Origin: a virus | Lineage: Duplodnaviria; Heunggongvirae; Uroviricota; Caudoviricetes | Strand: one strand, 5' to 3' | Length of the DNA stretch: 30,023 nt | Virus record (IMG/VR): IMGVR_UViG_2690316318_000018 | Coordinates: 1-30,023 of that record | Part shown: positions 1-30,023 of the stretch, in pieces | Layout: every line of letters begins with the position of its first letter | How positions within the stretch are numbered: position 1 is the stretch's first letter | Program-made: the position numbers and the translations under genes | The notes under the pieces: model-generated | Told to the model about the DNA's origin: nothing | The model's database searches: none | What the model saw: the letters and a program-made list of their open reading frames with translations, nothing else

Positions 1-603
1 ATGGATAACGCCATATTAAATAGCGAGATTATCGCCACCAAAGCAGGGAATATTACAGTGTATAACTATGATAGTGAAACCCGGGAATATATTTCCACTT
101 CAAATGAATATCTTGCTGTTGGCGTCGGTATCCCTGCATATTCCTGTTTAGATGCCCCTGGCACACATAAGGCGGGTTATGCTATCTGCCGTTCGATAGA
201 TTTAAACTCATGGGAATATGTGCCGGACCATCGCGGTGAAATTGTCTATAACACCGAAACGGGAGATGCCAAAGAAATCACAGCACCGGGCGACTATCCC
301 GAAAATACAACCACTATCGCCCCGTTAACGCCATACGATGAATGGGATGGTAAGAAATGGGTGACGGATACCGAGGCACAGCATAGCGCCGCAGTAGACG
401 CGGCAGAAGCACAGCGCCAGTCACTGATTGATGCAGCAATGGCTTCCATCAGTCTGATTCAACTGAAATTGCAGGCCGGACGTAAACTGACGCAGGCAGA
501 AACAACCAGACTTAACGCTGTGCTGGATTACATTGACGCGGTGACGGCAACAGATACCAGCACCGCGCCGGATGTCATCTGGCCTGAACTGCCGGAGGCG
601 TAG
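1..603 (+). CDS. Tail fibre assembly protein (Tfa/gpG family), copy G1', convergent with the gene at 575..1027
   Basis: 200-aa ORF. About 95% identical over its first ~153 residues to the minus-strand ORF at 2391..2924, then carries a full C-terminal segment (…DVIWPELPEA) of the kind shared by Tfa chaperones. Starts exactly at the window edge. Confidence 0.8.
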   Translation: MDNAILNSEIIATKAGNITVYNYDSETREYISTSNEYLAVGVGIPAYSCLDAPGTHKAGYAICRSIDLNSWEYVPDHRGEIVYNTETGDAKEITAPGDYPENTTTIAPLTPYDEWDGKKWVTDTEAQHSAAVDAAEAQRQSLIDAAMASISLIQLKLQAGRKLTQAETTRLNAVLDYIDAVTATDTSTAPDVIWPELPEA

Positions 604-1027
604 GCCATTCAATATCTGGTGCACCGGAAGTATCGATCAGCTCCAGTGCGTCCAGATAATCCAGCCACAAATTATATTGCGCCAGTTCATCACCTTTCAG
701 ACGACCAATAGCGGCTTTGCCGGGCCATTGCTTACTGTTCATGTATTCGTTGGCCTGGTTAATTAGTAGCTGTCTTTCTGATTCAGTAATTTCAATAAGT
801 TCTTCATGCGTGGGTGGAGGAATATCTGCCCACGCAGGCAGCCCATCACCTCCGGCAATACGGATTTTTCCTTGTGGCGGTTCAGCCATAAATTCACTGA
901 TAATATTTTGATTCACCTCTTTAGCATCTGATAAATCCCATCCCTCTGATTTATATTTATCAATCATATCCACAGGGAAAAAAGCATTATGCCTTGCGCT
1001 ATAAACATATTCGTTCATATAAATCAC
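575..1027 (-). CDS. Tail fibre assembly protein (Tfa family), alternative copy G2
   Basis: 150-aa ORF directly downstream of the alternative tail-fibre C-terminal domain. C-terminal segment (…LWLDYLDALELIDTSGAPDIEWPTPP) parallels that of the 1..603 product. Overlaps 1..603 tail-to-tail by 29 nt. Confidence 0.75.
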   Translation of the reverse strand: MIYMNEYVYSARHNAFFPVDMIDKYKSEGWDLSDAKEVNQNIISEFMAEPPQGKIRIAGGDGLPAWADIPPPTHEELIEITESERQLLINQANEYMNSKQWPGKAAIGRLKGDELAQYNLWLDYLDALELIDTSGAPDIEWPTPPAVQAR

Positions 1028-1038
1028 CCTTAATAAAA

Positions 1039-2427
1039 TTACTCACCAACAGCCCACCAACTGTAATTCATCGATACTGTGGAACTGGTTGATGCAGTTC
1101 TGTAAGCGGAATTAAAACCGGTTAATGTTGGACCTTCTGCGGTCATCACGAATCCCCGTCCAGCACCTAAAGGTGCACCACCATCACCAGAATGGGTAAG
1201 CATGGCGCAGTCCACTTTTTTAGGAAAAGGGATGCTGAATGTAATTCTCATTGTTTGCGTCGATAATGTCGGCGTAATCGCACCACGACCATATTGCAGG
1301 ATTTTCCCGTTGGGTAATTTCATCCATCCATCACCACTGGCAAAAGAAGCCATATCCGGTATCTGATTTTCCCCTGTTCCCACATCCCGTTTTGCCGCTT
1401 CTCCCAAACCAAGGTAATCAAGAACTCCCTGAGTGCTGGTTTTACCAAGAATGGCACGTCCAACACTTGTCAACGCGGTTAACGCGGCACGATCTGCCCC
1501 TGTAAAATATGGGAGTTTATCTGCTGATGTAGCAAGCTCCGCCAGCGCCGTCAGGGTGGCATCCTTCGGTTGCTTACCCGCAAGCGCGTTAGTCATGGTG
1601 GTCGCAAAATTCGGGTCATTGCCCAGCGCCGCAGCCAGTTCGTTCAGCGTGTTCAGTGCATCAGGTGACGAATCTACAAGTGCGGCAATCGCGGCCATAA
1701 CGAAAGCCGTGCTTGCGATCTGGGTACTATTAGTCCCCTGTGGCGCTGTTGGTGTTGTTGGCGTTCCGGTCAGTGCCGGGCTGTTTAATGGTGCTTTCTT
1801 GTTCGTTTCATCCATTACCGCCTTAACAGCTTTTGGTGTCGCTGCCAGCGTTTCAGACGTGCTGTTCGTGGCGCTACTGAGCTGAACAATCCCTTTTTGT
1901 GTAGTGGTGGCGTTCTGGGCGGTATATTTCCCGTTAGCCAGGTCATATGCAGCCTTAACCGCTTTCGGTGTTGCGGCCAGTGTTTCTGATTCACTGTTAA
2001 TTGCACTGCTTAACTGAGTAAAACCTTTTACGGTCAGCGAGGCGTCCGGGTGACGTCGTGATTGTTCGTGCTCTGATATTTTATCATCCACATATTTGCG
2101 GGTTGCCAGAACCACAGACGGGTCGATTTTCAGCGTGATGGCTTCGGTGTTCGTGACAACCAGAATCATGCGGATAGTCTGTGTGCGTCCACTGCCTTCC
2201 TGCAACTGCGGTTTGTACGTTTCCGGGCAGTTTGCCACCGCAATGAGTACACCTTCATCATCATAAAGACCAATCTCACGGATCCAGAATCCTCCCTCGT
2301 TTTCAGGGATGATTTGCTCCGCAATAATCTGGCTCTGATTGTTAGGGTCAACACTCAGAAGATTCAGCGGTGCAATGCGTTTCTGGTTAATCAGTTTTGT
2401 TTGTGCAGGGTCTGGTGTTGGTAACAC
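1039..2427 (-). CDS. Tail fibre protein, N-terminally truncated duplicate of H with an alternative C-terminal (receptor-binding) domain
   Basis: 462-aa ORF. Its first ~343 residues are identical to residues ~38-380 of the 541-aa H product. After the shared …VLDYLGLGE it continues with a different ~120-residue C-terminus. The track start is GTG at 2427, which is a Val codon in full-length H; independent translation is uncertain. Confidence 0.6.
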   Translation of the reverse strand: MLPTPDPAQTKLINQKRIAPLNLLSVDPNNQSQIIAEQIIPENEGGFWIREIGLYDDEGVLIAVANCPETYKPQLQEGSGRTQTIRMILVVTNTEAITLKIDPSVVLATRKYVDDKISEHEQSRRHPDASLTVKGFTQLSSAINSESETLAATPKAVKAAYDLANGKYTAQNATTTQKGIVQLSSATNSTSETLAATPKAVKAVMDETNKKAPLNSPALTGTPTTPTAPQGTNSTQIASTAFVMAAIAALVDSSPDALNTLNELAAALGNDPNFATTMTNALAGKQPKDATLTALAELATSADKLPYFTGADRAALTALTSVGRAILGKTSTQGVLDYLGLGEAAKRDVGTGENQIPDMASFASGDGWMKLPNGKILQYGRGAITPTLSTQTMRITFSIPFPKKVDCAMLTHSGDGGAPLGAGRGFVMTAEGPTLTGFNSAYRTASTSSTVSMNYSWWAVGE

Positions 2428-2433
2428 ACCATT
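1398..2433. repeat. Direct repeat copy A (1036 bp) of the tail-fibre H constant region
   Basis: Identical by eye to 3403..4438 at an offset of 2005 bp. The embedded antisense ORFs 1433..1885, 1815..2006 and 2166..2354 have translations identical to 3438..3890, 3820..4011 and 4171..4359. Boundaries read directly from mismatches at 1397/3402 and 2434/4439. Confidence 0.85.
1399..1424. other. Putative Hin/Gin/Cin-family serine-invertase crossover site (26 bp, imperfect dyad around a central AA)
   Basis: Plus-strand sequence TTCTCCCAAACC-AA-GGTAATCAAGAA. The half-sites are an imperfect inverted repeat and closely resemble hix/gix/cix sites as I recall them (e.g. hixL TTCTTGAAAACCAAGGTTTTTGATAA). 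It lies exactly at the constant/variable junction of the tail-fibre reading frame, where it encodes VLDYLGLGE. Confidence 0.6.
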
Positions 2434-2924
2434 ATCAACTTCCGTCCGGCCTGCAATTTCAGTTGAATCAGACTAATGGAAGCCATTGCAGTATCAATCA
2501 GTGACTGACGTTGTGCTTCTGCCGCGTCTACTGCGGCGCTATGCTGTGCCTCGGTATCCGTCACCCATTTCTCACCATCCCATTTATCGTATGGCGTTAA
2601 CGGGGCGATAGTGGTTGTTTTTTCGGGGTAATCACCCGGAGTTGTGATTTCTTTGGCGTCTCCCGTTTCGGTGTTATAGACGATTTCACCGCGATGGTCT
2701 GGCACATATTCCCATGAGTTTAAATCCATCGAACGGCAGATAGCATAACCCGCCTTATGTGTGCCAGGGGCATCTAAACAGGAATATGCAGGGATACCGA
2801 CGCCAACAGCAAGATATTCATTTGAAGTGGAAATATATTCTCGAGTTTCACCATCATAGTTATAGACGGTAATATTCCCTGCTTTGGTGGCGATAATCTC
2901 GCTATTTAATATGGCGTTATCCAT
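2391..2924 (-). CDS. G: Tail fibre assembly protein (Tfa/gpG family), copy G1, C-terminus replaced at a duplication junction
   Basis: 177-aa ORF immediately downstream of H. About 95% identical to the 1..603 product through …QLKLQAGRK, then reads 19 unrelated residues (LIMVCYQHQTLHKQN…) into the duplicated H segment; the nucleotide junction is at ~2434-2442. Confidence 0.7.
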   Translation of the reverse strand: MDNAILNSEIIATKAGNITVYNYDGETREYISTSNEYLAVGVGIPAYSCLDAPGTHKAGYAICRSMDLNSWEYVPDHRGEIVYNTETGDAKEITTPGDYPEKTTTIAPLTPYDKWDGEKWVTDTEAQHSAAVDAAEAQRQSLIDTAMASISLIQLKLQAGRKLIMVCYQHQTLHKQN

Positions 2925-4549
2925 TATGCAGCCCTCACAATATAGTTAAATGCAATATTCCTTGGTCGAACCCTAAAACCAGCCCCTGCGCCTGCTCCAG
3001 TTGGTGGCAATTCGATAGAGGGGTATGCTGTTGCAGGGGAATATAAACCTTCACGGGAATCATAATCAGTCGTCATATAGTTAGACGTATTATCAGAAAC
3101 AGTTTCTGTCGGTCTGGTAACCAGACGATAAGAGCCAGTGGTTGGTGACCTGACCAGACCAAAACTTTCAACCAGAGTAGCTTTTTGAAAGCTTAATAAT
3201 CCCCGACCACTGTCAGCTCCGCGCCCATCATCCCAGCCACGAATAAACTCACCGCGTAAATCAGGCAGTTTATTTGTCGGATAAGCCTTTGCCAGTTTAG
3301 GATATTCAACGGCAGAAAATGCCGCACCGTTGCATTTCAGCCAGCCTGTTGGCGGAGTGGCGGAAGGCCACGGAACAGGCACACCCGCGGGTAATGCCGA
3401 ACCTTCTCCCAAACCAAGGTAATCAAGAACTCCCTGAGTGCTGGTTTTACCAAGAATGGCACGTCCAACACTTGTCAACGCGGTTAACGCGGCACGATCT
3501 GCCCCTGTAAAATATGGGAGTTTATCTGCTGATGTAGCAAGCTCCGCCAGCGCCGTCAGGGTGGCATCCTTCGGTTGCTTACCCGCAAGCGCGTTAGTCA
3601 TGGTGGTCGCAAAATTCGGGTCATTGCCCAGCGCCGCAGCCAGTTCGTTCAGCGTGTTCAGTGCATCAGGTGACGAATCTACAAGTGCGGCAATCGCGGC
3701 CATAACGAAAGCCGTGCTTGCGATCTGGGTACTATTAGTCCCCTGTGGCGCTGTTGGTGTTGTTGGCGTTCCGGTCAGTGCCGGGCTGTTTAATGGTGCT
3801 TTCTTGTTCGTTTCATCCATTACCGCCTTAACAGCTTTTGGTGTCGCTGCCAGCGTTTCAGACGTGCTGTTCGTGGCGCTACTGAGCTGAACAATCCCTT
3901 TTTGTGTAGTGGTGGCGTTCTGGGCGGTATATTTCCCGTTAGCCAGGTCATATGCAGCCTTAACCGCTTTCGGTGTTGCGGCCAGTGTTTCTGATTCACT
4001 GTTAATTGCACTGCTTAACTGAGTAAAACCTTTTACGGTCAGCGAGGCGTCCGGGTGACGTCGTGATTGTTCGTGCTCTGATATTTTATCATCCACATAT
4101 TTGCGGGTTGCCAGAACCACAGACGGGTCGATTTTCAGCGTGATGGCTTCGGTGTTCGTGACAACCAGAATCATGCGGATAGTCTGTGTGCGTCCACTGC
4201 CTTCCTGCAACTGCGGTTTGTACGTTTCCGGGCAGTTTGCCACCGCAATGAGTACACCTTCATCATCATAAAGACCAATCTCACGGATCCAGAATCCTCC
4301 CTCGTTTTCAGGGATGATTTGCTCCGCAATAATCTGGCTCTGATTGTTAGGGTCAACACTCAGAAGATTCAGCGGTGCAATGCGTTTCTGGTTAATCAGT
4401 TTTGTTTGTGCAGGGTCTGGTGTTGGTAACACACCATTTGCATCACCAACGGCCATTTGCGTCAGATTCAGCTTACTGCCGAGCATCGTCGCGTTAGCCA
4501 GTCGTGCTGCGCCCTGATTAGTCAGAATGGCGTAGTATTTCACTGTCAT
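2924..4549 (-). CDS. H: Tail fibre protein H (full length, C-terminal variant 1)
   Basis: 541-aa ORF at the P2 gene H position, downstream of I. Thr/Ala/Ser-rich central region with repeated …TQLSSA.NSESETLAATPKAVKA… motifs typical of myovirus tail fibres. Confidence 0.85.
   Translation of the reverse strand: MTVKYYAILTNQGAARLANATMLGSKLNLTQMAVGDANGVLPTPDPAQTKLINQKRIAPLNLLSVDPNNQSQIIAEQIIPENEGGFWIREIGLYDDEGVLIAVANCPETYKPQLQEGSGRTQTIRMILVVTNTEAITLKIDPSVVLATRKYVDDKISEHEQSRRHPDASLTVKGFTQLSSAINSESETLAATPKAVKAAYDLANGKYTAQNATTTQKGIVQLSSATNSTSETLAATPKAVKAVMDETNKKAPLNSPALTGTPTTPTAPQGTNSTQIASTAFVMAAIAALVDSSPDALNTLNELAAALGNDPNFATTMTNALAGKQPKDATLTALAELATSADKLPYFTGADRAALTALTSVGRAILGKTSTQGVLDYLGLGEGSALPAGVPVPWPSATPPTGWLKCNGAAFSAVEYPKLAKAYPTNKLPDLRGEFIRGWDDGRGADSGRGLLSFQKATLVESFGLVRSPTTGSYRLVTRPTETVSDNTSNYMTTDYDSREGLYSPATAYPSIELPPTGAGAGAGFRVRPRNIAFNYIVRAA
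3403..4438. repeat. Direct repeat copy B (1036 bp) of the tail-fibre H constant region
   Basis: See copy A; same orientation, offset 2005 bp. Confidence 0.85.
3404..3429. other. Putative Hin/Gin/Cin-family crossover site, second identical copy in direct orientation
   Basis: Same 26-bp sequence as 1399..1424, at the constant/variable junction of full-length H. Confidence 0.6.
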
Positions 4550-5187
4550 GCGTTTACTCTCAGGTTATCAATTAAATGAATGGCCGGGGCCGGGAAATAA
4601 TCCCCTTCGACAACAATGGACTCCGGGGTGTAGGGATAAACCGTCAGGGCGTCGCCGTAATAGCATCCCGTACCAACGAAAATCTTTCCGTTCACACTCA
4701 GACTGATCGCCAGCCCTGTCAGATGGCGACTTACTGGTTTTGCATCCGCAATAAGGCGCTCAAGTTCCTGATACATTTCATCGGTGATGCCCTGATCAAG
4801 TACTCCGACAACAATGCGAAATGTTCCAGGCTCCTCATTGAGTTGCCACCACTCCTTTACTTCAATCAGGTAGCCGAGAGGCTCCACGGCTCTTCGCAGT
4901 GCGCTGATGGTCCCTTTGTGTCGGTGTATCAGCCATGCATCACGAATCACCTGTCGCTTTGTCTCTTCCGGCCAGTTGCGATCCCAGCGGTCAACGGAAA
5001 ATGCCCAGGCGAGATAAGGCAGCAGATGCACCGGGCAGGTGTCCGGCGACCACAGCGTGTTGAGGTTTACCGGAATGTCTGTAATGCGCGTTCCGACAGC
5101 TTCGGCACAATGCATGAAATTGCTGGCTGATGGCGGTAACAGTGAATTACTCATTACGCCCACCTTCGCTGATGGTGAATGACTCAC
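4546..5187 (-). CDS. I: Baseplate assembly protein I
   Basis: 213-aa ORF between J and H, overlapping both by 4 nt (coupled); position and size fit P2 gpI. Confidence 0.8.
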   Translation of the reverse strand: MSHSPSAKVGVMSNSLLPPSASNFMHCAEAVGTRITDIPVNLNTLWSPDTCPVHLLPYLAWAFSVDRWDRNWPEETKRQVIRDAWLIHRHKGTISALRRAVEPLGYLIEVKEWWQLNEEPGTFRIVVGVLDQGITDEMYQELERLIADAKPVSRHLTGLAISLSVNGKIFVGTGCYYGDALTVYPYTPESIVVEGDYFPAPAIHLIDNLRVNA

Positions 5188-6043
5188 AGCGCGCCGCCTG
5201 TATGTCGCTGATGGCCATATTTTGTGTGGGTTCGATTATCTCCACGCGTTGCACACCGTGCACATGCAGTGCGGCAGCAATGGCTGACAACGCCACGTCC
5301 TGACCGATAAGCCCCTGCTCAGACAGCCACTTCCTGAACGACGATTCCGCCGCGGCCAGAATAGGTTCGGATTCCGGGCCGGGGTAAAAGTACAGTTTTG
5401 CATTCAGCCGCCATGTCACGATTCTGGCACTCTGTACGGTCAGGCGGTCGGCCACCGGGCGGGTATCCTCTGCATTCAGAACGGCGCGAACGGTATTAAG
5501 CAACGCCTCCGTTGCTGTGCCGTCGCCCTCAGTGGACAGGATGGAAACCGTCACGTTGGCCGGAGACGGGCTGATGGCCCGCGCATCGCGTACCAGACCG
5601 CTGGCGCTGCGTGCAAAATACTCGTATGCACCTGACGGGCCAGCAACACTCAGACCGTCATATGCCCGTTGCGCCCGTAGTCTCAGCGAGGTGTCACTTT
5701 CCATCACTGCGTCGGTGGTATCCGTTGCCGGAGTGATAACCAGGCGCTTTGTGTTCATATTGCCCGCGAGGTTGTCCAGGTCTGTCCCGGCGCTGTGGCT
5801 TAGCATGCAGGCGCGTGCACCCTCATTGACCCGCTGGCGTAACAGCATTTCACGAAAAGACATGGTTTGAGCGATAACGTTCAGGGGTTCCGATTCCAGC
5901 TTCAGCGCGGCGGAGACGGCTTCACGCTGTTCGGCAGGATAGGACGCAATTATCATGGCCTTTGTGTCAGCCAGAATTGCCTCAAAATCAGGCTCCGCGA
6001 TGATGGCGGGTTCCGGTAACTGGGAAAGGTCAACAGCAGGCAC
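5147..6043 (-). CDS. J: Baseplate protein J
   Basis: 298-aa ORF at the P2 gpJ position, between W and I; size matches. Confidence 0.85.
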   Translation of the reverse strand: MPAVDLSQLPEPAIIAEPDFEAILADTKAMIIASYPAEQREAVSAALKLESEPLNVIAQTMSFREMLLRQRVNEGARACMLSHSAGTDLDNLAGNMNTKRLVITPATDTTDAVMESDTSLRLRAQRAYDGLSVAGPSGAYEYFARSASGLVRDARAISPSPANVTVSILSTEGDGTATEALLNTVRAVLNAEDTRPVADRLTVQSARIVTWRLNAKLYFYPGPESEPILAAAESSFRKWLSEQGLIGQDVALSAIAAALHVHGVQRVEIIEPTQNMAISDIQAARCESFTISEGGRNE

Positions 6044-6046
6044 GAT

Positions 6047-6397
6047 TTACTCTCTCAGCGTGATGGTTAATTCAACATTCTGCATGGTCTGCATGACAGT
6101 GCCCGACAGCGTCACCCCTGCGCGGCCTCCTGCCTTCCAGACAACGTCGATGGCGTCCAGGGCAATGCGGGGTTCCCATCGTGTCAGCGCAATCACGGCA
6201 GCACTCATGCATTGCAGACGAGTTGTGTTATTCATGGGTTCGTCAATCAAATCAGGCACAAGGCTGCCATATTCCCGTCGCATAACCCGGCTTGCCAGCG
6301 GGGTGGTCAGGATGTCCCTGACTGACTGTTTCAGGTGCTCCGTATCGTTCAGGTTTCCCGTTCCGTCCGGGTTCATTCCTGTGTAGCGGGTTGTCAC
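6047..6397 (-). CDS. W: Baseplate wedge protein W (gp25-like)
   Basis: 116-aa ORF between V and J; size and position match P2 gpW. Confidence 0.8.
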   Translation of the reverse strand: MTTRYTGMNPDGTGNLNDTEHLKQSVRDILTTPLASRVMRREYGSLVPDLIDEPMNNTTRLQCMSAAVIALTRWEPRIALDAIDVVWKAGGRAGVTLSGTVMQTMQNVELTITLRE

Positions 6398-6975
6398 TGC
6401 GGGCCTCCTGTCGAATCGCTGCCACCTTTAACGCCACCGTGTTTATGCGTATGCACTGTGATGCCGTTTGAGGTGAAATTGCCGCCGCTGTGCGTGATAT
6501 TGCCGCTCATCTTTCCCCCTTTTGTGACGTCAAGCGTCGCCGTTCTCAGAAGGTCTGTGCATTCCACGACGGGTGTATCCAGTGTCACGCTGACGGATGC
6601 CTGCAGGGTGGCTGTTTTCATGCCGCTGGCGCTCAGTGCGCCAGCGTCTGCGTCGTAGCGGAACACCGCGCCATCCGGCGCGCTGACCACGATTTCTTTC
6701 AGGCTTTTGCCGGGGGCCGGATTGGCATCACTCCACAGGCTGCCAATTATCATGGCGGTTTCCGGGTTGCCGCCAATGCAGGCAATTACCACCTGTTCGC
6801 CTGGTGATGGCGGCAGCCACACATTGAAGGCTCCCGCGCGCGTGGTGTTCCAGCGCAACCAGCCTGTTTCCAGTTCGCCGCTGCGAACGCGCACGCGCCA
6901 GGACTTCTCATCAACTTCAGAGATGATCCCGGTGCGGATGATATTGCTCAGCAGTCGCATGAGTTCTGCGCTCAC
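6394..6975 (-). CDS. V: Baseplate spike/assembly protein V
   Basis: 193-aa ORF, glycine-rich C-terminus (…HKHGGVKGGSDSTGGPQ), between S and W as in P2. Confidence 0.8.
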   Translation of the reverse strand: MSAELMRLLSNIIRTGIISEVDEKSWRVRVRSGELETGWLRWNTTRAGAFNVWLPPSPGEQVVIACIGGNPETAMIIGSLWSDANPAPGKSLKEIVVSAPDGAVFRYDADAGALSASGMKTATLQASVSVTLDTPVVECTDLLRTATLDVTKGGKMSGNITHSGGNFTSNGITVHTHKHGGVKGGSDSTGGPQ

Positions 6976-7607
6976 CGTACAGCCTCCGCAATCCGGCCCA
7001 GCACCGTGTTATAAATCAGGCGCTCATCTGCCTGGCTGATACCCAGCAGCTCACGTACCGGGTAATCGGTGAAAATGCCCGGCGCAACCTGATCGCGCTC
7101 ACCGAACTGATGAACGCGGGCAATACGTGCGGCCACGCCGCTGTAACCCACAGTCACACCGGAAGCATCTGCACGGGCTTTCAGGTAGCGGGCGGTGCGC
7201 AGTTTTACAAACATGGGGACGCGCTTTGTGCTGTCCTGGTTGATGCGCCGGGTGCGTATTTCCAGAAAACGGTCGATGTCATCCCGGTAAAACGTGCGGA
7301 TATTGTTTTTATCCTCATCCCACCCGGTAATGGTTCGCCCGTATTTCCCCGTGTCGTGATGCCAGTTTTTCAGCGTGCGTGCTTCGTTATTCCAGATAAA
7401 GCGAATACGCTCCTGTATCCGGGTTACGCGGCGTCTGCGTGGTGCCCATGCGGTCCCGTCCGGCGCTTTCTGTGACCGGATACGTGCCTGCTGGGCGCGA
7501 CGTAAATCCTGTGCCAGCTTTCTGGCGATGTTATTGATGGCCTGCTGATTCAGGCTGTCGCGGATGGCCTCAAAAGTTTCATCCACGCGAATGAATGCCT
7601 TATCCAT
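6972..7607 (-). CDS. S: Virion morphogenesis / tail completion protein S-like
   Basis: 211-aa basic ORF between R and V, the P2 gpS position. It is longer than P2 S as I recall it, so the start may be internal. Confidence 0.65.
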   Translation of the reverse strand: MDKAFIRVDETFEAIRDSLNQQAINNIARKLAQDLRRAQQARIRSQKAPDGTAWAPRRRRVTRIQERIRFIWNNEARTLKNWHHDTGKYGRTITGWDEDKNNIRTFYRDDIDRFLEIRTRRINQDSTKRVPMFVKLRTARYLKARADASGVTVGYSGVAARIARVHQFGERDQVAPGIFTDYPVRELLGISQADERLIYNTVLGRIAEAVR

Positions 7608-8067
7608 CGCTTTCCCCCCACGTCACATCCTGGAATACATGCGACCAGTCGCCTTCGGAGGATGGCAGGCGGGGTTTTGGCTCCGGAAGGTGTTCTGCCT
7701 GCGGTGTGCCCTGACTGCTGCGCGTGATGCGAACACGTTCCCGCAGGGGAAGCGTAAACAGGAGATCGGCGCTGTCATCGTCATTGATAACGGCGGAGAA
7801 TTTGATGTCCTGATTACGCTCCGGATTGAGCAACAACTGTGGCTGATTTTCGGATAACCACGCCAGTAACGGCAGCGTGAGGTCGTCCAGCTCTCCGGCG
7901 TAATCCATGACAAACATCACCATCTGATAGCGGTAAACAAACGAGGGCGTTTCTCCGGTCGTTTCAATGTTGCCGCTCTCCACGAAAATGGTGAATTTTT
8001 CCGGGTTAGCCTGACACCATCGGCATGAACGGGTCATGGCTTCACGCAGGGAATCAGTTTTCAGCAT
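7600..8067 (-). CDS. R: Tail completion protein R
   Basis: 155-aa ORF after the lysis genes and before S; size and position match P2 gpR. Confidence 0.75.
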   Translation of the reverse strand: MLKTDSLREAMTRSCRWCQANPEKFTIFVESGNIETTGETPSFVYRYQMVMFVMDYAGELDDLTLPLLAWLSENQPQLLLNPERNQDIKFSAVINDDDSADLLFTLPLRERVRITRSSQGTPQAEHLPEPKPRLPSSEGDWSHVFQDVTWGESDG

Positions 8068-8374
8068 GGTTGTTATCCTCGTTGTTCAGTCGTTGCAGCC
8101 TGCGCTGTTCCAGTAATTCAATGGCCCGTTTATCCGCGTTACAGGTTTCAAGTGCATCCAGAAGGCGATCGCCCCATATACCGAGATTTCCCCATGTGGG
8201 AGTATCAGGGAAGGGGGGAGGCATTACCGGTATGGTCAGCGTCTGCGGTATAAGCCGGACTGACGGCGCTGGCCGTGGCGCGTTCTGCGTGCCTGCGCAA
8301 CCTGTCAGTAAAACGAGCGTCAGGCAAAGCGTGGGCGCATTCATCTTTTGCAATATCGTTGCGTAGCTGTTCAC
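8054..8374 (-). CDS. lysC: Outer-membrane lipoprotein spanin (LysC/Rz1-like), overlapping the 3' end of the i-spanin gene in another frame
   Basis: 106-aa ORF with signal peptide plus lipobox (…LTLVLLTGCAG…), proline-rich, embedded in and extending beyond the LysB ORF as in P2 lysB/lysC. The true start may be the internal Met (MNAPTL…). Confidence 0.7.
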   Translation of the reverse strand: MNSYATILQKMNAPTLCLTLVLLTGCAGTQNAPRPAPSVRLIPQTLTIPVMPPPFPDTPTWGNLGIWGDRLLDALETCNADKRAIELLEQRRLQRLNNEDNNHAEN

Positions 8375-8612
8375 GTCTGGCCTCTCCGTCCTGATTGCGT
8401 TGCTGATTTTCCACGCGGAGTTGCGCCAGCACCTGCTGCATATCCTGTACCCCGGCGCTGATGATATTCAGTGTGTCGACGGTACTTTTCAGGGTGCTGG
8501 CCTGTACTTCGTTTCTGGCGTTCTCCCGGCCAAGCGACCATGACAGACGCATGGATGTTTCCCATGCGGCAATCAGAAGAAAAGCGATGCCCAGAGAAGT
8601 CCATAACTTCAT
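8205..8612 (-). CDS. lysB: Inner-membrane spanin (LysB/Rz-like)
   Basis: 135-aa ORF with N-terminal TM segment (MKLWTSLGIAFLLIAAW) followed by a charged coiled-coil-like region; sits directly after the endolysin. Confidence 0.7.
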   Translation of the reverse strand: MKLWTSLGIAFLLIAAWETSMRLSWSLGRENARNEVQASTLKSTVDTLNIISAGVQDMQQVLAQLRVENQQRNQDGEARREQLRNDIAKDECAHALPDARFTDRLRRHAERATASAVSPAYTADADHTGNASPLP

Positions 8613-9154
8613 GCCGCTACGCGTTCCTTTATCCAGCCGTAGACAAACGACTCGTTGGCTTCGCGTTTTTCCGCCAGCTCCAGATAGCGTTCACCTTGTG
8701 TACAGTTCAGTGCTGCTAACATCACCATCTCGCCGTCCCGACCGCGTTTGTCCAGATATGCACGCAATGCGTTAATCGTGCGTGGGCCAGTGCGTCCGTC
8801 CGTGTCCATATCGGGATACAGTTTCCCGCCCTGATTGAATGCGTTCAGCCAGCGCTGCAGCATTCTGGTTGCCACAGACGGCCCCATATTTACTCCGGTG
8901 TCACACAGTTCTGCGGCAATATCCGGGGACAGCTTCGCTATCTGATCAAAACGCGGTCCGTACCAGTAATCAGCTTCAAGGATTTCCAGTGCCTGTCCGC
9001 GCGTTAAATCACGCATATCGCCACGGTATCCGTGCGCCCGTGCCACCTTTTCAGTGATGCCCCATTTTGTCGGGCCGCCTTTGTCATCCGGGTGATTGAC
9101 GTAGCCGCCTTCTTTGCCCAGAACGGCATCAAAAATTTCGTCTTTCGATTTCAT
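8609..9154 (-). CDS. Endolysin, GH108-type N-terminal domain with predicted C-terminal peptidoglycan-binding domain
   Basis: 181-aa ORF. N-terminal motif …LGKEGGYVNHPDDKGGPTKWGIT… is characteristic of GH108 (YbcS-like) phage muramidases. Located between holin and spanins. Not a P2 gpK (lambda R-type) lysozyme. Confidence 0.7.
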   Translation of the reverse strand: MKSKDEIFDAVLGKEGGYVNHPDDKGGPTKWGITEKVARAHGYRGDMRDLTRGQALEILEADYWYGPRFDQIAKLSPDIAAELCDTGVNMGPSVATRMLQRWLNAFNQGGKLYPDMDTDGRTGPRTINALRAYLDKRGRDGEMVMLAALNCTQGERYLELAEKREANESFVYGWIKERVAA

Positions 9155-9208
9155 TTCGCCACCTCTGTGAATGATTTTTATGGTGATTACCAGCTTTAAG
9201 CCTGAGAC

Positions 9209-9532
9209 TTATTCATCTCCCTTTTGGGTTATGCGGTTAAAGGCGGCAATGATCTTGTCGCGTGCTTTTTCTGCGCCCATAAAACCGATAGATGCGCCGA
9301 AAAACGTCACGGCATCTTCAGGAACTCCGAAGAAGCGCAACGACCCGGCCACGGCCATGGCAAGAACGCCGCACGCCAGCGATCCCGTTACGGTCTGAAC
9401 CAGCGTTCGTCCGTCATAAAGACTCATCAGCGCGGAAATGCTGACCGCCGCGCCTACTGCATACACCGTTGGCAGATGGTCAAAGAGCCACGCAATAACC
9501 TGCTCTGAGATCCCTGTTTGAATGGTGCTCAC
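9209..9532 (-). CDS. Holin (class II-like, two TM segments)
   Basis: The track ORF 9209..9751 is overextended across gene X. A GTG at 9532 preceded by GGGGGAG gives a 107-aa product (VSTIQTGISEQVIAWLFDHLPTVYAVGAAVSISALMSL…) with two hydrophobic segments and a charged C-terminus. Its start lies 3 nt after the X stop. Confidence 0.65.
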   Translation of the reverse strand: MSTIQTGISEQVIAWLFDHLPTVYAVGAAVSISALMSLYDGRTLVQTVTGSLACGVLAMAVAGSLRFFGVPEDAVTFFGASIGFMGAEKARDKIIAAFNRITQKGDE

Positions 9533-9534
9533 TG

Positions 9535-9735
9535 CTACTCCCCCCACAACTGAATCATTTCTCGTTTCTTCTTCTCTGGCTCCGGCATCTCCACTTCCTG
9601 CCCGGCGTCCAGAAATACCTGCTGACAGAGTCCGGGGTTGGCATCCAGCACCTTTTCGGTGACGCCCTGCGTCATGCCGTAGTACCGGAAACAGAGCGAA
9701 TCCACGGTGTCGCCTTCCAGTGCCTTCACTTTCAT
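9535..9735 (-). CDS. X: Tail protein X (LysM-like)
   Basis: Internal start MKVKALEGDTVDSLCFRYYGMTQGVTEKVLDANPGL… gives a 66-aa product matching the P2 gpX pattern (…GDTLD..C.RYYG.T.GVVE.VL.ANPGL…). Confidence 0.8.
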   Translation of the reverse strand: MKVKALEGDTVDSLCFRYYGMTQGVTEKVLDANPGLCQQVFLDAGQEVEMPEPEKKKREMIQLWGE

Positions 9736-10238
9736 CAGCACAACTCCGCAAAGATTCGCGGGCGGCACAGAATGTCAGAGATGGCCCAGCTCACATCGCG
9801 CCACAAATCCGATGTCTGTATATCCAGTGCGTCCGCCCGGCGGTCGCCCTTGTCCGTTGTGTCCGCATCGCGGTAACGCTCCAGAATCAGGGCGCGTGTG
9901 GCGGTATAAACAGCATTGCGCCAGTGCCAGAGATTGACGCTTTCTCCGTTAATTACGGGTGCCGGAACATCGGCCAGCGTCTGATGGCCAGCCGCCTGCT
10001 GTTCCTGCTGCCATGCTTCCAGCTCGCGGGTAACGTGAGCCACGGCCCCGGTGGCAGTATGCAGCAGGCGGGAGGTGGTCACGCGGCCCGGCAGTCGTAC
10101 CGCCAGACGCAGCTCGCGCAGCACAATATCCGGCCAGAATGCACCTGCTGAAATGCGAGTGTCGCCATCATCGGTATCGGTTATGTCGTCCTCTGCGGGT
10201 CCGGGGTTGGTTCTGGCAACCATACTCATGGGGTTCAC
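9735..10238 (-). CDS. L: Head completion/stabilisation protein L
   Basis: 167-aa ORF between M and X; size and position match P2 gpL. Confidence 0.8.
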   Translation of the reverse strand: MNPMSMVARTNPGPAEDDITDTDDGDTRISAGAFWPDIVLRELRLAVRLPGRVTTSRLLHTATGAVAHVTRELEAWQQEQQAAGHQTLADVPAPVINGESVNLWHWRNAVYTATRALILERYRDADTTDKGDRRADALDIQTSDLWRDVSWAISDILCRPRIFAELC

Positions 10239-10330
10239 TCCTGAAAAAATCGGGCGGTGGGTGCGCGGTGTAAACGGTCACGGAGTCAAACCGGAACACC
10301 GCGCACGCCGCCCGCTGACGGGGTCAGTCG

Positions 10331-11131
10331 TTAACCGCGCTTCGCCTTCTGCGTCGCGGTGGTTTTTCGTGTTGCAGGCTTCCGCGTTGTCTTTTTACTT
10401 TTGCTGCTTTCGTCCTGCGCCTGCTGTGCGCTGGCATCTTCTGGTGCGGCTGCGGAATCGGCTTTTTTCAGAGCGCGGGAAAGGGTTGCAATCTCGCGTT
10501 TAACACCTGCGTTCGAGTTCAGGTGCATCGCTTCGCGCAGCAGCTTCAGTGAAGAGGCCATGCTGTCCGCATCAGTCAGGCCACGGCGGGCAAAGGCGCA
10601 CGCCTTGCATAATTTGGCGCGCACTTCGTCCGGCATGTCCTGGTCGGTGACAATCTCCCGGAGGGTGTCCAGTGGTTCGATAAAGGCGGACAAATCCGCG
10701 TCGGCATCCGTCCCGGCCTGCGTCAGTACCGGATTACAGATTTCTTCGGTCAGTACCGTGGCAGCAGTACGGCCAAAGTTATCCGGCATGATGAGGTTGT
10801 GACGGACCACATACGCACCAATACGCAGCGCCAGCGGAAGATCGCCGCAGTCAATCGCCCACACCATCAGCGTGGCAATCACTTCATCCTGCTGCCCGCC
10901 GTCAGCCTCCAGCGTTCCCTCAATCCAGCCGGAAAAGTCCGGCAACAACTCTTTTTTGATGGCGGCTTTCGCGCTTCTGGCCTGTACGCCCTTAAGCCGG
11001 GCCTGTGCCAGACGCAGACGATACAGCACCTCTTCATGCGCGGTACGCGCGGCGTGGTCCACGCCTTCATTCGCCCGGCCTGCGCGCTGTGCCATCACGT
11101 TCTGCCAGTGTTGCTGTGCAGGAGTAATCAT
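10331..11131 (-). CDS. M: Terminase endonuclease (small) subunit M
   Basis: 266-aa ORF between N and L with basic C-terminal tail; P2 gpM position. Confidence 0.8.
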   Translation of the reverse strand: MITPAQQHWQNVMAQRAGRANEGVDHAARTAHEEVLYRLRLAQARLKGVQARSAKAAIKKELLPDFSGWIEGTLEADGGQQDEVIATLMVWAIDCGDLPLALRIGAYVVRHNLIMPDNFGRTAATVLTEEICNPVLTQAGTDADADLSAFIEPLDTLREIVTDQDMPDEVRAKLCKACAFARRGLTDADSMASSLKLLREAMHLNSNAGVKREIATLSRALKKADSAAAPEDASAQQAQDESSKSKKTTRKPATRKTTATQKAKRG

Positions 11132-11176
11132 TTTTTCTCTCCGTTACAGGCGGGTATGATGCCCGCCGTGAGTTGA

Positions 11177-12229
11177 TTAGCTGTCGGCGAACTTCAGGCC
11201 AGTGACCATCGCGCACTTGCCATAGTCTTCAACGACATAAGCGTCATTGATGGACTGGTAGGTGGCGATGCGGTTGTATTCCGGCTCGTCTTTCATCAGG
11301 CGACGCATTGTTCCTTTCTGCCAGTAAATCGACAGGTTGTTGAACGAGGTGATCAGCATCGTTGCATCCGGGAAGAACGGCGCAAGGAATACATCCAGCC
11401 CGCCAATGGCGCGCGATGACAGGATGAGCTGTCCGGCAAGTAATTCCGCATTGGGATTCTGGCCGCTGATGCTGTTCAGCACGGGCAGACGCAGCGAGTT
11501 AAACAGGTTGCGCCCCATAATCACCACGAGGTCGTCAGCTTCCTTGTGCCATTCATCCAGCAGGGATGAGCGCGCGTCCTGTACCAGTGCATCAGCGTTC
11601 GCATACTTACCCGCGTGCGCCACGGTGTTGTCCATGTTGCGGGAGGTCAGCGTTACATCATTCATAACGCGCTCGCTGGCGTCGGTTCTGATGTGCTCCA
11701 GCCATCCCACGTTAACGTCCTGAAGCAGCTTGTTAGTGCTGAAGTTGGACTCATCTGCGTGAGACGTGCCGTTGAAACCGATCATGATGCGGTCAAGCGC
11801 CACCTGCCGGGCAATCTGTGTGCTGACGCGGGACTGAAAATCAGGGTGTGCCGCCCAGGCATCAAGCTGCGGATACGAAATAAACGTGTCGTAGTTCACC
11901 TGTTCGCACTGGTATTTGCGGTTTTTCAGATCAACCACGTTATTCGGGTTACGGCGTTTTGTGCCGTCATAACTGGTATTCGTGCGCGCAATCGGCCCGG
12001 TGGTGTCCAGGAGGATTTTTTCGCCTTTCTGGTCAGTCACACCGAACACGTTAATTTTTTTTGTAAATTCAGTGCTCTCCTTTACTGCGTTTTCAAAACG
12101 CTGCTGCACCGAGGGTTCTACGGTAAATCGTGATACCAGTGCAGATACCGGGATATTGTTAAGCGACGCCTGCTGCGCCATATAGCAACCCAGCTTGTTG
12201 CGGGTAATATCTGACATCACCAGATTCAT
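11177..12229 (-). CDS. N: Major capsid protein N
   Basis: 350-aa ORF. Motifs such as …FTVEPSV…, …IMIGFNG… and …NLSIYWQ… match the P2 gpN pattern as I recall it. The start may be the internal Met (MAQQAS…). Confidence 0.85.
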   Translation of the reverse strand: MNLVMSDITRNKLGCYMAQQASLNNIPVSALVSRFTVEPSVQQRFENAVKESTEFTKKINVFGVTDQKGEKILLDTTGPIARTNTSYDGTKRRNPNNVVDLKNRKYQCEQVNYDTFISYPQLDAWAAHPDFQSRVSTQIARQVALDRIMIGFNGTSHADESNFSTNKLLQDVNVGWLEHIRTDASERVMNDVTLTSRNMDNTVAHAGKYANADALVQDARSSLLDEWHKEADDLVVIMGRNLFNSLRLPVLNSISGQNPNAELLAGQLILSSRAIGGLDVFLAPFFPDATMLITSFNNLSIYWQKGTMRRLMKDEPEYNRIATYQSINDAYVVEDYGKCAMVTGLKFADS

Positions 12230-12251
12230 AAAAATTTGCTCCTTTGTCTTA

Positions 12252-13121
12252 TCAGAAGTCAGCCAGCTGGTCGGAGGCTGCGCCCGTTGCGGTGAAGCGG
12301 TTCTGCGGATCGCCGTCCTGCGTGCGCAGTTTTTCCTTCAGTGCTGTCAGCTCTGTGGTCAGTGACGTGATTTTCTGGCGGTCCTGCTGATGGCGGGTTT
12401 CCAGCACATTAAAACGGTCGATAATGTCGGCCTGTGACGTTGCGACGCCTTCCACCGCTTCCTGAATACGGGAAAAACTGGCGTCATCCGCTTTGCGGCC
12501 ACGGCCAATAATCCCCATTACGCGGTTAAACCACTGGGTGCCTTCTTCCTGGCGTTGTTCTGCCATTTCGATGATTTCAGACTCGATGGCTTCGGAGATA
12601 AGCGGCGCTTCACCCTGGACACTGTTGAACGTCATTACCGCCTGACGTTGCTGTGCCGTGAATTTCAGGCGCTCAGTGCCCAGGCTTGCCGGGGTGTCGG
12701 TCATCGCCAGCCCGACCAGATAGGCGCGCCCGTTAACGGAGAACTGCGGGTGCAGTTCGATACTGGAATAGATTTTCTTGCCGTCAGCGACAAGCTGCTT
12801 CATGCGCTCTGTCGGTTCGATTTCTGCATACAGCGCAGTACGTCCGGCCAGCGGGCCTTCCGTAATATCTTCCGTACTCAGCGCGGTGACATCGCCCATT
12901 GCGGAAAATTCGCTTGACGGGCATGGCGAGAGATAGTGCTCAACGTTCACGCGGGCAGCGTAAACATCCGGGTTGAAGTTCTCGGCGGCTTCACGCAGAT
13001 GTACCGGGCTGATTTCGCGGCCATCAACAGTTGATCCGGAGACAGCCACGCGAAACTTTTTGCGGGATGTCTTTTTTTCATTAGCCATAGTTTTTGCCCC
13101 TCTGACTGGTTCTTCAGTCAT
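12252..13121 (-). CDS. O: Capsid scaffolding protein O
   Basis: 289-aa ORF divergent from P, acidic with a coiled-coil C-terminus; P2 gpO position. The start may be the internal Met (MANEKK…). Confidence 0.8.
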   Translation of the reverse strand: MTEEPVRGAKTMANEKKTSRKKFRVAVSGSTVDGREISPVHLREAAENFNPDVYAARVNVEHYLSPCPSSEFSAMGDVTALSTEDITEGPLAGRTALYAEIEPTERMKQLVADGKKIYSSIELHPQFSVNGRAYLVGLAMTDTPASLGTERLKFTAQQRQAVMTFNSVQGEAPLISEAIESEIIEMAEQRQEEGTQWFNRVMGIIGRGRKADDASFSRIQEAVEGVATSQADIIDRFNVLETRHQQDRQKITSLTTELTALKEKLRTQDGDPQNRFTATGAASDQLADF

Positions 13122-13242
13122 GATGGCAAAGCGTAACAGGCTGATACAAATGGCTTTTGTTGTAAGAAAACAGCCAGAACAGGGGGTTAAGGAGAACAGT
13201 TTCGCGCGCGGGTAATCTTCCTGTAATTACTCAGGGGGAGCA

Positions 13243-14994
13243 ATGATTCAGGACGCTTTTGTGCGCCAGCGTGCGCGGCAACTTTACTGGCAGGGTTATC
13301 CGCCCGCAGAAATATCACGTCTGATGGGAATAAACCCGAACACGATTTATGCGTGGAAAAAACGCGACCAGTGGGATGAAACGCCACCCGTGCAGCGTGT
13401 CACGCAGTCCATCGATGCGCGCCTCATCCAGCTCACTGAAAAACAGAATAAAACAGGTGGTGACTTCAAGGAAATAGACCTGCTGACCCGGCAGCTTAAA
13501 AAACTGCATGATGGCCAGCCGGATGCGACGGCCACAGGAAAGAAAGGCCGGGCGAAAAAGCTTAAAAATCATTTCACGCCGGAACAGATTGCCGCACTGC
13601 GGGAAAAAATCATCAGCAGGCTGGAGTGGCATCAGCGGGGCTGGTTTGACTCCCTGACCCTTTGCAGGGAAGCAGGGATACGTAACAGGATGATCCTGAA
13701 ATCCCGACAGATTGGGGCGACCTGGTATTTTGCACAGGAAGCGCTGCTGATGGCGCTGCGTGACGATGTGGCGCAACCTTACCAGCGTAACCAGATTTTT
13801 TTGTCTGCGTCGCGTCGTCAGGCGTTCCAGTTTAAAAGCATTATTCAGAAGGCCGCGGCTGAAGTTGATGTGGAGCTGAAAGGGGGCGATAAAATCATCC
13901 TCTCCAACGGCGCAGAGCTGCATTTTCTCGGCACTTCTGCTGCGTCGGCACAGTCCTATACGGGCAATTTTTATTTTGATGAATTTTTCTGGGTCAGTCG
14001 CTTTGCAGAACTGCGCAAGGTGGCTGGCGCTATGGCAACCCTCAGCGGACTGCGGCGCACCTACTTCTCCACGCCATCCACCGAAACGCACGAGGCATAC
14101 GCCTACTGGAACGGCGACCGCTGGAACGAGAAAAAGGCCACGCATAAACGCCAGCGTTTTTCTGTGGACTGGAAAACGCTGCATAACGGGCTTATCTGCC
14201 CTGACCGGACGTGGCGGCAAATTGTCACGCTGGAAGATGTGGTTAATCATGGCTGGAAACACACCGATATCGACGAAATTCGTGATGAAAACACCGAAGA
14301 CGAGTTCCTCAATCTCTATATGTGTGAATTTGTCCGCGAAGGGGAATCGGCATTTAACCTGAATATCCTGATTGGCTGTGGTGTTGACGGATACGACGAC
14401 TGGAAAGACTGGAAACCTTTTGCTCCCCGCCCGATGGGGAATCGTCCGGTATGGATTGGGTATGACGCAAACGGCAGCAGTGGTAACGGCGACAGCGGCG
14501 CTGTGTCCGTGGTGGTTCCTCCGTCTGTTCCTGGTGGCCGTTTTCGAACGGTGGAGACGCGACGCGTTCAGGGGCTGGAGTTTGAAGAACAGGCCAGAGT
14601 CATTGAAGAGTTCACGTGTCGCTACAACGTGGAACACATCGGCATTGATGTGACGGGCGGGAACGGGGAGGCTGTTTATCAGATAGTGAAACGGTTTTTC
14701 CCTGCCGCTATTCCGTACACCTTCACGCTGTCATCAAAACGGTCGCTGGTACTGAAAATGCTGCAAATAATGCGTGCCGGGCGGTGGGAATACGATCGCG
14801 CCGAACGCGAGCTGGTCGCGGCCTTTAACGCCGTGCGTAAGGTGAAAACACCGGGCGGCTTTATCACTTACGAAACGGACCGAGCGAGGGGGATCAGCCA
14901 CGGCGACCTTGCGTGGGCAACCATGCTTGCTGTCATTAACGAACCGATTGGCGGCGAAGGAGAAAACGAGCGTTTCACGGTTATGGAGTTCTGA
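13243..14994 (+). CDS. P: Terminase ATPase (large) subunit P
   Basis: 583-aa ORF divergent from O and followed by the portal gene, as in P2. Confidence 0.85.
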   Translation: MIQDAFVRQRARQLYWQGYPPAEISRLMGINPNTIYAWKKRDQWDETPPVQRVTQSIDARLIQLTEKQNKTGGDFKEIDLLTRQLKKLHDGQPDATATGKKGRAKKLKNHFTPEQIAALREKIISRLEWHQRGWFDSLTLCREAGIRNRMILKSRQIGATWYFAQEALLMALRDDVAQPYQRNQIFLSASRRQAFQFKSIIQKAAAEVDVELKGGDKIILSNGAELHFLGTSAASAQSYTGNFYFDEFFWVSRFAELRKVAGAMATLSGLRRTYFSTPSTETHEAYAYWNGDRWNEKKATHKRQRFSVDWKTLHNGLICPDRTWRQIVTLEDVVNHGWKHTDIDEIRDENTEDEFLNLYMCEFVREGESAFNLNILIGCGVDGYDDWKDWKPFAPRPMGNRPVWIGYDANGSSGNGDSGAVSVVVPPSVPGGRFRTVETRRVQGLEFEEQARVIEEFTCRYNVEHIGIDVTGGNGEAVYQIVKRFFPAAIPYTFTLSSKRSLVLKMLQIMRAGRWEYDRAERELVAAFNAVRKVKTPGGFITYETDRARGISHGDLAWATMLAVINEPIGGEGENERFTVMEF

Positions 14995-16040
14995 TGAGCA
15001 GAAAAAATAAAAAAGTGCGCATGAGTTCACGCATTGATCTCGCTGATGCGCTCAGGAAAGAATCATCGCTCAGTGCATTCACATTTGATGGTCCTTATCG
15101 CCTGACCGGGCATGACCTGCTGGACAATATGTACTGTGCTGATAACGGGCGGTGGTATGAAACCCCAGTGGACTGGTACGGTCTGGCAAGAGCTGCCCGG
15201 CAAACGTCCTGGCATCAGTCTGCGCTTTACTTTAAGCGCAATGTATTGCTCGGTTGCTACATCCCGCACCCGCTGCTTTCCCGGCAGGATTTCTCGGCGC
15301 TGGCGCTGGACTGGTTTGTGTTCGGTAACGCATTCCTTGAGCTTCGAAGCAATATGCTCGGCGAACCGCTTAAATTACGGCACGCCCTGGCGAAATACAT
15401 GCGACGCGGAAGCGATCTTGAATCATGGTGGTATGTGCAGGATGGCAAGGATGCGTTTCAGTTTCGTCCTGGCAAAGTGTGTCACCTGATGAATCCTGAC
15501 ATTAACCAGGAAATCTACGGCATGCCGGAATATCTCGGCGCATTACTCTCGGCCAGCCTGTCTCATTCGGCGGACATGTTCAGAAAACTGTATTACGACA
15601 ACGGATCCCACGCCGGGTGCATCATCTACATCGGTGCAGCGCAGGTAAACCGCGAAAGCATGGACTCCCTGAAAGAAACGCTACAGGGTGCGCGTGGTGG
15701 TGGTGCGTTTAAAAACGTGCTCATTCATGCGCCCAACGGGGGCAAAGAGGGGGTGCAAATTTTGCCGTTCCAGCAGATCACCGCAAAGGATGAGTTCATG
15801 AATGTTAAGGCGGCATCCCGTGATGATGTGCTGGCTGCGCACCGCGTTCCGCCGCAACTGATGGGGGCGATGCCGGGTGAAAAAAGTGCGTTTGGTGATG
15901 TGGAGAAGGCCGCGCGGGTTTACGCAATTAACGAGCTGATGCCCGTCATGGAGGCCATGAAGCACATCAATGACTGGCTTGGCGAAGAGGTGATCCGCTT
16001 TAACCCTTACGCACTGTTAGACATCCAGCCCACATTCTGA
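14994..16040 (+). CDS. Q: Portal (capsid portal vertex) protein Q
   Basis: 348-aa ORF overlapping the P stop (ATGA); last late gene before the cos region, as in P2. Confidence 0.85.
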   Translation: MSRKNKKVRMSSRIDLADALRKESSLSAFTFDGPYRLTGHDLLDNMYCADNGRWYETPVDWYGLARAARQTSWHQSALYFKRNVLLGCYIPHPLLSRQDFSALALDWFVFGNAFLELRSNMLGEPLKLRHALAKYMRRGSDLESWWYVQDGKDAFQFRPGKVCHLMNPDINQEIYGMPEYLGALLSASLSHSADMFRKLYYDNGSHAGCIIYIGAAQVNRESMDSLKETLQGARGGGAFKNVLIHAPNGGKEGVQILPFQQITAKDEFMNVKAASRDDVLAAHRVPPQLMGAMPGEKSAFGDVEKAARVYAINELMPVMEAMKHINDWLGEEVIRFNPYALLDIQPTF

Positions 16041-16066
16041 CGCGCTTCGCTTGTCTGCTGCTTCGC

Positions 16067-16091
16067 CGGGGCATAAAAAATTTATGCCCCG
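16067..16091 (+). terminator. Perfect palindromic stem-loop 27 nt after the Q stop (possible terminator)
   Basis: cGGGGCATAAAaaaTTTATGCCCCg. GC-rich base and A/T-rich top; no clear U-tract follows. Confidence 0.4.
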
Positions 16092-16512
16092 ACTCTCCAG
16101 CTCCTGTATCAGTCAGATAATTTCACGACGCCTTCCAGTTTATCGCCACCATCGACGGTCAGACTCTTACGCAATCCCACCGCGTTGACTGCATGTTCTC
16201 GCCGCCTCAGTGCGATTTTGACGGCCTTACCTTTCACCCCATCAAATCAGAATCCCTCACGTATTTTTCACGCTCAGCGTGAGAAATACGGCCATTCTGT
16301 CGTGTCGCTGCGACATCGTTAAGGGAACGCTATTTACCCCCTGAAACGCGGGCTGTTCCCCCGTCACCTGCGCGCAGAAAAAGCGCGTTTTTTTGTGCAC
16401 GCACGGATCCCTGACGGATCCAGCCGCCACGCGGGCCAGAAGGGCAAAAATTCGTTCAAAAAAATTGTGCAAATTTGTGCACTATCGTGCATGTAAATTC
16501 ATAAAAAAATTA

Positions 16513-16538
16513 CAGAAAAAAGGCCGCTTTCGCGGCCA
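16513..16538 (-). terminator. Rho-independent terminator of the ATPase-protease operon
   Basis: On the minus strand, directly after the protease stop: GGCCGC-GAAA-GCGGCC followed by TTTTTTCTG. Confidence 0.65.
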
Positions 16539-16544
16539 TAAAAA

Positions 16545-18749
16545 TTACGTGTCGAGAGAAATTTGTGTGCGCAGTTGAATAGGATTCAGAATTGTATATC
16601 GCTGGCGAATAACATTATATAAATCAAAGTCTTTTACCCTTACGCTTATTACCATCGCATATTGCATATCAGGGGCTGAAACTCCCTTAACATGGCGCGA
16701 AGAATCTCGGGCATGATACCGTATATCAAAAACTGGATCGCTTAATAATGTATCAGCACTGAACTTTTTGCTTCTGTGCAAACAAGTTTCCCACTTATGA
16801 CCTTCACTCCTACACTCCCTTTCAGTCTTATACTGGCTTTTTTGACCAAAGAAATCATCTGTATCGGTATCGTCAAGGCCGAATCTTGGGCGGAAAGTTA
16901 CCTGCATACCGGCCCTTGTATAGTTTACTGAATGTTCAGGATCTACTGGGGTTTGAATGCATAAAGTAGCGGTAAGCTCAAATGCTTCGTCAAAGGGAAC
17001 ATCAGGGAATGGGATCGGTGCCCTTAAATATTTATTTTTTGCTAATGAACCATAGTAAATTACTGTAGCAGTATCATTTGGACAATCGATTAAAACGTTA
17101 GGATCCTCACTAAACCGTCCCCAACCGATATGTTCACGCGAATATTTTCTTGATGTTTCAGCATGATGAACAAGCAACGCTTTCAATGCAATGGTGTTCA
17201 ATGGAGTTCCTGATAGAGCCGCAACTCCAGCGGCCGTTCTCAATGCTAATGGAGAGGCATAACTGGTTCCTTGAACTCCAACTATAGAACCAAGCAGAGG
17301 GTTGTAAGTGTAAAAAGGCTCGTCGTCGCTTCCACCAAAAATAACACCATCAGGTTTAACGAATCCGGGGCTTCTGCCTGGCCCAATACAGCTATATGGT
17401 GCCCGCCCCCATTTTTCACCGCTACGATCAGCAGCACCAATCGCTAGCGCGTTTACCATATCGGAAGGAGGTTGTATTCTCGCTGCATCACCGTCCTCAT
17501 TGCCATCATTCCCAACAGCAACAGTAAGTAATATCCCATGCTTAGCACAGATTTGGTCTAAAACAGCAGTCCATACATGAACCTCATCATCACCAATTGG
17601 AAGATGAGGACCAATACTTAGATTAGCGAACTTATAGTCACCACTATCAAGAACGGACTGTATTTTCTTAAGGACATCAAATAAATCCCAATTGCCATTG
17701 TCACCTGATGTCGGTGAAAGAACTCTATAATGATCTACATTCATAAACGGTCTTTTAAAAGAAGGTGCATTTTCCTCGACACGTCCGAATAAGAAAGTGG
17801 ATGTCACTTCATTACCGTGCTGCAATAATAATCCGCTTGTTTCTTTGGTGTCTGGATACACGTATTCCGTAACCCAATTACTCAAGTCAGCTGTCCCCAA
17901 GCCACCATCAAAAATGGCAATACGTTCGGATTCAAGAACAGCTTTAGAATTAGGGAGCTCCGGTGTAACTATATTAGATAACTTTCTGACAATGTTCGGC
18001 TGAGTACACCTGAGAGACGGCATCGGCCGCACAACGCGGATTAATGAAAAATCGAGTGTTTTTTTCATATCTTCAGGTCGCGCGTGTGCAACGATGAAAG
18101 TCAGCCCACCAACTTGGATTCTACTTTTGTAATCAACAGAGACATCATATTGTGCCGCATAGCTAATATAGGCTTTAACGATATCATCGTCTTCAACCCC
18201 AGCATGAAGAACCACTTCAAATTTTATCAAATCACTTTTCGCATGCTCAAAATTGCGTGCTCTCTCTTTTCCTTCAAAAAAGCTAACACTTTCAATTTCG
18301 ATCAAATCCTTTTGTACGCCCTTCGGAGCTGTAGGGGAATTTAAAATTTCCTTAAATCTTATAACGGCATCATCATCACCGCTAACAAACAGTTGCGCCG
18401 TTACTAAGTCCTTATTCTGATCGCACTGACGTGCCGCTTTCCGTGGGCGAATGATTACCTGACGGCTGCCGACATCCCGTAAACCTGTCGCTCTAAGCAA
18501 TCCTTCCGGAAAGTAGCTTTTACCCAAAAACGCTGGGTGTAAAGTTAAATTGAATACACTCTCCCCCCTTGGCTTAGCCGCATCATCCAAACTGCGAAAG
18601 CGTGAGAGTAAAGTATCAATCTCTGGGTTTAAATGCTCCCTTACTTCTTCAAGAGTATAGGGATAGCGCTTACCATCCCTTCCTTTAGGCAAAGGTTCCT
18701 TTTTTGTCAGAACATGACCGTTACCTAAAAGTAAGTTCCTTTCCATCAT
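16545..18749 (-). CDS. Subtilisin-like serine protease (peptidase S8 family) with ~270-aa N-terminal and ~230-aa C-terminal domains of unknown function
   Basis: 734-aa ORF. S8 catalytic motifs in canonical D-H-N-S order: …RIAIFDGGLG… (Asp ~281), …LLQHGNEVTS… (His ~311), …VAVGNDGNE… (oxyanion Asn ~414), …GVQGTSYASP… (Ser ~496). Start overlaps the upstream ATPase stop (ATGA). AT-rich codon usage. Confidence 0.85.
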   Translation of the reverse strand: MMERNLLLGNGHVLTKKEPLPKGRDGKRYPYTLEEVREHLNPEIDTLLSRFRSLDDAAKPRGESVFNLTLHPAFLGKSYFPEGLLRATGLRDVGSRQVIIRPRKAARQCDQNKDLVTAQLFVSGDDDAVIRFKEILNSPTAPKGVQKDLIEIESVSFFEGKERARNFEHAKSDLIKFEVVLHAGVEDDDIVKAYISYAAQYDVSVDYKSRIQVGGLTFIVAHARPEDMKKTLDFSLIRVVRPMPSLRCTQPNIVRKLSNIVTPELPNSKAVLESERIAIFDGGLGTADLSNWVTEYVYPDTKETSGLLLQHGNEVTSTFLFGRVEENAPSFKRPFMNVDHYRVLSPTSGDNGNWDLFDVLKKIQSVLDSGDYKFANLSIGPHLPIGDDEVHVWTAVLDQICAKHGILLTVAVGNDGNEDGDAARIQPPSDMVNALAIGAADRSGEKWGRAPYSCIGPGRSPGFVKPDGVIFGGSDDEPFYTYNPLLGSIVGVQGTSYASPLALRTAAGVAALSGTPLNTIALKALLVHHAETSRKYSREHIGWGRFSEDPNVLIDCPNDTATVIYYGSLAKNKYLRAPIPFPDVPFDEAFELTATLCIQTPVDPEHSVNYTRAGMQVTFRPRFGLDDTDTDDFFGQKSQYKTERECRSEGHKWETCLHRSKKFSADTLLSDPVFDIRYHARDSSRHVKGVSAPDMQYAMVISVRVKDFDLYNVIRQRYTILNPIQLRTQISLDT

Positions 18750-19828
18750 TTAATCCCCCACTTTTGTAATTTATTCGCGATTGTTGGATGTGAAACACCA
18801 ACTAATTCAGCTATCTTCCTATTTGAAAAACCGTCAAAATGATATTTAATTATATTGAGATCATTATCGCTAAACTCATCCAATGAAACCCTCTCCGTAA
18901 TTACGGCTTCTATTAATGAGCTTTCAAATGGAATATTTCTAAGTACCTCATTCTTTTTGGAGAAATTCAAAATACGGTTAATGATGGCAAAGGACATGCC
19001 ATCTAATAATGGTGCAAGTTTTTTAGATAGTTCAGGTTCAATATTATGATTGACTAAATATCTATCTATCAGTTCTACTGATGGCATATTAAATTTAAGG
19101 ATGTGCTCAAATCGACGCCAAACAGCCGGATCTAAGATATCAGGGTGATTAGTCGCAGCAACAAGAAGCGAGGTCGCTGGCCACTCATCTATGGTCTGTA
19201 GGAGTACAGTAACTAAACGTTTTAATTCTCCAACGTCCCTGTCATCATCACGTCTTTTTGCAACAGCATCAAATTCATCAAGCAAAAGGACACATGGTTT
19301 CTCTTTGGCATAATCCATAACGGATTTAATATTATTACCTGTTTTTCCCAAAAGAGAACTCATTACAGATGAGAGATCCAATGTTAAAAGAGGTAAATTT
19401 AACTTTGCAGCAAGCCAATGTGCGGACATTGTTTTGCCTACGCCTGGCGGGCCAGAAAGTAAAACCGTCTTCACAGGTTCAAGACCAGCTTTGAACAAAG
19501 AAACCGCATTCTCTCTTTCGTTAACAATTGACTCCAGCTTCTTTGAGATATCCGTATTCCATACAGGTTCTTCAACAATTGCGTTGACAGATGTTTCCTG
19601 CAAAAGGTTTCGTCTGGAGTCTCCATCCACAGGCATAGGAGCCTTACTAGATGCCCCACGTAATACTGTTCCCTCAGCAACTAACGAAGCCAGCTTAGAA
19701 GCTAAAGCCTCATCATTTTTACGGATGTTGTTAATCATCTTTCTGCATAGGAGTGTAAATGCATTTGCGTTGCCTTTGATGCCTTGCTCGATGAGTTTGA
19801 AAAGTTCATCCTCCCTCACGTTTACCAT
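18746..19828 (-). CDS. Classic-clade AAA ATPase with predicted C-terminal helix-turn-helix
   Basis: 360-aa ORF. Walker A LSGPPGVGKT (~126-133), Walker B VLLLDEFD (~180-187), second region of homology …LLVAATNHPDILDPAVWRRFEH… (sensor-1 Asn, Arg fingers). C-terminal segment …SNRKIAELVGVSHPTIANKLQKWG… resembles a LuxR / sigma-70 region-4 type HTH. Confidence 0.85.
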   Translation of the reverse strand: MVNVREDELFKLIEQGIKGNANAFTLLCRKMINNIRKNDEALASKLASLVAEGTVLRGASSKAPMPVDGDSRRNLLQETSVNAIVEEPVWNTDISKKLESIVNERENAVSLFKAGLEPVKTVLLSGPPGVGKTMSAHWLAAKLNLPLLTLDLSSVMSSLLGKTGNNIKSVMDYAKEKPCVLLLDEFDAVAKRRDDDRDVGELKRLVTVLLQTIDEWPATSLLVAATNHPDILDPAVWRRFEHILKFNMPSVELIDRYLVNHNIEPELSKKLAPLLDGMSFAIINRILNFSKKNEVLRNIPFESSLIEAVITERVSLDEFSDNDLNIIKYHFDGFSNRKIAELVGVSHPTIANKLQKWGIK

Positions 19829-20132
19829 AAAACCCCCAATAAAACATCAGCTTGTGTAAGCTGGTAACTACATTAATGAAAATCATTGACTAATGTTACC
19901 ACTCTTGCTGGCGTAATTCAAAGAGTATCCTTACTTTTTTACTGTATGGATAATCAGCATAAAATCTATCCAGTTGGGTTACTCGAACATACTGTCAATA
20001 CTTGTTTCCAACGATTGATCAGTTCTACAGTTTTATCTCCTTCACTTGTGTTGGCAGCATGCTTATTCCTGAACCAGCTCGATTACTTGGCCATTTGAGA
20101 AAGATGTGTAGATCTTCTGATGGTTTGTATTG

Positions 20133-20164
20133 GAACGGGGTGTATAGTGATTTGCACCCCGTTC
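20133..20164. other. 10-bp perfect inverted repeat (hairpin or operator candidate) between parR and the ATPase operon
   Basis: GAACGGGGTG-N12-CACCCCGTTC, followed on the plus strand by TTTATGTT. Confidence 0.4.
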
Positions 20165-20206
20165 TTTATGTTATGGGATTGGTGGCAGGGCGAATACGCC
20201 CTGATG

Positions 20207-20518
20207 TTATTCAGGAAATAACGCCCGGATATTTCCGGCCATCTGACTGGTTATCTGTGCGGTTGATACTGGCTGTGACGCGGGGCGTTCTGTCTTGGTT
20301 TGTGTCACTGATAACACCTCATCATCAGCCCATGCAGCCAGTCGGTAAGCCTCTGCCGGATTCATTTTCAGAAGTGCCAGCCCGGCCAGAAAAGCCACGC
20401 GTTGGCCGCTTTTGCGGGCTTCTGGTGTAAGGCTGTCCAGCCAGGCGCATGCTTCTCCTTCGTTCTTGACGGCGGTGGGCTTCAGATAGAAACTTATCCG
20501 TCTGGTTGGAGTCGTCAT
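20207..20518 (-). CDS. parR: ParR-like centromere-binding partition protein
   Basis: The track ORF is N-terminally overextended; starting at the internal Met (MTTPTRRISFYLKP…) gives 103 aa. Pattern …ISFYLKP…LDSLTPEARKSGQRVAFLAGLAL…IRALFPE resembles plasmid R1 ParR as I recall it. Starts 5 nt after the parM stop. Confidence 0.7.
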   Translation of the reverse strand: MTTPTRRISFYLKPTAVKNEGEACAWLDSLTPEARKSGQRVAFLAGLALLKMNPAEAYRLAAWADDEVLSVTQTKTERPASQPVSTAQITSQMAGNIRALFPE

Positions 20519-20522
20519 TGGT

Positions 20523-21482
20523 TTACTCCTTGTCCATTGCGTACAGCCCATTAACCAGAGCAAACTGTGGCACCCCGTCCGCGATGAAAGTCGCATTAAC
20601 TCCGCAGGCTTCGCGGATAGCGGGTGCCACAATCTCCGCCCCTCCACCGACAACCATCACCCGCCCGTAACCCGAAAAAACCGCCAGCGCGCGGATCACG
20701 CGTTGTTTCAGTGTTTCCTCCTTTTCACGAATAACCGCCATCAGGCTGTCGTAATGCGCGTCATTGTGGATGTGCTGGCGCAGCCAGGCTTCATCATAGC
20801 GATGTTCGATAATGGTATTGGCGATGTGGTGACTGGTGCGCATACCGTTAGTGGCCATCACCGACAGCACGGCATCGGCCATCAGAGAAACGCCTACGTG
20901 TGGATCGCAAAACACCTGGCTGATACCTGCCAGTTGCCCCTGAACCTTTGCCACATCCAGCGTGGTTCCGCCCAAATCCACAATCAGCAGGGATTCAAAC
21001 GGACTCATGTCAGCCAGTGCTTTAAAGCCAGCCGGAATGGATTCAGGCATAACCCGCACGTTACGGATAGTGAATGCTTCGCCGTTCTGGTACTCCACCG
21101 GGCGCATAACGTTCGCTTTTTTGCGGTTGATGTTGGCCATGTCCGGCTGTGCGTTTGTGTCGAAATACTCGCTCAGTGGCAGGGTGACAACCACATCCAC
21201 CTCCTGTGGTGTGATGCCTGATTTGACCAGCGCGTGATGAATGGCAATGACATTCACATCGCTGTATTGGTATTGCGTGTCGGTCGTCTGGACAAAGCGA
21301 TCGCTGACCGGATCAAAACCATAGCGCACGCCATCAAGCATGTAGTTCGCGGGCTGCGTGCCACCGAACGGCGCAGACCATTCCGACTTGAAGCTGTTCG
21401 GGCTGATGGCGTTGCGGCGTTCGCCGTTCTCAGTCCATGCCAGCTTGATGTTGGTGGAGCCGTCGTCGATACAAATTTTCAT
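20523..21482 (-). CDS. parM: ParM/StbA-like actin-family partition ATPase
   Basis: 319-aa ORF. N-terminus MKICIDDGSTNIKLAW…ISPNSFK…YQYSDVNVIAIHHAL…VMPESIPAG…LIVDLGGTTLD… closely parallels plasmid R1 ParM (…FIDDGSTNIKLQW…ISPNSFK…WQYSDVNVVAVHHAL…VMPESIPAG…) as recalled from memory. Confidence 0.85.
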   Translation of the reverse strand: MKICIDDGSTNIKLAWTENGERRNAISPNSFKSEWSAPFGGTQPANYMLDGVRYGFDPVSDRFVQTTDTQYQYSDVNVIAIHHALVKSGITPQEVDVVVTLPLSEYFDTNAQPDMANINRKKANVMRPVEYQNGEAFTIRNVRVMPESIPAGFKALADMSPFESLLIVDLGGTTLDVAKVQGQLAGISQVFCDPHVGVSLMADAVLSVMATNGMRTSHHIANTIIEHRYDEAWLRQHIHNDAHYDSLMAVIREKEETLKQRVIRALAVFSGYGRVMVVGGGAEIVAPAIREACGVNATFIADGVPQFALVNGLYAMDKE

Positions 21483-21513
21483 GTCGCTTTTCCTTATGTT
21501 GATTAATTAATCG

Positions 21514-21625
21514 TTTACGGGATTCTGAAATCCCGTTTTTGCCTGTTTTCTGCGCGCTTCATATATCGCTGCGCGTTTTTTGCTCATTTACGGGATTCGT
21601 GAGTCCCGTTTCTGTCTGTTTTTTG
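21514..21625. repeat. Two near-identical ~35-bp hairpin-plus-T-tract modules flanking the gene A stop, upstream of parM (parC-like or terminator candidates)
   Basis: TTTACGGGATTCTGAAATCCCGTTTTTGCCTGTTTT at 21514..21549 and TTTACGGGATTCGTGAGTCCCGTTTCTGTCTGTTTTTTG at 21588..21625. Each contains a 6-7 bp palindrome ACGGGA(T)…(A)TCCCGT. Confidence 0.5.
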
Positions 21626-24426
21626 TTTCCACTGGTCAGGCCACCCCGCAGCAGGTCTGCTTTGCGGCGGGCGCGTTCAGTGGTTTCACTGATTCTCTGT
21701 GCGTGCTCTGCGTCGCGGATGGCGCGCAGCATGTCAGAAAGCACGGTAACGGGTGTTTTCATGGTGTTCTGGTCCTGCTGAAGTGTGGATGCCAGGCGTG
21801 CGGCGGCTTCAGGGTCTGATGCCCCCAGCTGTGTCAGATAGCTGGCGACCGGGTTATGGCGGATCTCCGTGCTGCTTACGCCATGATTACGGCTCAGGCG
21901 CTGCCAGAGCTGCGTGATTCGGCTGTCCGGGCGGGTATCCGGTTTGCGTACAATTTCAAATCCCTGCGGTGCAATGATGCTGCCGTCAACGTACAGACTG
22001 CCGCCCCGTAACAGGTGCTGCATCTGTTGTTCACCGATATGCAGGCCGAGAGATTCAGCAGACTCCCGCCATTCTTTAGCGAGTAATTCGTGGTTATCAG
22101 GCAAAGGCCGCTGCTGTTTGCGGCTCTGTGTCCAGCTCTGCATTTCATCACTGCTGTTTTTTGCCTGTTTGTCACGAAGCGAACGCATCAGCGCCCGGCG
22201 TTCGTGCCGTTTCAGTGAGCGCATCCATTCATCCACATCAACGCCGTCAGGGAGCTGCGGCCACGGTGCTGGCCGTTCTTCCGGCTGTTCTGTCCCGTTG
22301 TTGTCCGTTTCCTGTACACGGGGACAGTTATTGCCACGAGTCCAAGGGGCGGCAGGGCCGCCCTGAAGGTCAAAACCATTTTCGCGGGCGCTGTCTTCCG
22401 CTTCCGGTTTACGTCTTACCAGCTTCCAGTTATCCGGATGTGTGCACACACGGGAAGACTCCCCGATGAGTGGTGACCAGATCCCGTAAATCTGTACGCT
22501 CTGTTCGCCGTAATCGTTCAGCTCATCTGCGAGGTCGTAGGCGGTGCGAATCAGGTAGTCTTTGCGTGGAACAAGTACGCCGCCCTGTTTTTCAATGTAG
22601 GAGGCAAAACACCCGGCATCAGCGGCAGCGAGCACTGCATCCATTGCGTCATCCTTCAGTCGTTGCGGGCCTTCCGGGTTGCGTGCCATCTGGCTGGCAA
22701 GGCGGCGCAGTTCACGCCACACCTGACGGGAGGGGATGCCAAAGAACTGGAACTGGCGGACCCGGTGAAGGCGCGCCCAGCCGATGGCGCGCTCCACGCT
22801 CTCGGCCATTGATTTTCCGGTTTCGTGGTCAACGCGTGGCTTGCCCGTTTTCGGGTCGATACCATCCACGGCGCGGCTGTCCAGGTTCTTTCCGATGTAG
22901 GTGGCGATGTAGCTGGTTGGCGTGCCTTTTGAGCCGTCGACATACTCCGCCTTAAAGCGCGGAGTAATATCATTGCCCAGCTCGTGGCGGTCTTCCTGAA
23001 TGGCAATATCGCGGGTGATGGCCACGATGCTGTCGATTTCTTCCGGATGAGCAAAGACCATCATATGCCAGTGCACAGTGCCGTCATGGTGAGGCTCCAC
23101 CGTGCGGATGCCATACCAGCGCAGGCCGTCGCGGTTCAGTTTCTTGCGGACCGCCGCAAAAAACGTGTTAACCAGGTAATCGCTGGAGTCGCGCATGGTG
23201 GCCCCGTTCCATTTGGGGTTCGGATGACCGTTCTCTGTTGTGGCGTGGTATTTTGACGGGCAGGTGACAGTCAGAAACACCGCTCTGTCGCCACGGGCTT
23301 CGGCCAGAAGTTCCAGTCCCTTCATGGTGGCCATCATTTCTGCCTTACGGTGAACCGGGTTACTTACTCCCGCGTAATACACTGTCTCGAGATCAATCGT
23401 GAACCCGTCTTCATTTTCCAGCATGAAACTTTTCAGGAAATCGCGTGTTTTCTCGCGCTGTGCGCGAAACTCGCTTAACGCGTCCTGGCTCAGATAGGGT
23501 GATGTTTTTCTGGAAACCAGACAGGCGGCGCGGAGTTGTTCTTCTCTCCACTCGCAACGTAACAGCCACAGTTTGCGTTTCCACCATTCCGCACAGGTCA
23601 GGCGAAGGATTGCGCCCGGCAGCAGCTCCGTGTCCGGTTCGTTCCTCCGGTCTTTGTCTGTTGTCAGTGCGTCATAATGTGGAGGCATGGCGTGCAGGTG
23701 TAACGCCATGCGGGCCAGCATCTGATACGCCTTCAGCGTTACATCCATGGTCAGTTCGCCATCAGTCGCGCCAAAGCCATCGCAGAGTTTTTCGAAGGTG
23801 CTGCTGAACATCGCCGCCGTCATGGTGGCCAGCGTCTGTATCTGGTGTTTGTTGAGCTGCGGCAGGTAAAGCAAATCGTCCAGGCGTTCGCGTCCGGCAA
23901 GGGAGCGATAACCCGGTGTCAGCCAGCGGTGGTCGGTGCGGTCCAGACGTTCGAATATTTTGCGCAGGGTTCCGCGCGCGTAGCGTTCCGCCTGCCAGCT
24001 CTTTTTGCCTTTCTGACGATCGGCTTCCTGCTTCTTGCGCAGGAAAGAGAGGTGGCGGCTCAGAGGTTCTCGCAGATAAACGGGAAGCGCCTTCAGTGTG
24101 GCAAAGGCACGGGCTACCGGGTCTTGTTCTGTTGCCCGGCGCTTACTGATGATGCTCTGTGCCAGCTTTTCACGCTGTCCGGCTTCCTCAAGGGATGCCA
24201 TGAGTTTTTTACCCATGGCGGATTGTGCGAAAAAGGCTTCTTCCTTCGCTTCCTGTTCTTTCTGTGCCCTTTTGTCCGCCTCAAGGTAGTAACGGATGGC
24301 GCGTTGCAGGTCGGTTTCAGTTTCCTGCCTGTGCTCCGTAAATCTGGCTGGATCAATGGCTGGCCGTGGTTCATTCCAGCTCCATGCAAACTCACTCATG
24401 GCTGGTATCCCGTCACGCGCTGCCAC
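21559..24426 (-). CDS. A: Replication initiation protein A (rolling-circle replication endonuclease)
   Basis: 955-aa ORF at the P2 gene A position, the largest early gene, after the small early ORFs and before the accessory interval. Longer than P2 gpA as I recall it. Confidence 0.75.
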   Translation of the reverse strand: MAARDGIPAMSEFAWSWNEPRPAIDPARFTEHRQETETDLQRAIRYYLEADKRAQKEQEAKEEAFFAQSAMGKKLMASLEEAGQREKLAQSIISKRRATEQDPVARAFATLKALPVYLREPLSRHLSFLRKKQEADRQKGKKSWQAERYARGTLRKIFERLDRTDHRWLTPGYRSLAGRERLDDLLYLPQLNKHQIQTLATMTAAMFSSTFEKLCDGFGATDGELTMDVTLKAYQMLARMALHLHAMPPHYDALTTDKDRRNEPDTELLPGAILRLTCAEWWKRKLWLLRCEWREEQLRAACLVSRKTSPYLSQDALSEFRAQREKTRDFLKSFMLENEDGFTIDLETVYYAGVSNPVHRKAEMMATMKGLELLAEARGDRAVFLTVTCPSKYHATTENGHPNPKWNGATMRDSSDYLVNTFFAAVRKKLNRDGLRWYGIRTVEPHHDGTVHWHMMVFAHPEEIDSIVAITRDIAIQEDRHELGNDITPRFKAEYVDGSKGTPTSYIATYIGKNLDSRAVDGIDPKTGKPRVDHETGKSMAESVERAIGWARLHRVRQFQFFGIPSRQVWRELRRLASQMARNPEGPQRLKDDAMDAVLAAADAGCFASYIEKQGGVLVPRKDYLIRTAYDLADELNDYGEQSVQIYGIWSPLIGESSRVCTHPDNWKLVRRKPEAEDSARENGFDLQGGPAAPWTRGNNCPRVQETDNNGTEQPEERPAPWPQLPDGVDVDEWMRSLKRHERRALMRSLRDKQAKNSSDEMQSWTQSRKQQRPLPDNHELLAKEWRESAESLGLHIGEQQMQHLLRGGSLYVDGSIIAPQGFEIVRKPDTRPDSRITQLWQRLSRNHGVSSTEIRHNPVASYLTQLGASDPEAAARLASTLQQDQNTMKTPVTVLSDMLRAIRDAEHAQRISETTERARRKADLLRGGLTSGNKKQTETGLTNPVNEQKTRSDI

Positions 24427-24785
24427 TCCTGCGAGAAGAGGGTGGAAAGGCGGTTAAATTCAGCGGTGTATTCACTCAGCGAGGCACACCCGCCAGCAGT
24501 GCGATGCGCCAGCATTGCCGCAAATACGGAGGCCGGGGAGTCGTAATACGCCAGTAGTGATTCGCCGTGTGGTGTCAGGCAGTGCAACGCCAGCCCGTGT
24601 GGTGTGAAGTCCACGCGGTAGCAGTCGTCTACTGTGAAATAAAGGGTGTCTGCATTCTCTGGTTTTGTGGTGCGTGCTCTGTTGTCACGACCACGGATGT
24701 AGAGATCAAATAATCCCTGAAGAACGGGAGCCAGACGGGTGTCCTGTGTGCGCACCCATCTTGTGAAGTCATGAGCGTCAATCAT
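24396..24785 (-). CDS. Hypothetical early protein (129 aa) overlapping the start of A
   Basis: ORF immediately upstream of A in the same orientation, in the interval of the small P2 early ORFs; no motif recognised. Confidence 0.5.
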   Translation of the reverse strand: MIDAHDFTRWVRTQDTRLAPVLQGLFDLYIRGRDNRARTTKPENADTLYFTVDDCYRVDFTPHGLALHCLTPHGESLLAYYDSPASVFAAMLAHRTAGGCASLSEYTAEFNRLSTLFSQEWQRVTGYQP

Positions 24786-24857
24786 GCTGCAATTCTCTTT
24801 ACTACAGATGTGCGAAGGCCTCCCGCCGCAAGGTGCAGGAAAGGCCCGGAACAGGAA

Positions 24858-25088
24858 TTAATGGAGTTTGTTTTGCTGCTGGATGAGCTGTTGAAGCTCG
24901 TGCAGATCATCCGCCAGATAGCTGAAAACAGAGGCGGAATAGATGTTCGATAGCGCGTGGCTGCGCTCATGCAGCATATTGATGTGCATGATTTGCGCGA
25001 CGCGTGATGCGCGGAAAAGTCTACGGTTGATTTCAGTCTGGATGTGACGACGCGCAGCGTATGCGCGCTGTTGTTTGCGGTTTGCCAT
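24858..25088 (-). CDS. Hypothetical basic small protein (76 aa)
   Basis: ATG at 25088 preceded by AAGAGG at appropriate spacing; basic N-terminus (MANRKQQRAYAARRH…). Confidence 0.5.
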   Translation of the reverse strand: MANRKQQRAYAARRHIQTEINRRLFRASRVAQIMHINMLHERSHALSNIYSASVFSYLADDLHELQQLIQQQNKLH

Positions 25089-25265
25089 GGTGTGGCCTCT
25101 TTGCTCGGTGATAGAAATAACTCACCATCCAGAGTTGAGAATCTCGGGGTGGCGAGACGTACAGGGTTCTCAACACCGGAGAGCAAAGAATCCGGCCCGA
25201 CCGAAGTCGGCCCCGTACGCCCCGCCATAATTCTGACGCGAAAAAGACGTGGCAATACAGTACGC

Positions 25266-25290
25266 ACAAAAAAACCGCTTGCGCGGTTAT
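25266..25290 (-). terminator. Rho-independent terminator (minus strand) downstream of the 99-aa gene
   Basis: Minus-strand reading AACCGC-GCAA-GCGGTT followed by TTTTTTTGTG. Confidence 0.45.
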
Positions 25291-25358
25291 GCGCTTTGCT
25301 CTGTATCGGGTTGAGAATCCCGGCACCCGTTTTATGAGGTGCAGCGGAAATGTAACCT

Positions 25359-25390
25359 GACCGATTGCGGCATGGCAAGCGGTTTTTTTG
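25359..25390 (+). terminator. Terminator-like hairpin plus T7 tract on the plus strand
   Basis: CCGATTGC-GGCATG-GCAAGCGG followed by TTTTTTTG; imperfect stem. Confidence 0.35.
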
Positions 25391-25410
25391 TGTGTGCATG
25401 TTCTGGTTTC

Positions 25411-25710
25411 TTACTGGTTCAGAAAAAAATCAAAAACCTTGTCAATGCGTTGCAGCAGCTCTTGCTGCATTGCTTCCGGCGTTTCCGGTTCGCCAGGTGC
25501 TCCCAGCGTTGCGCAGAAATCAGCGATTTCATGATGGAGCGTCAGGCGAATGGCAGGGGCCGTGGTTTTGGCGTGCTCCAGCTGATCCAGCAGTGCCAGC
25601 ACAGCAGACGGCGAGAGCATTGCGCGAAATGCCAGTAATTTTTGAGGCGTTGCCATTCGTTGCAGGGCAAATGCCAGTTCGCGTAGCTTCTGGTGGTTGA
25701 TGGTGCTCAT
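25411..25710 (-). CDS. Hypothetical early protein (99 aa)
   Basis: ORF in the early operon, 4-nt overlap with the upstream gene; no motif recognised. Confidence 0.5.
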   Translation of the reverse strand: MSTINHQKLRELAFALQRMATPQKLLAFRAMLSPSAVLALLDQLEHAKTTAPAIRLTLHHEIADFCATLGAPGEPETPEAMQQELLQRIDKVFDFFLNQ

Positions 25711-25973
25711 GTTCTGGCTTCCTTCAGTAGCTGGTTAAACATGTGAGTAAGTGGATTGCTACACCCGAACGGCATCGGGTTTGCGTGGTAAGAAGCCTGG
25801 CCTCCAGTTTTGCGAGCGCGACCACCTGTGCTGCGGTTTGTTCTGATGACTAAGCCGCTGCGCCAAAGTCGGCGTAACTCAGCATTAATAGCTGTGGTTG
25901 GGGTGTTCAGTGCTGCGGCGATTTCTCCGCCGCTACAACCCGGATGTGTAGTGATGTAGTCCAGAATGGTCAT
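25707..25973 (-). CDS. Hypothetical early protein (88 aa), possible winged-helix DNA-binding fold
   Basis: …GCSGGEIAAALNTPTTAINAELRRLWRSGLVIR… resembles a winged-helix recognition segment; 4-nt overlap with flanking genes. Confidence 0.45.
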   Translation of the reverse strand: MTILDYITTHPGCSGGEIAAALNTPTTAINAELRRLWRSGLVIRTNRSTGGRARKTGGQASYHANPMPFGCSNPLTHMFNQLLKEART

Positions 25974-26173
25974 TTGCGTGGCTCCTGTACCTGTCGGATA
26001 AGATTCACCCGCGCCACGTTGGTGGCGCAGAAGTAAGTGCCGTCAGTGAGGTAGATGTGGTGTGCATCCTTTTCCGAACGGTGTTTGTCGATTGTGGTAA
26101 TCAGGCGTTCGTCGACTTCGTATTCACGTCCTCTGGAGGTAAAACGAACGACAGGAAAATGCTTAATTGCCAT
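25970..26173 (-). CDS. Hypothetical early protein (67 aa)
   Basis: ATG at 26173 preceded by AAGGAGG at ideal spacing. Confidence 0.55.
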   Translation of the reverse strand: MAIKHFPVVRFTSRGREYEVDERLITTIDKHRSEKDAHHIYLTDGTYFCATNVARVNLIRQVQEPRK

Positions 26174-26259
26174 TACGCCTCCTTGGCGTGTGTGAATACC
26201 TCCGCGAATGCGGATTGTTTTTACATTTTCTTATTTAACCTGTGGTTTTATTTGCGCTG

Positions 26260-26373
26260 TTATTCGCCAGTGAAAAAGCGTTCAATCTTTTTCACTGAAT
26301 TAATAATTCGCATAATCCCAATGGCGCAGGCCACCGAAATAATCAGAACAAGCCATGAGATAAATATACTCAT
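26260..26373 (-). CDS. Unlisted 37-codon ORF encoding a single-TM hydrophobic peptide, translationally coupled to the upstream 81-aa gene
   Basis: Hand translation of the minus strand gives MSIFISWLVLIISVACAIGIMRIINSVKKIERFFTGE and a stop. Its ATG overlaps the TGA of the 81-aa ORF (ATGA). Below the 60-aa cutoff of the ORF track. Confidence 0.4.
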   Translation of the reverse strand: MSIFISWLVLIISVACAIGIMRIINSVKKIERFFTGE

Positions 26374-26615
26374 GCGATATTTCCCAGCTTATACGGTTCA
26401 ATATGTTCCCCGCATTCTGCGGCACAGATCAGCTCGGAAAGTTCGTTAAGTGCATCCAGATCATCAGCGTAAAAAGCCACGTCATACAGACTTCGGATTG
26501 CTCTGGTCAATGAGTCACGGGCCGCACGTTCAGCATGAGCGCCTGATGCACTTAAGCGAAAATAAAAACGCTCAAGTGCTTTGTTAATGAGAGTTTTATA
26601 TTCTTTGCCCATCAC
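26370..26615 (-). CDS. Hypothetical early protein (81 aa)
   Basis: ORF in the early operon; acidic and helical by composition. Confidence 0.5.
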   Translation of the reverse strand: MMGKEYKTLINKALERFYFRLSASGAHAERAARDSLTRAIRSLYDVAFYADDLDALNELSELICAAECGEHIEPYKLGNIA

Positions 26616-26623
26616 AACGCCCT

Positions 26624-27259
26624 TTAATCTGCTTTCTGTATTTCAGCTTCTGAATCCATACAAATAATTTCGATATAGGGTTCATCGCCATTAACCTGGC
26701 GTGCCTTTTCAGCTTCGCTGATGATTTCTCGTACGGTCTGGTACGGAAGTTCCACAAGCAGTCGCGTGCCGTTCAGATAAACGTAAGTGGCTTCGTCGGC
26801 TCCGTTTTTACCCGCCGGAGTCACTCCGTCAATAGCGGATGCACGTAATAACAGTTCACCGCGAAAATCAATAAAACGGATAAATACACCTTGTGCATGG
26901 TCTTTGGTCATAAAGCACCTGTTATAAATCAGCCTGTTTAATGAAATTCTGTCCGCGCAGCAGACGATCAACTGGCGTAGCGCTTCGTACAATGTGAAAT
27001 CCTGCCCAAACTGATTGTCGCCACAGCTCAATGCAAAAATGCGGTTTCCGGTAAACGGATTGCGTGGGCATTTGTGGATCACGATTCCAGCTTTCTCAAT
27101 CAGCCAGGCGTGCTCGCCGATTTGTTTTACTGGGTAGCCATCCGGCGTTGCGTGTGTATCACTCAGGCTGTAGCGGATGTTGCTGCGTGATGCACTGGTA
27201 GTGAAACGGTTAGCGTGGCGTTCTGCTCCGGTACGAAAATTACGGCGTTGCTTCAGCAT
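26624..27259 (-). CDS. Hypothetical early protein (211 aa) at the position of P2 orf78/B
   Basis: First large ORF after the Cox-like gene; no motif confidently recognised. Confidence 0.5.
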   Translation of the reverse strand: MLKQRRNFRTGAERHANRFTTSASRSNIRYSLSDTHATPDGYPVKQIGEHAWLIEKAGIVIHKCPRNPFTGNRIFALSCGDNQFGQDFTLYEALRQLIVCCADRISLNRLIYNRCFMTKDHAQGVFIRFIDFRGELLLRASAIDGVTPAGKNGADEATYVYLNGTRLLVELPYQTVREIISEAEKARQVNGDEPYIEIICMDSEAEIQKAD

Positions 27260-27273
27260 AAAATGACACCTCG

Positions 27274-27552
27274 TTATTTTGTCATCTGCACGTATTTCTC
27301 TGCGTTTCTGATGGTTTTCAGGAAAATTGCGAAGAGATTTACTGTACGTTTTGAGTTTTTTTCTTCTTGGTTGATGGGAAGGGCTGCTCTGTCAGCCTGC
27401 CTTTTCACTGCATTAACAGTTTGATTGGTACGCTTCGCGTAATCTTTCAGGCTTTCTTCGAGTACCGGTAATCCATGCTCATCGCGGTATGGGTAGAACG
27501 CCGCCAAACGCTCAAAATCCGCTTGCTCGTATGTGTTCAAGAGCTTTGTCAT
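27274..27552 (-). CDS. cox: Cox/Apl-like excisionase-type regulator (HTH)
   Basis: 92-aa ORF divergent from the C repressor gene. Central segment …DYAKRTNQTVNAVKRQADRAALP… follows the P2 Cox HTH pattern (…AKLIGKSTGAVRRMIDKGKLP…) as I recall it. Confidence 0.6.
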   Translation of the reverse strand: MTKLLNTYEQADFERLAAFYPYRDEHGLPVLEESLKDYAKRTNQTVNAVKRQADRAALPINQEEKNSKRTVNLFAIFLKTIRNAEKYVQMTK

Positions 27553-27643
27553 GATGTGATAACCTGTTCAGTCTGTGGTTATTTGTTGCTAAAAGTCGTC
27601 TCTAGGCGACTTTTAGGGTTAATTTAGTCGTCTGGAGACCACC
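27553..27643. promoter_or_regulatory. Divergent early/repressor promoter-operator region (immunity switch)
   Basis: 91-bp interval between the divergent cox-like and C genes. 8-bp direct repeats AGTCGTCT at 27594 and 27626, and an 8-bp perfect inverted repeat AAAAGTCG-N8-CGACTTTT at 27591..27614. Confidence 0.55.
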
Positions 27644-27955
27644 ATGTCAAGTGGGTACGAAAAAAAACTGAAAGAGATACGGAAAAGTGAAGGGTTAACT
27701 CAAGCTGAGTTTGCAGATGTTACTGGGATAAATCTCGGAACTATAAAGAATTATGAGAGCGGTAAAAGAGAGGTTGGTTTAAGCGTTGTTGATCGCGTAA
27801 TTAATTCTAAGGATTTCGAAAAATACACTATATGGCTTATGACGGGAAAAACAAATGAGGCTGCTGGGCAGATCAGTCCCTCTCTCTCCCCTGATGGGCC
27901 AGAAAACACATCGTCTTCTCAAAAATCCCGCAAGACTGGTACACAGCCCGGCTAA
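27644..27955 (+). CDS. C: Immunity repressor C (P2 C-type HTH repressor)
   Basis: 103-aa ORF. …RKSEGLTQAEFADVTGINLGTIKNYESGKR…KYTIWLMTGKT…GQISPSL… parallels P2 C (…RKSEYLSRQQLADLTGVPYGTLSYYESGRS…KYTLWFMTNQ…GQIAPAL…) as recalled. Confidence 0.85.
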   Translation: MSSGYEKKLKEIRKSEGLTQAEFADVTGINLGTIKNYESGKREVGLSVVDRVINSKDFEKYTIWLMTGKTNEAAGQISPSLSPDGPENTSSSQKSRKTGTQPG

Positions 27956-28004
27956 TCATGGAACGCTGGGGGCATGGTGGTCTTGTAACGCTGGGGTTTC
28001 ACGA

Positions 28005-28982
28005 ATGAGCATAAAATCAATTCCGGGAGGGTATCTTCTTGACATGCGCCCGGAGGGGCGTAAAGGCAAACGCATTCGTAAAAAATTTAAAACGAAATCG
28101 GATGCAGTTTTATATGAGCGGTGGGTGCTGGCGCAACAGCATAACAATGAGTGGAAAGGAAACTCTATTGATCGCCGTCCTCTGTCAGTGCTTATTGACT
28201 TGTGGTGGAAATACCACGGCCAGCTAATGAAGTCAGGGCATAACACGCGCCTTAAATTGCTGCGCTTGAGTGAGGCAATGGATGACCCGTGCGTGCATAA
28301 ACTTAATACAACGATGCTCACCGAGCTACGTGTGTCCAGGATAGAGCAGGGGATACAGCCCAGCACCATAAATCGAGAGATTGGGGCGTTAAGCGCGATG
28401 TTTACCGCACTCATCTCATCCGGCCATTTTCTTAACGATAACCCCGTTCAAGGCCTTAAAGGAATGAAGGTTAACGAGCGCGAAATGGGATACCTGAGTA
28501 AGTCTGAATGTGTTCAGTTGCTGGATGCACTGGCTGAAAATCCCGATGAACGGCTGGCTGTCGAAATCCTTCTGTCGACCGGGGCGCGATGGGGCGAGGT
28601 AGCGGCACTGGAGCAGCGCCGTGTTCTTCATTGTCGAATCACTTTTTCAAAAACGAAGAACAGTAAAAACCGCACTGTCCCGATCTCCGAAAATCTGTTT
28701 GAAAAGATCAAAAAACGGGGCGGGAAACTAGTGTTTCCAACGCTGGATTATCCATTGGTTCGCGATGTCATCAAAACGGTCGCACCTGATGTTCCTGACG
28801 GCCAGGCTGTTCATGCGCTGCGCCACACCTTCGCCAGTCATTTCATGATGAACGGCGGTAATATTCTGACGCTCCAGAAAATTCTGGGGCACGCAAAGAT
28901 TCAGACAACGATGATTTATGCCCATCTTGCGCCGGATTACCTGCAGGATGCGGTGAGGTTTAATCCCTTGGGAGGAATGTAA
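28005..28982 (+). CDS. int: Tyrosine integrase (P2 Int family)
   Basis: The track ORF is overextended; ATG at 28005 gives 325 aa. C-terminal catalytic motifs …HALRHTFASHF… and …LGHAKIQTTMIYAHL… (R…HxxR…Y). Confidence 0.9.
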   Translation: MSIKSIPGGYLLDMRPEGRKGKRIRKKFKTKSDAVLYERWVLAQQHNNEWKGNSIDRRPLSVLIDLWWKYHGQLMKSGHNTRLKLLRLSEAMDDPCVHKLNTTMLTELRVSRIEQGIQPSTINREIGALSAMFTALISSGHFLNDNPVQGLKGMKVNEREMGYLSKSECVQLLDALAENPDERLAVEILLSTGARWGEVAALEQRRVLHCRITFSKTKNSKNRTVPISENLFEKIKKRGGKLVFPTLDYPLVRDVIKTVAPDVPDGQAVHALRHTFASHFMMNGGNILTLQKILGHAKIQTTMIYAHLAPDYLQDAVRFNPLGGM

Positions 28983-28984
28983 CT

Positions 28985-29485
28985 ATGGAAATAAAAAAAC
29001 CTACAAAAAAAGAGTTATATGACTATTTACTATCGAAATATATAGAAGATAAATGCAAAGAAGAAGCTGATGAAATCAATAAGAAGTCGATGAGTCGTGT
29101 CAATAAACATAAGGAGCGGCTGATGGAGATTACGCCAGAAATCTTCTTCCGTTTCTTGTCTGAGAAGGAGGTTTCCAGTGTCTGCCCTTCATGTGGATCG
29201 TCTCGATTATCTGTGCCTGAAAGTATGGATCTTTGCTGGGATAAAAATAAGAAACCAGAAAATTTTAACAATCTACCCTTGGAGGAGCAGAGTGAGTTAA
29301 TTAAAGAGAACATAAAGCATTATGTATCTTATACTTTTTTGGGTGATGTTAAGAGCATACCTGATATGCGCAAAACTTATTACACGCTGCATTGCCTGAA
29401 TTGTGGTTACCTGAGCCTTTACCGTACGTCTGCGGTGCTGAAGTGGTTGGAGAAAGACAAAGCACAGGATGGTGAAAATGGGTAA
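28985..29485 (+). CDS. Hypothetical Lys-rich protein with two Cys pairs (possible zinc ribbon), AT-rich cargo
   Basis: 166-aa ORF starting 3 nt after the int stop; CPSCGS … CLNCGY; strongly AT-rich codon usage unlike the phage backbone. Confidence 0.55.
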   Translation: MEIKKPTKKELYDYLLSKYIEDKCKEEADEINKKSMSRVNKHKERLMEITPEIFFRFLSEKEVSSVCPSCGSSRLSVPESMDLCWDKNKKPENFNNLPLEEQSELIKENIKHYVSYTFLGDVKSIPDMRKTYYTLHCLNCGYLSLYRTSAVLKWLEKDKAQDGENG

Positions 29486-30023
29486 TGTAGCAAGAAACCT
29501 GTTCGGTAATTCAGCAGGTAGTATGTCGCATTCTGAGCGTGATGTGCTTTATCATGGCGGCGATGGCGGCAGTAGTGGAGGTGGAATGTCAGATAAACTT
29601 GAAAGGCGAATTGAGCGACTCGAAAGTGATTTATCGCTAACAAGAAACGACCTTGCGACGCTTGCTGAACGCACTACAAACCTCTCAACCAAAGCCGATG
29701 TTGGTGAGGTGAAGGGTGAGCTCAAAGCAGACATTGCTCATCTGAAAGGTGAGCTTGAATGCGATATTGCGAATCTGAAAGGTGAGCTTAAATCTGATAC
29801 AGCTAATCTGAAAGAGCAGCTCAAATCAGACATTAACAGCCTGAAGGGTGAGCTTACCGAAGCGATGGATAAACGCTTTGACAAGATTATGGATGAGATG
29901 AATCGGCGGTTTGACAAGGTTGATGATAATACGAAGTGGCGTTGGAGTGGCATTATTGTGCCAGTGTGCACAACCATTTTCACGGCGGCGGTCGCGTATT
30001 TTGTTGCTAAATTTGTTGGCTGA
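29469..30023 (+). CDS. Hypothetical tail-anchored coiled-coil membrane protein with five tandem 11-residue repeats
   Basis: 184-aa ORF overlapping the upstream ORF by 17 nt. Gly/Ser-rich linker, then repeats …VGEVKGELKAD / IAHLKGELECD / IANLKGELKSD / TANLKEQLKSD / INSLKGELTEA…, then a single C-terminal TM helix (WSGIIVPVCTTIFTAAVAYFVAKFV). Ends at the window edge. Confidence 0.55.
   Translation: MVKMGNVARNLFGNSAGSMSHSERDVLYHGGDGGSSGGGMSDKLERRIERLESDLSLTRNDLATLAERTTNLSTKADVGEVKGELKADIAHLKGELECDIANLKGELKSDTANLKEQLKSDINSLKGELTEAMDKRFDKIMDEMNRRFDKVDDNTKWRWSGIIVPVCTTIFTAAVAYFVAKFVG

What the first reader, a model, noticed from the sequence alone, without database searches (positions are those of the whole stretch)
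1..1100. Convergent tail-fibre assembly genes at the window edge imply a multi-cassette tail-fibre diversification locus extending beyond the window
Seen in sequence: tfa G2 (575..1027, minus) and tfa G1' (1..603, plus) are arranged tail-to-tail and overlap by 29 nt, the same layout as U and U' in the middle of the Mu G segment. G1' is a ~95%-identical paralogue of G1 (2391..2924), not an exact copy. Inference: a third receptor-binding cassette that G1' serves, in plus orientation, should lie immediately upstream of position 1 together with the recombinase, giving at least three alternative fibre tips.
Basis: inference. Interest (0 to 1): 0.5.

Follow-up and report, generated by a model that had tools for sequence, protein, structure and literature searches.

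The report
Invertible tail-fibre switch of P2-like prophage
The two head-on tail-fibre chaperone genes at the window edge are the middle of a well-known flip-flop DNA switch that lets a P2-like prophage swap its receptor-binding fibre tip; this is ordinary, apart from an extra 2-kb partial copy of the fibre gene seen only in this one draft assembly.

Summary
G1' (1-603, +) and G2 (575-1027, -) are true Caudo_TAP tail-fibre assembly genes. They converge and overlap by 29 nt, and G1' is 94.5% identical over 490 nt to the truncated G1 (2435-2924).

The locus is the centre of a Gin/Pin-type invertible tail-fibre segment of a P2-like prophage. The source is Escherichia albertii contig CYCK01000006.1, which ends only 55 bp left of window position 1.

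Those 55 bp are identical to the end of tip1. A public contig (L007) is 100% identical to window 1-2433. Immediately upstream it carries a plus-strand Collar-type tip cassette, the inverted 26-bp crossover site and the start of a serine invertase.

The "third" cassette, however, is an exact copy of tip1, so there are two tip types, not three.

Three cassettes appear only because this contig has a 2,005-bp extra segment (fibre-gene codons 38-381 + tip1 + a truncated chaperone). That segment is absent from L007 and from all 5,426 complete E. coli genomes. It may be a real illegitimate recombinant or a draft-assembly error.

The convergent pair itself occurs in 708 complete E. coli genomes. Low interest; already known.

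The parts
1..603 (+). tfa G1', a full-length tail-fibre assembly chaperone (200 aa). It lies in the silent (inverted) orientation and serves the tip1' cassette just left of the window.
   Evidence: ORF. Pfam Caudo_TAP E=2.2e-32, profile 1-131/131. The exact protein is found on 6 contigs, always beside a Collar-type tip cassette.
575..1027 (-). tfa G2, the chaperone for tip2 (probable start ATG at 1018, 147 aa). It converges on G1', and 575-603 is the 29-nt overlap of the two 3' ends.
   Evidence: Caudo_TAP E=1e-30. The 147-aa annotation and 29-nt overlap recur in L001, L003, L004, L007.
1039..1398 (-). tip2 cassette (variable C-terminal receptor-binding part, gp53-like_C domain), fused in frame to the truncated H' copy.
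   Evidence: Pfam Gp53-like_C E=1.4e-11 at residues 370-461 of the 462-aa ORF. 100% identical to L007 and L008.
1399..1424 (+). 26-bp Gin/Pin-type crossover site TTCTCCCAAACC AA GGTAATCAAGAA inside H' (codons LDYLGLGE).
   Evidence: Exact copy of the site at 3404-3429. 2 matches in the window against 0.00 expected in shuffles. The same site occurs in H of relatives, with an inverted partner next to the invertase.
1398..2433 (-). Copy 2 of the 1,036-bp exact direct repeat. It is the constant part of a 5'-truncated fibre gene H' (starts at H codon 38, no start codon or N-terminal 37 residues of its own).
   Evidence: 100% identity to 3403-4438. Pfam Phage_tail_fib matches only profile positions 42-150/150.
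2434..2434 (.). Junction base (T) between truncated G1 and H'. It matches neither parent sequence.
   Evidence: tfaE homologues continue ...GTTGA|CGCAGG, and H reads ...GATGCA|AATGGTGTG.
2435..2924 (-). Truncated tfa G1 (nt 1-490 of 603). The ORF 2391-2924 ends in 14 out-of-frame codons and lacks the conserved C-terminal 37 residues.
   Evidence: 100% identical over 1-490 to tfaE of E. coli 2014C-3097, with 27 differences to G1'. Caudo_TAP profile 1-93/131 only.
2924..3403 (-). tip1 cassette (Collar-domain receptor-binding tip), at present fused to the full-length H gene.
   Evidence: Pfam Collar E=1.5e-14. Identical at all 493 nt to the silent upstream cassette of L007.
3404..3429 (+). 26-bp crossover site inside the full-length H gene, in direct orientation relative to 1399-1424.
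2924..4549 (-). Full-length tail fibre gene H (541 aa: N-terminal domain, fibre repeats, tip1). 3403-4438 is copy 1 of the 1,036-bp repeat.
   Evidence: Pfam Phage_tail_fib 1-150/150, Phage_fiber_2, Collar. Repeat extent.

Best explanation
Positions 1-1100 are the centre of a Gin/Pin/Cin-type invertible tail-fibre segment of a P2-like prophage of Escherichia albertii. The constant part of fibre gene H ends at a 26-bp crossover site, at codons LDYLGLGE. Beyond it lie two alternative modules, each a variable tip followed by its own chaperone, placed tail to tail: tip2+G2 on the minus strand and tip1'+G1' on the plus strand. A serine invertase is encoded just beyond the segment, outside this contig. 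Together with the host protein Fis it recombines the site in H with an inverted partner site beside its own gene. That flips the segment, so the other tip and chaperone become fused to H and transcribed with it. The inversion mechanism is inferred from homology. The presence of both orientations among identical relatives is shown. This contig also carries a 2,005-bp extra segment. It places a complete H::tip1 gene and a C-terminally truncated chaperone (G1) in front of what is otherwise the canonical locus, leaving the original H::tip2 copy without its first 37 codons. As assembled, the expressed fibre would be H::tip1. Its dedicated chaperone lacks the conserved C-terminal domain, so it would be helped at best by G2. 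Recombination between the two 1,036-bp direct repeats would restore the canonical locus.
For: Domain content: Caudo_TAP in G1' and G2, and Phage_tail_fib + Phage_fiber_2 + Collar or Gp53-like_C in H and H'. Crossover sites: two exact copies in the window with none expected by chance. Relatives carry the same site in H and an inverted partner TTCTCCCAAACC AA CGTTTAAGAAAA beside the recombinase, with the same central AA. Source contig: it was identified and ends 55 bp left of position 1, and those 55 bp equal the end of tip1. L007: 100% identical to window 1-2433 and 4439-4600, and it has tip cassette, site and invertase start upstream. L008: 100% identical to window 1-1412, and it shows the same segment in the opposite orientation relative to the recombinase and gpU. 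The same contrast is seen between L001 and L003. Invertase: the relative's enzyme is 74% identical to Mu Gin and has Resolvase + HTH_7 domains. Frequency: the convergent tfa pair is present at 80% coverage or more in 708 of 5,426 complete E. coli genomes. Literature: inversion of P2-like prophage fibre loci in E. coli has been shown experimentally (PMC4272514). Chaperone architecture: the conserved C-terminal domain drives trimerisation and assembly (PMC9608196).
Against: The invertase and the inverted partner site of this particular genome were not seen, because the contig ends. No reads or expression data were available, so inversion in this strain is inferred. The 2,005-bp extra segment is a singleton. 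The junction 41-mer is absent from viral, GTDB-representative and JGI metagenome contigs. No complete E. coli genome spans it. The H' and H proteins occur on one contig only. That part of the description could therefore be an assembly error.
Confidence: 0.85

Rival explanations
1. One reading: a true multi-cassette (three or more tips) diversification locus. Here the minus-strand modules H::tip1-G1 and H'::tip2-G2 and a plus-strand third module are shuffled by one recombinase, giving three distinct receptor specificities.
For: Three physical cassettes are implied (tip1, tip2 and the upstream tip1'). Two direct crossover sites lie in the window and an inverted one is expected upstream. With three sites, successive inversions could fuse any of the three tips to full-length H. 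A three-repeat, four-variant P2-like prophage locus with three alternative C-termini is documented in EPEC E2348/69.
Against: In the 100%-identical relative the upstream cassette is identical to tip1 at all 493 nt, and the 55 bp readable in this genome are also identical. That leaves only two tip types. The second minus-strand module is a 5'-truncated gene copy and its neighbouring chaperone is truncated, which looks like a rearrangement scar rather than a designed cassette. The arrangement is unique to one draft contig.
Confidence: 0.2
2. The 2,005-bp extra segment is a draft-assembly error. Repeats shared with a second P2-like prophage, or with the flipped state of the same segment, were threaded wrongly. 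On this view the true locus is simply the canonical two-cassette switch seen in L007.
For: Deleting 2,005 bp makes the window 100% identical to L007. The repeat copies are exactly identical over 1,036 bp, as expected if one graph node was used twice. The tip1-G1 part is a mosaic not seen in any complete E. coli genome: tip1 equals the L007 allele, G1 equals the 2014C-3097 allele, and the best whole match is 97.9%. Draft contigs routinely break or tangle at this locus. E. coli genomes often carry several related loci (median 2 places per genome).
Against: The junction has no shared sequence and lies only 3 nt after the last G1/G1' difference, not at a graph branch point. By contrast the contig end lies exactly 111 nt from the first difference, which is typical of a k-mer branch. 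A de Bruijn assembler therefore needed real reads to join these sequences. There are no Ns at the junction.
Confidence: 0.35
3. The convergent tfa genes are a frozen relic. The segment no longer inverts and only the currently fused tip is used.
For: The invertase was not observed in this genome. The prophage carries a rearranged fibre region.
Against: Relatives identical in sequence across the segment occur in both orientations (L007 versus L008). All cassettes, both chaperones and the sites are intact and identical to those relatives. Related loci keep an intact recombinase.
Confidence: 0.05

Closest known systems
Invertible tail-fibre segments of E. coli P2-like prophages (e.g. EPEC E2348/69; the identical locus in assembly GCA_000188875.2, contig ADUS01000062.1)
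   Same: Same gene order (I, H constant part, tip, tfa, inverted tfa, inverted tip, serine recombinase). Same 26-bp sites and same 29-nt overlap of the convergent tfa genes. L007 is 100% identical over 2,433 nt. Inversion was shown experimentally for such prophages.
   Different: This contig has an extra 2,005-bp segment (H codons 38-381 + tip1 + tfa nt 1-490) not found in those loci.
Phage Mu G segment (S/U, S'/U', gin)
   Same: Two alternative fibre C-termini, each with its own Tfa chaperone, arranged tail to tail. The crossover site lies inside the fibre gene and the adjacent serine invertase in relatives is 74% identical to Gin.
   Different: The host phage is P2-like, not Mu. The tfa genes overlap by 29 nt, whereas Mu U and U' are 28 bp apart. 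The tip domains are Collar and gp53-like.
e14 P segment (pinE, stfE/tfaE) and P1 C segment (cin)
   Same: Same Din-family logic. NCBI's pipeline names the G1-type gene tfaE in relatives. The 26-bp site resembles hix/gix/cix sites; that resemblance is from my own memory of the consensus and was not tested.
   Different: e14 is a defective lambdoid element and P1 is a plasmid prophage. Neither was compared by sequence here.
Multi-site inversion systems (EPEC three-repeat P2-like locus; p15B Min; R64 shufflon)
   Same: If the extra segment is real, there would be three crossover sites served by one recombinase, and more than two isomers (for EPEC).
   Different: Here the extra site sits in a duplicated, 5'-truncated copy of the whole constant region, not in a compact extra cassette, and the third tip duplicates the first. 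p15B and R64 are recalled from memory and were not tested.

Membership tests
Din-type (Gin/Cin/Pin/Hin) invertible tail-fibre segment | Two alternative variable fibre C-termini, each followed by its own tail-fibre assembly gene, in opposite orientations | tested here: met
   tip2+G2 (minus strand) and G1' (plus strand) are in the window, and the last 55 bp of a plus-strand tip precede G1' in the source contig. The full cassette is present in the 100%-identical L007.
Din-type (Gin/Cin/Pin/Hin) invertible tail-fibre segment | 26-bp crossover sites in inverted orientation, one at the constant/variable junction inside the fibre gene, with identical central dinucleotide | tested here: inconclusive
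   The site inside H is present, twice and in direct orientation. The inverted partner lies beyond the contig end. It is present with the same AA core in L001, L003, L004 and L007.
Din-type (Gin/Cin/Pin/Hin) invertible tail-fibre segment | Adjacent serine recombinase of the Gin/Pin family | tested here: inconclusive
   Not in the window or the contig. L007 shows its first 23 codons. L001 and L008 have a 199-aa Resolvase+HTH_7 protein 74% identical to Mu Gin. Attempts to reach the neighbouring contig of this assembly failed.
Din-type (Gin/Cin/Pin/Hin) invertible tail-fibre segment | Both orientations occur | tested here: met
   Met among relatives only. L007 (tip2 fused to H) and L008 (tip2 next to the recombinase) are both 100% identical to the window across the segment. 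L001 and L003 show the same contrast. Not testable within this strain without reads.
Caudo_TAP tail-fibre assembly proteins (Mu U / P2 G / lambda Tfa) | Pfam PF02413 match above the gathering score across the whole profile, including the conserved C-terminal region | tested here: met
   G1' scores 112 bits (profile 1-131) and G2 scores 107 bits (profile 3-130), against a cut-off of 22.1. The truncated G1 covers only 1-93/131.
Multi-inversion (shufflon-like) fibre locus | Three or more crossover sites giving three or more distinct C-termini | tested here: not met
   Three sites are implied, but the third tip is identical to tip1 in L007 and over the 55 bp readable here. Only two tip types exist. 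The extra site depends on a singleton segment.

The most novel reading that the evidence does not exclude
The 2,005-bp segment is real. It turns a two-state switch into a three-site, shufflon-like system: a full H::tip1 gene, a silent 5'-truncated H'::tip2 copy and an inverted tip1'-G1' module are permuted by one invertase. Nested inversions are needed to express tip2, and homologous deletion between the 1,036-bp repeats gives a second route back to the canonical locus. This would be a snapshot of how multi-cassette fibre loci arise, by illegitimate recombination between two loci in opposite inversion states.
Probability: 0.3. Interest if true: 0.4.

Novelty: already known. Interest (0 to 1): 0.15.

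Why it matters
Tail-fibre inversion switches set the host range of temperate phages and of phage-derived particles. This one adds nothing new in kind: the same sequence is already public, and the arrangement is present in about one in eight complete E. coli genomes. There are two practical lessons. Draft contigs break at these switches, so the window edge here is an assembly edge. Extra 'cassettes' in short-read assemblies of such loci need read-level confirmation. If the 2-kb extra segment is real, it is a small, testable example of how an added crossover site and a silent gene copy can arise in a fibre locus.

Tried and rejected
1. I searched the G1/H' junction 41-mer in viral, GTDB-representative and JGI metagenome contigs and found no matches.

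2. I looked for the junction or the duplication in 5,426 complete E. coli genomes and found none.

3. An exact look-up of the chimeric 177-aa G1 ORF returned 'not on record', even though the contig is in the collection. This is uninformative.

4. I tried to reach the neighbouring contig of the same assembly through the invertase, using a homologue search and then a look-up of P0018. It led only to other samples, GCA_040283805.1 and GCA_001283185.1, which show the canonical locus.

5. I considered that mixed inversion states of a single canonical locus could explain the duplication. I rejected this because G1 and G1' differ at 27 of 490 positions.

6. I considered that the junction was a join of two contig ends by a scaffolder. 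This is not supported: the G1 side ends 3 nt after the last allele difference rather than a k-mer length beyond it, and there is no N. It cannot be excluded.

7. The promoter and terminator scan of 1-4700 gave nothing above background on the relevant strand.

8. I checked whether the junction resembles a crossover site. It does not.
Full report
OBSERVATION

The ORF list shows a 200-aa ORF at 1-603 (+) and a 150-aa ORF at 575-1027 (-). They share 575-603, a 29-nt tail-to-tail overlap. Both are bona fide tail-fibre assembly proteins, with Pfam Caudo_TAP E = 2e-32 and 1e-30 across the full profile.

The inverted repeat 1-490 / 2435-2924 has 27 differences in 490 nt, or 94.5% identity.
- 'G1' (2391-2924) is a truncated gene. 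Its tfa homology stops at nt 490, and the ORF then runs 14 codons out of frame into a duplicated fibre-gene sequence.
- Mu U and U' are convergent but 28 bp apart, not overlapping.

The 29-nt overlap is conserved in all relatives inspected, so the layout is not a chance arrangement.

ANATOMY OF THE LEFT 4.6 KB

Genes read along the minus strand in this order.
- I: 4546-5187.
- Full-length fibre gene H: 2924-4549, 541 aa. It contains the Phage_tail_fib N-terminal domain, fibre repeats and a Collar-type tip, tip1.
- Truncated G1: 2435-2924.
- A single T at 2434.
- H', a 5'-truncated second copy of H: 1039-2433. It starts at codon 38 (Pfam profile positions 42-150 only) and carries a different, gp53-like tip, tip2.
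- G2.
- G1', on the opposite strand.

A 1,036-bp exact direct repeat (1398-2433 = 3403-4438) covers the constant part of H. Its tip-side end is a 26-bp site, TTCTCCCAAACC AA GGTAATCAAGAA, at 1399-1424 and 3404-3429. This site encodes LDYLGLGE, and no such match is expected by chance.

WHERE THE WINDOW COMES FROM AND WHAT LIES UPSTREAM

An exact look-up of the H protein found the source: NCBI GCA_001286085.1, contig CYCK01000006.1 (203,629 bp), labelled Escherichia albertii. The contig ends 55 bp left of window position 1. Those 55 bp are 55/55 identical to the 3' end of tip1 (window 2925-2979, reverse complement). A plus-strand fibre tip therefore does end at the G1' start codon.

The exact G1' protein occurs on six contigs, and two of them are decisive.
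- L007 (GCA_000188875.2) is 100% identical to window 1-2433 and then continues directly into window 4439-4600. It is the same locus without 2,005 bp.
- Upstream of G1', L007 has a 177-aa Collar cassette beginning ...NVGLGEGS, the site TTTTCTTAAACG TT GGTTTGGGAGAA in inverted orientation, and the first 23 codons of a serine recombinase (MLIGYVRVSTNDQNTELQRNALE) on the other strand.
- L008 is 100% identical to window 1-1412. It shows the same segment flipped, with tip2 next to a 199-aa Resolvase+HTH_7 recombinase followed by gpU.
- That recombinase is 74% identical to Mu Gin.

E. coli CEC08123, O157:H7 493/89, 2014C-3097 and ZH177, and a sibling draft (CYGC01000080.1), show the same design in one or the other orientation. 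Each has crossover sites in inverted orientation sharing the AA core.

WHAT IT IS AND HOW IT WORKS

This is the classical Gin/Pin/Cin-type invertible tail-fibre segment, carried here by a P2-like prophage. The window holds P2-type baseplate, lysis, head, terminase, gpA and integrase genes.

The invertase recombines the site inside H with the inverted partner beside its own gene. The segment flips, and the other tip+chaperone module becomes fused to the constant part of H and is co-transcribed with it.
- Shown here: the parts, the sites, and both orientations among sequence-identical relatives.
- Inferred from homology and literature: catalysis by the invertase with Fis, and the resulting switch in host range.
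- Inversion of P2-like prophage fibre loci in E. coli has been demonstrated by sequencing and PCR. One EPEC locus has three repeats, four isomers and three alternative C-termini (PMC4272514).

The convergent tfa pair is common. 708 of 5,426 complete E. coli genomes carry it at 80% coverage or more.

The prediction of a plus-strand cassette starting at the half-site, together with a recombinase, is borne out by the 55 bp of the source contig and by the identical relative.

The claim of at least three alternative tips is not borne out. From the site to the G1 start codon, L007's upstream cassette matches window tip1 at all 493 positions. The third cassette is a second copy of tip1, leaving two tip types (Collar-type and gp53-like).

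THE 2,005-BP EXTRA SEGMENT

Three physical cassettes exist only because this contig contains an added block relative to L007. The block consists of:
- an exact copy of H codons 38-381;
- an exact copy of the tip1' cassette plus the first 56 nt of tfa;
- tfa nt 57-490 of a different allele, 100% identical to tfaE of E. coli 2014C-3097 and 4.6% different from G1';
- one T.

The junction has no microhomology. It is unique on every test.
- No complete E. coli genome spans it.
- The junction 41-mer is absent from three contig collections.
- The H' and H proteins occur on one contig among about 15 billion proteins.
- The tip1+G1 mosaic is not seen as such in complete E. coli genomes; the best match is 97.9%.

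Two readings remain.

(a) A real illegitimate recombinant between two P2-like fibre loci in opposite inversion states.
- The junction is not at a k-mer branch point. It lies 3 nt after the last allele difference.
- The contig end, by contrast, lies exactly 111 nt from the first G1/G1' difference. A MEGAHIT k141 contig ends 141 nt from the same point. Both are typical of de Bruijn branch ends.
- The junction therefore probably rests on real reads.

(b) A mis-threaded draft assembly.
- The repeat copies are exactly identical.
- The tip1+G1 mosaic occurs in no complete E. coli genome.
- Removing 2,005 bp gives a known sequence.
- Drafts notoriously break at this locus.

I put (a) at roughly 0.6 and (b) at 0.35-0.4. 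Only reads can decide.

If the segment is real, several consequences follow.
- The expressed fibre would be H::tip1.
- Its chaperone lacks the conserved C-terminal domain that drives trimerisation and assembly in Tfa proteins (PMC9608196).
- H'::tip2 lacks its N-terminal 37 residues and any start signal, so it is a silent copy.
- Three sites, two direct and one inverted, would allow nested inversions.
- The 1,036-bp repeats would allow RecA-dependent reversion to the canonical locus. These last two points are inference.

COMPARISON, NOVELTY, VERDICT

The locus is a member of the known family of Din-type invertible fibre segments. Its closest relatives are identical or near-identical public E. 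coli and E. albertii prophage loci. It works like the Mu G segment.

The feature the finding describes is already known and common. The only unusual element is the singleton 2-kb partial duplication, whose reality is unproven.

Interest is low (0.15).

Noticed in passing
window 1398-4438: A 2,005-bp extra segment relative to the otherwise 100%-identical public locus L007. It produces an exact 1,036-bp direct repeat (1398-2433 = 3403-4438), a truncated tfa (2435-2924) and a 5'-truncated second fibre gene. It is unique to this draft contig, and may be real or an assembly error.
   Followed up: yes
window 16545-19828 (-): An IetA (AAA ATPase, 18746-19828; PADLOC E=4e-89) and IetS (S8 subtilase, 16545-18749; E=7e-41) anti-phage defence pair. 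It sits between the portal gene and replication gene A, which is the usual cargo position of P2-like phages.
   Followed up: partly
window 20523-21482 (-): A ParM/StbA actin-like segregation ATPase (Pfam E=2e-82) inside the prophage. It lies next to a long (955-aa) gpA replication protein at 21559-24426. Its role in an integrated P2-like prophage is unclear.
   Followed up: no
L001 1-5434; L006 1-6088; L008 1934-8057; L015 3519-6820: In this prophage lineage the sheath-tube-E-T-U tail operon lies on the strand opposite to V-W-J-I-H and converges on the invertase gene. In P2 itself and in the L003/L004 type, the operon follows the invertase in the same direction.
   Followed up: no
L007-L012 and L010 1-55 (source contig end): Draft contigs carrying the exact G1' protein nearly all end inside this locus. 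The E. albertii contig ends 111 nt, and a MEGAHIT k141 contig 141 nt, from the first G1/G1' allele difference. The contig ends are therefore k-mer branch points, and the window edge is an assembly edge.
   Followed up: partly
L006 7690-9111: E. coli ZH177, the closest complete-genome match to the structural genes (98.4%), has its H gene annotated as a partial pseudogene. About 600 bp are unannotated between that pseudogene and the gp53-like tip.
   Followed up: no

Follow-up and report, generated by a model that had tools for sequence, protein, structure and literature searches.

Two copies of a 26-bp element are written in direct orientation in the sequence of a P2-like prophage of E. coli, and the question raised by this locus is whether they are two recombination sites or a single one. 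The window, that is, the whole stretch of DNA that was analysed, is 30,023 nucleotides long, and its source contig has a public record (GCA_001286085.1, CYCK01000006.1). A first reading of the window, made from the sequence alone, reported the element twice, and exact matches to TTCTCCCAAACCAAGGTAATCAAGAA are indeed found at 1399-1424 and 3404-3429, where 0 matches are expected by chance; allowing up to 3 mismatches reveals no further copy in the window. The same reading placed each copy at the junction where a shared coding sequence, ...GVLDYLGLGE, yields to a differing C-terminus, and this too is what we observe.

The site and the repeat that contains it

The two 26-mers are not independent: they form the left edge of a perfect direct repeat of 1,036 bp, with 100% identity between positions 1398-2433 and 3403-4438, which duplicates Sc, the constant part of a P2 gpH-like tail-fibre gene. 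The features of the locus are the following.

3430..4549, minus strand: Sc, constant part of the P2 gpH-like tail-fibre gene (Pfam PF12571, PF03406)
3404..3429, no strand: Pin/Gin-type invertase crossover site at the Sc/Sv3 junction, the "flipped" state; exact 26-mer
2924..3403, minus strand: variable cassette Sv3 (also called Sv1), Collar domain (Pfam Collar, PF07484)
2435..2924, minus strand: U1, tail-fibre assembly gene, first 490 nt (Pfam Caudo_TAP), cut off by the scaffold gap
2434..2434, no strand: scaffold gap, "N" in the public contig and "A" in the window, at the right-hand edge of the 1,036-bp repeat
1425..2433, minus strand: second written Sc copy, from codon 40, 100% identical to 3430-4438
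1399..1424, no strand: the same site, second written copy, at the repeated Sc/Sv2 junction, the "unflipped" state; inside the 1,036-bp repeat
1039..1398, minus strand: variable cassette Sv2, gp53-like C-terminal domain (Pfam PF21882)
575..1027, minus strand: U2, tail-fibre assembly gene, partner of Sv2 (Pfam Caudo_TAP, E 1e-30)
1..603, plus strand: U3, tail-fibre assembly gene in inverted orientation (Pfam Caudo_TAP)

The first Sc, at 3430..4549, has an N-terminal tail-collar fibre domain and fibre repeats; the related prophage L004, with its single Sc, matches it at 100% identity over 1,146 nt. Cassette Sv3 is joined to it in frame, yielding a fibre of 541 aa; this cassette is 100% identical to the silent inverted cassette Sv' that precedes an identical U3 gene in relatives L004, L005 and L009, and its last 55 bp recur inverted at the end of the contig, just upstream of window position 1. 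The second Sc copy has no start codon of its own: the GTG start of its 462-aa open reading frame is codon V40, and the 39 missing N-terminal residues, added to this frame, give with 100% identity the 501-aa fibre of relatives L004 and L001.

Each variable cassette comes with its own chaperone, Sc+Sv2 (501 aa) with U2, and Sc+Sv3 (541 aa) with U3. Cassette Sv2 is 100% identical in L001, L004, L005 and L006, and the gene order at U2 is unchanged across all relatives. U3 is the partner of the silent Sv3' cassette, located past the end of both window and contig; in the relatives, Sv', the inverted site and the invertase gene all come before U3. The truncated gene U1 is a different allele from U3, 95% identical to window positions 1-490 as an inverted repeat, and is 100% identical, right up to the N, to the tfaE gene of another type of P2-like prophage (L010).

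The site itself has the architecture TTCTCCCAAACC-AA-GGTAATCAAGAA, with half-sites that agree as a dyad at 7 of 12 positions. The inner half-site and core (TTCTCCCAAACC-AA) are found exactly, 14 bases out of 14, in both sites of the e14 P segment, TTCTCCCAAACCAAGGTTTTCGAGAG and TTCTCCCAAACCAACGTTTATGAAAA.

The same locus in related prophages

The identical site occupies the Sc/Sv junction of relatives L001, L002 and L004. Relatives whose cassettes are identical to those of the window have two crossover sites, the inverted partner being TTCTCCCAAACCAACGTTTAAGAAAA, beside an invertase gene; the window itself has direct copies alone, which we read as one site written twice. The invertase gene is present in every relative examined, just upstream of the position equivalent to the window. 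It encodes a protein of 199 aa with Resolvase (PF00239) and HTH_7 (PF02796) domains, whose best solved relative is Mu Gin (PDB 4m6f, E 4e-92; 3uj3, E 2e-91), and which has 76% identity to Gin and 83% to PinE. The sequence-only reading was correct in stating that the window contains no invertase gene. It proposed to look for one upstream, together with an inverted site: the source contig stops after 55 bp, within the inverted copy of Sv3 (= Sv1), and it is in the relatives that both are seen at this place. A protein search with the invertase of a relative, followed to its two best clusters, led to assemblies other than the source. We infer that the invertase of the source strain lies on another contig.

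The relatives also reveal the two positions of the switch. Cassette Sv2 adjoins the Sc-side half-site in L001, L002 and L004, and the invertase-side half-site in L005 and L006, which are flipped: both inversion states are thus found among different assemblies, with the exchange falling within the site. The source contig holds both junctions, Sc-Sv2 and Sc-Sv3. Relatives L004 and L001 have one Sc each, 99.9-100% identical to that of the window, and the tandem layout is found in 0 of 5,426 complete E. coli genomes, in which the best places cover 81% of the query and have one Sc.

Given the half-site identical to that of e14, the inverted partner and invertase of the relatives, and the observation of both states, the proposal of a Gin/Cin/Pin/Hin-family site where the constant part of a tail-fibre gene meets the variable part is borne out, and the suggestion that it might be a relic or a coincidental match is wrong. 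The 26-bp element is a genuine DNA-inversion site, of an already well-known type, and the gene in which it lies encodes the tail fibre of a P2-like E. coli prophage.

The probable scaffold join at position 2434

We now turn to the duplication. Position 2434 is the sole difference between the window and the public record over 12,549 compared bases, and the A given in the window fits neither natural continuation, which, on the plus strand, is T for Sc and G for the tfaE allele. The sequence to the left of the N matches the contig's own Sc at 100%; that to the right is 100% identical to the natural tfaE allele, which in L010 runs on normally. Because the far end of the repeat is an N, both the identity between the copies and the "direct orientation" that they show rest on an unsequenced join.

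The best explanation, to which we assign a probability of roughly 0.83, is that the locus is one canonical Pin/Gin-type switch whose two inversion states were concatenated by the scaffolder, the direct-repeat layout being an artefact: Sc and the site would appear twice in direct orientation because the alternatives were written consecutively, joined by a single N. The two tail-fibre reading frames described in the sequence-only reading do have differing C-termini, but they would be two states of one gene rather than two genes. The direct orientation that it considered unusual, and favourable to deletion, would likewise be made by the single-N join, in keeping with its absence from the complete genomes.

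The real layout, on the minus strand, would then be Sc - site - [Sv2 U2 / U3' Sv3'] - inverted site - invertase. A Gin-like serine invertase would exchange strands at the central AA of two inverted 26-bp sites, and the inversion would put behind Sc either Sv2 (501-aa fibre with a gp53-like tip, and U2) or Sv3 (541-aa fibre with a Collar tip, and U3), an exchange of cassettes predicted to switch the receptor specificity. With both Sc-Sv2 and Sc-Sv3 in the sequenced DNA, the culture was most likely mixed for orientation; a second prophage copy is a less likely source of the other junction. The short-read assembler and scaffolder would have written both alternatives in series, with a single N between them (2434), and the contig would break 55 bp into the inverted Sv3' copy. 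The assembly path through Sv3 would have strayed into the paralogous tfa allele U1 by way of a stretch of about 310 bp shared with the other prophage type; Sv1 and the L010-type cassette do have a perfect common stretch of about that length. How the assembly software made the join is a probable course of events, read from the N and its context. Gap-filling software extends the edges of scaffolds into gaps and leaves repeated areas open (PMC3446322).

A simpler version, in which one flipped segment is merely written twice, had to be modified: U1 and U3 are 5% apart, so that the extra block is more than a reverse-orientation reading of one segment, a paralogous tfa allele is involved, and the strain must be supposed to have a second tfa-bearing element. 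The Sc of the L010-type prophage was also considered as the cause of the start at codon 40, and is ruled out, being just 66-75% identical.

The 30-nt junction has no match in a contig collection that holds one genome per species, a result that says little, the pattern having contained the substituted base; an exact look-up of the 177-aa chimeric reading frame found no record, a likely reason being the N codon in the public version of this frame; and a literature search for accession CYCK01 returned nothing. Four samples are listed with the source contig, which, if they were independent isolates, would argue for a reproducible structure.

It is conceivable, but rather improbable, that the two sites are both real and non-adjacent: two P2-like prophages, or a prophage and a remnant, with identical Sc and in different places of the chromosome, would be fixed in different states, one being Sc-Sv3-U1 and the other Sc-Sv2-U2-U3'-Sv3', and would have been strung together by the scaffolder. 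No flipping in culture would then be required. U1 as a distinct allele, 5% from U3, implies at least two tfa genes of this type in the strain, and the number of homologous tail-fibre places per E. coli genome has a median of 2 and reaches 16. However, the exact combination of Sv1 and U1 is absent at more than 98% identity from the complete E. coli genomes (best match 98%), and the perfect stretch of about 310 bp between Sv1 and the L010-type cassette suffices to mislead a short-read assembler. Moreover, 100% identical copies of Sc should collapse or break the flanking I/J genes, and these read through cleanly.

That a single assembly holds both junctions suggests active flipping of the switch in the strain that was sequenced, provided that neither junction came from a second prophage copy. 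It also calls for caution: segments that flip within a culture lead to draft assemblies with both states in one scaffold, and such scaffolds display apparent gene duplications, truncated or chimeric reading frames (here those of 177 aa and 462 aa) and recombination sites that look "direct". In the window, the replacement of the N by a base hides the one clue that betrays the join.

Comparison with known inversion systems

The biology is already known: textbook knowledge includes the Pin/Gin-type tail-fibre switches of e14, Mu, P1 and P2-like E. coli prophages. The P segment of e14 in E. coli K-12, with its invertase Pin, has the same four-gene invertible module (stfP-tfaP / tfaE-stfE / pinE), in which Sv-tfa faces tfa'-Sv' and the invertase gene lies outside. 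Its invertase-side site is 1 nt away from that of the relatives of the window. However, e14 is lambdoid and defective, and its fibre gene has decayed, whereas the prophage of the window is P2-like and apparently intact; the half-site of the window on the Sc side, GGTAATCAAGAA, is also unlike e14. In the G segment of Mu, with Gin, and also in the C segment of P1, with Cin, Sc/Sv fusion is likewise obtained by inversion, with an adjacent invertase. Mu has, as here, an imperfect dyad of 26 bp around a 2-bp core, located at the annotated boundaries of G, but the gix site there, TTATCCAAAACCTCGGTTTACAGGAA, has core TC, matches that of the window at 18 of 26 positions and differs at 8, and the backbone is that of Mu instead of P2.

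The P2-like prophage of EPEC strain E2348/69 (Goldberg et al. 2014, PMC4272514) is of the same lineage, with 97.5% identity across 86% of the remainder of the window. Its Sc is 99.4% identical, it has the outer half-site GGTAATCAAGAA in common with the window, and its gene order is the same, the invertase followed by U-T-E-FII-FI. In clonal E. coli cultures, the tail-fibre segments of e14 and of P2-like prophages were found by experiment to flip constantly, and for this sister prophage the flipping was seen by sequencing and PCR (PMC4272514). The E2348/69 locus differs by its different cassettes and its three sites, two direct and one inverted; the locus that truly underlies the window is apparently of the simple two-site form, like L004 and L001. 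Shufflon-like loci, of the p15B Min or E2348/69 type, have at least three sites in a contiguous locus, and in the window the second direct site comes via the N join alone. A real three-site example, L034, differs in look from the layout of the window.

Such loci bear on a further reading, which we hold to be even less probable than that of two separate prophages, namely that the tandem structure is physically real. A recent illegitimate recombination would have joined nucleotide 490 of a tfa gene to a second copy of H at its codon 40, yielding a three-site system with two direct sites, each behind its own Sc copy, and an inverted site upstream; three cassettes could then be presented through successive inversions. 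Serine invertases normally make no deletions between direct sites, owing to the topological selectivity of Gin and Hin, and the tandem structure would therefore be stable. If real, a 5'-truncated Sc copy with its own site behind a truncated chaperone gene would be an architecture that is not known to have been described for invertase-controlled tail fibres. The layout does stand in a deposited contig, and in the sister prophage of E2348/69 three sites, two of them direct, occur naturally and behave as a shufflon (PMC4272514). Yet the sole base at the proposed junction is an N, the junction is missing from all 5,426 complete genomes, and the E2348/69 locus has its three sites with no duplication of Sc. 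The "third" cassette, Sv1, is 100% identical to Sv3', and hence adds no specificity, and the second Sc lacks both a start codon and the N-terminal baseplate-binding residues. A tandem duplication with a unit of 2,005 bp is rejected because just 1,036 of the 2,005 bp are repeated and the junction base is an N.

A last observation concerns the invertase gene of the P2-like prophages. Compared with Mu gin, its synonymous-site identity is 0.65-0.77 over the first 60 codons or so, 0.33-0.54 across the central part, and 0.10-0.21 over the final third, a gradient consistent with a putative conserved cis element in the 5' part of the gene, where inversion systems of this family have a Fis-dependent recombinational enhancer.

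A Gin-type crossover site

The tail-fibre region reads as follows, where Sc is the constant part of tail-fibre gene H, Sv a variable cassette, and tfa a tail-fibre assembly (chaperone) gene.

Features of the tail-fibre region
4549-2924, minus: gene H, 541 aa, composed of Sc, the crossover site, then a Collar-domain variable part
2924-2435, minus: tfa gene that makes no sense past nt 490
2433-1425, minus: second Sc copy, from codon 40 onward
1424-1399, minus: crossover site, second occurrence
1398-1039, minus: Sv2, a differing variable part with a gp53-like C-terminal domain
1027-575, minus: U2, the chaperone of Sv2
1-603, plus: U3, an inverted tfa gene

A search of the window finds TTCTCCCAAACCAAGGTAATCAAGAA at 1399-1424 and 3404-3429, where none is expected by chance, and no further copy in the window with up to 3 mismatches allowed. 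Both copies are on the coding (minus) strand of the tail-fibre ORFs, at the point where the common ...GVLDYLGLGE gives way to differing C-termini. The sequence-only reading had called them recombination sites of the Gin/Cin/Pin/Hin type, and both the call and the family assignment hold. The same 26-mer occupies the Sc/Sv2 junction in three relatives (L001, L002 and L004), with an inverted partner, TTCTCCCAAACCAACGTTTAAGAAAA, between the silent inverted cassette Sv' and a recombinase gene. In two others, L005 and L006, Sv2 is attached to the recombinase-side half-site instead: both orientations thus exist, and the exchange takes place within the site. The same reading proposed to look upstream for an invertase and an inverted site; every relative examined has both, directly upstream of the position equivalent to the window start.

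The relatives encode a 199-aa recombinase that combines a Resolvase with an HTH_7 domain. Its identity is 76% with Gin and 83% with PinE, and its best solved relatives are the Mu Gin structures 4m6f (E 4e-92) and 3uj3 (E 2e-91). For comparison, in the e14 P segment of E. coli K-12 the site at the stfP junction reads TTCTCCCAAACCAAGGTTTTCGAGAG and the one beside pinE TTCTCCCAAACCAACGTTTATGAAAA; in Mu, the two annotated G boundaries both carry TTATCCAAAACCTCGGTTTACAGGAA. To judge from these comparisons, the crossover site is genuine. The real feature, a tail-fibre inversion site, is already known.

Invertases of this family have a Fis-dependent enhancer located inside the gene. When the P2-like invertase genes (L005 1934-2533) are compared with Mu gin and e14 pinE (L012 5593-6174 and L013 4686-5240), the conserved residues agree at the third codon position clearly more often in the first ~60 codons than in the remainder of the gene. 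This higher 5' synonymous conservation would fit such an enhancer, but is not proof of it.

A probable scaffold join at position 2434

The two copies of TTCTCCCAAACCAAGGTAATCAAGAA are not independent of each other: each stands at the start of a direct repeat of 1,036 bp, 1398-2433 being 100% identical to 3403-4438. An inverted repeat of 490 bp, at 95% identity, relates 1-490 to 2435-2924.

Exact-protein look-ups place the window in contig CYCK01000006.1 (203,629 bp) of GCA_001286085.1, starting at contig position 56. The contig terminates 55 bp upstream of the window; reverse-complemented, this short piece reproduces exactly window 2925-2979, where the first variable cassette has its 3' end. 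Window and public record were compared over 12,549 bases and disagree at a single position, 2434, which is N in the record and A in the window. This is the exact right-hand edge of the 1,036-bp repeat, and the A fits neither natural continuation: T in Sc, G in the tfa allele (this strand). One flank of the N is 100% Sc; the other is 100% identical, over 490/490 nt, to tfaE of L010, a P2-like prophage of another type in strain CI5, which runs on normally past the point where the window's tfa breaks off. Since each flank matches a natural context perfectly up to the N, position 2434 must be a scaffold join, and not a sequenced recombination junction. The direct orientation of the two sites, flagged as unusual by the sequence-only reading, is not real: the edge of the repeat is this join.

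Probably two states of one invertible segment

A single Sc copy is found in the five relatives whose Sv2, U2 and U3 are 100% identical to those of the window (L004, L005, L006, L008, L009), and likewise in L001, for Sv2; Sc of L004 is 100% identical over 1,146 nt. Placing the N-terminal 39 residues of the 541-aa protein ahead of the 462-aa ORF gives the 501-aa H of L004 and L001, at 100%. Sv3 (2924..3403), which supplies the variable end of the 541-aa protein, matches at 100% the silent inverted Sv' located ahead of U3 in L004, L005 and L009. Given these two matches to single-Sc relatives, the Sc-Sv2 and Sc-Sv3 that stand in tandem in the window are very probably the two states of one invertible segment.

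The best explanation as a whole, to which we give a probability of about 0.83, is one two-site Pin/Gin-type switch. An invertase encoded just past the contig end would pair the Sc-side site with the inverted site adjoining its own gene, and strand exchange at the central AA would flip the segment Sv2 U2 U3' Sv3' (the primes mark inverted orientation), so that fibre tip and chaperone alternate. Scaffolding would have produced the direct-repeat layout and two shortened ORFs, a truncated chaperone of 177 aa and a fibre of 462 aa that lacks its N-terminus. Gap-filling software lengthens scaffold edges into gaps via k-mer overlap, and repeated areas stay open (PMC3446322). Gap filling would yield exactly a second Sc copy with a residual N; we infer that such software lies behind this assembly.

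The tfa fragment after Sv3 (U1) is a 5%-divergent allele that differs from U3, and Sv3 has a perfect stretch of ~310 bp in common with the L010-type cassette, which begins in the 3' part of Sv and reaches to tfa nt 57. The combination of Sv3 and U1, at >98% identity, is absent from complete genomes. Most simply, the assembly would have strayed here into a paralogous tfa gene that belongs to a different prophage of this strain. That the scaffolder strung together two prophages with identical Sc is unlikely. A real tandem duplication, giving a three-site system, is more unlikely still: the tandem layout was sought in 5,426 complete E. coli genomes and no place has it, the best ones covering 81% of the query with one Sc.

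As for the two-site switch, the e14 segment is found in both orientations, about 1:1, in clonal K-12 cultures (sequencing and PCR), the tail-fibre loci of two P2-like prophages of EPEC E2348/69 flip, and one of these has three inverted repeats that yield four variants (Goldberg et al. 2014, PMC4272514). Given this published flipping, both junctions are expected in a culture of the source strain. One E2348/69 P2-like prophage, L034, belongs to the window's lineage and has the outer half-site GGTAATCAAGAA in common with it; it has three sites without Sc duplication.

Crossover sites of L034 (NC_011601.1 1888500-1903500)
3198, 3637, 5184: two direct, one inverted

Their spacings, about 2.0 and 1.5 kb, are probably those of the three-IR "shufflon" of Goldberg et al. 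2014. The second direct site is immediately 3' of the H stop codon and heads a promoterless cassette.

In other drafts, contigs break at or within ~100 bp of crossover sites or Sv'/tfa repeat edges: L008 (1,555-bp contig), L009 (1,096-bp contig), the start of L005 and the end of L004. This suggests that flipping of the segment regularly fragments or confuses short-read assemblies.

Tail operon orientation and other genes

In the window's lineage, the invertase gene is directly followed by the tail operon FI-FII-E-T-U, which is oriented opposite to the baseplate/fibre operon, and gene D is divergently transcribed.

Opposite tail operon, upstream of the window-equivalent start
L001 1-5434
L005 1934-9057
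L034 5264-12733

Unlike in this lineage, the operon is co-linear in the L010-type P2-like prophage; it is also co-linear in P2 itself. The opposite orientation amounts to a fixed inversion of about 6 kb, which an invertase acting at a secondary site may have caused.

The remainder of the window is a P2-like prophage, with baseplate, lysis, head and terminase genes, replication gene A and integrase.

Additional genes
16545-19828, minus: IetS-like and IetA-like cargo pair, between the portal gene and the ParM/StbA-like gene
about 20200-20520, minus: Plasmid_stab_B-like small protein, near replication gene A
20523-21482, minus: ParM/StbA-like actin-type ATPase, 319 aa, adjoining replication gene A of the integrated prophage
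28985-30023, plus: two ORFs past the integrase gene, the window ending exactly at the stop codon of the second

Past the integrase, the 166-aa ORF, with CxxC pairs, is without any family match; the 184-aa ORF, a coiled-coil with a hydrophobic C-terminal segment, has weak matches only, to the LmuB and ZorA models within their coiled-coil stretches (E about 1e-5 to 3e-4), which are probably compositional. The two partition-type genes are kept in many relatives, according to Pfam listings. In the cargo pair, the 734-aa S8 peptidase matches the IetS anti-phage defence model (E 7e-41) and the 360-aa AAA ATPase that of IetA (E 4e-89): this defence system is a known one, located in a variable hotspot of the P2 type, and ~2,700 indexed blocks of the assembly collection contain the identical IetS-like protein.

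Follow-up and report, generated by a model that had tools for sequence, protein, structure and literature searches.

On a draft contig of Escherichia albertii, the tail-fibre locus of a prophage was found with both states of its fibre switch in tandem, Hc-Hv1-tfa1 followed by Hc-Hv2-tfa2, where Hc is the constant part of the tail fibre gene H, Hv1 and Hv2 are its variable tips and tfa1 and tfa2 encode the cognate assembly chaperones. The two units share a perfect 1036-bp repeat, their sequence stems from two parents, and they meet at a junction that is unique to this contig. The tandem goes back to a one-off rearrangement or else to an error of assembly. Judged from the sequence, chances are even that it is a real, strain-specific duplication of 2,005 bp, which would have arisen by a crossover between two related phage genomes.

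Anatomy of the assembled tail-fibre locus

The window, i.e., the whole stretch of 30,023 nucleotides that was analyzed, originates from the draft Escherichia albertii assembly GCA_001286085.1 (contig CYCK01000006.1, 203,629 bp). In the one paper, and its preprint, that cite this accession, it serves solely as an outgroup. Only 55 nt of the contig precede window position 1, and they are the inverted end of Hv1, ahead of tfa1b'. It speaks against a real duplication that the tandem H structure is confined to a single draft assembly and lies 4.5 kb from a contig end, which falls inside the inverted Hv1/tfa1 copy. The window DNA matches Peduovirus genomes, an integrase is located at 27855-28982 (Pfam), and along locus L003 the P2 late genes are present in order as Q, P, O, N, M, L, X, lysis genes, R, S, V, W, J, I, H and tfa (Pfam families). 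By these features, the E. albertii phage is classed as a P2-like (Peduoviridae) prophage. The following features were identified:

4546..5187, minus strand: gpI baseplate/tail protein (Pfam Tail_P2_I), immediately upstream of H; 4546-5154 and 202 aa in the version of the gene caller
2924..4549, minus strand: full-length tail fibre gene H of 541 aa, consisting of 37 N-terminal codons, Hc and the Hv1 tip, the 'flipped' fusion state
3403..4438, minus strand: Hc copy 1, H codons 38-383, identical to 1398-2433
3404..3429, minus strand: crossover site P1, proximal, at the Hc/Hv1 boundary, TTCTTGATTACC TT GGTTTGGGAGAA
2925..3402, minus strand: Hv1 variable tip of the Collar type, native to the E. albertii phage
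2435..2924, minus strand: tfa1a*, codons 1-163 of a foreign tail fibre assembly gene of the CI5 type
2434..2434, no strand: junction J, a single T flanked by tfa1a (...AAGTTGA) and by Hc from codon 38 on (AATGGTG...)
1398..2433, minus strand: Hc copy 2, from H codon 38, identical to 3403-4438
1399..1424, minus strand: crossover site P2, proximal-type, at the Hc/Hv2 boundary, in direct orientation relative to P1
1039..2427, minus strand: H' ORF of 462 aa with a GTG start, Hc without the N-terminus fused to the Hv2 tip
1039-1397, minus strand: Hv2 tip, gp53-like C-terminal domain, 359/359 identical to L009 and L002
575..1027, minus strand: tfa2, assembly chaperone cognate to Hv2, Caudo_TAP over its full length, 453/453 identical to L009; 575-1018 and 147 aa in the version of the gene caller
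1..603, plus strand: tfa1b', native full-length tfa1, inverted, Caudo_TAP 1-131, 603/603 identical to L009

The order on the contig is N-Hc-site-Hv1-tfa1a(1-163), the single T, and Hc(38-)-site-Hv2-tfa2-tfa1b'-Hv1'. The initial annotation had described a perfect 1036-bp direct repeat of the H constant region. In a self-comparison of the window, 1398-2433 and 3403-4438 were identical at 1036 of 1036 positions with an offset of 2005 bp, and both flanks diverge at once, with not one further matching base on either side. A chance origin of an exact 1036-nt match is impossible. The repeated region is indeed the constant part of a P2 gpH-type fibre gene. The reported loss of about 37 N-terminal codons in the downstream copy agrees with a second H copy that opens at codon 38; its H' ORF matches Pfam Phage_tail_fib only from profile position 42 of 150, in addition to Gp53-like_C. 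The full-length H matches Phage_tail_fib at 1-150, Phage_fiber_2 and Collar, and the exact 541-aa protein was found on the E. albertii contig only. The upstream tfa gene is cut short by the junction and has lost its authentic C-terminus, as had been stated; its match to Caudo_TAP runs from profile position 1 to 93 only, out of 131, and in the ORF 2391-2924 it is followed by 14 codons of Hc, read out of frame. The identity of the two tfa copies, given before as about 95%, amounts to 94.9% (25 differences in 490 positions, 1-490 on the plus strand against 2435-2924 on the minus strand).

As a further point against a real duplication, usual short-read inserts do not reach across a perfect repeat of 1036 bp, so that the order on its two sides may lack read support.

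The invertase-driven switch and its sister phages

By its organization, the locus is an ordinary tail-fibre switch of the Pin/Gin type, driven by a Din-family serine invertase, and not a new kind of system. The normal switch consists of the constant 5' part of H, a 26-bp crossover site and the invertible segment [Hv2-tfa2 >< tfa1'-Hv1']. Inversion of the segment joins Hc to either of the two tips and activates the cognate chaperone. In the window, Hv2-tfa2 on the minus strand meets tfa1b' on the plus strand with an overlap of 29 nt; the two tips belong to the Collar and Gp53-like_C families, and both chaperones to Caudo_TAP. Since tfa1b' is inverted and lies tail-to-tail with tfa2, it is predicted to be silent in the present orientation.

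Each 1036-bp repeat closes at its 3' edge with the 26-bp crossover site of the invertase. The sequence TTCTCCCAAACC AA GGTAATCAAGAA is present at 1399-1424 and 3404-3429, which makes two exact copies compared with 0 expected from shuffles. The distal site and the invertase gene are absent from the E. albertii contig and are predicted to lie beyond its end. In the sister phage L009, the distal inverted site TTCTCCCAAACC AA CGTTTAAGAAAA was found at 9629-9654, directly after Hv1', so that the locus would comprise three crossover sites, two of them seen in direct orientation and the third predicted from L009. The invertase gene (Resolvase + HTH_7) is located beside the segment in seven loci (L001, L002, L005, L006, L007, L015, and L016). 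In Gin/Hin systems, a Fis-dependent recombinational enhancer lies inside the invertase gene. Furthermore, CEC08123 (L002) and NCCP 14541 (L016) have identical annotated proteins in the tail-fibre region and the adjacent baseplate/tail genes, and they carry the invertible segment in opposite orientations, with the flanks exchanged exactly at TTCTCCCAAACC-AA at both sites. Both orientations are thus demonstrated for sister phages and not for the E. albertii strain.

L009 (assembly GCA_000188875.2) represents the normal single-copy form of the E. albertii phage, with 100% identity throughout I, the H N-terminus, Hc, Hv2, tfa2, tfa1b and Hv1. Hc is 100% identical over the full 1036 bp in six independently assembled loci (L006, L007, L009, L010, L012, and L013) and in L014 at 1015 of 1015 positions up to the contig end, and the sister loci sharing Hc carry different tips. 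The initial annotation had linked the perfect identity to a duplication that is recent or was homogenised by gene conversion. The identity is no evidence for either: because Hc is invariant across the lineage, the perfect identity says nothing on the age of the duplication, whether it is real or an artefact.

The gpI protein recurs unchanged in 44 blocks of the collection, of which 24 contigs were read and 9 places listed. Among the 9 places listed, all but the E. albertii contig show a single H, unless the contig stops within H or shortly behind it.

Junction J and possible origins of the tandem

Junction J had been placed at 2434..2442. This was corrected, as the identity to CI5 tfaE extends up to 2435 and Hc is matched from 2433, which leaves only the T at 2434, matching neither parent. 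The parental sequences at this point are ...TTGACGCAGG for tfa and ...GATGCAAATGG for H, and the junction reads ...GGAAGTTGATAATGGTGTG..., with ...CGGACGGAAGTTGA-T-AATGGTGTGTTACC... around the T. The microhomology comprises at most 3 nt, no crossover-like site was found near the junction, and it coincides with no repeat boundary, the sister phages being all identical across H codon 38. Past codon 163, tfa1a and tfa1b have only about 20 nt in common. An H allele with GAT-AAT-GGT was considered as donor of the T; its 24-mer was found neither in the viral nor in the genome contig collection, and the T is therefore treated as untemplated.

The junction 28-mer was absent in an exact search of the viral, species-representative genome and metagenome contig collections, a 120-nt junction query had no match in 5,426 complete E. 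coli genomes, and the tandem structure is absent from the phage collection as well. The 177-aa chimeric protein (tfa1a* plus the Hc tail) is not on record. With a 56-aa junction-spanning peptide no protein with the junction tail was found, in a database which is clustered at 90% identity and hence uninformative here.

Two different haplotypes meet in the first unit of the tandem. Its Hv1 is native, with 478 of 478 positions identical to the inverted Hv1' of L009 and 20 differences to CI5, all in coding positions 14-224. Its tfa1a is foreign, being identical to E. coli CI5 tfaE at 490 of 490 positions with 25 mismatches to the native tfa1b at 1-490. The change from the native to the foreign haplotype falls within a 310-nt Hv1/tfa1 stretch common to both. 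The CI5-type tfaE is common in Escherichia (383 contigs); a partner phage combining the native Hv1 with a CI5-type tfa1 was not found anywhere. A simple tandem duplication, as suggested by the initial annotation, is excluded, as the truncated tfa1 is a 100% match to CI5 tfaE and differs from the native tfa1 2 kb away at the 25 positions. An in-situ tandem duplication with subsequent inversion was also rejected, since the truncated tfa1 allele is not that of the segment and runs right up to the junction.

The reading we prefer is that two closely related phage genomes in one cell underwent a single non-homologous (illegitimate) crossover. One parent would have been in the Hv1 state with a CI5-type tfa1, the other would have been the native phage in the Hv2 state. 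A crossover between siblings with an invariant Hc would explain why a perfect repeat lies beside tfa copies with 95% identity. From the assembled sequence we infer that the genome itself contains the junction and the units in tandem order, and all functional consequences are likewise inferred. The full-length H would give Hv1-tipped fibres with a chaperone lacking its last 37 residues, and the second H copy, without the N-terminal attachment region, may be a cassette that stays silent. As the two proximal sites are direct and the single distal one would be inverted, either intact tip-chaperone pair could still be placed behind the full-length Hc by two inversions in succession, and RecA-dependent recombination between the 1036-bp repeats would lead back to the normal phage.

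The haplotype switch in the first unit lies exactly where an assembler would change paths, an observation that speaks against a real duplication.

An assembly artefact from mixed locus states had been named by the initial annotation as well. The artefact as such is still live, but one segment present in both orientations had to be rejected as a simple explanation, since the foreign tfa1 allele and the tfa1-to-Hc junction are missing from both states. A more elaborate version has a considerable probability, somewhat short of even. It assumes a single-copy switch, probably in mixed orientations, and a second tfaE-type locus; three repeats (Hc, the 310-nt Hv1/tfa1 stretch and the inverted segment) would have been threaded into a false cycle and Hc written twice, with the junction coming from the other locus, a minority of molecules or chimeric reads. 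In line with this, the contig stops exactly 111 nt past the last base separating tfa1b from tfa1a, like a de Bruijn unitig, and the MEGAHIT k141 contig L012 stops exactly 141 nt past the last difference between the native and the CI5-type Hv1. Draft contigs of sister phages (L010-L014) often break in the tail-fibre region, and the Logan contig L013 breaks off 1 nt beyond the crossover site, showing that mixed states break assemblies. Both halves of the first unit are 100% identical to natural haplotypes and are joined in a shared repeat, a graph edge walked twice yields identical copies by construction, and the structure occurs in no other genome. However, graph assemblers mis-join at shared k-mers, and junction J has none; since a de Bruijn graph is unable to invent such a join, reads must have carried it. 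The junction is also physically linked to the foreign tfa1a by three distinguishing bases at most 8 nt away, and a real junction demands a second Hc copy somewhere in any model. Two separate mis-threadings would be required, with the junction still unexplained. Given the junction, the deposited order is the sole linear arrangement that uses each unique piece once.

It is very improbable that the junction derives from a 2,005-bp circle or a subpopulation, excised when the Hc copies recombine homologously or formed as a by-product of replication, with the normal phage in the main chromosome. By reasoning, a circle of the form [Hc(38-)-Hv1-tfa1a(1-163)] would have the same k-mer content as the tandem, and an alternative pairing of the four Hc borders would give the normal phage and a closed cycle. 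Such a circle, however, has no replication origin, needs the tandem as its parent anyway as well as the foreign tfa1a allele, and would escape the assembler's pruning of low-coverage edges only at sufficient abundance.

A duplication made by the invertase itself, at quasi crossover sites in tfa1 and H, is effectively refuted. Low-frequency use of quasi-sites is known for Din-family invertases (Cin/cixQ). A half-site scan of positions 1-6000 with at least 16 of 24 matches nevertheless returned the two true sites only and nothing near 2434, 4438 or tfa codon 163. Moreover, the junction has an untemplated base, and serine recombinases make a 2-bp staggered cut and add no bases.

For the preferred crossover, the locus would be a case of illegitimate recombination between sibling prophages caught in the act of enlarging the cassette set of a host-range switch run by an invertase. 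An artefact, in turn, would serve as a warning that invertible tail-fibre regions of prophages routinely break or tangle short-read assemblies, and that a perfect repeat near a contig end there should be taken for biology only when supported by reads. An unlikely extension is that the tandem is both real and usable: it would then be a three-site switch with the promoter-less truncated H as stored cassette, in which sequential inversions give more than two fibre/chaperone combinations, and a snapshot of the birth of a multi-cassette locus via a non-homologous crossover of sibling phages.

Comparison with known fibre switches

Multi-site fibre switches are already known, and the locus, if real, would therefore be of modest interest for phage mosaicism. 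It resembles the Mu G segment/Gin, the P1 C segment/Cin and the e14 P segment/Pin in the constant 5' fibre part outside the segment, the two 3' tips with their own chaperones arranged tail-to-tail inside it, and the 26-bp sites with TTCTCCCAAACC half-sites and an AA core. Also shared are the adjacent resolvase-family invertase, as seen in the sister loci, and the occurrence of both orientations in otherwise identical phages. It differs from these systems by the second, truncated constant part with its own proximal site as a direct repeat. The P2-like prophages of E. coli with a single-copy invertible H/tfa locus (pro483, CI5, CEC08123, and NCCP 14541) and L009 have the same order V-W-J-I-H-tfa, but only one H, and the E. 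albertii contig contains an additional 2,005 bp (Hv1-tfa1a*-T-Hc).

The Min system of plasmid p15B is a multi-site inversion module. For a P2-like prophage of EPEC E2348/69, three inverted repeats and four coexisting variants have been described (PMC4272514). If the E. albertii structure is real, it would be similar to both in that three sites lead to several isomers and to more than two fibre/chaperone combinations. However, the EPEC E2348/69 locus and the p15B Min system multiply only sites and variable cassettes, whereas on the E. albertii contig 1 kb of the constant region is doubled, two sites are direct, and the units are joined by a non-homologous junction that truncates a chaperone gene instead of a designed-looking cassette boundary.

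Tail-fibre region and its direct repeat

The window carries a P2-like prophage with terminase, portal, capsid and lysis genes, followed by R, S, V, W, J and I and then the fibre region, and the integrase is located close to the opposite window end. Five elements were found downstream of gpI and are listed in this order, on the minus strand unless stated.

2924-4549 (-): H, 541 aa, 37 N-terminal codons, the constant region Hc and the Hv1 tip with a Collar domain
2391-2924 (-): tfa1a*, 163 codons of a tail-fibre assembly gene and 14 out-of-frame codons
1039-2427 (-): H', 462 aa, Hc from codon 38 and the Hv2 tip with a gp53-like domain
575-1027 (-): tfa2, the chaperone cognate to Hv2
1-603 (+): tfa1b', a complete tfa1 on the strand opposite to tfa2

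Both truncations are reflected in the Pfam matches. The fibre profile (150 positions) is matched by H' from position 42, and tfa1a* covers only positions 1-93 of 131 in the Caudo_TAP profile.

As the initial annotation had described, positions 1398-2433 and 3403-4438 form an exact direct repeat of 1036 nt with an offset of 2005 bp; no base matches beyond either edge. An inverted repeat (1-490 versus 2435-2924) shows 25 mismatches (94.9% identity). A recent duplication had been put forward as one of several origins of the direct repeat, but its perfection is uninformative about age, since Hc is invariant in sister loci with different tips and since a graph edge walked twice yields identical copies by construction. 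In separate assemblies, several of them with different tips, Hc is 1036/1036 identical (L006, L007, L009, L010, L012, L013) or identical as far as the contig end (L014, 1015/1015).

Two further regions of the prophage were annotated. Between the portal/terminase and replication genes, a two-gene cargo (16545-19828, -) encodes an AAA ATPase of 360 aa and an S8 subtilase of 734 aa. The models of the anti-phage defence system IetAS are matched by this pair, IetA at 3.6e-89 and IetS at 6.6e-41, and the prophage therefore bears a defence cassette. Beyond the integrase, an ORF of 184 aa (29469-30023, +) has coiled-coil heptads with a recurring LKGEL, and its C-terminal end is hydrophobic; its Pfam matches are weak and coiled-coil only.

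Invertase switch and relatives of the first unit

The sequence TTCTTGATTACCTTGGTTTGGGAGAA, which forms the 3' end of both repeat copies (1399-1424 and 3404-3429), is a Pin/Gin-type 26-bp crossover site. In the related prophages pro483, CI5, CEC08123, JP538 and NCCP 14541, a single H gene is followed by the segment [Hv2-tfa2 >< tfa1'-Hv1'] or its flipped form, behind which lie the distal site TTCTCCCAAACC AA CGTTTAAGAAAA and a resolvase-family invertase gene. CEC08123 and NCCP 14541 have identical annotated proteins in the tail-fibre region and in the neighbouring baseplate and tail genes, whereas their segments are oppositely oriented, with the flanks swapped precisely at the crossover sites. 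The window therefore holds a well-known host-range switch.

In five loci of this lineage, H and the tail block are on opposite strands, and the tail block is convergent with the invertase gene. This block is visible as a whole in L002 (1-4808; sheath, tube, E, tape measure, U) and by its tape-measure and U end only in L006 (10260-12609), L007 (10321-12609), L015 (1-2420) and L016 (1-2380). In P2, pro483 and CI5 (L001, L005), by contrast, it follows H on the same strand. The difference may reflect either a large inversion that became fixed or an arrangement of a separate lineage.

The same phage in its normal form was found in GCA_000188875.2 (L009), whose 501-aa H is present on 68 contigs. The gpI gene, H N-terminus, Hc, Hv2, tfa2 and tfa1b are 100% identical to the window, and its inverted Hv1' matches the window Hv1 at 478/478 positions. 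The sole difference is the extra 2,005 bp, and nothing in these is foreign apart from tfa1a* and the junction. The tfa1a* sequence agrees with tfaE from the CI5 prophage of E. coli at 490/490 positions, while Hc of CI5 shows only ~74% identity to that of the window. The region 2435-3100 is 100% identical to CI5-type prophages, and the 5' part of Hv1 is of the native type, with its 20 differences from CI5 all lying at coding positions 14-224. Unit 1 (Hc-Hv1-tfa1a*) therefore has a native side and a CI5-type side, and the change between them falls within a 310-nt stretch that both types share.

A simple tandem duplication with subsequent inversion can be ruled out, because tfa1 of unit 1 should then equal that of the segment, yet it is a different natural allele up to the junction. 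Nor can the contig be a mere mix of the two orientations, as the foreign allele and the junction occur in neither state.

In many tfaE-type loci of E. coli, the match to the window is confined to the final 44-45 nt of the tip gene and what follows (query positions 1-534; window 2968-2979, 1-56). The boundary between tip and chaperone thus appears to be a conserved module junction at which one tip is exchanged for another.

Junction, contig end and origin of the tandem

The coding-strand junction reads ...CGGACGGAAGTTGA-T-AATGGTGTG..., so that the novel join comprises one base and not several, as had been annotated. The parental tfa continues with CGCAGG and H has GCA ahead of AATGG; homology is at most 3 nt, and the T is unmatched in either parent. 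No H allele able to supply it was found in the viral or genome collections, and no crossover-like site near the junction. The junction is missing from viral, genome and metagenome contigs, the phage collection and 5,426 complete E. coli genomes. It coincides with no repeat boundary, and a k-mer graph could not create it because its two sides share no k-mer; very probably it is present in the reads. If it is real, a second Hc copy must exist, and given the junction, the deposited order is the sole linear one in which no unique piece is left out or repeated.

Exact protein matches assign the window to contig CYCK01000006.1 (203,629 bp) of GCA_001286085.1, a draft Escherichia albertii assembly. 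This contig terminates 55 nt before window position 1. These 55 nt are an inverted copy of 2925-2979, which puts the stop exactly 111 nt beyond the last base separating tfa1b from tfa1a. This is the pattern of a de Bruijn-graph contig meeting a repeat, as is supported by a MEGAHIT k141 control (L012, ENA k141_20713, end at 8117), which stops exactly 141 nt past the last Hv1-type-distinguishing base. Sister-phage contigs often terminate within the fibre-switch region, and the Logan contig L013 (SRR19732777, 7726-7752) ends 1 nt beyond the crossover site. L012 and L013 both break off precisely where the graph branches. Co-resident fibre alleles or mixed switch states therefore seem to be common in sequenced samples. 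The window starts with the A of an ATG and ends with a stop codon (30023); it looks trimmed at gene boundaries, and the invertase gene, distal site, Hv1' and tail genes therefore lie outside both window and contig.

This contig end falls inside a repeat close to the tandem, which would fit an assembler mis-threading a tangle of Hc, the 310-nt common stretch and the invertible segment, with the junction taken from another locus or a minority of molecules. The tandem was found in this contig only, the repeat exceeds typical short-read inserts and the haplotype switches exactly within the common stretch, but the junction offers no homology for mis-joining and lies at most 8 nt from foreign-allele bases. 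We regard such an artefact as a serious possibility, somewhat short of an even chance. We prefer, at about an even chance, the reading that the tandem really exists and arose in this strain alone, by a single non-homologous crossover between the genomes of two related phages. One parent, in the Hv1 state, would have contributed a CI5-type tfa1; the second would have been the native phage, in the Hv2 state.

Predicted consequences and known switches

With this arrangement, fibres would bear the Hv1 tip together with a truncated chaperone, and the truncated H' would be silent beside an intact tfa2. With two proximal sites in direct orientation and a single inverted site distally, two inversions in succession could move either of the intact tip-chaperone pairs to the position behind the full-length Hc. 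Deletion between direct sites is disfavoured for Gin/Hin-type invertases. The normal form of L009 would be restored if the two repeats recombined in a RecA-dependent manner.

The duplication occurs once, may or may not be real, and does not represent a conserved architecture. The fibre-switch biology is ordinary: the P2-like prophage carries an invertase switch of a known kind. Host-range switches are documented in such prophages, and that of EPEC E2348/69 is a form of this known type with three repeats and four variants (PMC4272514).

Follow-up and report, generated by a model that had tools for sequence, protein, structure and literature searches.

Our analysis makes it very probable that the ATPase and protease block in the window (the whole stretch of 30,023 nucleotides that we analysed) is an ietAS module that forms part of the accessory cargo at the hotspot of a P88-like prophage, and in which a protease, IetS, restrained by an ATPase, IetA, would abort infection. 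IetA and IetS are said to have been described by Yamamoto et al. in 2009 as a toxin-antitoxin pair of the Agrobacterium plasmid pTiC58, and ietAS was reportedly presented as a defence system by Gao et al. in 2020. The occurrence of ietAS at the P2-like hotspot is real but not new, as it was already catalogued in 2022 and is found by standard tools.

The preliminary description of this DNA had proposed two coupled genes on the minus strand, and ORF calling reproduced both of them, ietA with 360 aa at 18746..19828 and ietS with 734 aa at 16545..18749 (Table 1). The genes are translationally coupled, with an ATGA stop/start overlap at 18746-18749 (...AAATGATGG...), and the clean intrinsic terminator claimed for the block is present at 16537-16522 on the minus strand. 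The block had also been called AT-rich relative to the backbone, which agrees with the measured 41.1% GC of the cassette versus 53.7% and 56.3% in the 4-kb flanks. Its location, given as 16513-19860, was right, but its extent was not: the homology breaks define a wider mobile unit. The order ietA then ietS recurs in 81 of 83 orthologous loci from many phyla, with intergenic gaps of -35 to +14 nt, and orthologues of ietAS are also found in unrelated integrase and relaxase islands outside phages.

Table 1. Features of the ietAS cassette and its surroundings, in window coordinates.
Feature	Position	Strand	Description and basis
Terminase (P2-type)	13243..14994		ORF; P88 annotation
Portal protein (gpQ-like)	14994..16040	+	Left hotspot border; ORF; portal annotation in P88 and E. 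coli RefSeq
ietAS cargo cassette	16499..20156	.	Replacement segment in gpA-gpQ hotspot; 3658 bp, 41.1% GC; homology breakpoints
Intrinsic terminator	16522..16537	-	GGCCGCGAAAGCGGCC + TTTTTT (T-run), 8 nt past ietS stop
ietS	16545..18749	-	734-aa cytoplasmic S8 (subtilisin-like) protease, catalytic D281/H311/N414/S496
IetS C-terminal beta-rich domain	16560..17087	-	Residues ~555-730; AF2 model, orthologue conservation
IetS S8 catalytic domain	17115..17936	-	Residues ~272-545; Pfam, AF2 model, structural matches
IetS subtilase propeptide-like (I9-like) module	18015..18227	-	Residues ~175-245, beta-alpha-beta-beta-alpha-beta; directly before catalytic domain
ietA	18746..19828	-	360-aa classic-clade AAA+ ATPase with C-terminal HTH; Pfam, PADLOC
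IetA C-terminal helix-turn-helix	18749..18856	-	Residues ~325-360, ...SNRKIAELVGVSHPTIANKLQ...; HTH_50, TIGR04381
Operator-like inverted repeat	19862..19901	-	TGGTAA-N28-TTACCA; centre 53.5 nt before ietA ATG; overlaps candidate -10
Candidate sigma-70 promoter	19893..19921	-	TTGAAT-17-TAACAT, TG at -15/-14; 8/12 match, read from sequence
Remnant of Novemvirus-type gpA	19969..20087	-	Frameshifted, last ~42 codons; tblastn with phiT5282H gpA
StbB/ParR-like partition protein (probably)	20207..20518	-	Pfam Plasmid_stab_B 1.7e-23; P88 annotation
ParM/StbA	20523..21482	-	Pfam StbA_N 1.6e-82, ParM C-terminal 6e-68; P88 annotation
Replication endonuclease (gpA-like, 955 aa)	21559..24426	-	Right hotspot border; Pfam Phage_GPA E 7.9e-131

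IetA had rightly been read as a classic AAA ATPase. It matches Pfam AAA (E 9.6e-31) and the PADLOC model PDLC02196 (E 3.6e-89), the latter with residues 7-356 on profile positions 5-370 of 374. The Walker A motif, GPPGVGKT with K132, the Walker B residues D184/E185, the sensor N227 and R238/R239 are conserved to 100% in 75 orthologues, and the closest solved relatives are p97/Cdc48. The C-terminal fragment is matched by Pfam HTH_50 above its cut-off (E 3.9e-07) and by TIGR04381 (4e-06), and this helix-turn-helix is kept in orthologues at 45-51% IetA identity. IetS, for its part, is the S8 protease with an intact D-H-N-S set that had been claimed: it matches Pfam Peptidase_S8 (E 4e-17) and PADLOC PDLC02197 (E 6.6e-41, residues 22-707 on profile positions 24-718 of 749), and none of D281 (FDGG), H311 (HGN), N414 (GNDG) and S496 (GTSYA) varies among 59 orthologues, the most distant at 41% identity. 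To this our analysis adds the subtilase-propeptide-like module in front of the catalytic domain (AF2 model of IetS: pLDDT 85.7, pTM 0.88). The best structural matches are zymogen subtilases, namely pro-subtilisin E, Tk-SP, PCSK9 and Clostridium CspB, which retain their propeptides and share with IetS the order of a propeptide-like module followed by an S8 domain. However, these enzymes are secreted or belong to the spore and become active through autoprocessing, whereas IetS is cytoplasmic, is genetically tied to an AAA+ ATPase and has an extra N-terminal alpha/beta domain as well as a distinct C-terminal domain. The latter has no Pfam match and contains many invariant residues (D603, H606, N609, Y610, T611, W653 and E654).

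The pair belongs to the ietAS family, as judged from the full-length PADLOC matches of both proteins and from the ietAS label given to identical proteins by Rousset et al. (2022). This bears out the preliminary description, which had recognised the ietAS composition in the combination of an AAA ATPase with an S8 peptidase and had proposed the profile search that returned these full-length matches. As in the PADLOC and NCBIfam models, the coupled AAA+ ATPase gene lies directly upstream of the S8 peptidase gene, and the pair resembles reference ietAS in its full-length profile matches, intact catalytic residues and carriage on a mobile element. In RefSeq the two proteins carry only the general names 'AAA family ATPase' and 'S8 family peptidase'. 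Their best NCBIfam matches are the IteA and IteS antiphage families, with scores well below the equivalog cut-offs (253.1 bits versus 510 for IteA, NF042959; 115.7 bits versus 900 for IteS, NF042956), which place the P2-hotspot pair on a divergent ietAS branch, where function would be assigned at family level rather than through orthology with the reference pair. The E24377A-type ietAS/ietHAS of E. coli (NAR 2026, PMC13069673) has the AAA-then-S8 order in common with the window, with a PADLOC call of ietAS, but combines an SNF2 helicase with the AAA and S8 proteins, adjoins a type III RM system, requires the extra helicase (PMC13069673) and is chromosomal, outside a prophage hotspot. Its IetA (326 aa, without a C-terminal HTH, versus 360 aa) is 31% identical to that of the window, and its IetS (795 versus 734 aa) 22% over the S8 core only. 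By contrast, the catalogue of the P2-like gpA-gpQ hotspot in E. coli by Rousset et al. (2022) contains, as its system no. 7, the same entity at the sequence level. In Table S5B of that study, row 7 gives WP_000248600 and WP_000970615, which occur 400 times and bear the label 'ietAS (Gao et al, 2020)'; IetA is identical over 360/360 residues and IetS over all 399 printed residues. The pair was catalogued there without cloning or testing, and we found no direct phage test of the P2-hotspot variant in the literature.

The host element is a P88-like (Xuanwuvirus) prophage of the P2 family in E. coli, whose backbone shares 97-98% identity with Xuanwuvirus P88 and its relatives. The A-to-Q hotspot of P2 named in the preliminary description thus holds as far as the slot is concerned, with gpA and portal/terminase flanks and shared breakpoints, but the backbone is not that of P2 itself, and a ParM/StbB partition module stands here between gpA and the cassette. 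These partition genes (20207..21482) are hotspot cargo common to P88; a PHROG partition protein profile match in this flank covers residues 46-148 only. The homology to both P88 and the plasmid pZ1323PEC0009-2 is interrupted between 16498/16499 and 20156/20157, an interval that holds 869 bp of other genes in P88 and 311 bp in the plasmid. Among 1434 E. coli genomes with matches to the flanks, only 32 contain the cassette. It fills the same slot, from gene A to cos/Q, as old and tin in P2, with a presumed role in prophage exclusion of other phages, although the P2 Old and Tin proteins are unrelated to IetA and IetS: Old is a nuclease of the ATPase-TOPRIM type, and the target of Tin is the ssDNA-binding protein of T-even phages.

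Sequence comparison marks the cassette as a discrete replacement segment, common to a different P2-like genus at ~96% identity. In Enterobacter phage phiT5282H (Novemvirus; HYP56_gp20/gp21), the similarity amounts to 95.8-96.6% DNA identity over ~3.7 kb and takes in the promoter region and the terminator. As in the window, ietAS of phiT5282H adjoins the portal gene and lies between portal and gpA; there, however, it directly follows gpA without partition genes, while the window has the partition module in between. Our analysis further uncovered a frameshifted 3' remnant of gpA upstream of ietA, matching in tblastn with 19/23 and 16/19 residues in two frames that are split by a 7-bp deletion. 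We read this remnant as the trace of cassette import from another P2-like genus.

Another addition of our analysis is the combination of the IetA C-terminal HTH with a promoter inverted repeat that changes along with the recognition helix. The candidate promoter was not called by a consensus scan, its 8/12 match being under the scanner threshold; its hexamers are conserved in comparison with phiT5282H, and the spacer varies. TGGTAA/TTACCA is present in 33 of 75 orthologous upstream regions (versus 6.1 in shuffles), and the general form TGGNNN..NNNCCA in 37 of 75 (versus 1.2); at -150..-1, this repeat occurs in 36 of 74 regions, whereas five control regions gave 2-5 of ~70. The repeat keeps its position across phyla, with a median centre at -54 among orthologues and at -53.5 in the window. 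The GGACTA operator type pairs with the recognition helix SRDT(I/L)RK in 18/18 cases, the TGGAAC type goes with an SH(T/M)T helix and TGGTA with S(H/R)PT. Based on the C-terminal HTH and on this position-conserved repeat changing together with the recognition helix, IetA probably autoregulates the ietAS operon. Since both the operator type and the sequence of the HTH go with phylogeny, their covariation is not independent proof, and TGGTAA could in part represent an extended -10 element.

Characterised relatives suggest how the module may work. For pTiC58, IetS is reported to be a toxin that IetA neutralises as antitoxin, with which ietHAS is consistent. Other ietAS members protect against phage in a manner that depends on the protease (and ATPase) active sites, and ietAS of B. 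cereus acts by abortive infection that is triggered by a phage protein. By analogy, these members favour the earlier proposal of an abortive-infection module in which the ATPase controls the protease. In an uninfected lysogen, an IetA hexamer would spend ATP to hold IetS inactive, most likely by acting on or stabilising a zymogen-like, propeptide-bearing state of IetS, while its HTH would bind the TGGTAA...TTACCA repeat over its own promoter and limit ietAS expression. The restraint would be lifted by an incoming phage protein, or by loss or poisoning of IetA, and the freed IetS would cleave cellular or phage proteins, resulting in a growth stop and aborted infection. This would protect clonal lysogens and exclude competing phages, and, by the same toxin/antitoxin principle, cells that lose the element would be penalised as well.

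A more specific proposal, which we make tentatively, is that IetA of the HTH-bearing branch is an operator-bound AAA+ ATPase that also restrains a zymogen-like subtilase, in a variant with its own phage specificity or mainly an addiction function. If true, one change in IetA, triggered by a phage, would be enough to lift repression of the operon and free the protease at once, so that IetA would combine repressor, antitoxin and sensor, a mode that has not been described for ietAS, whose mechanism is reported as unknown. The targets of the P2-hotspot variant may, for instance, be competitors among the P2-like or lambdoid phages; alternatively, the variant may act mainly as the addiction module of a plasmid-capable P88-like element.

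It seems rather unlikely that the cassette is primarily an addiction module for post-segregational killing which stabilises the P88-like element, with secondary or absent anti-phage activity. Cells losing the element would then lose IetA and be killed by IetS, in line with the first description of ietAS, reportedly as a plasmid-stabilising toxin/antitoxin pair on pTiC58, and addiction modules typically have an antitoxin that autoregulates through an HTH. The cassette directly adjoins the ParM/StbB module, and a near-identical backbone is known as the 34.5-kb circular plasmid pZ1323PEC0009-2; yet both this plasmid-form relative and P88 lack ietAS, phiT5282H has ietAS without partition genes, and 32/32 E. 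coli occurrences of the cassette are chromosomal. Partition genes, which may permit plasmid maintenance, are present in roughly one in four P2-likes, but the gpA-gpQ locus of these phages is a documented defence hotspot (Rousset et al. 2022). The limited phage protection conferred by ietAS of E. coli ECOR52 alone (Wu et al.) would fit the addiction reading, whereas other ietAS members do protect against phage; the ECOR52 pair differs in sequence from the one analysed here, since the primers used to clone it do not occur in the window. Addiction and defence are not mutually exclusive roles.

A function of the pair in phage morphogenesis or housekeeping, either as prohead/maturation protease with its ATPase or as an FtsH-like quality-control pair, is highly improbable. 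Proteolysis machines commonly pair an AAA+ ATPase with a protease, and the phiT5282H record MG589387 names its ietA homologue 'ftsH: ATP-dependent zinc metalloprotease', but IetA has no metalloprotease domain and FtsH models match its AAA core only, far under their cut-offs. The preliminary description had named membership in such a family as evidence against its proposal; the Pfam search gave no prohead-protease match for the pair, the P2-type capsid scaffold/protease gene is located elsewhere, in the late operon, P88 and pZ1323PEC0009-2 are complete phages without the pair, and the block is compositionally foreign, with orthologues in non-phage islands. Equally remote is the idea that the EPEC host exports IetS as a virulence or toxin protease, similar to SubA or autotransporter subtilases, with IetA as its chaperone: the coding DNA of the cassette is 100% identical in EPEC E2348/69 and the SubA toxin subunit is among the structural matches of IetS (rank 30), but no hydrophobic signal peptide could be read from the IetS N-terminal sequence, the Pfam search gave no autotransporter domain, among the hosts are commensal, animal and environmental strains as well as many non-pathogenic phyla, and SubA stands among dozens of generic S8 matches with similar Z.

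The cassette at 16499..20156 of the window carries ietA and ietS on the minus strand, with the stop codon of the ATPase gene overlapping the start codon of the protease gene (ATGA at 18746-18749). The ORFs and this overlap, read directly, bear out the preliminary description of a coupled minus-strand ATPase and 734-aa protease, and its statements on an intact D-H-N-S set (canonical subtilase motifs at D281, H311, N414 and S496 of IetS), a clean terminator after the protease gene (hairpin and T-run) and an AT-rich block (41.1% GC in the cassette versus 53.7% and 56.3% in the flanks) hold as well. IetA has a GPPGVGKT Walker A motif (K132) and Walker B residues D184/E185. Profile searches, which had been proposed there as a check, assigned IetA to AAA (E 9.6e-31) and IetS to Peptidase_S8 (E 4e-17) in Pfam, and the PADLOC profiles IetA (PDLC02196, E 3.6e-89) and IetS (PDLC02197, E 6.6e-41) matched both proteins at full length. 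The best NCBIfam matches are the equivalog models “anti-phage ATPase IteA” and “S8 family anti-phage peptidase IteS”, with scores far under the curated cut-offs (253 versus 510 bits for IetA, 116 versus 900 bits for IetS). Therefore, the pair belongs to the ietAS family but represents a branch divergent from the NCBI reference pair, which explains why the RefSeq names go no further than “AAA family ATPase” and “S8 family peptidase”. The cassette would be flagged automatically by PADLOC or DefenseFinder.

Features of the cassette, its flanks and the IetS protein (nucleotide positions of the window unless residues are stated)
Feature	Position	Strand	Remarks
Terminase and portal genes, P2-type	13243..16040		left flank
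Intrinsic terminator	16537-16522	-	GC-rich hairpin, then T-run; 8 nt past ietS stop
ietS ORF	16545..18749	-	734 aa
ietA ORF	18746..19828	-	360 aa
Inverted repeat upstream of ietA	19862-19901	-	TGGTAA (19901-19896) and TTACCA (19867-19862), 28 nt apart; read from sequence
gpA 3′ remnant	19969-20087	-	phiT5282H/Novemvirus type; last ~42 codons, frameshifted; two frames, 7-bp deletion between
StbB/ParR-like gene and ParM	20207..21482		right flank
Phage_GPA replication endonuclease	21559..24426		955 aa; right flank
Cox-like gene	27274..27552		
HTH_3 repressor	27644..27955		
Integrase	27855..28982		mechanical ORF start overlaps repressor gene
First ORF after integrase	28985..29485		no assigned function
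Second ORF after integrase	29469..30023		no assigned function; coiled-coil, reaches the window's last base
IetS N-terminal region	residues 33-250		AF2 model
IetS S8 domain	residues 272-545		AF2 model
IetS beta-rich C-terminal domain	residues 555-730		AF2 model; many invariant residues; no Pfam match

Row 7 of Table S5B in Rousset et al. 2022 lists “Peptidase_S8” with “AAA” (400 occurrences) under the label “ietAS (Gao et al, 2020)”. All 360/360 residues of IetA agree with the protein printed there, as do 399/399 residues in the printed part of IetS. Together with the PADLOC matches, this label confirms the assignment to ietAS suggested in the preliminary description. Since the same proteins, locus and label were published in 2022, the finding is real, correctly interpreted and already known; system family, hotspot and the exact pair at the hotspot are all published, and the discovery value is small. 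The value of the cassette is that of a clean, well-bounded example with identical breakpoints, a remnant of the donor-phage gpA and 100% identity of the ietAS coding DNA to that of the well-studied EPEC E2348/69. Rousset et al. listed this variant without cloning it, and we infer its anti-phage activity from family membership and hotspot location; the earlier interpretation of the ATPase and protease as a defence module is supported in this sense.

The P2 A-to-Q hotspot had been named as the location of the pair, in agreement with the flanking portal and Phage_GPA genes and with cargo that varies between shared breakpoints. This cos-proximal gpA-gpQ locus has been described as a hotspot for defence in the P2-like phages of E. 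coli, about a quarter of which carry a partition system there (Rousset et al. 2022). Across its backbone, the window shares 97-98% identity with Escherichia phage P88 (Xuanwuvirus, Peduoviridae) and with plasmid pZ1323PEC0009-2 (circular, 34.5 kb). Homology to both is lost at 16498/16499 and regained at 20156/20157, with other small genes in between, and these shared breakpoints identify the cassette as a 3658-bp replacement at fixed points, with gene A on one side and the portal gene on the other. Enterobacter phage phiT5282H, a member of another genus (Novemvirus), also has the cassette between portal and gpA, at 95.8-96.6% identity; the terminase and portal genes of the two are only ~72% identical. 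This homology extends ~260 bp upstream of ietA. Moreover, the gpA remnant sits between the partition genes and ietA, in addition to the element's own, different gpA. The dead gpA tail upstream of ietA indicates that the cassette was imported from a P2-like phage with ietAS directly after gene A.

In a species-level genome collection, 482 matched stretches encode a relative. We kept 80 loci from this collection, which by record title span Proteobacteria, Planctomycetota, Myxococcota and other phyla, plus three Enterobacter/Pseudomonas loci. In 81 of these 83 orthologous loci, the gene directly upstream in the same orientation encodes an IetA homologue, at a spacing of -35..+14 nt; the two exceptions are contig ends. 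On islands of Enterobacter and Pseudomonas, more distant orthologues (43-53% identity) adjoin integrases, a TraI_2 relaxase or a primase. Within E. coli, the cassette coding DNA was found in 32/5426 complete genomes, always on the chromosome, and the flanks match 1434 genomes.

The inverted repeat upstream of ietA overlaps TTGAAT-17-TAACAT, which we propose as a candidate ietA promoter (8/12 match) solely from its conservation; a consensus promoter scan gave no minus-strand promoter upstream of ietA at the scanner threshold. Among 75 non-redundant orthologous upstream regions, TGGTAA/TTACCA occurs in 33, compared with a mean of 6.1 and a maximum of 14 in 200 shuffles, and a perfect inverted repeat of the form TGGNNN(8-70)NNNCCA in 37 (mean 1.2, maximum 5 in 300 shuffles). 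In real DNA from the same loci, this repeat is found in 36/74 regions at -150..-1 versus 2-5 of ~70 for each of five other regions. The repeat centre has a median position of -54 from the start codon in the orthologues (interquartile range -64 to -51) and lies at -53.5 in the window, and this placement ~54 nt before ietA is kept across phyla (orthologous loci L004-L086). Furthermore, the repeat sequence varies by clade and tracks the recognition helix of the IetA HTH: GGAC(T/G)A goes with S-R-D-T-(I/L)-R-K (18/18), TGGAAC with S-H-(T/M)-T, and TGGTA, the type of the window, with S-(H/R)-P-T. From these sequence patterns we predict that the repeat is an operator co-evolving with the IetA HTH according to a specificity code, with the caveat that repeat type and HTH both follow phylogeny and that TGGTAA overlaps a possible extended -10. 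Such an operator would fit the published antitoxin role of IetA; neither it nor the specificity code was found described in the ietAS literature examined. With its clade-specific variants, it would offer a cheap, testable handle on the ietAS mechanism. An 11-nt imperfect inverted repeat at 19870-19896 was rejected as operator, since in the alignment the phiT5282H copy keeps only ~5/11 positions. The small hairpin CAGCTTacacAAGCTG (19848-19863), which partly overlaps the TTACCA arm, has one compensatory change relative to phiT5282H, too little to call.

In a sequence search of solved structures, the closest relatives of IetA were p97/Cdc48-type classic-clade AAA+ ATPases, IetS gave marginal subtilase matches alone (E >= 2e-4), and no solved structure of either protein turned up. 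In IetA, Walker A and B, sensor-1 N227 and R238/R239 show 100% conservation among 75 orthologues. At the pore-loop-1 position the sequence is S-S-(L/F)-L-G, lacking the aromatic residue of p97 D2, which calls for caution before IetA is termed a processive unfoldase. Its C-terminus is an HTH (HTH_50, E 3.9e-07 in a Pfam search with the C-terminal fragment), which is kept in distant orthologues. IetS, as read from its sequence, has no signal peptide, and its AF2 model is confident (pLDDT 85.7, pTM 0.88). Pfam at E <= 5 returned no family for the isolated N-terminal (1-275) and C-terminal (528-734) segments, so that structure prediction was needed instead. The top structural matches of residues 1-270, modelled separately (pLDDT 84.5), are subtilase propeptides: ProN-Tk-SP (score 8.3), PCSK9 prodomain (7.8), POIA1 (7.4), BPN' prodomain (6.9), Tk-subtilisin propeptide (6.6) and CspB prodomain (6.5). 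Scores at about this level are also reached by generic folds of the ferredoxin-like type (such as S6 and ACT). Because of the beta-alpha-beta-beta-alpha-beta order and the location immediately ahead of the catalytic domain, residues ~175-245 of the model are best read as a putative retained propeptide-like module. This module would suggest zymogen-type control and, like the operator, be cheap to test. In the C-terminal domain, invariant polar residues are dense in 595-680 (window ~16710-16965; T595, D603, H606, N609, Y610, T611, E643, R647, W653 and E654), although the domain has no match to a known family; this pattern looks more like that of a binding site or a second catalytic site than that of a passive beta-sandwich.

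In the ietAS literature, IetS is described as a toxin and IetA as the antitoxin. For the related ietHAS system, attempts to clone a mutated ietA did not succeed (NAR 2026, PMC13069673), and protease activity is needed for defence (ietAS/ietHAS literature; NAR 2026, PMC13069673). For an ietAS of B. cereus, the mode of action is abortive infection, with expression of SPbeta yosG as the trigger. The ietAS of E. coli ECOR52 gave limited protection alone and synergy with Zorya II against T3 (Wu et al.); the same authors noted E. coli ietAS as prophage-borne. The window pair is not this ECOR52 system, since the cloning primers were unmatched in the window within 3 mismatches; they did not match the E24377A locus (L087, NC_009801.1 3330029-3340792) either. 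The latter encodes an SNF2 helicase, a 326-aa AAA protein without HTH and a 795-aa S8 protease, and its ietAS sits between the SNF2 helicase and a type III RM methyltransferase and helicase. This neighbourhood explains the published co-localisation of ietAS with RM III and corresponds to “ietHAS”. The E24377A pair shares only 31% and 22% identity with the window pair; judged from such comparisons, at least two very different branches go under the name “ietAS” in E. coli. The E. coli ietAS tests in the literature examined concern branches other than that of the window.

[quoted passage not shown] In the model that we consider best supported, and infer at every step, IetA with ATP would keep the propeptide-bearing IetS inactive, and its HTH would also repress the ietAS operon. 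A phage product or loss of IetA would remove both restraints, and the freed IetS would cut cellular or phage proteins so that infection aborts. In the main rival explanation, the pair, which adjoins parMR in a plasmid-capable P88-like element, would function mostly as an addiction module. P88 is free of ietAS and phiT5282H is free of par, so that this linkage is not obligatory. Defence and addiction can coexist. The testable operator and propeptide predictions slightly raise the value of the cassette.

Several minor observations concern the surroundings of the cassette. The mechanical ORF of the StbB/ParR-like gene (20207-20653, minus strand, 148 aa) has a TTG start and a 131-nt overlap with parM; only residues 46-148 are covered by the PHROG profile and P88 annotates a 103-aa protein, and the true start is probably near 20518. 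Right after its stop, 20132-20203 contains two strong hairpins, one with a 10-bp perfect stem (GAACGGGGTG/CACCCCGTTC) that spans the right breakpoint 20156/20157 and one (CAGGGCGAATACGCCCTG) just outside, which may be par operon terminators or a recombination landmark. The record of the near-identical P88-like genome pZ1323PEC0009-2 (L003, NZ_CP148288.1) describes a circular “plasmid” of 34.5 kb, and plasmid records from Shigella and Salmonella likewise match the partition gene, consistent with such P2-like elements being kept as phage-plasmids by their parMR module. On the other side, the 458 non-coding bp between portal gene and cassette (16041-16498), shared in conserved form with P88 and, starting at 16347, with phiT5282H as well, hold several GC-rich hairpins and A/T runs and presumably represent the cos region; the cos 19-mers of P2 and 186 had no match within 5 substitutions in 16000-16600. 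The low-GC end of the element (26000-30023, 43-49%) includes a DUF4761 protein, and the two ORFs after the integrase may represent additional cargo or host DNA. A 205-aa protein (24782-25399, minus strand) with matches to phage transcriptional-regulator PHROGs and a 130-aa ORF (26057-26449, plus strand) without any Pfam or PHROG match lie in the early region, for which P88 has different genes; this region is possibly a second variable spot.

What the first reader, a model, noticed from the sequence alone, without database searches (positions are those of the whole stretch)
18746..19828. Unusual architecture: classic-clade AAA module fused to a C-terminal LuxR/sigma-70-region-4-like HTH
Seen in sequence: Walker A, Walker B and a canonical second region of homology (…AATNHPDILDPAVWRRFEH…) indicate the classic AAA clade (protein remodelling/unfoldase type) rather than an STAND- or ABC-type ATPase often found in defence systems. 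The last ~50 residues (…FSNRKIAELVGVSHPTIANKLQKWG…) look like a DNA-binding HTH. Inference: the ATPase may autoregulate the operon or sense nucleic acid; the flanking ~270-aa N-terminal and ~230-aa C-terminal regions of the partner protease are unassigned and could be prodomain or target-recognition domains.
Basis: inference. Interest (0 to 1): 0.5.

Follow-up and report, generated by a model that had tools for sequence, protein, structure and literature searches.

The report
IetA defence ATPase with self-regulating HTH
The gene is the ATPase half (IetA) of the known IetAS toxin-antitoxin/anti-phage pair carried in a P2-like prophage. Its extra C-terminal DNA-binding domain is real, is typical of most of the family, and most likely shuts off the pair's own promoter.

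Summary
ORF 18746-19828 (-) encodes a 360-aa classic-clade AAA ATPase with Walker A, Walker B and a second region of homology. After an ordinary four-helix lid it has a separate three-helix HTH (residues ~319-358).

It is not an orphan oddity. It is IetA, and the overlapping downstream 734-aa S8 protease is IetS. IetAS is a known toxin-antitoxin and abortive-infection system, here sitting in the gpA-portal defence hotspot of a P2-like E. coli prophage.

The HTH is standard in this IetA lineage: 91 of 101 homologues match Pfam HTH_23, and the Gao-type IteA has it. The founding pTiC58 IetA lacks it.

New here is a 42-bp inverted repeat (GTGGTAAC-N26-GTTACCAG, 19861-19902) over the predicted ietA promoter. 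TGG-anchored repeats of this kind occur upstream of 47 of 78 genomic and 28 of 67 viral homologues, against 1-3% of controls. Their half-site sequence changes with the HTH recognition helix (HPT-TGGTA, RDT-TGGAC, RET-TGGAA).

This argues for antitoxin-style autorepression. It is computational only. The system is known and interest is moderate.

The parts
18746..19828 (-). ietA: 360-aa AAA ATPase, the antitoxin/regulator half of IetAS
   Evidence: ORF. PADLOC IetA PDLC02196 E 3.6e-89 covers residues 7-356. NCBIfam IteA scores 253 bits, below the equivalog cut-off of 510.
19670..19828 (-). IetA N-terminal helical region (residues 1-53), function unassigned
   Evidence: Three helices, 6-18, 21-36 and 40-52, in the model. 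G16 and G19 are invariant.
19610..19639 (-). Conserved linear motif PMPVDGDSRR (residues 64-73) in a loop predicted to be disordered
   Evidence: P66 and D68 are invariant; V67, D70, S71 and R72 are >=90% conserved. Segment 54-69 has pLDDT <50. The motif is also present in Acidovorax IteA. Its role is inferred only.
19079..19501 (-). AAA alpha/beta core (residues 110-250). Contains Walker A (19430-19453), pore loop 1 MSSLLGKTG (19337-19363), Walker B (19268-19288) and the second region of homology with R238/R239 (19103-19159)
   Evidence: Pfam AAA 122-247, E 1e-30. Alignment to p97 D1/D2. Coordinates verified.
18890..19078 (-). Ordinary AAA lid (small helical subdomain, residues 251-313)
   Evidence: Four helices at 251-260, 265-274, 280-296 and 301-313, pLDDT about 90.
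18755..18874 (-). C-terminal three-helix HTH (residues 319-358). The recognition helix begins at S346-H347-P348-T349
   Evidence: Helices 321-331, 336-343 and 347-356. HTH_50 E 4.6e-6. HTH_23 in 91 of 101 homologues. Profile hits to the DeoR and TyrR HTH structures.
16545..18749 (-). ietS: 734-aa S8 (subtilase) protease, the toxin/effector. Its start overlaps the ietA stop by 4 nt (ATGA)
   Evidence: ORF. PADLOC IetS 6.6e-41. Pfam Peptidase_S8 288-544. D281, H340, N414 and S496 are invariant. The overlap was verified.
18000..18749 (-). IetS N-terminal region (residues 1-250): two beta-alpha-beta-beta-alpha-beta units, propeptide-like
   Evidence: DSSP of the model, pLDDT 85.3 and pTM 0.88. The best fold match spans a pro-form subtilase including its N-propeptide (3afg, 582 aligned columns). 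The prodomain role is inferred.
17112..17942 (-). IetS S8 catalytic domain (residues ~270-546)
16575..17087 (-). IetS C-terminal beta-sandwich domain (residues ~555-725)
   Evidence: The model is all-beta here. The best fold matches (Tk-SP, KP-43, fervidolysin) carry C-terminal beta domains.
19861..19902 (.). Predicted IetA operator: a 42-bp inverted repeat, GTGGTAAC (19895-19902, - strand) - N26 - GTTACCAG (19861-19868)
   Evidence: It is the only such pair in the 30-kb window. Both half-sites stay at fixed positions in eight relatives while the spacer diverges.
19893..19921 (-). Predicted ietAS promoter: -35 TTGAAT (19916-19921), 17-nt spacer, extended -10 TGgTAACAT (-10 hexamer 19893-19898), overlapping the left half-site
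   Evidence: Read from the sequence and conserved in position in relatives. It scores 8 of 12, below the scan tool's cut-off of 9, so it is an inference.
16522..16537 (-). Terminator-like hairpin GGCCGCGAAAGCGGCC followed by a T-run, 8 nt after the ietS stop; the end of the operon

Best explanation
The two overlapping genes are an IetAS module, a mobile two-gene toxin-antitoxin and abortive-infection defence cassette. It sits in the gpA-portal hotspot of a P2-like E. coli prophage. IetS is a pro-subtilase-like S8 protease, the toxic effector. IetA is a classic-clade AAA ATPase that keeps IetS harmless.

IetA carries its own three-helix HTH after a normal AAA lid. The HTH most likely binds a 42-bp inverted repeat (GTGGTAAC-N26-GTTACCAG) that overlaps the ietAS promoter. 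IetA would therefore repress its own operon, as type II antitoxins do.

The half-sites lie about 34 bp apart centre to centre in the window and about 31-32 bp in most relatives, roughly three helical turns, on one face of the DNA. They are probably read by two HTHs held far apart on an IetA oligomer rather than by a compact dimer.

Shown by computation: the domain architecture, family membership, genomic context, the conserved repeat, and its covariation with the recognition helix.

Inferred: DNA binding itself, repression, the oligomer geometry, and the downstream step. That step is that a phage trigger disturbs IetA, which frees IetS and derepresses the operon.
For: Identity:
- PADLOC IetA 3.6e-89 and IetS 6.6e-41.
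- ietS lies directly downstream of ietA in 80 of 81 held loci, that is 79 of the 80 genomic relatives plus the E2348/69 copy, and in 65 of 67 viral loci.
- The ATPase motifs and the D281/H340/S496 triad are intact.

Context:
- The same locus is in 32 of 5426 complete E. coli genomes, including E2348/69, between portal and ParR/ParM/gpA of a P2-like prophage.
- This is the gpA-gpQ hotspot described in PMC9122126.
- Pantoea, Serratia, Limnobaculum and Rosenbergiella relatives sit right after gpA.

HTH.

Operator:
- GTGGTAA occurs in 8 of 15 clade-1 upstream regions against a background of 0.010 (p 6e-13).
- TGGACTA occurs in 33 of 63 clade-2 regions against 0.021 (p 2e-38).
- Neither motif is enriched upstream of the other clade.
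- TGG-anchored inverted repeats (span 36-44, arms >=6/8 identical) occur in 47 of 78 upstream regions, against 1.4% of shuffles and 3.5% of random windows.
- This was replicated in 28 of 67 viral upstream regions against 1.2% of shuffles.

Recognition code, counted as repeat arms:
- RDT with TGGAC, 60 of 74.
- RET with TGGAA, 9 of 10.
- HPT with TGGTA, 8 of 12.
- RPT with TGGTA, 3 of 4.
- AHTT with TGGTG, 8 of 8 in the viral set.

Position and footprint:
- In many clade-2 loci a TTGACA lies inside the spacer just before the right half-site, and a TAnnnT follows it.
- Half-sites are fixed and the spacer is free in eight relatives of 55-100% protein identity.

Literature:
- IetA acts as antitoxin and IetS as toxin, and the anti-phage mechanism is 'unknown' (PMC13069673).
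- The system acts by abortive infection and is triggered by a phage protein (bioRxiv 2022.08.27.505566).
Against: - There is no experiment. DNA binding by IetA was not tested, and I found no paper mentioning an HTH in IetA.
- Only about 40-60% of loci show the repeat under my criteria.
- Many loci are related, so the counts are not independent events.
- The promoter hexamers are predictions. In the window they score below the scan tool's cut-off.
- The left half-site TGGTAACAT also looks like an extended -10 element, so part of its conservation could be promoter function.
- The window protein's own Pfam HTH score is just under threshold.
- The HTH fold was judged from secondary structure and sequence profiles, not from a fold search of the isolated domain.
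- A three-turn half-site spacing is unusual for HTH repressors.
Confidence: 0.72

Rival explanations
1. The HTH is a sensor. It binds phage or other foreign nucleic acid, and that binding, rather than promoter control, switches the ATPase and releases the protease.
For: Phage replication-machinery mutations let phages escape IetAS in one study. The HTH is highly conserved across phyla. The mechanism is unknown.
Against: The recognition helix changes together with a repeat placed at a fixed distance upstream of the system's own gene. This is what a self-operator predicts, not what a sensor of diverse phages predicts. In the 30-kb window only one such site pair exists, at the ietA promoter. The known trigger in the B. 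cereus system is a protein.
Confidence: 0.1
2. The upstream inverted repeat is not bound by IetA. It is a promoter or 5'-UTR RNA element, or the site of another factor. The HTH-like domain serves protein-protein contacts, for example with IetS.
For: The left half-site resembles an extended -10 element. Inverted repeats can also form RNA stems. About half of the loci lack the repeat under my criteria. HTH-less IetA proteins exist.
Against: The TGG core is sequence-conserved rather than merely complementary. The variable positions track the residues at the start of the recognition helix. The motif of one clade is absent upstream of the other clade. The repeat travels with the cassette across phyla, plasmids and phages, so a host factor is unlikely. 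In clade 2 the predicted -35 lies between the arms, so the left arm would not be transcribed. There is no Rfam match.
Confidence: 0.13
3. The C-terminal segment is just the helical lid of the AAA domain. This is the refutation case named by the first reader.
For: AAA domains do end in a helical bundle. Pfam's HTH score for this one protein is marginal.
Against: The model shows a complete four-helix lid at 251-313, followed by three extra helices. pTiC58 IetA and the P. aeruginosa homologue end right after the lid, about 30-50 residues shorter. The extra segment matches HTH families in 91 of 101 homologues and matches solved HTH domains.
Confidence: 0.02

Closest known systems
IetAS / IteAS anti-phage system (Gao et al. 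2020; NCBIfam NF042959 and NF042956; PADLOC IetA and IetS)
   Same: The same two-gene order, AAA ATPase then S8 protease. Full-length profile matches. An NCBI-annotated IteA from Acidovorax shares the SSLLG pore loop, the PVDGDSR motif and a C-terminal HTH, at 34% identity over residues 8-356.
   Different: It is below NCBIfam's equivalog cut-offs (253 against 510 bits, and 116 against 900 bits), so it is a different subfamily. The Acidovorax upstream repeat is different (TGATTCA-N15-TGAATCA). Defence by this exact prophage copy was not tested here.
IetA/IetS toxin-antitoxin of Agrobacterium plasmid pTiC58 (Yamamoto et al. 2009, cited)
   Same: An AAA ATPase antitoxin gene immediately upstream of a subtilase toxin gene. 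32% identity over residues 8-253.
   Different: pTiC58 IetA is 328 aa and ends after the lid, with no HTH. Its pore loop is the canonical aromatic K-F-M-G, against S-L-L-G here. The original paper could not be read.
Mycoplasma TA132/133 AAA-ATPase/subtilisin-like toxin-antitoxin module (PMC8562856)
   Same: The same gene pair logic and the antitoxin-toxin behaviour shown in E. coli.
   Different: The sequence was not compared here, and the paper reports no DNA-binding domain.
Type II toxin-antitoxin autoregulation (antitoxin with a DNA-binding domain repressing its own promoter through a palindromic operator)
   Same: The antitoxin gene comes first, it carries a DNA-binding domain, and an inverted repeat overlaps the predicted promoter.
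   Different: The antitoxin is a 360-aa AAA ATPase, not a small labile protein. The half-sites are about three helical turns apart instead of one.
Bacterial enhancer-binding proteins of the TyrR/NtrC type (AAA+ domain followed by a C-terminal HTH)
   Same: The same domain order. The window's HTH is strikingly like the TyrR DNA-binding domain: SNRKIAELVGVSHPTIANKLQKWGI against STRKLAQRLGVSHTAIANKLKQYGI, profile E 3.2e-6. Pfam HTH_50 and TIGR04381 also hit.
   Different: The AAA module belongs to the classic clade (p97/FtsH/Rpt-like), not the sigma-54 activator clade. There is no sigma-54 contact loop and no partner protease in those proteins. Resemblance in the short HTH may be convergent.
Pro-form subtilases with C-terminal beta domains (Tk-SP 3afg, KP-43 1wmd, fervidolysin 1r6v, PCSK9)
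   Same: The best fold matches of the IetS model cover the propeptide, the catalytic domain and the beta domain.
   Different: Sequence identity is 12-17%. IetS has an extra ~170 N-terminal residues, has no recognised secretion context, and is paired with an ATPase.

Membership tests
IetAS defence / toxin-antitoxin system | AAA ATPase gene immediately upstream of, and co-oriented with, an S8 peptidase gene | tested here: met
   ietA 18746-19828 and ietS 16545-18749 on the - strand, with a 4-nt overlap. The pairing is kept in 80 of 81 held loci, that is 79 of the 80 genomic relatives plus the E2348/69 copy, and in 65 of 67 viral loci.
IetAS defence / toxin-antitoxin system | Both proteins match curated IetA and IetS profiles | tested here: met
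   PADLOC IetA PDLC02196 3.6e-89 over the full length; IetS PDLC02197 6.6e-41.
IetAS defence / toxin-antitoxin system | Equivalog of the experimentally validated IteA/IteS (NCBIfam cut-offs) | tested here: not met
   253 bits against 510, and 115.7 bits against 900. It is the same family but a different subfamily.
IetAS defence / toxin-antitoxin system | Intact ATPase motifs and serine-protease catalytic residues | tested here: met
   Walker A, Walker B and R238/R239 are invariant. D281, H340, N414 and S496 are invariant.
IetAS defence / toxin-antitoxin system | IetS is toxic, IetA neutralises it, and the pair protects against phage | not testable with these tools
   Known only from the literature on other members.
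Classic-clade AAA ATPases | Walker A/B, sensor-1 Asn, second region of homology with two Arg fingers, and closest relatives among p97/FtsH/Rpt/Vps4 | tested here: met
Classic-clade AAA ATPases | Aromatic-hydrophobic-Gly pore loop 1 typical of substrate-threading unfoldases | tested here: not met
   The loop is S158-L159-L160-G161, with L160 and G161 invariant in 101 homologues. HTH-less relatives have F or Y at this position.
Classic-clade AAA ATPases | Hexameric ring assembly | not testable with these tools
   Only monomer prediction was available.
Simple three-helix HTH DNA-binding domains (Pfam HTH_23 / HTH_50, TyrR- and DeoR-type) | Significant profile match and three-helix topology after the lid | tested here: met
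   HTH_23 in 91 of 101 homologues. PDB profile hits at 6.5e-7 and 3.2e-6. Helices 321-331, 336-343 and 347-356. The window protein alone is 0.3 bits under the HTH_50 threshold.
Simple three-helix HTH DNA-binding domains (Pfam HTH_23 / HTH_50, TyrR- and DeoR-type) | Sequence-specific DNA binding | not testable with these tools
   The support is indirect: covariation of the recognition helix with upstream half-sites.
   GerE 13.0 bits against 23.5; Sigma70_r4_2 15.9 bits against 25.7. Only 19 and 16 of 101 homologues hit these families.
Autoregulated type II-like antitoxin | Palindromic operator overlapping the operon's own promoter | tested here: inconclusive
   The conserved inverted repeat is present and is placed over predicted -35/-10 elements. 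However, the promoter is predicted only, and neither binding nor repression was tested.
Sigma-54 enhancer-binding proteins (TyrR/NtrC) | AAA+ module of the sigma-54 activator clade | tested here: not met
   No Sigma54_activat match. The best relatives are classic-clade proteins.

The most novel reading that the evidence does not exclude
IetA is a DNA-mounted switch. A ring of IetA sits on its operator through two HTHs about 100 Å apart. A phage cue that changes the ATPase state, or competes for the HTH, both derepresses the operon and lets the AAA module strip the propeptide-like domain from IetS, arming the protease. The helix/half-site pairs (HPT-TGGTA, RDT-TGGAC, RET-TGGAA, HTT-TGGTG) would then be a natural, swappable recognition code.
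Probability: 0.12. Interest if true: 0.7.

Novelty: already known. Interest (0 to 1): 0.38.

Why it matters
IetAS is widespread, in plasmids, prophages and many phyla. A 2026 paper still describes its anti-phage mechanism as unknown.

Recognising that most IetA proteins carry an HTH gives a concrete, cheap entry point. There is a predicted operator at a fixed position over the promoter, and a predicted residue-to-base code. These can be tested with gel shifts, reporter fusions and helix swaps.

It also warns that cloning ietAS behind foreign promoters, or deleting the C-terminus, may change dosage and toxicity.

For genome annotation, the pair should be labelled IetAS in a P2 hotspot, not 'AAA family ATPase / S8 family peptidase'.

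Tried and rejected
- The default repeat finder saw only a small 11-nt repeat and the par terminator in 19800-20210. It missed the 42-bp operator because the arms are short and far apart.
- The narrow HMM of the clade-1 HTH (A2) detected the HTH in only 16 of 79 genomic homologues. Reading the C-termini showed that the rest carry a second flavour (GVSRDTIRK), so the low count was a sensitivity artefact.
- One regular expression for extracting the helix failed. It was replaced by alignment columns.
- Rfam found no RNA family in 19700-20300.
- The sigma-70 scan did not call the proposed promoter, which scores 8 of 12.
- The original IetAS paper, PMC2704731, is not held.
- No paper combines 'ietAS' with 'helix-turn-helix' or with structural or regulatory terms.
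- Look-up of the Plesiomonas protein P0015 failed, so the locus was fetched from the plasmid collection instead.
- A fold search of the isolated HTH was not possible.
- Rejected readings: STAND/ABC-type ATPase (only weak P-loop-level hits), TRIP13-like CBASS regulator (4e-13 against 3.6e-89 for IetA), and lid-only C-terminus.


Full report
**The observation.** The ORF at 18746-19828 on the minus strand encodes 360 residues. Translation confirms the following:
- Walker A GPPGVGKT (126-133).
- Walker B LLLDEFD (181-187).
- The second region of homology AATNHPDILDPAVWRRFEH (224-242).
- The C-terminal FSNRKIAELVGVSHPTIANKLQKWG (334-358).

Pfam gives AAA PF00004 at 1e-30. After the IteA model, the best NCBIfam families are PAN, CDC48, FtsH and CdvC. 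The best solved-structure sequence hits are p97/VCP, NVL, Cdc48, Rix7 and PAN. The AlphaFold model (pLDDT 81.9) matches p97, FtsH, Rpt subunits, Vps4 and spastin best. The classic-clade call is correct. In the p97 alignment, R238 and R239 fall on the two arginine fingers.

**Lid or HTH.** The model has a complete four-helix lid (251-260, 265-274, 280-296, 301-313). Three extra helices follow (321-331, 336-343, 347-356).
- The window protein alone is marginal in Pfam: HTH_50 scores 26.7 bits against a cut-off of 27.0, E 4.6e-6.
- Of 101 homologues of 48-91% identity, 91 match HTH_23, 65 match HTH_38, 19 match GerE and 16 match Sigma70_r4_2.
- A profile of the last ~47 residues hits solved HTH domains: B. 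subtilis DeoR at 6.5e-7, the TyrR DNA-binding domain at 3.2e-6, and LuxR-type regulators near 5e-4.
- R337, H347 and T349 are invariant.

The specific LuxR/sigma-4 label is not earned either.

**What the genes are.** PADLOC assigns the ATPase to IetA (3.6e-89, full length) and the overlapping 734-aa S8 protease (16545-18749) to IetS (6.6e-41). NCBIfam's IteA and IteS models also hit but below their equivalog cut-offs, so this is a different subfamily of the same system.

According to the literature, IetS is a protease toxin and IetA an ATPase antitoxin. The pair defends against phage, and the mechanism 'remains unknown' (PMC13069673). A Bacillus system acts by abortive infection and is triggered by a phage protein (bioRxiv 2022.08.27.505566). 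Mycoplasma homologues behave as a toxin-antitoxin pair (PMC8562856). No solved structure of either protein exists in the PDB copy.

**Context.** The 4.5-kb segment is 99.6-99.7% identical to 32 of 5426 complete E. coli genomes, including EPEC E2348/69. There it lies in a P2-like prophage between the portal gene and ParR/ParM/replication endonuclease. It is a low-GC island, 0.40-0.46 against 0.53-0.58 in the flanks. This is the gpA-gpQ, cos-proximal defence hotspot of P2-like phages (PMC9122126).
- Relatives in Pantoea, Serratia, Limnobaculum and Rosenbergiella sit directly after gpA.
- 188 IMG/VR contigs encode relatives.
- An E. coli ietAS from ECOR52, noted as prophage-borne, has been cloned and gave limited protection alone.

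**Is the architecture unusual?** Within this lineage it is not.
- All 79 genomic homologues with a complete ORF, from many phyla, end in an HTH-like motif. There are two main flavours...SQRKIAxxLGVSHPTVGR... and ...SQRxxxELTGVSRDTIRK....
- An NCBI-annotated IteA from Acidovorax and an E. faecium plasmid homologue also have the HTH.
- The founding pTiC58 IetA (328 aa), a P. aeruginosa plasmid homologue (328 aa) and a Bradyrhizobium one do not. They end at or just after the lid.
- In this small sample the HTH-bearing proteins have pore loop S-S-L-L-G, and the HTH-less ones have an aromatic residue (KFMG, SFLG, SYLG).

Because L160 and G161 are invariant, the lack of an aromatic pore-loop residue looks functional. 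It weakens the 'unfoldase' inference.

**The operator.** I looked for what the HTH might bind. De novo k-mer counting in the 150 nt upstream of ietA, compared with random windows of the same loci, gave these results:
- GTGGTAA in 8 of 15 clade-1 regions, background 0.010, p 6e-13.
- TGGACTA in 33 of 63 clade-2 regions, background 0.021, p 2e-38.

Site density is 10.7 against 0.77 per kb for clade 1, and 4.1 against 0.09 per kb for clade 2. Neither motif is enriched upstream of the other clade.

The sites form an inverted pair with a nearly fixed geometry. In clade 2 one site lies near -83 and its inverted partner near -52. In the window the pair is GTGGTAAC (19895-19902, minus strand) and GTTACCAG (19861-19868), 42 bp end to end. 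It is the only such pair in 30 kb.

TGG-anchored inverted repeats (span 36-44, arms at least 6/8 identical) occur as follows:
- 47 of 78 genomic upstream regions, against 1.4% of shuffles and 3.5% of random windows.
- 28 of 67 distinct viral upstream regions, against 1.2% of shuffles.

**Covariation.** The residues at the start of the recognition helix track the variable part of the half-site. Counted as repeat arms:

| Helix triplet | Half-site | Arms |
|---|---|---|
| RDT | TGGAC | 60 of 74 |
| RET | TGGAA | 9 of 10 |
| HPT | TGGTA | 8 of 12 (the other 4 are TGGAA) |
| RPT | TGGTA | 3 of 4 |
| RNT | TGGAT | 2 of 2 |
| AHTT | TGGTG | 8 of 8 |

In eight relatives of 55-100% protein identity, both half-sites stay at -74 and -39 while the 26-nt spacer diverges freely.

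In many clade-2 loci a TTGACA sits inside the spacer just before the right half-site, and a TAnnnT follows it. In the window and its enteric relatives the left half-site overlaps a likely extended -10 (TGgTAACAT), 17 nt after TTGAAT. This is the layout of a repressor operator.

Caveats:
- The loci are related, so the counts are not independent events.
- About half of the loci lack the repeat under my criteria.
- The promoters are predicted. The window's scores 8 of 12, below the scan cut-off.
- Nothing here measures binding.

**Geometry (inference).** Half-site centres lie about 34 bp apart in the window and about 31-32 bp in most relatives, roughly three helical turns, so they face the same side of the DNA about 100 Å apart. 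One locus has sites every 21 nt. This fits HTHs presented by separated protomers of an AAA oligomer better than a compact dimer. Only monomer prediction was available, so this is untested.

**The protease.** The IetS model is confident (pLDDT 85.3, pTM 0.88).
- Residues ~60-245 form two beta-alpha-beta-beta-alpha-beta units.
- Residues 270-546 form the S8 core, with invariant D281, H340, N414 and S496.
- Residues 555-725 form a beta-sandwich.

The best fold match is the unprocessed ProN-Tk-SP (3afg, 582 aligned columns). KP-43, PCSK9, fervidolysin and pro-subtilisin E follow. Residue ranges of the match were not returned, and processing is untested.

**Most likely mechanism.** IetAS is a self-contained cassette with its own promoter. 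It sits after two terminator-like hairpins that end the par operon, and it ends in a hairpin plus T-run at 16522-16537.
- IetA keeps IetS inactive. This step is known from the literature on other members.
- Through its HTH, IetA represses the ietAS promoter. This step is supported by the covariation but not demonstrated.
- A phage trigger that disables or titrates IetA would free IetS and derepress the operon. This step is inference.

I put 0.72 on the autoregulatory reading. The rivals are a nucleic-acid sensor (0.10), a repeat not bound by IetA (0.13), and lid only (0.02).

**Novelty and verdict.** The system is known, and this subfamily is already covered by a PADLOC model. The 'unusual architecture' is the family norm. 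What I could not find in the searchable literature is any mention of the IetA HTH or of an operator. The predicted operator and recognition code are a modest, testable addition to a system whose mechanism is open. Interest is 0.38.

Noticed in passing
window 19942-19957 (- strand), 114-129 nt upstream of the ietA ATG: A second conserved block, CTGATTATCCATACAG(TAAAA), is kept in all six Enterobacterales relatives while its surroundings diverge. It fits CTG-N10-CAG and matches 12 of 16 positions of the LexA SOS-box consensus (consensus from my own knowledge). It could place ietAS under SOS control in P2-like prophages.
   Followed up: partly
window 19610-19639 (IetA residues 64-73): The motif PMPVDGDSRR is nearly invariant (P66 and D68 invariant) yet lies in the only segment the model predicts as disordered. 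It is also present in Acidovorax IteA. It might be a docking or pseudo-substrate segment for IetS. This is untested.
   Followed up: no
window 19337-19363 (IetA residues 156-164): Pore loop 1 is M-S-S-L-L-G-K-T-G with no aromatic residue, and is almost invariant. In the few proteins checked, HTH-bearing IetAs have SSLLG and HTH-less ones have F or Y at this position.
   Followed up: partly
window 20207-21482 (- strand): A ParM-like actin ATPase (20523-21482) and a small 'plasmid partitioning/stability' protein (annotated at 20207-20518 in E2348/69) lie between gpA and ietAS, inside an integrated P2-like prophage that also has an integrase. Close relatives in other genera lack them and place ietAS directly after gpA.
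   Followed up: no
window 20132-20165 and 20186-20203: Two strong hairpins sit right after the par genes, one of 13 pairs and one of 7 pairs. They are probably the par operon terminators and separate it from the ietAS promoter.
   Followed up: no
window 19848-19863 (- strand): A small perfect palindrome, CAGCTT-ACAC-AAGCTG, abuts the right operator half-site, 20 nt before the ietA start. It is not conserved in relatives.
   Followed up: partly
L093 (E. faecium plasmid pA15023_P1) 2370-2490: Upstream of an HTH-bearing ietA there are several GGAACAA/GAGAACAA repeats and one inverted copy. A TIR-domain gene sits immediately upstream.
   Followed up: no
L082 (Acidovorax plasmid p1-T1): The NCBI-annotated iteAS pair lies between an integrase gene and a Shedu nuclease gene, a small defence island. 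Its upstream repeat, TGATTCA-N15-TGAATCA, differs from the TGG-type operators.
   Followed up: no

Follow-up and report, generated by a model that had tools for sequence, protein, structure and literature searches.

ParMRC (StbA/StbB), the type II partition system of the IncFII plasmids R1 and R100, is encoded in the order parC, parM, parR. The parC centromere of R1 consists of two sets of five direct iterons (5+5). An R1-family ParM is also encoded by the tailed E. coli phage D6, a 91-kb P1-like phage-plasmid that lives as a plasmid. SrpMRC, a type II cassette of the SXT/R391 ICEs in which four 13-bp repeats preceding the motor gene form the centromere, stabilises the ICEs while they are excised and replicating (Carraro et al. 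2015, PMC4489591). In the AlpAC/alpS system of the C. glutamicum prophage CGP3, an actin-like filament is used on induced phage DNA together with an adaptor that binds DNA and with sites in cis (PMC4446434, PMC5539076). For P2-like phages, Rousset et al. (2022) remarked on a par system, carried by about one-quarter of these phages, and proposed plasmid maintenance as its role (PMC9122126). ORF35 of phiSM is listed only as a 'fitness' gene (PMC6456863). The literature on P88, Xuanwuvirus and the function of P2-like ParM yielded annotations and one speculative sentence but no experiment, and no transcript or deletion data for parMR of a P2-like phage.

The DNA analysed here (the window) is a 30,023-nt stretch containing a P88-like (Xuanwuvirus) prophage of the P2-like type. 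Within it, a parM-parR pair lies directly downstream of replication gene A. Gene A (21559..24426, minus strand) encodes the rolling-circle replication endonuclease (Pfam Phage_GPA PF05840, 7.9e-131) and is the only annotated replication gene; its end at 21559 is separated from parM by a gap of 76 bp, and both genes have the same orientation. A high copy number after A-dependent rolling-circle replication may leave active partition little to add. The parM gene (20523..21482, minus strand) starts with ATG and encodes an actin-fold segregation ATPase of 319 aa, and parR (20207..20518, minus strand) extends from an ATG at 20518 to a stop at 20207 and encodes an adaptor of 103 aa. A mechanical list of open reading frames gives a longer, 148-aa form of parR starting with TTG; the 103-aa ATG reading is used here. 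An earlier note on this DNA had arrived at the same coordinates, lengths and gene order. It had also called the element P2-like with an integrase and a C repressor, in agreement with the C-type HTH protein at 27644-27955 and the tyrosine integrase within 27855-28982.

The same genes are present in P88, phiSM and Xuanwuvirus prophages of E. coli and Citrobacter at 94-98% nucleotide identity. Megablast matches to other P88-like phages begin at query positions 90-213, corresponding to 20089-20212 of the window; homology between the phages spans parMR and stops at or within the 3' part of parR or just beyond it. Two GC-rich hairpins just 3' of parR (20132-20165 and 20186-20203, together 20132..20203) lie at this end of the conserved module. 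In comparison with the P88, phiSM and Xuanwuvirus prophages the window shows no difference in the par genes, and the cargo adjoining the cassette here is IetAS. The immunity/integrase region is laid out differently from that of the annotated E2348/69 prophage. As RefSeq already annotates the phage genes as 'plasmid segregation protein ParM' and 'partition protein', and the idea of plasmid maintenance is already in print, the discovery is a modest one.

ParM is closely related to its plasmid counterpart. Its global identity to R1 ParM is 46%, and it matches both Pfam domains (StbA_N, 1.6e-82; ParM C-terminal domain, 6e-68), R1 ParM in the PDB (1mwk, E=1.6e-92) and PHROG 691 'partition protein'. 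The ATPase motifs are intact, namely IDDGSTNIK, MPESIPAG (containing the equivalent of R1 E148), DLGGTTLD (R1 D170) and GGGAE. NCBIfam has no model that captures ParM or ParR, with weak matches only to PRTRC_D and PRK13917. ParM of phage D6 is 47.5% identical, and the ParMs of P2-like phages of Hafnia, Plesiomonas, Serratia and Enterobacter are 54-62% identical to ParM of the window; in a neighbour-joining tree the ParMs of these P2-like relatives group together.

ParR matches Pfam PF10784 (Plasmid_stab_B, 6.7e-24) and, across its full length, PHROG 2515. Alignment with R100 ParR using hhalign gave a probability of 97% (E=7.5e-11) with 32% identity over residues 5-67, indicating that the N-terminal domains are homologous. 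From its N-terminus, the protein consists of a predicted DNA-binding domain, a linker that varies and a C-terminal peptide that is conserved; it is 103 aa long compared to 116 in the R100/R1 system. These parts differ in constraint, with dN/dS values of 0.135, 0.63 and 0.02 for the N-domain, linker and C-terminus, respectively. The C-terminal sequence (K/G)NI(R/Q)xLFPE hardly varies between alleles that diverge elsewhere, with NIRALFPE as the version in the window. This peptide resembles KNAxxLFP of other phage ParRs and, in its K-N-x-x-x-L pattern, KKNAMKLIN of R100 ParR. These results, together with those for ParM, bear out the earlier assignment of the pair to the ParM/StbA and ParR families. 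An AF2 monomer model based on 23 homologues had a pLDDT of 58 and a pTM of 0.37, with a helix predicted at residues 86-100. Foldseek comparison of this model with the PDB returned nothing below E=5 and did not confirm a ribbon-helix-helix fold, and a phmmer search of ParR against PDB sequences gave no match. An uninformative monomer model is expected because the protein is an obligate dimer with a disordered linker.

The region upstream of parM contains two 42-nt direct repeats (21511-21552 and 21584-21625; 81% identity, spacing 73), which we take together as the candidate parC (21511..21625). Each copy holds one 20-nt palindrome of the form GGGATT-N4-AATCCC. The proximal palindrome, ACGGGATTCTGAAATCCCGT (21517..21536), lies between A and parM with its core at -52 relative to the parM ATG; the distal palindrome, ACGGGATTCGTGAGTCCCGT (21590..21609), has its core at -125 and falls within the final codons of gene A. 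The core motif CGGGA-N8-TCCCG is absent elsewhere in the 30-kb window. As two such matches arise by chance in 14 of 100 shuffles, and hence are not rare, the weight of the parC candidate rests on its conserved position. Among 84 P88-like loci, the proximal site was located at -52 or -51 in 82 and both sites were present in 80, of which 79 had the 73-bp spacing; the palindrome cores were invariant and the spacers polymorphic. The pair is found in three lineages with a spacing of 72-73 bp, at -125/-52 in P88-like loci, -128/-55 in Hafnia and -131/-59 in Plesiomonas. The centromere-like repeats that the earlier note had considered plausible upstream of parM are therefore real, and their position is conserved. 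In Hafnia the distal-equivalent site lies in an inserted 167-aa open reading frame between A and parM rather than in A, from which we conclude that the palindrome pair travels with parM and not with A. The Serratia and Enterobacter relatives lack the motif and have a different inverted repeat instead. A search of the phage collection for a P88-type A C-terminus without parMR, intended to tell A-linked from par-linked repeats, matched only P88-like phages, and the Hafnia locus took the place of such phages as a natural experiment.

The palindrome pair is probably the centromere, with the palindromes as candidate ParR-binding sites. In R100 parC, AACCC iterons are repeated at 11-bp intervals; the half-site A(A/T)CCC resembles them, and the order parC, parM, parR would be the same as in R1 and R100. 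Unlike the direct 11-bp iterons of R1, the two sites are inverted repeats 73 bp apart. As a version of the R1 centromere built from inverted repeats, the candidate parC would be unusually small. It comprises two sites (four half-sites) compared to ten iterons in R1. Alternatively, the palindromes could form hairpins in the mRNA or be bound by another phage protein. A hairpin-only reading is less likely, as between lineages the arm sequences are retained without co-variation and, in Hafnia and Plesiomonas, the stems shorten to 3-4 bp. Scanning 19800-21900 against Rfam gave no meaningful match, indicating that the palindromes do not belong to a known RNA family.

In simple consensus scans, the minus strand showed no sigma-70-like promoter anywhere in 19800-21900, and the stretch from A to parM showed no terminator-like site on that strand. 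As neither a terminator nor a separate promoter was detectable between A and parM, parMR is probably co-transcribed with A as part of the early replication operon. In this respect the locus differs from R100, in which the parC region has a TTGACA box. The AAGGAG ribosome-binding site of parR overlaps the parM stop codon, which suggests that translation of the two genes is coupled.

The cassette is common and under purifying selection. About 24% of 5426 complete E. coli genomes carry it, including EPEC E2348/69 and O157:H7 strains. The dN/dS of parM is 0.07-0.09, and parM was intact in 85 of 86 sampled copies. Public data contain many clusters of shortened ParM proteins (a 229-aa cluster with 649 members and a 188-aa cluster with 555), from which we conclude that parM is dispensable to the host and decaying in some lineages. 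Among the complete E. coli genomes, the P88-type A gene occurs in 1355 and parMR in 1308. The gene order gpA, parM, parR, cargo, portal is common to the P2-like phages of Hafnia, Plesiomonas, Serratia and Enterobacter. As parMR co-occurs approximately 1:1 with this type of A gene and its position is constant across genera, we conclude that the P88-like lineage and its P2-like relatives have it as a core module, which borders the gpA-gpQ hotspot but is not cargo of it.

The cassette is almost always chromosomal. In complete E. coli genomes it was found at 1456 places, of which 1454 were in chromosomes and 2 in plasmids. Of seven PLSDB records that contain it, only one is a circle of phage size, the others being large replicons or a fragment. 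This circle, a 34,461-bp 'plasmid' (NZ_CP148288.1), consists of an entire P88-like genome, so that a plasmid state may occur. The near-identical E2348/69 prophage has no annotated plasmid replicon.

The most likely explanation for these results, to which we assign a probability of about 0.55, is that the locus is a complete, selectively maintained R1-type ParMRC cassette that acts on the excised or replicating circular phage genome. ParR dimers would bind the two palindromes just upstream of parM and, by homology to R1, the ParR C-terminal peptide would recruit ATP-bound ParM filaments that push parC-bearing DNAs apart. Expression of parMR would coincide with that of the early (replication) operon. 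As the prophage is almost always chromosomal, the likeliest substrate would be an extrachromosomal phage circle, either after infection and before integration or after excision during A-dependent replication. The cassette may then spread the circles within the cell or share them out to daughter cells, and permanent maintenance of a plasmid-prophage would be an unlikely role. The replicon differs from those of R1 and R100, being an integrating P2-like prophage and not a low-copy plasmid, and from D6, which is not an integrating P2-like phage.

SrpMRC is a parallel in mode of life, as it is a type II cassette with a small centromere on a normally chromosomal element that undergoes rolling-circle replication when excised. 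Its ParM belongs to a different, IncA/C-related clade, SrpR has no recognisable homology to ParR, and the element is conjugative rather than a phage; moreover, the function of SrpMRC was shown by experiment, whereas the P88-like cassette is known here from sequence. AlpAC likewise belongs to an integrated prophage that encodes an actin-like protein, an adaptor and cis sites. However, AlpC is a distant actin-like protein of an actinobacterial prophage and not an R1-type ParM, and there is no sequence relation to the PF10784 ParR. Our results place a plasmid-type actin-like segregation machine in an integrating phage of about 24% of complete E. coli genomes. If excised or pre-integration circles are segregated, partition of a transient episome, so far shown for ICEs, would extend to a common family of tailed phages, and this could partly account for how efficiently they lysogenise and how stable the prophages are. 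The two-site candidate parC with its R1-like half-sites offers EMSA and plasmid-stabilisation work a well-defined, inexpensive target.

The earlier note had proposed either episomal or phage-plasmid maintenance or segregation of replicating DNA. The latter would fit better, and stable maintenance is disfavoured. That the cassette allows P88-like prophages to persist as low-copy circles instead of integrating is the idea already put forward by Rousset et al. (PMC9122126), and a complete plasmid-type partition system, the related StbA/ParM of the phage-plasmid D6, the NZ_CP148288.1 circle and an identical phage in the chromosome of another, similarly named strain are consistent with it. We regard it as distinctly unlikely. 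The circle itself could be an assembled excision product; it is the single phage-sized circle in PLSDB. P1/D6-, N15- and SSU5-like phage-plasmids are extrachromosomal in lysogens and have a plasmid-type replicon and usually no integrase. The P88-like element departs from this description, as it has kept its integrase and C repressor and its sole annotated replication gene is the lytic rolling-circle gene A. As 1454 locations were chromosomal and 2 were not, a stable plasmid lifestyle is unlikely. An extended version, in which the gpA replicon and a minimal two-site ParMRC centromere make P88-like phages facultative phage-plasmids with a heritable extrachromosomal state, or in which the embedded parC and ParMR affect segregation of the host chromosome when expressed, would be equally doubtful. 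We consider it unlikely, but less so, that the filaments of ParM have no role in inheritance and instead place or move phage DNA during its replication so that replication or packaging is efficient. The location of the cassette directly after A with no intervening terminator, its conservation in the inducible or spontaneously active phages P88 and phiSM (PMC6456863), and the precedent of AlpAC favour such a function, which overlaps the segregation of phage circles that we prefer and differs from it only in the purpose of the movement. Phage P2 and most other P2-like phages, all but the one-quarter reported (PMC9122126), have no such system, indicating that it is not required for the P2 mode of replication and packaging. 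P2 packages monomeric circles.

Very improbable, finally, is the view that parMR is hotspot cargo with a role other than segregation, such as excluding competing plasmids or phages or being incompatible with them, or that it is a relic, now decaying, of recombination between plasmid and phage. The earlier note had observed that the position coincides with an accessory hotspot. The cassette does adjoin the hotspot, in the gpA-gpQ interval beside IetAS, and parM is truncated in some lineages; nevertheless, hotspot cargo varies in its presence and parMR does not, as it follows the P88-type A gene and keeps its position across four other genera in which ParM has diverged to 54-62% identity. Neither ParM nor ParR matched a PADLOC model, and the strong purifying selection argues against a relic. 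As related plasmid cassettes have iterons of the TATCTC type, unlike the candidate parC motif, and the arrangement in R1 is also different, there is no obvious target for cross-incompatibility. The neighbouring hotspot cargo is a pair of genes on the minus strand (16545..19828), which encode an IetA-like AAA ATPase (PADLOC IetA, 3.6e-89) and an IetS-like S8 protease (IetS, 6.6e-41). This IetAS segment has a low GC content of 0.38-0.46 compared to about 0.55 in its flanks.

The cassette is a real, intact ParMR with a probable parC, and the window that carries it is a P88-like (Xuanwuvirus) prophage belonging to the P2 family. The 1.7-kb stretch around the cassette was 98.9% identical to one E. 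coli chromosome, 98.7% identical to the chromosome of EPEC E2348/69, and 94–98% identical to phages P88, P884B11, phiSM and others. Gene A (21559–24426, minus strand; Pfam Phage_GPA, 7.9e-131) is followed on the same strand by ORFs encoding 319 aa (parM, 20523–21482) and 103 aa (parR, 20207–20518) and by a low-GC gene pair matching IetA and IetS (16545–19828), after which comes the portal gene on the plus strand. A C-type HTH protein is encoded at 27644–27955 and a tyrosine integrase within 27855–28982. The earlier note had described a ParM/ParR module in an integrating P2-like prophage, and its coordinates, lengths and gene order all proved correct when checked against the ORFs. The window and the annotated E2348/69 prophage are collinear, with a one-base offset, across the replication, par, cargo and late genes (about 13–24 kb). 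The ORF layout of the early/immunity/integrase region (~24800–30023) is unlike that of the E2348/69 prophage, where the integrase, for example, lies at locus positions 27176–28150; these layouts suggest mosaicism of this region of the window.

Judged by its sequence, the 319-aa product belongs to the R1 type of ParM. Its Pfam matches were StbA_N (1.6e-82) and the C-terminal domain of ParM (6e-68), and R1 ParM structures matched its whole length (E=1.6e-92). Global alignment with R1 ParM gave 46% identity, and the motifs for phosphate binding and catalysis are intact, including the residues equivalent to E148 and D170 of R1. The 103-aa protein is a ParR. It was assigned to PF10784 (6.7e-24), and a profile of 23 homologues aligned across residues 5–67 with R100 ParR, whose sequence came from the plasmid's record (97% probability, 32% identity). 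These alignments bear out both the ParM/StbA-like ATPase and the ParR-like partner proposed previously. The ParM-binding peptide of R1 ParR is its C-terminal tail, and the C-terminus of the phage protein (...AGNIRALFPE) is similar to KNAxxLFP of other phage ParRs and KKNAMKLIN of R100 ParR. A low-confidence AF2 model of ParR contains helices at 20–61, disorder at 62–85 and a C-terminal helix at 86–100; a fold search with this model was uninformative. The E. coli phage ParM also had a 97%-identical counterpart on a 226-kb contig labelled Vagococcus sp. WN89Y (NZ_JBQPOM010000071.1, locus L006); this Gram-positive assignment most likely reflects contamination or a mislabelled contig.

The centromere-like repeats suspected upstream of parM were found as two 42-nt direct repeats (21511–21552 and 21584–21625), the starts of which are 73 bp apart, each containing one 20-nt palindrome. 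The palindrome core, CGGGA-N8-TCCCG, does not occur elsewhere in the window. Both sites were present in 80 of 84 P88-like loci, with a spacing of exactly 73 bp in 79 of the 80; the GGGATT and AATCC(C/T) cores were essentially invariant, and the 4-nt centre was polymorphic. Using the motif GGGW-N6-WAW-CCC, we located the sites of the window at −125 and −52 from the parM ATG, with one other match in 30 kb. This two-site architecture recurs in two diverged lineages with ParMs 62% identical to that of the window: Hafnia (L087; −128 and −55, no other match in 17 kb) and Plesiomonas (L090; −131 and −59, one other match on the opposite strand). The Hafnia locus has a 167-aa ORF between A and parM, and its distal site lies inside that ORF and outside A, which assigns the repeats to the par module rather than to gene A or its origin. 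In the sequence of plasmid R100, AACCC cores recur every 11 bp across the parC region. The A(A/T)CCC half-site of the phage motif matches this core, which fits the homologous DNA-binding domains of the R100 and phage ParRs. We conclude that the two palindromes are the probable parC of the cassette, to which ParR is predicted to bind. This conclusion is limited by the TATCTC-type iterons of related plasmid and ICE cassettes and by the Serratia and Enterobacter loci described next.

Serratia and Enterobacter P2-like phages, with ParMs 54–58% identical to that of the window, have parMR at the same position and a different, longer inverted repeat in place of the GGGATT-N4-AATCCC pair (L091, 7880–7980, and L092, ~5860–5960, respectively). 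The inverted repeat common to both, GGGAAC..ATAGAAAAAT / ATTTTTCT..GTTCCC, has arms of 14–19 nt and lies upstream of parM, as do two copies of the 11-nt direct repeat ATTTCATGACC. These repeats may constitute a different centromere design.

Selection was assessed in 86 P88-like loci from IMG/VR, genomes and records. parM was intact (960 nt) in 85 of the 86, with a dN/dS of 0.07–0.09. For ParR, dN/dS was 0.135 in the N-domain, 0.63 in the linker and 0.02 in the last 11 residues. This profile is what would be expected of a working motor and a working adaptor in which a floppy linker joins a DNA-binding domain to a motor-binding tail. Within this lineage ParR was much more variable than ParM (53–100% versus at least 92% identity), and a second ParR allele, found in some phages, departs from the first beyond residue 18 (~20464). 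Every allele retains RRISFYLKP, an N-terminal strand, as well as the C-terminal tail. In several of these phages (nucleotide matches H12–H14, H38–H40 and H62–H64), parM and the first 18 parR codons were ~98% identical, and the remainder of parR was a ~52%-identical allele encoding a 104-aa protein ending in ...KKNIQTLFPE. This switch in identity indicates a recombination breakpoint inside parR; the ParR linker and C-terminus sometimes fall within the hotspot boundary.

Evidence from several enterobacterial genera marks the cassette as an old core module. The ParM homologues of Hafnia and Plesiomonas (62% identity), Serratia (58%) and Enterobacter (54%) were all in P2-like prophages, in the order gpA, parM, PF10784 parR, variable cargo, (ogr) and portal, and those at ~50% were in plasmid-like or ICE-like contexts. 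The phage ParMs clustered together in a neighbour-joining tree without bootstrap support. Among complete E. coli genomes, 1355 contained a P88-type A gene (coverage at least 80%) and 1308 the parMR stretch. Homology between phages spans parMR and ends just past parR or within its 3′ part, and neither protein matched a PADLOC defence model. From the kept synteny, the co-occurrence with A, the extent of homology and the PADLOC result we conclude that the cassette is the conserved left border of the gpA–gpQ hotspot. The location at an accessory hotspot noted earlier thus holds as to position; an interchangeable insert is contradicted by the constant position and the genome counts. The A–parM junction is itself a minor insertion point: the Hafnia ORF occupies 7453–7956 of its locus, and the Enterobacter locus has a 231-aa methyltransferase-like ORF and a 71-aa ORF at 4914–5848.

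In the interval from A to parM, a consensus scan detected neither a terminator nor a sigma-70 promoter, suggesting that the early replication operon has parMR as its distal genes. In the mechanism we propose, ParR would bind the two palindromes and ParM filaments would push apart circular phage genomes that bear parC. The cassette would act on the extrachromosomal genome, prior to integration or following excision, as A drives rolling-circle replication. One of two documented analogues for such a role is SrpMRC of SXT/R391 ICEs, which stabilises the excised, replicating element and whose centromere consists of just four 13-bp repeats (PMC4489591); the other is AlpAC of the Corynebacterium prophage CGP3. 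A purely lytic role, in which the cassette positions phage DNA, is a rival explanation, as is an accessory role other than segregation. Selection and conservation speak against the version of the latter in which the cassette is a relic. As a caveat to function, public clusters of shortened ParM (229 aa, n=649; 188 aa, n=555; 261 aa, n=414 member sequences) and a frameshifted copy in the record of phage 503458 indicate that parM decays in some widely sequenced prophage lineages.

The remaining rival is a genuine facultative plasmid state, the episomal or phage-plasmid maintenance raised in the earlier note. A 34,461-bp circular "plasmid" record, NZ_CP148288.1 (E. coli Z1323PEC0009), comprises a whole P88-like genome, including int, C, cox, A, parM and parR. 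A 100%-identical phage is integrated in chromosome NZ_CP148378.1 of strain Z1323HEC0067, named under the same scheme, and the circle is either a maintained episome or an assembled excision product. However, 1454 of 1456 cassette places in 5426 complete E. coli genomes were chromosomal, and most of the seven PLSDB records with the cassette were either large replicons into which a prophage had inserted or a fragment. With this single phage-sized circle in PLSDB, a stable plasmid prophage is at most rare, and the chromosomal-location statistics disfavour a stable plasmid lifestyle.

The cassette represents a known type of system and is ordinary for it; the host element is slightly unusual but has been reported before. 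RefSeq names the products "plasmid segregation protein ParM" and "plasmid partitioning/stability family protein", both belong to existing PHROGs families, and the phiSM paper listed parM as a putative fitness factor (PMC6456863). Given the remark of Rousset et al. (PMC9122126), both the observation and its earlier interpretation were already published; our literature search found no functional test of the cassette. Added here are a candidate parC made up of two sites whose half-sites are R1-like, the selection profile, the evidence for an old core module across enterobacterial genera and the chromosomal-location statistics. Nothing in the cassette is unexpected, and its appeal is a well-defined, easily tested question.

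One gene of the low-GC insert (0.38–0.46) that separates parR from the portal gene codes for an AAA ATPase bearing a C-terminal HTH, and the other for a 734-aa S8 protease. The pair matched PADLOC IetA (3.6e-89) and IetS (6.6e-41); matches to NCBIfam IteA/IteS fell under the curated cut-offs, so the pair is a defence system of a divergent IetAS type. The parR stop is followed directly by two GC-rich hairpins (20132–20165 and 20186–20203). Their T-rich tails are on the plus strand only, and they are therefore terminator-like for transcription arriving from the cargo side and not for the parMR transcript.

Follow-up and report, generated by a model that had tools for sequence, protein, structure and literature searches.

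The interval 25090-25400 of the window, the whole stretch of 30,023 nucleotides from an IMG/VR virus record that was analysed here, is a copy, so far without annotation, of a regulatory cassette already known from phages, in which an IsrK-like RNA is followed by a C4/CI-type RNA and both are accompanied by matching target sites. As a whole, the interval is very probably best explained as an antisense-RNA control cassette of the P4/P1 type, carried by a P88-like prophage (Xuanwuvirus, P2-related) on its minus strand. The cassette is real and looks functional, but its kind is known, the class of mechanism having been familiar since the work on P1 c4 and P4 CI. The host element is a complete P2-type (helper-type) E. 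coli prophage, and within it the cassette precedes antirepressor and replication genes, where it probably acts as an antisense immunity switch that gates translation of an epsilon-like gene, and A too. Searches of the literature turned up no report that describes isrK or C4 from P2-like phages, and no tRNA or tmRNA was found within the 30-kb window.

The original prediction, made from the sequence alone, described a structured non-coding interval with nested hairpins, a repeated motif and convergent terminators, and proposed a phage-encoded small RNA or a cis-regulatory leader for the genes leading into A. It named no strand for this interval; all the structures that it listed sit on the minus strand, and they make sense solely there. 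The covariance-model search that it recommended recovered isrK and then C4 in tandem on one strand, both as full-length Rfam matches above the gathering score (GA), so that the proposed small RNA is now represented by two recognised RNAs. The features of the cassette, in the order of transcription, are as follows.

25349..25378, minus strand: sigma-70-type promoter-like site, TTGCCA-18 nt-TACATT (promoter scan, consensus match), with a predicted start near 25342
25266..25342, minus strand: IsrK-like small RNA (Rfam match 25342..25268; RF01394, 63.1 bits, GA 50, model positions 1-77)
25342..25323, minus strand: IsrK hairpin 1
25322..25307, minus strand: IsrK hairpin 2
25310..25317, minus strand: b1, UUCUCAAC, located in the hairpin 2 loop of IsrK and complementary to b'
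25294..25302, minus strand: a1, AGAGCAAAG, directly 5' of the IsrK terminator, complementary to loop a'
25288..25273, with a U-run to 25266, minus strand: IsrK intrinsic terminator (terminator scan)
25145..25232, minus strand: C4/CI-type antisense RNA (RF01695, 78.5 bits, GA 45, model positions 1-87 of 87, E 5e-14)
25180..25191, minus strand: a', AUUCUUUGCUCU, the 12-nt loop of C4 hairpin 2, a recognition element
25167..25174, minus strand: b', GUUGAGAA, the single-stranded linker from hairpin 2 to the closing stem, a recognition element and the equivalent of P4 seqB
25134..25141, minus strand: b2, UUCUCAAC, 3 nt past the C4 3' end, the equivalent of P4 seqC, complementary to b'
25097..25106, minus strand: a2, GAGCAAAGAG, which overlaps AAGAGG, the Shine-Dalgarno sequence of the epsilon-like gene, and stops 8 nt short of the start codon (AUG, 25088)

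The promoter-like site ends 6-7 nt upstream of the Rfam isrK 5' end, and by eye a -35/-10 pair stands at an equal distance in every lineage examined (P4 PLE, lambdoid, P4-like and N15-like) despite the differing sequences. The IsrK-like RNA, which is here the equivalent of the P4 seqA leader, has a fold of -24.5 kcal/mol (z -2.5), and 16 of its 16 helix pairs are retained in 10 relatives; its terminator, already suspected in the original prediction, is recovered by the scan together with its U-run and is invariant in the same number of relatives. After a spacer of 35 nt comes the C4 RNA, with a 17-bp closing stem, hairpin 1, hairpin 2 bearing the loop a', and then the single-stranded linker b'. 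Its fold reaches -47.6 kcal/mol (z -4.9), the minimum-energy and centroid structures both coincide with the Rfam consensus structure, and pairing in the scaffold helices amounts to 98.2% across 10 relatives, with three pairs altered on both sides. The two internal hairpins of this RNA correspond to those noted earlier at 25176-25195 and 25196-25217. The promoter scan also returned a second candidate promoter for C4, TTGCCA-17-AATTAT at 25255..25227, which is probably no promoter, since its spacing is lost in lambdoid loci (gap 24 nt) and 'AUUAUGG' belongs to the C4 model as its conserved 5' edge, although it might still serve as one in the P88 group. The terminator scan found no intrinsic terminator downstream of C4. 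Expression of the RNAs of the cassette is suggested by homology to P4, P1/P7, N15 and Gifsy-1, where such RNAs have been detected.

The repeated motif of the original prediction, GTTGAGAATC, has exactly two copies in the 30-kb window (25134 and 25310), where shuffles expect 0.02 occurrences, and is the DNA of the b1 and b2 target sites; the 8-mer GTTGAGAA has three copies, all within 185 nt, two of them on the plus strand and one on the minus strand at 25167-25174. The motif is a pair of antisense target sites, not a protein-binding repeat. Likewise, the 8-bp stem between 25134-25141 and 25167-25174 and the inner TCTCG/CGAGA stem are present and belong to the minimum-energy fold of the unprocessed minus-strand transcript, and this 'nested hairpin' represents antisense-target pairing in its cis form. 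Each of a' and b' has two complementary copies on the transcript, b1/a1 in IsrK and b2/a2 downstream of C4. Since b2 lies 46 nt upstream of the AUG, a2 alone touches the ribosome-binding site, and the minimum-energy fold of the unprocessed leader, which pairs a' with a2 and b' with b2, buries the Shine-Dalgarno sequence. Other C4 targets were sought across the window, and nowhere else do a- and b-type sites co-occur.

The conservation and covariation analysis that had also been suggested showed that the six patches covary in 17 diverse loci, which formed the covariation set and were compared with 500 shuffles. Cognate runs are present in all 17 at nearly fixed positions, with lengths of 8-11 nt for a'-a1, 8-12 nt for a'-a2, and 7-8 nt for both b'-b1 and b'-b2. 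Between C4 and IsrK, 17 of 22 pairs are altered on both sides, in 95 cells, giving a score of 0.694 against 0.144 for shuffled data (0 of 500), with slid controls at or below 0.144; between C4 and the downstream sites the corresponding figures are 16 of 22 pairs, 93 cells, and 0.700 against 0.167 (0 of 500). Within the first comparison, the 7-bp core of b'-b1 is paired in nearly every cell and 7 of its 10 columns are altered on both sides, as are 10 of the 12 columns of a'-a1. These in-register run counts and covariation counts replaced RNAduplex matrices of cognate and non-cognate energies, which were dropped because GC-rich flanks pair off-site and make them too noisy. Additionally, complementarity of at least 7 nt links a' with a2 and b' with b2 in 119 of 119 IMG/VR loci, and the end of a2 stands 7-12 nt upstream of the AUG in 14 of the 17 loci. 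At one IMG/VR locus (L023) b1 mismatches its own b', which counts against the antisense switch.

At the same time, within a leader that is otherwise conserved, the six elements vary most, with a diversity of 0.36 compared with 0.09 elsewhere (10 P88-like loci, Fisher p 1.3e-7). These 10 loci contain 10 a variants, so that each locus has its own, and 4 b variants. Both kinds of element are hypervariable and assort independently, in at least 20 combinations; the specificity type of the window, b GUUGAGAA with a AUUCUUUGCUCU, can be set against that of locus L008, ACUGCGAA with GUUCUUUGGUUG.

The genes that follow the cassette, and the repressor of the prophage, are listed below.

24858..25088, minus strand: gene for an epsilon-like 'derepression protein' of 76 aa, the first of the genes under control of the leader (Pfam PF25738, 32 bits, cut-off 27)
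24785..24396, minus strand: orf129, phrog_3237 (PHROGs), of unknown function
about 24399 (RefSeq-type start) to 21559, minus strand: replication gene A (Pfam Phage_GPA, 436 bits)
27644..27955: prophage repressor, a full-length homologue of P2 C (E 7e-17 to PDB 2XCJ/2L49)

The proposal of a cis-regulatory leader agrees with this layout, in that the interval is the leader of the epsilon-like/orf129/A block and the C4 elements are complementary to leader sites with which they covary across lineages. Control of the genes leading into A holds to the extent that the leader belongs to that block; its immediate target is the epsilon-type antirepressor gene, and A lies further downstream. The epsilon-like protein shares 33% identity over 51 aa with P4 epsilon (BLASTP, E 5e-9), which itself scores 170 bits on PF25738, and its gene carries the label 'derepression protein' in some records. 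The P2 C repressor is the known target of P4 epsilon (PMC2669165). As distal genes of the epsilon-like transcription unit, orf129 and A are joined by a 4-nt overlap of the A start with the orf129 stop in the RefSeq layout, and the order epsilon-like, orf, A recurs in all P88-like loci and in 74 IMG/VR contigs. Homology of orf129 to P4 orf151 was considered and rejected, as the two have no similarity. The first ORF past the cassette is the epsilon-like gene itself, in place of the icd of the P1 type, and tblastn with an Icd-like protein gave no match in 86 epsilon-type loci. No LexA-like site of the form CTGT-N8-ACAG was found in or near 25090-25400, and the 13 LexA-like matches across the window, against 9.1 expected, are at chance level.

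Among known systems, satellite P4 is close in layout. The P4 immunity region, analysed alongside the window, is ordered PLE, seqA, cI RNA/seqB, seqC and later epsilon, orf151 and alpha; P4 matches both Rfam families, in equal order and strand after a promoter, at the seqA leader and the CI RNA, with seqC next and epsilon later. In both elements three mutually complementary sites occupy the leader of a replication-protein operon, namely GUGAGAA / UUCUCAC / GUGAGAA in P4 and UUCUCAAC / GUUGAGAA / UUCUCAAC in the window, where b1/a1, a'/b' and b2/a2 precede the epsilon-like gene, orf129 and A. The first ORF has a second element over its ribosome-binding site, the seqC site falls within a few nt of the antisense RNA, and an epsilon homologue and then a replication protein gene follow. 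In P4, CI pairs with seqA and seqC (PMC4825925, discussion), and IsrK and C4 have been described as structural homologues of P4 seqA and CI, forming an 'IsrK-C4 immunity system' (PMC3632133). There are also differences. P4 is a satellite, whereas the element in the window is a complete helper-type phage; its replication gene encodes the rolling-circle initiator A rather than the primase-helicase alpha; its epsilon-like gene is the first ORF after the cassette, without an ORF of the kil/eta type; and its IsrK-C4 spacer measures 35 nt compared with 107 nt in P4. Since a P2 C-type repressor is present, a P4-like role of the cassette as the primary immunity determinant is unlikely.

The immI region of P1/P7 (c4, icd, ant) and the anti-immunity locus of N15 were compared through the literature, with one N15-like locus (L018) in the aligned set. 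They share with the window a C4-family RNA upstream of an antirepressor gene, two single-stranded elements that match sites upstream and downstream, with the downstream site at the ribosome-binding site, and specificity elements that differ between related phages and give rise to heteroimmunity (PMC12197685, PMC8198154, PMC3632133). In P1/P7, c4 pairs around the ribosome-binding site, blocks antirepressor synthesis and sets heteroimmunity (PMC12197685, PMC8198154). Unlike these phages, the window has an antirepressor that belongs to the P4 epsilon family instead of being an Ant, BRO or Rha protein, and a replication initiator within the transcription unit of the cassette. P1, N15 and the P4-like loci also have an icd-like ORF that the window lacks, which counts against the antisense switch. 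The Gifsy-1 locus of Salmonella, isrK - orf45 (STnc1160) - anrP, resembles the window in its order of elements: an IsrK-family RNA, which has a promoter of its own and a terminator that is leaky, then an RNA processed to about 80 nt, and then an antirepressor gene. IsrK and the downstream RNA have complementary sequences in common. The locus differs in being lambdoid, in that IsrK activates antirepressor translation in trans, and in that the C4 equivalent is read as the translated orf45 (PMC4825925). The P2 early operon (cox - orf78 - B - orf80-83 - A) has in common with the window a C repressor homologue, a cox-like gene and the terminal position of A, but P2 gives no match to isrK or C4 and lacks an epsilon-like gene. 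The cassette, conserved in P88-like phages and absent from P2, marks the P88-like lineage.

The isrK-C4 pair also occurs in phage P88 and in 15 further loci of four element types, with a gap of 23-36 nt in those 15 loci; in the lambdoid Rha-type loci (L013-L015 and L017) the layout of IsrK, C4 and antirepressor matches. The P88-type region was found in 1,293 of 5,426 complete E. coli genomes, and a relative of the RNA cassette of any kind in 1,867 of them, at 2,845 places; a search of genome contigs with the epsilon-like protein retrieved three close loci only. In RefSeq the cassette is unannotated or drawn as spurious CDSs, including 'ash family protein', hypotheticals on either strand and N-terminal extensions of Rha.

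The homologous systems suggest how the cassette may operate. Transcription from the promoter-like site would yield an IsrK-like RNA that ends at the strong intrinsic terminator, and transcripts reading through would be processed, probably by RNase P, into a stable C4 RNA of about 80 nt, as for P1/P7 c4, P4 CI and N15. By the same analogy, C4 may pair in trans, and possibly in cis too, with the b2 and a2 sites of leader transcripts, and this pairing would block ribosome binding at the epsilon-like antirepressor gene, while expression of orf129 and A would be lowered via loss of translation or premature termination. No intrinsic terminator was found downstream of C4, and any effect of C4 on A would need Rho-dependent polarity, a point against the antisense switch. 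In P1, control reportedly combines translational repression with Rho-dependent termination, and in P4 it is said to involve t1 and timm. Antisense pairing raises termination at P4 t1, a parallel for the IsrK terminator, beside which pairing at b1/a1 could likewise raise termination; alternatively, free IsrK may titrate C4. The outcome would be a second, sequence-specific layer of immunity, with antirepressor and replication initiator kept off both in the lysogen and in any superinfecting phage that shares its specificity. During lytic growth, transcripts from the early promoter that reach A must cross the IsrK terminator and the C4 targets, a point that counts against the antisense switch. So does the behaviour of Gifsy-1 IsrK, the sole one tested, which acts positively, activating translation of the downstream antirepressor (PMC4825925); at the P88-like cassette IsrK may therefore act in either direction. 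More tentatively, and with the odds somewhat against it, IsrK-C4 may constitute in P88-like P2 relatives a second, RNA-based immunity determinant gating antirepressor and A, whose hypervariable a and b elements would define heteroimmunity groups among near-identical prophages.

A purely cis-acting leader switch is a rival explanation. Under it a' and b' would pair either upstream, with a1/b1, leaving the ribosome site free, or downstream, with b2/a2, burying it, and no processed trans RNA would be needed. The unprocessed C4-plus-leader transcript does form a':a2 and b':b2 in cis, at -59.5 kcal/mol compared with -47.6 kcal/mol for C4 alone; three mutually exclusive complementary segments are the classic sequester/anti-sequester layout; a further covarying alternative helix joins UGGUGAG (25127..25121) to the C4 3' strand; and the Gifsy-1 isrK leader has two alternative cis structures that differ in translational activity (PMC4825925). 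However, the compact C4 fold, with its 17-bp closing stem, 98% pairing and z of -4.9, suits a released stable RNA, the homologues in P1/P7, P4 and N15 act in trans after processing and set heteroimmunity (PMC12197685, PMC3632133), and strong diversification of specificity is to be expected if the RNA discriminates in trans between related phages, but is harder to reconcile with action in cis. An exclusively cis-acting switch is improbable, and the cis and trans modes are not mutually exclusive.

Far less probable still are a protein product of the interval and a pair of terminators. An 'Ash family protein' or hypothetical CDS is annotated here in some RefSeq/GenBank records, RNA-sense frame 0 is stop-free over 323 nt in 10 of 10 P88-like relatives, the 205-aa ORF has a weak match to Pfam Phage_ASH (E 0.002), and Gifsy-1 orf45, which overlaps the C4 homologue, has been reported as translated (PMC4825925). 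Nevertheless, the judgement that this ORF is unconvincing holds: its PF10554 score of 19 bits is below the cut-off of 26, variable sites are spread over the codon positions as 18/21/22 without phase bias, and a protein would not be conserved, because two loci (L006 and L011) have frame-shifting indels. At the RNA level the changes are compensatory, the ORF begins upstream of the IsrK promoter and traverses the epsilon-like gene out of frame, and the annotations conflict on strand and extent. Moreover, the P4 'cI ORF' that anchors PF10554 covers the P4 CI RNA locus, and P4 immunity is attributed to the RNA, not to a protein (PMC4825925, PMC3632133). Convergent terminators or insulators separating two early transcription units, without any regulatory RNA function, would fit the strong intrinsic terminator on the minus strand at 25288..25273, a plus-strand hairpin with a T-run at 25359..25390, and the putative terminator that P2 has within its early operon before A. 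Of this proposed convergent pair, the minus-strand member stands and the plus-strand one does not:

25359..25390, plus strand: rejected 'terminator', which on the minus strand overlaps the -35 box of the IsrK promoter

It is an imperfect hairpin of -11.4 kcal/mol (z -0.66), neither significant nor conserved, that is absent from the output of the terminator scan, shows no covariation in 10 relatives and retains its central C-G pair in two of them. The terminator pair also leaves the six covarying patches and the Rfam matches unexplained, and this explanation is disfavoured.

The antisense cassette presents a helper-type relative of P2 whose epsilon-type antirepressor and replication initiator would be under antisense control of the kind used by satellite P4, and it bears on the origin of the immunity and derepression module of P4 and on the inducibility of P88-like prophages (PMC2669165, PMC5285337). 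A conserved two-RNA cassette, present in about a quarter of complete E. coli genomes, is unannotated or misdrawn in RefSeq. The concerted diversification of six short patches provides a clean natural data set for the specificity of RNA-RNA recognition and for phage heteroimmunity. If the cassette is indeed a second immunity determinant, it could explain why P88 and Sp13 are inducible by mitomycin although they have P2 C-type repressors without a cleavage domain; the cI-epsilon module of P4 and the module of its helper lineage would share an origin, and RNA cross-talk between helper and satellite would be possible.

The interval at 25090-25400 contains a P4/P1-type IsrK-C4 antisense cassette, a class already well described, here in P88-like Peduoviridae. 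A whole-window Rfam scan returned exactly two matches, isrK and C4, each a full-length minus-strand hit within the interval. The C4 RNA folds into the consensus shape (-47.6 kcal/mol, z -4.9); its element a' is complementary to a1 and a2, and its element b' to b1 and b2. The end of the isrK model coincides with a minus-strand terminator, and the terminator scan predicted no intrinsic terminator downstream of C4.

Features of the cassette and of the genes around it.
27644..27955: full-length P2 C repressor homologue, E 7e-17 to PDB 2XCJ/2L49
27552..27274: cox-like gene, with several small early genes next
25378..25349, minus: sigma-70-like site TTGCCA-18-TACATT, ending 6-7 nt before the isrK start
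25342..25268, minus: isrK (RF01394), 63.1 bits (GA 50)
25317..25310, minus: b1, UUCUCAAC, IsrK hairpin 2 loop
25302..25294, minus: a1, AGAGCAAAG, immediately before the IsrK terminator
25232..25145, minus: C4 antisense RNA (RF01695), 78.5 bits (GA 45)
25191..25180, minus: a', AUUCUUUGCUCU, the 12-nt loop of C4 hairpin 2
25174..25167, minus: b', GUUGAGAA, in the C4 linker
25141..25134, minus: b2, UUCUCAAC, 3 nt past C4
25106..25097, minus: a2, GAGCAAAGAG, overlying the Shine-Dalgarno sequence, its end 8 nt upstream of the AUG (25088)
25088..24858, minus: 76-aa epsilon-like ORF, after the interval
24785..24396, minus: 129-aa ORF (orf129), after the 76-aa ORF
ending at 21559, minus: A, Phage_GPA replication endonuclease, 436 bits

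The original prediction of a small RNA or leader was essentially right, and the finding is real: the listed features all sit at the positions given, with only the plus-strand terminator losing its support. The repeated 10-mer GTTGAGAATC occurs exactly twice in 30 kb, both times within the interval (expectation 0.02); at the DNA level the two copies correspond to b2 and b1, and an 8-mer of the repeat occurs a third time, inverted, between them. The proposed 8-bp stem is the b':b2 pairing in cis, while the two further hairpins (25176-25195 and 25196-25217) are C4 hairpins 2 and 1. Of the convergent terminators, the minus-strand one was recovered by the terminator scan; the plus-strand one is an imperfect hairpin (z -0.66) that is absent from the scan, lacks covariation and keeps its central pair in 2 of 10 relatives, and it was rejected. 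The 205-aa ORF, suspected to be spurious, was likewise dismissed as a gene: its Pfam Phage_ASH match is sub-threshold (19 bits against 26), its variable sites show no codon-phase bias (18/21/22 by phase), and indels shift the frame in relatives.

The isrK and C4 pair is present in all 15 added loci, separated by 23-36 nt; these comprise nine P88-like loci (from E. coli, Salmonella, E. albertii and one record titled Vagococcus), four lambdoid loci bearing Rha-type antirepressors or their remnants, one P4-like locus and one N15-like linear plasmid. Together with the window and P4 they form a set in which cognate elements are complementary in 17/17 loci at near-constant positions, with runs of 8-11 nt for a'-a1, 8-12 nt for a'-a2, and 7-8 nt for b'-b1 and b'-b2. 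Covariation was counted after aligning the six patches in register, with the caveat that each locus's register was the one giving the longest run; the registers proved constant relative to conserved anchors. On this basis, 17 of 22 C4-IsrK pairs changed on both sides (95 cells; score 0.694 versus 0.144 shuffled, 0/500, with a maximum of 0.144 when the partner was slid), as did 16 of 22 C4-downstream pairs (93 cells; 0.700 versus 0.167 shuffled, 0/500). An IMG/VR pattern scan yielded 119 further loci, and in every one b'-b2 and a'-a2 are complementary for 7 nt or more. The upstream sites are clearly mismatched in one of them, IMGVR_UViG_2547132417_000016 (cassette ~5200-5450), where b1 (UUCUCAC) disagrees with the locus's own b' (UGUGGAAA) and b2 (UUUCCAC); this locus may be a recombinant of two specificity types.

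In a set of 10 P88-like loci, the scaffolds of both RNAs are near-invariant (98.2% paired) and most variation sits in the six patches, where pairwise diversity is 0.36 versus 0.09 in other leader positions (Fisher p 1.3e-7). These loci carry 10 a and 4 b variants; 86 epsilon-type IMG/VR loci carry 15 a and 7 b variants, which assort independently into 20 combinations, and no b variant was common to different element types in the IMG/VR sample. A specificity determinant under diversifying selection would be expected to vary in this way, as in P1/P7 heteroimmunity (PMC12197685).

In an identical Rfam scan, P4 shows the equivalent pair, a leader after PLE (8692..8615) and the CI RNA (8507..8420). 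P4 shares the window's geometry but differs in sequence, having seqA GUGAGAA, CI UUCUCAC and seqC GUGAGAA, and an a' of UCCUGUGAA facing UUCACAGGA at the first ORF's ribosome site; P2 lacks both the isrK and C4 RNAs and epsilon. Published work already treats IsrK as equivalent to P4 seqA and C4 as equivalent to P4 CI, under the term 'IsrK-C4 immunity system' (PMC3632133; PMC4825925). Polarity is inverted relative to P4 (sites at 8440-8450, 8409-8418 and 8660-8670): the window's b' GUUGAGAA (25167-25174) resembles the P4 targets GUGAGAA, and its targets UUCUCAAC (25134-25141 and 25310-25317) resemble the P4 CI element UUCUCAC. Because of this inversion, the two antisense RNAs could pair mutually over ~6 bp, which may be coincidence.

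Beyond anatomy, complementarity and covariation, which are established directly, the steps of the mechanism are drawn from homologues. Read-through past the IsrK terminator would produce a precursor from which the stable C4 RNA is cut; C4 would then pair with b2 and a2, blocking ribosome entry on the epsilon-like gene, and lost translation or premature termination would lower orf129 and A. Pairing with b1 and a1 beside the IsrK terminator might provide feedback on read-through, or free IsrK might titrate C4. A contribution in cis is also plausible, since folding indicates that the unprocessed leader can form a':a2 and b':b2. In P4, CI RNA boosts termination at the Rho-independent site t1 between PLE and cI, with seqA required, and in P1, c4 represses icd translation, leading to Rho-dependent termination before ant; both accounts are compatible with the cassette geometry. 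For A to be made in lytic growth, early-promoter transcripts would have to traverse the cassette. In Gifsy-1, IsrK action is positive (PMC4825925); here it could have either sign.

In a third conserved complementarity, UGGUGAG (25121-25127, minus), 17 nt past C4, can pair with CUCGCCA (25150-25156, minus) on the 3' side of C4's closing stem. The counterparts shift together, to GGCGAUAGC / GCUAUCGCC in P4 and UGGUGGUAGC / GCUACCACCA in the N15-like locus, and this change in step suggests that the transcript, before processing, may form an alternative helix; the margin of cognate over non-cognate runs is small (7.5 versus 6.9).

The cassette is largely unannotated in P88-like phages, and the literature searched held no mention of it in P2-like phages. 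P88, the type phage, carries isrK at 5028..5102 and C4 at 5138..5225, and its RefSeq record (NC_026014) places an opposite-strand 'hypothetical protein' CDS (5033..5221) precisely on top of them; PV468777 labels the stretch 'similar to ash family protein', and in most RefSeq E. coli genomes it has no annotation. What Pfam PF10554 ('Ash protein family') describes is apparently the isrK-C4 RNA locus in conceptual translation (window 25066-25354, minus; P4 8168-8584; lambdoid loci L013 1452-2291, L015 1452-1886 and L017 1456-1731). It is matched by P4's obsolete 'cI ORF' (E 4e-16), by CDSs that RefSeq names 'ash family protein' and by an N-terminal extension on one Rha protein, and all these frames overlie RNA genes. 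A survey of P4-like satellites took PF10554 as its 'epsilon' marker (PMC8628076); true P4 epsilon matches PF25738 instead, so the marker probably tracked the RNA cassette.

The long open frame across the cassette is stop-free in 10/10 P88-like relatives, crosses the epsilon-like gene out of phase and carries no codon-phase signal. An AUG at 25226-25228 (minus), inside AUUAUGG, a conserved motif on the 5' edge of C4, is in frame with it, and some translation is conceivable; the corresponding part of Gifsy-1 is reported to be translated as orf45, coupled to the antirepressor.

By DNA similarity, the window phage is P88-like, of the genus Xuanwuvirus, a P2-related prophage with its early genes on the minus strand. 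The 921-bp region around the interval is present in 1,293 of 5,426 complete E. coli genomes. The order cassette, epsilon-like gene, small ORF and A is constant in all P88-like loci, recurs in 74 IMG/VR contigs, and follows an upstream gene that differs among P88-like loci. One record titled Vagococcus sp., a Gram-positive genus (NZ_JBQPOM010000071.1), holds a copy of the epsilon-like gene and cassette at 93% identity; contamination or mislabelling is more likely than a true host. The A start overlaps the orf129 stop, and the A protein (21559-24426, minus; ~946-955 aa) exceeds the 761-aa P2 A (28034-30319 of P2) by ~190 aa, with Phage_GPA spanning only residues 194-518. Directly downstream, this integrated prophage bears a plasmid-type partition pair (20207-21482, minus), ParM (StbA_N/ParM_N, 319 aa) and a Plasmid_stab_B protein (148 aa); this ParM also appears in the annotation of P88-like records.

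The first gene past the cassette is a member of the 'Derepression' family of P4 epsilon (PF25738, 32 bits, cut-off 27; P4 epsilon itself scores 170 bits), and its product is 33% identical to P4 epsilon (E 5e-9). The P2 C repressor, of which this prophage encodes a homologue, is inactivated by P4 epsilon (work cited in PMC2669165). Sp13, a P2-like prophage of O157 Sakai, is unexpectedly inducible by mitomycin, and in 2009 its epsilon homologue was noted as possibly accounting for this (PMC2669165); P88 too was recovered via mitomycin induction (PMC5285337). A LexA-box-like site, TACTGTATGGATAATCAGCA (CTG-N10-CAG with an AT-rich spacer, 19939-19958), lies ~115 nt upstream (minus strand) of a 360-aa AAA-ATPase and HTH ORF (19828..18746), possibly an SOS-controlled gene; such control, if true, could offer an alternative route to mitomycin inducibility.

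Follow-up and report, generated by a model that had tools for sequence, protein, structure and literature searches.

The sequence analyzed here is a 30,023-nt stretch of viral DNA (IMGVR_UViG_2690316318_000018; hereafter, the window), and its right end raises the question of what is encoded by two overlapping genes lying immediately downstream of a P2-type integrase gene, and of what they might do for the prophages that carry them.

Gene Organization at the Right End of the Window

In this region, the following genes were identified:

27644..27955, plus strand: C-type repressor of P2, 103 aa (Pfam HTH_3, E-value = 2 × 10−10; the same gene is RefSeq-annotated in a 99.6%-identical prophage)
28005..28982, plus strand: P2-type tyrosine integrase (int), 325 aa (Pfam Int_N, E-value = 2 × 10−28; Phage_integrase, E-value = 6 × 10−20), with the start set at 28005
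28985..29485, plus strand: ORF1, acidic zinc-ribbon-type protein, 166 aa, phrog_4293
29478..30023, plus strand: ORF2, long form, 181 aa, comprising an N-terminal peptide (N-peptide), a Gly-rich linker, a DUF1640-like coiled coil, and a C-terminal membrane anchor

The C repressor gene is the head of a rightward string of lysogenic genes. The ATG of ORF1 lies 2 nt past the end of int (28982), and the stop of ORF2 is the final codon of the window (30023), in agreement with a preliminary description of this DNA, which had noted two overlapping plus-strand frames running from int to the window edge. The GC content of ORF1 and ORF2 was 0.381 and 0.460, respectively, compared with 0.515 for the window and 0.558 for the structural genes. 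Since the C and int genes were also below the backbone value (0.423 and 0.494, respectively), the A/T-richness that had been ascribed to both ORFs is clear for ORF1 and mild for ORF2.

The preliminary description had also proposed that the pair is a moron located between int and the attachment site, the latter to be sought past position 30023. Both ends of an O157 prophage that is 99.6% identical carried the att core GGCCGCTCTGCGGCCTTTTTTCTTT (25 bp; the ihfA terminator), with one copy about 110 bp past the end of ORF2, i.e., outside the window. The two genes therefore belong to the phage and form a cargo flanked by int and att; their base composition differs from that of the backbone. The prophage of the window carries IetAS at the canonical hotspot and hok/gef at the opposite att end. 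A 14-nt direct repeat seen around the cassette in one strain was absent from the other alleles and was attributed to chance or to a local feature. A simple consensus scan, which missed Pc itself on the plus strand, revealed no promoter-like plus-strand site between C and ORF2, and the att-core hairpin was the sole plus-strand terminator-like site before btuC. On these grounds, a single C–int–ORF1–ORF2 transcript would be compatible with the scan. No RNA family was detected by Rfam in the 27500–30023 interval. Candidate antisense ORFs were present in this region, for example, at 29023–29313 on the minus strand.

Allelic Diversity of the Int–Att Slot in E. coli

Among 5426 complete E. coli genomes, 300 contained this integrase, and in approximately 294 of them it was at least 95% identical. 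The allele of the pair present in the window was found in 23 of the 300 genomes. The second allele (L003), detected in 16 genomes, had a strongly diverged ORF1 (about 132 aa), which is unannotated in RefSeq, as well as another N-peptide and the same stalk of ORF2, whereas the third allele (86 genomes) had an ORF1 of 120 aa and an ORF2 of 145 aa. In 159 genomes, the slot was occupied by an alternative cargo, namely, a single unrelated 131-aa gene belonging to phrog_14142. Consequently, some allele of the pair was present in about 125 of the 300 genomes, with at least three diverged alleles, and the pair was missing from 53% of the prophages with the same integrase. The edges of the slot were conserved, with int on one side and a 108-bp att arm on the other, and four or more alternative contents were found between them. 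Further alleles were detected in Salmonella and in metagenomes. It had been considered earlier that the pair could be a core component of all P2-like phages; the allele counts (23, 16, and 86 versus 159 with other cargo) rule out this status. Thus, lying inside the att sites, being variable, and having an atypical GC content, the pair is cargo (a moron) of P2-like prophages. The int–att interval of P2-like prophages was described as a minor defense hotspot containing 3% of P2 systems in a 2026 survey (PMC13586616).

Distribution in Other Phages

The profile search with ORF1 yielded 91 cluster representatives at E-value ≤ 10−3 among 1.84 billion; relatives of ORF1 formed 18 clusters at 90% identity, and ORF2 homologues formed 45 clusters. 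At all 17 diverged loci (17/17), an ORF2-like gene followed the ORF1 homologue on the same strand. The common layout of ORF2 at these loci included a variable N-peptide of 20–45 aa, a run rich in Gly/Asp that terminates in Met, a helix of the LEKRVERLE type, the motif FATKxD (at most loci), a coiled coil of variable length, and a TM segment at or near the C terminus. A scan with a narrower alignment and one genome per species identified two loci.

The pair was located between the cI-like repressor gene and int in a 186-like prophage, directly 3′ of cI in Rac-like lambdoid prophages, and next to ogr in a P2-like prophage of Providencia. In the Salmonella phage SPN3UB (gp24/gp25), as well as in related Salmonella and Klebsiella phages, it was present in moron islands among tail genes, and in a Mu-like phage, it was immediately upstream of the holin and SLT endolysin genes. 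Among lambdoid relatives sharing this cI, HicAB and other genes could occupy the slot instead; another same-cI relative had a distant relative of ORF1 (hhalign 95.7%) with two multi-TM proteins, and a further one had an unrelated 101-aa protein together with the same coiled-coil chassis. The lambdoid variant of ORF2 carried a (PA)n extension beyond the TM segment. A homologue was found in 14 phage records and in 1 of 72,556 plasmids, and no match to the cassette was obtained by megablast in 50,697 phage records. All the contexts found were those of temperate phages. At the level of sequence comparison, these data show ORF1–ORF2 to be a conserved, phage-restricted, horizontally exchanged accessory module of temperate enterobacterial phages.

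ORF1 as a Zinc-Ribbon-Type Protein

Two CxxC motifs of ORF1 had been pointed out as suggestive of a zinc ribbon:

29183..29194, plus strand: first CxxC knuckle, CPSC (C67/C70), invariant in 30 diverse homologues
29393..29404, plus strand: second CxxC knuckle, CLNC within HCLNCG (C137/C140), invariant in the same number of diverse homologues

The four cysteines as well as W154 were invariant across the 30 homologues, with identity down to 20%, and strands were adjacent to both CxxC motifs in the AF2 model. Thus, ORF1 has the four cysteines in two knuckles by which a zinc ribbon is recognized in sequence and model, and metal binding is putative. The fold check proposed in the preliminary description gave no significant match for ORF1, the matches to TFIIS, Rpp21, and Rpb9-type ribbons all being weak; comparison of the ORF1 and ORF2 sequences with the PDB revealed nothing under an E-value of 0.09.

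ORF1 matched phrog_4293, a family of unassigned function, at positions 4–121 of the 124 in the profile (E-value = 1.2 × 10−21). Four diverged ORF1 homologues matched the same family with E-values from 1 × 10−15 to 3 × 10−34, as did every member tested. The P2-type members, including ORF1, differ by an additional N-terminal helix (residues 8–46). The size of ORF1-type proteins ranged from 120 to 166 aa, and their pI ranged from 5.0 to 6.8.

Start, Stalk, and Anchor of ORF2

The start of ORF2 is most likely at 29478 (MGNVARN..., 181 aa), since ORF1 and ORF2 then overlap by 8 nt (ATGGGTAA), and an overlap of this size, in the form ATGnnTAA or ATGAnTGA, was found in most of the diverged loci. The overlap also implies that the two genes are translationally coupled, as judged from its recurrence. 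A start at 29469 was disfavored by the same start/stop arrangement. The following elements were distinguished in the stalk and anchor:

29682..29699, plus strand: LSTKAD, a DUF1640-type beta-layer motif opening the stalk (ORF2 residues 69–74)
29710..29834, plus strand: 33-nt tandem repeat, 3.8 copies, encoding 11-residue (hendecad) units LKGELKxDIAx (TRF period 33, score 122)
29946..30008, plus strand: C-terminal transmembrane anchor, approximately residues 157–177 (hydropathy maximum; AF2 helix 150–180)

In the AF2 model, a long helix (residues 37–146) was followed by a second one (residues 150–180), and W154 and P162 were conserved. The highest Kyte–Doolittle value over a 19-aa window (2.14) was at the C terminus, with just 3–4 residues past the anchor. 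These data bear out the earlier view of ORF2 as a tail-anchored coiled-coil protein. The stalk consists of 11-residue units, the number of which varies by allele, and therefore the lengths of ORF2 homologues change in steps of 11 aa (181, 170, 159, and 148 aa). The consensus of the beta-layer in DUF1640 stalks is [aliphatic]-A-T-K-[polar]-[DE] (Hartmann et al. 2016, PMC4786415); LSTKAD fits it in a relaxed form, whereas FATKSD and FATKAD of the allelic partners fit it exactly. The ORF2 partner at locus L015 contained six tandem 9-residue repeats of the ATKADLQ type.

N-Peptide and Candidate Internal Start of ORF2

The N-terminal part of ORF2 and a candidate second start were represented by the following elements:

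29478..29585, plus strand: N-peptide and Gly/Asp-rich linker, residues 1–36, predicted to be disordered
29541..29552, plus strand: DVLY, an instance of D-[VFY]-[PLTI]-x within the N-peptide that may serve for docking
29577..29588, plus strand: internal SD-like GGAGG (Gly codons GGA GGT) plus the invariant ATG of Met37, considered a candidate for a second start
29586..30023, plus strand: putative short form of ORF2, 145 aa, coiled coil and anchor only (the AF2 helix starts exactly at Met37, and the segment is swapped as a unit)

Residues 1–36 were non-helical in the AF2 model, with pLDDT < 50 for residues 1–31. The frame of the N-peptide was free of stops at 17 of the 17 loci, whereas the other two frames contained 37 and 91 stops. 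The motif D-[VFY]-[PLTI]-x, a pattern derived post hoc from the same sequences, occurred in 13 of the 17 N-peptides, against 0.5 expected from shuffles. At 15 of the 17 loci, GGAGG or GGGGG was located at position −12 or −9 of the ATG that directly follows the Gly-rich run, with predicted anti-SD duplex energies at the internal ATG from −8.4 to −13.3 kcal/mol. The rare codon GGA accounted for 23 of the 93 Gly codons in the linker compared with 4 of 84 elsewhere in ORF2 (Fisher p = 2.5 × 10−4). Since an internal GGAGG–ATG is combined with an upstream frame that is stop-free at all 17 loci, ORF2 may be produced in two isoforms, long and short. Alternatively, the internal SD–ATG could be the true start of ORF2 or a by-product of the Gly codons. 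RefSeq/PGAP places the start of ORF2 at this internal Met (29586, 145 aa), that is, it gives the short form only.

Modular Exchange within the Pair

Comparison of the window with the second allele (L003) revealed an identity of 22% for ORF1, 17% for the N-peptide, and 97% for the remaining part of ORF2, with a breakpoint at position 29573 at the DNA level (megablast). For phage SPN3UB (L041) and phage 29485 (L043), the corresponding values were 90%, 61%, and 18%. These two reciprocal mosaics place an exchange boundary at the position of the Gly run and Met, and the canonical GGAGG–ATG lies exactly at this boundary. Comparison of the aligned segments thus shows that ORF1 and the N-peptide are swapped jointly, and the coiled coil and anchor are swapped separately. 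Since ORF1 and the N-peptide travel together, the mosaicism, on which this reading is based, suggests that ORF1 may bind the N-peptide of ORF2. Across the loci, the correlation between the identities of ORF1 and the N-peptide was weak (rho = 0.18, p = 0.05).

Comparison with Known Families and Defense Systems

The score of ORF2 against DUF1640 (PF07798) was 24.2 bits (184-aa form scored), below the gathering cut-off of 33.5, and the ORF2 partners at other loci had scores of 21.5–25.2 bits. In NCBI, homologues of ORF2 bear the name "DUF1640 domain-containing" or "CCDC90 family", and precomputed tables list the family for 99%-identical proteins. ORF2 has in common with DUF1640/CCDC90 proteins (MCUR1 and CCDC90B) a coiled-coil stalk, a C-terminal TM segment, and an ATK-type motif opening the stalk. 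However, it has no N-terminal head, residues 1–36 being a disordered peptide with a Gly linker, and it differs by a variable number of 11-residue stalk repeats and by a constant upstream partner gene. Because of the sub-threshold Pfam score and the lack of a head domain, ORF2 is considered to resemble DUF1640 weakly, in sequence and model, and not to be a clean member of this family. To our knowledge, DUF1640 has no established function in bacteria. The preliminary description had considered that both proteins might be assigned to a characterized non-defense family; with phrog_4293 for ORF1 and a weak DUF1640-like character for ORF2, this was not the case.

The search for known defense systems in PADLOC-DB 2.0, also proposed earlier, yielded for ORF1 only DUF3800_VII (E-value = 0.005) and for ORF2 only matches of the coiled-coil region to LmuB, ZorA, and LeoBC (E-value ≥ 1.6 × 10−5). 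Among the diverged alleles, no PADLOC matches were obtained, except for coiled-coil ones (LmuB and LeoC) for the ORF2 partner at L015. In general, PADLOC, NCBIfam, and Pfam revealed no above-threshold match for either protein, and the PADLOC and NCBIfam matches corresponded to coiled-coil noise. The Gifsy defense gene gipd474 encodes an ATPase domain. In the literature, no functional study was found on the ORF1 and ORF2 proteins or on DUF1640 in phages. The pairing of ORF1 with ORF2 is previously undescribed, although its theme, namely, prophage cargo composed of a soluble partner and a membrane protein, is known.

Proposed Function and Alternatives

The rexA and rexB genes of phage lambda are located directly downstream of cI; RexA is a protein of 279 aa, and RexB has four TM segments. 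Like this system, the pair consists of two accessory genes placed for co-transcription with a repressor gene, one encoding a soluble and the other an inner-membrane protein, and in lambdoid relatives, ORF1–ORF2 occupy the slot directly after cI. At the same time, no sequence similarity to RexA/RexB was found, there was no Rex model among the PADLOC matches, and the proteins differ in that ORF2 combines a long coiled coil with a single anchor at the C terminus and ORF1-type proteins are zinc-ribbon proteins of 120–166 aa.

We tentatively favor, while holding it somewhat short of probable, the reading in which the pair is a lysogen-expressed adaptor and membrane effector, presumably serving phage exclusion or abortive infection. 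According to this scheme, the pair would be transcribed together with the repressor in the lysogen, and ORF1, an adaptor or sensor in the cytoplasm, would dock onto the N-peptide carried by the long isoform of ORF2. ORF2 itself would be an inner-membrane effector, probably trimeric, whose activity would be set by the ratio of the long and short isoforms and by ORF1; upon a signal from a superinfecting phage, ORF2 would perturb the membrane, and the infection would be aborted or excluded. The resemblance to RexA/RexB would be one of logic and not of sequence. This function is inferred from the location of the pair in slots of lysogen-expressed exclusion genes (after cI, between cI and int, and in the P2 int–att hotspot), as well as from the diversity of alleles, the constant pairing of the genes, their restriction to phages, the modular exchange, and the candidate dual start. 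The positions before the holin and endolysin genes in the Mu-like phage and among the tail genes in siphoviruses, which allow for late expression, count against exclusion, as does the presence of the pair in a prophage already possessing IetAS at the canonical hotspot. It is a more doubtful proposition that the module represents a new widespread class of prophage exclusion or Abi systems, in which a zinc-ribbon sensor would be tethered to a two-isoform trimeric coiled coil of the DUF1640 type and P2-like, 186-like, lambdoid, Mu-like, and siphoviral temperate phages would exchange the sensor unit and the membrane unit separately.

Dual starts are a hallmark of holin/antiholin pairs of the lambda S107/S105 type, and ORF2, like these, is a small phage membrane protein with a candidate in-frame second start possessing its own SD. 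The pair could accordingly be an accessory of lysis timing, with an XhlA-like or holin/antiholin-like ORF2, the isoforms of which, together with ORF1, would tune the firing of the holin after induction. The dual-start-like GGAGG–ATG, the weak matches to Pfam XhlA and to PHROGs of holins and holin/antiholin proteins, the coiled coil with a C-terminal TM segment as in XhlA of PBSX, and the gene order in the Mu-like phage (pair, holin, SLT endolysin), which is like xhlA–xhlB–xlyA, agree with such a role. However, the holin and XhlA matches were far under the family cut-offs, and the isoforms of S105/S107 differ by 2 residues, whereas those of ORF2 would differ by 36. ORF2 also departs from class I and II holins, which have two or three TM segments, by its one TM segment and by its location outside the lysis cassette in 5 of the 6 phage contexts, including the P2-like, 186-like, and lambdoid ones, and in having a single C-terminal anchor with hardly any periplasmic portion, it differs from the holin classes known so far. 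P2-like phages carry the pair in the lysogenic string, distant from the lysis cassette, and since it is missing from 53% of the same-integrase prophages, it is not needed for lysis; we therefore regard a lysis-timing role as unlikely.

The tight coupling of the genes with their conserved overlap, the presence of HicAB in the equivalent lambdoid slot and of hok/gef at the other att end, and the independent exchangeability of the small membrane protein would also be in line with an addiction or stress module of the toxin–antitoxin (TA) kind. Here, the short form of ORF2 would be a membrane toxin neutralized by ORF1 and the long isoform, and it would stabilize the prophage or stop growth under stress with no specific anti-phage role. 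This seems improbable to us, because neither protein is similar to known TA families and because ORF2 (145–181 aa), with its elaborate stalk of variable length, is unlike small type I toxins. Moreover, many TA modules prove to be abortive-infection systems, and therefore the TA-like reading overlaps with the exclusion and abortive-infection one.

A block of phage entry, in which ORF2 would prevent injection of the incoming DNA at the inner membrane, is in our estimation very unlikely. The predicted inner-membrane location of ORF2 and the slots of the pair in immunity regions (in the Rac prophage, the equivalent region contains sieB) are consistent with it, and the (PA)n extension of the lambdoid variant would be periplasmic. 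But only 3–4 residues follow the anchor of the window ORF2, so that almost nothing of it would be exposed to the periplasm, and an intracellular mode of action is indicated by the long stalk and the conserved partner, both of them cytoplasmic. Little credence is given to host-directed conversion, i.e., a membrane scaffold altering host physiology, for example, by tethering ribosomes or proteins as tail-anchored ElaB/YqjD do, with no relation to phage conflict: the tail-anchored architecture and the scaffold role of the mitochondrial DUF1640 relatives MCUR1 and CCDC90B (described as scaffold factors in PMC7519068) favor it, but all members of the family found were in the context of temperate phages, and the rapid turnover of alleles and modular swapping are more in keeping with conflict genes than with a scaffold of the housekeeping type. 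The earlier suggestion of lysogenic-conversion cargo in the sense of virulence received no support.

Significance of the Module

Counting only the int–att site, an allele of the module is present in approximately 125 of the 5426 complete E. coli genomes (2.3%). Salmonella, Klebsiella, Enterobacter, and Providencia contain additional alleles, located in prophages of the lambdoid, 186-like, Mu-like, and siphoviral types, yet neither protein has a function, structure, or defense-database entry. The module combines location in exclusion-gene slots, turnover of alleles, and shuffling in the style of sensor/effector systems, and it has a possible in-frame second start that would divide the putative adaptor-binding peptide from the membrane part. 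It also presents an annotation problem, in that RefSeq cuts ORF2 to the internal Met and omits one allele of ORF1. If the pair is not protective, it is one more prophage moron. If it is protective, it would be a new system for defense catalogues and would provide the first function for bacterial DUF1640 proteins, and the status of the int–att interval of P2-like prophages as a true cargo hotspot would be confirmed.

Other genes and early-region RNA matches of the prophage

The classical P2 defence hotspot, flanked by the replication gene gpA and the portal gene, contained a two-gene block with a low GC content (0.415), encoding IetA, an AAA ATPase of 359 aa (PADLOC E = 4e-89), and IetS, an S8 subtilase of 733 aa (PADLOC E = 7e-41). 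A gene encoding a ParM-like actin, an unusual cargo in an integrated P2-like prophage, was placed between IetAS and gpA.

Further features of the window
16545-19828, minus strand: IetA and IetS two-gene block (PADLOC)
20523-21482, minus strand: ParM-like actin gene (StbA_N, E = 1e-81; ParM_N, E = 6e-68)
25145-25232, minus strand: C4 antisense RNA (Rfam match, 78.5 bits)
25268-25342, minus strand: isrK (Rfam match, 63.1 bits)
26624-27259, minus strand: DUF4761 gene (211 aa; Pfam domain at residues 7-95)

The C4 antisense RNA and isrK matches adjoined each other in the early region, close to a gene named 'derepression protein' in the annotation of relatives; this arrangement suggests an antirepressor under P1/P7-style antisense control. 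The product of the DUF4761 gene was 211 aa long, whereas a protein of 112 aa was annotated at the same position in relatives; the longer protein may represent a C-terminal extension or a fusion.

Annotation and variation of the ORF1-ORF2 module

In the second allele of the module (16 genomes), approximately 480 nt located 3' of int had no RefSeq annotation; this interval contained a clear gene of the ORF1 (zinc-ribbon protein) family. The start of ORF2 in RefSeq corresponded to the internal Met in every allele.

Module genes in the compared loci
L003, 5507-5920, and L046, 3965-4378 (second allele): unannotated ORF1-family gene (about 132 aa, both CxxC motifs)
L039, 4377-4931; L040, 4377-4907; L049, 3833-4486 (lambdoid): membrane partner with a Pro-Ala run
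L015, 4431-5063 (186-like prophage): membrane partner with six tandem 9-residue repeats of the ATKADLQ type
L047, 4093-5220: distant ORF1 relative (hhalign 95.7%, E = 1e-8) and two membrane-protein genes

In the lambdoid membrane partners, the Pro-Ala repeats were located C-terminal to the transmembrane segment, differed in length among strains (19 repeats in L039 and 15 in L040) and would form a rigid extension in the periplasm; P2-type partners had no such extension. Regarding the repeats of the 186-like prophage partner, alpha/beta coiled coils have been reported to arise from this insertion pattern (PMC4786415). In L047, the distant ORF1 relative (107 aa) was followed by two multi-pass membrane proteins, with no coiled-coil anchor; therefore, other membrane partners can be combined with the zinc-ribbon protein.
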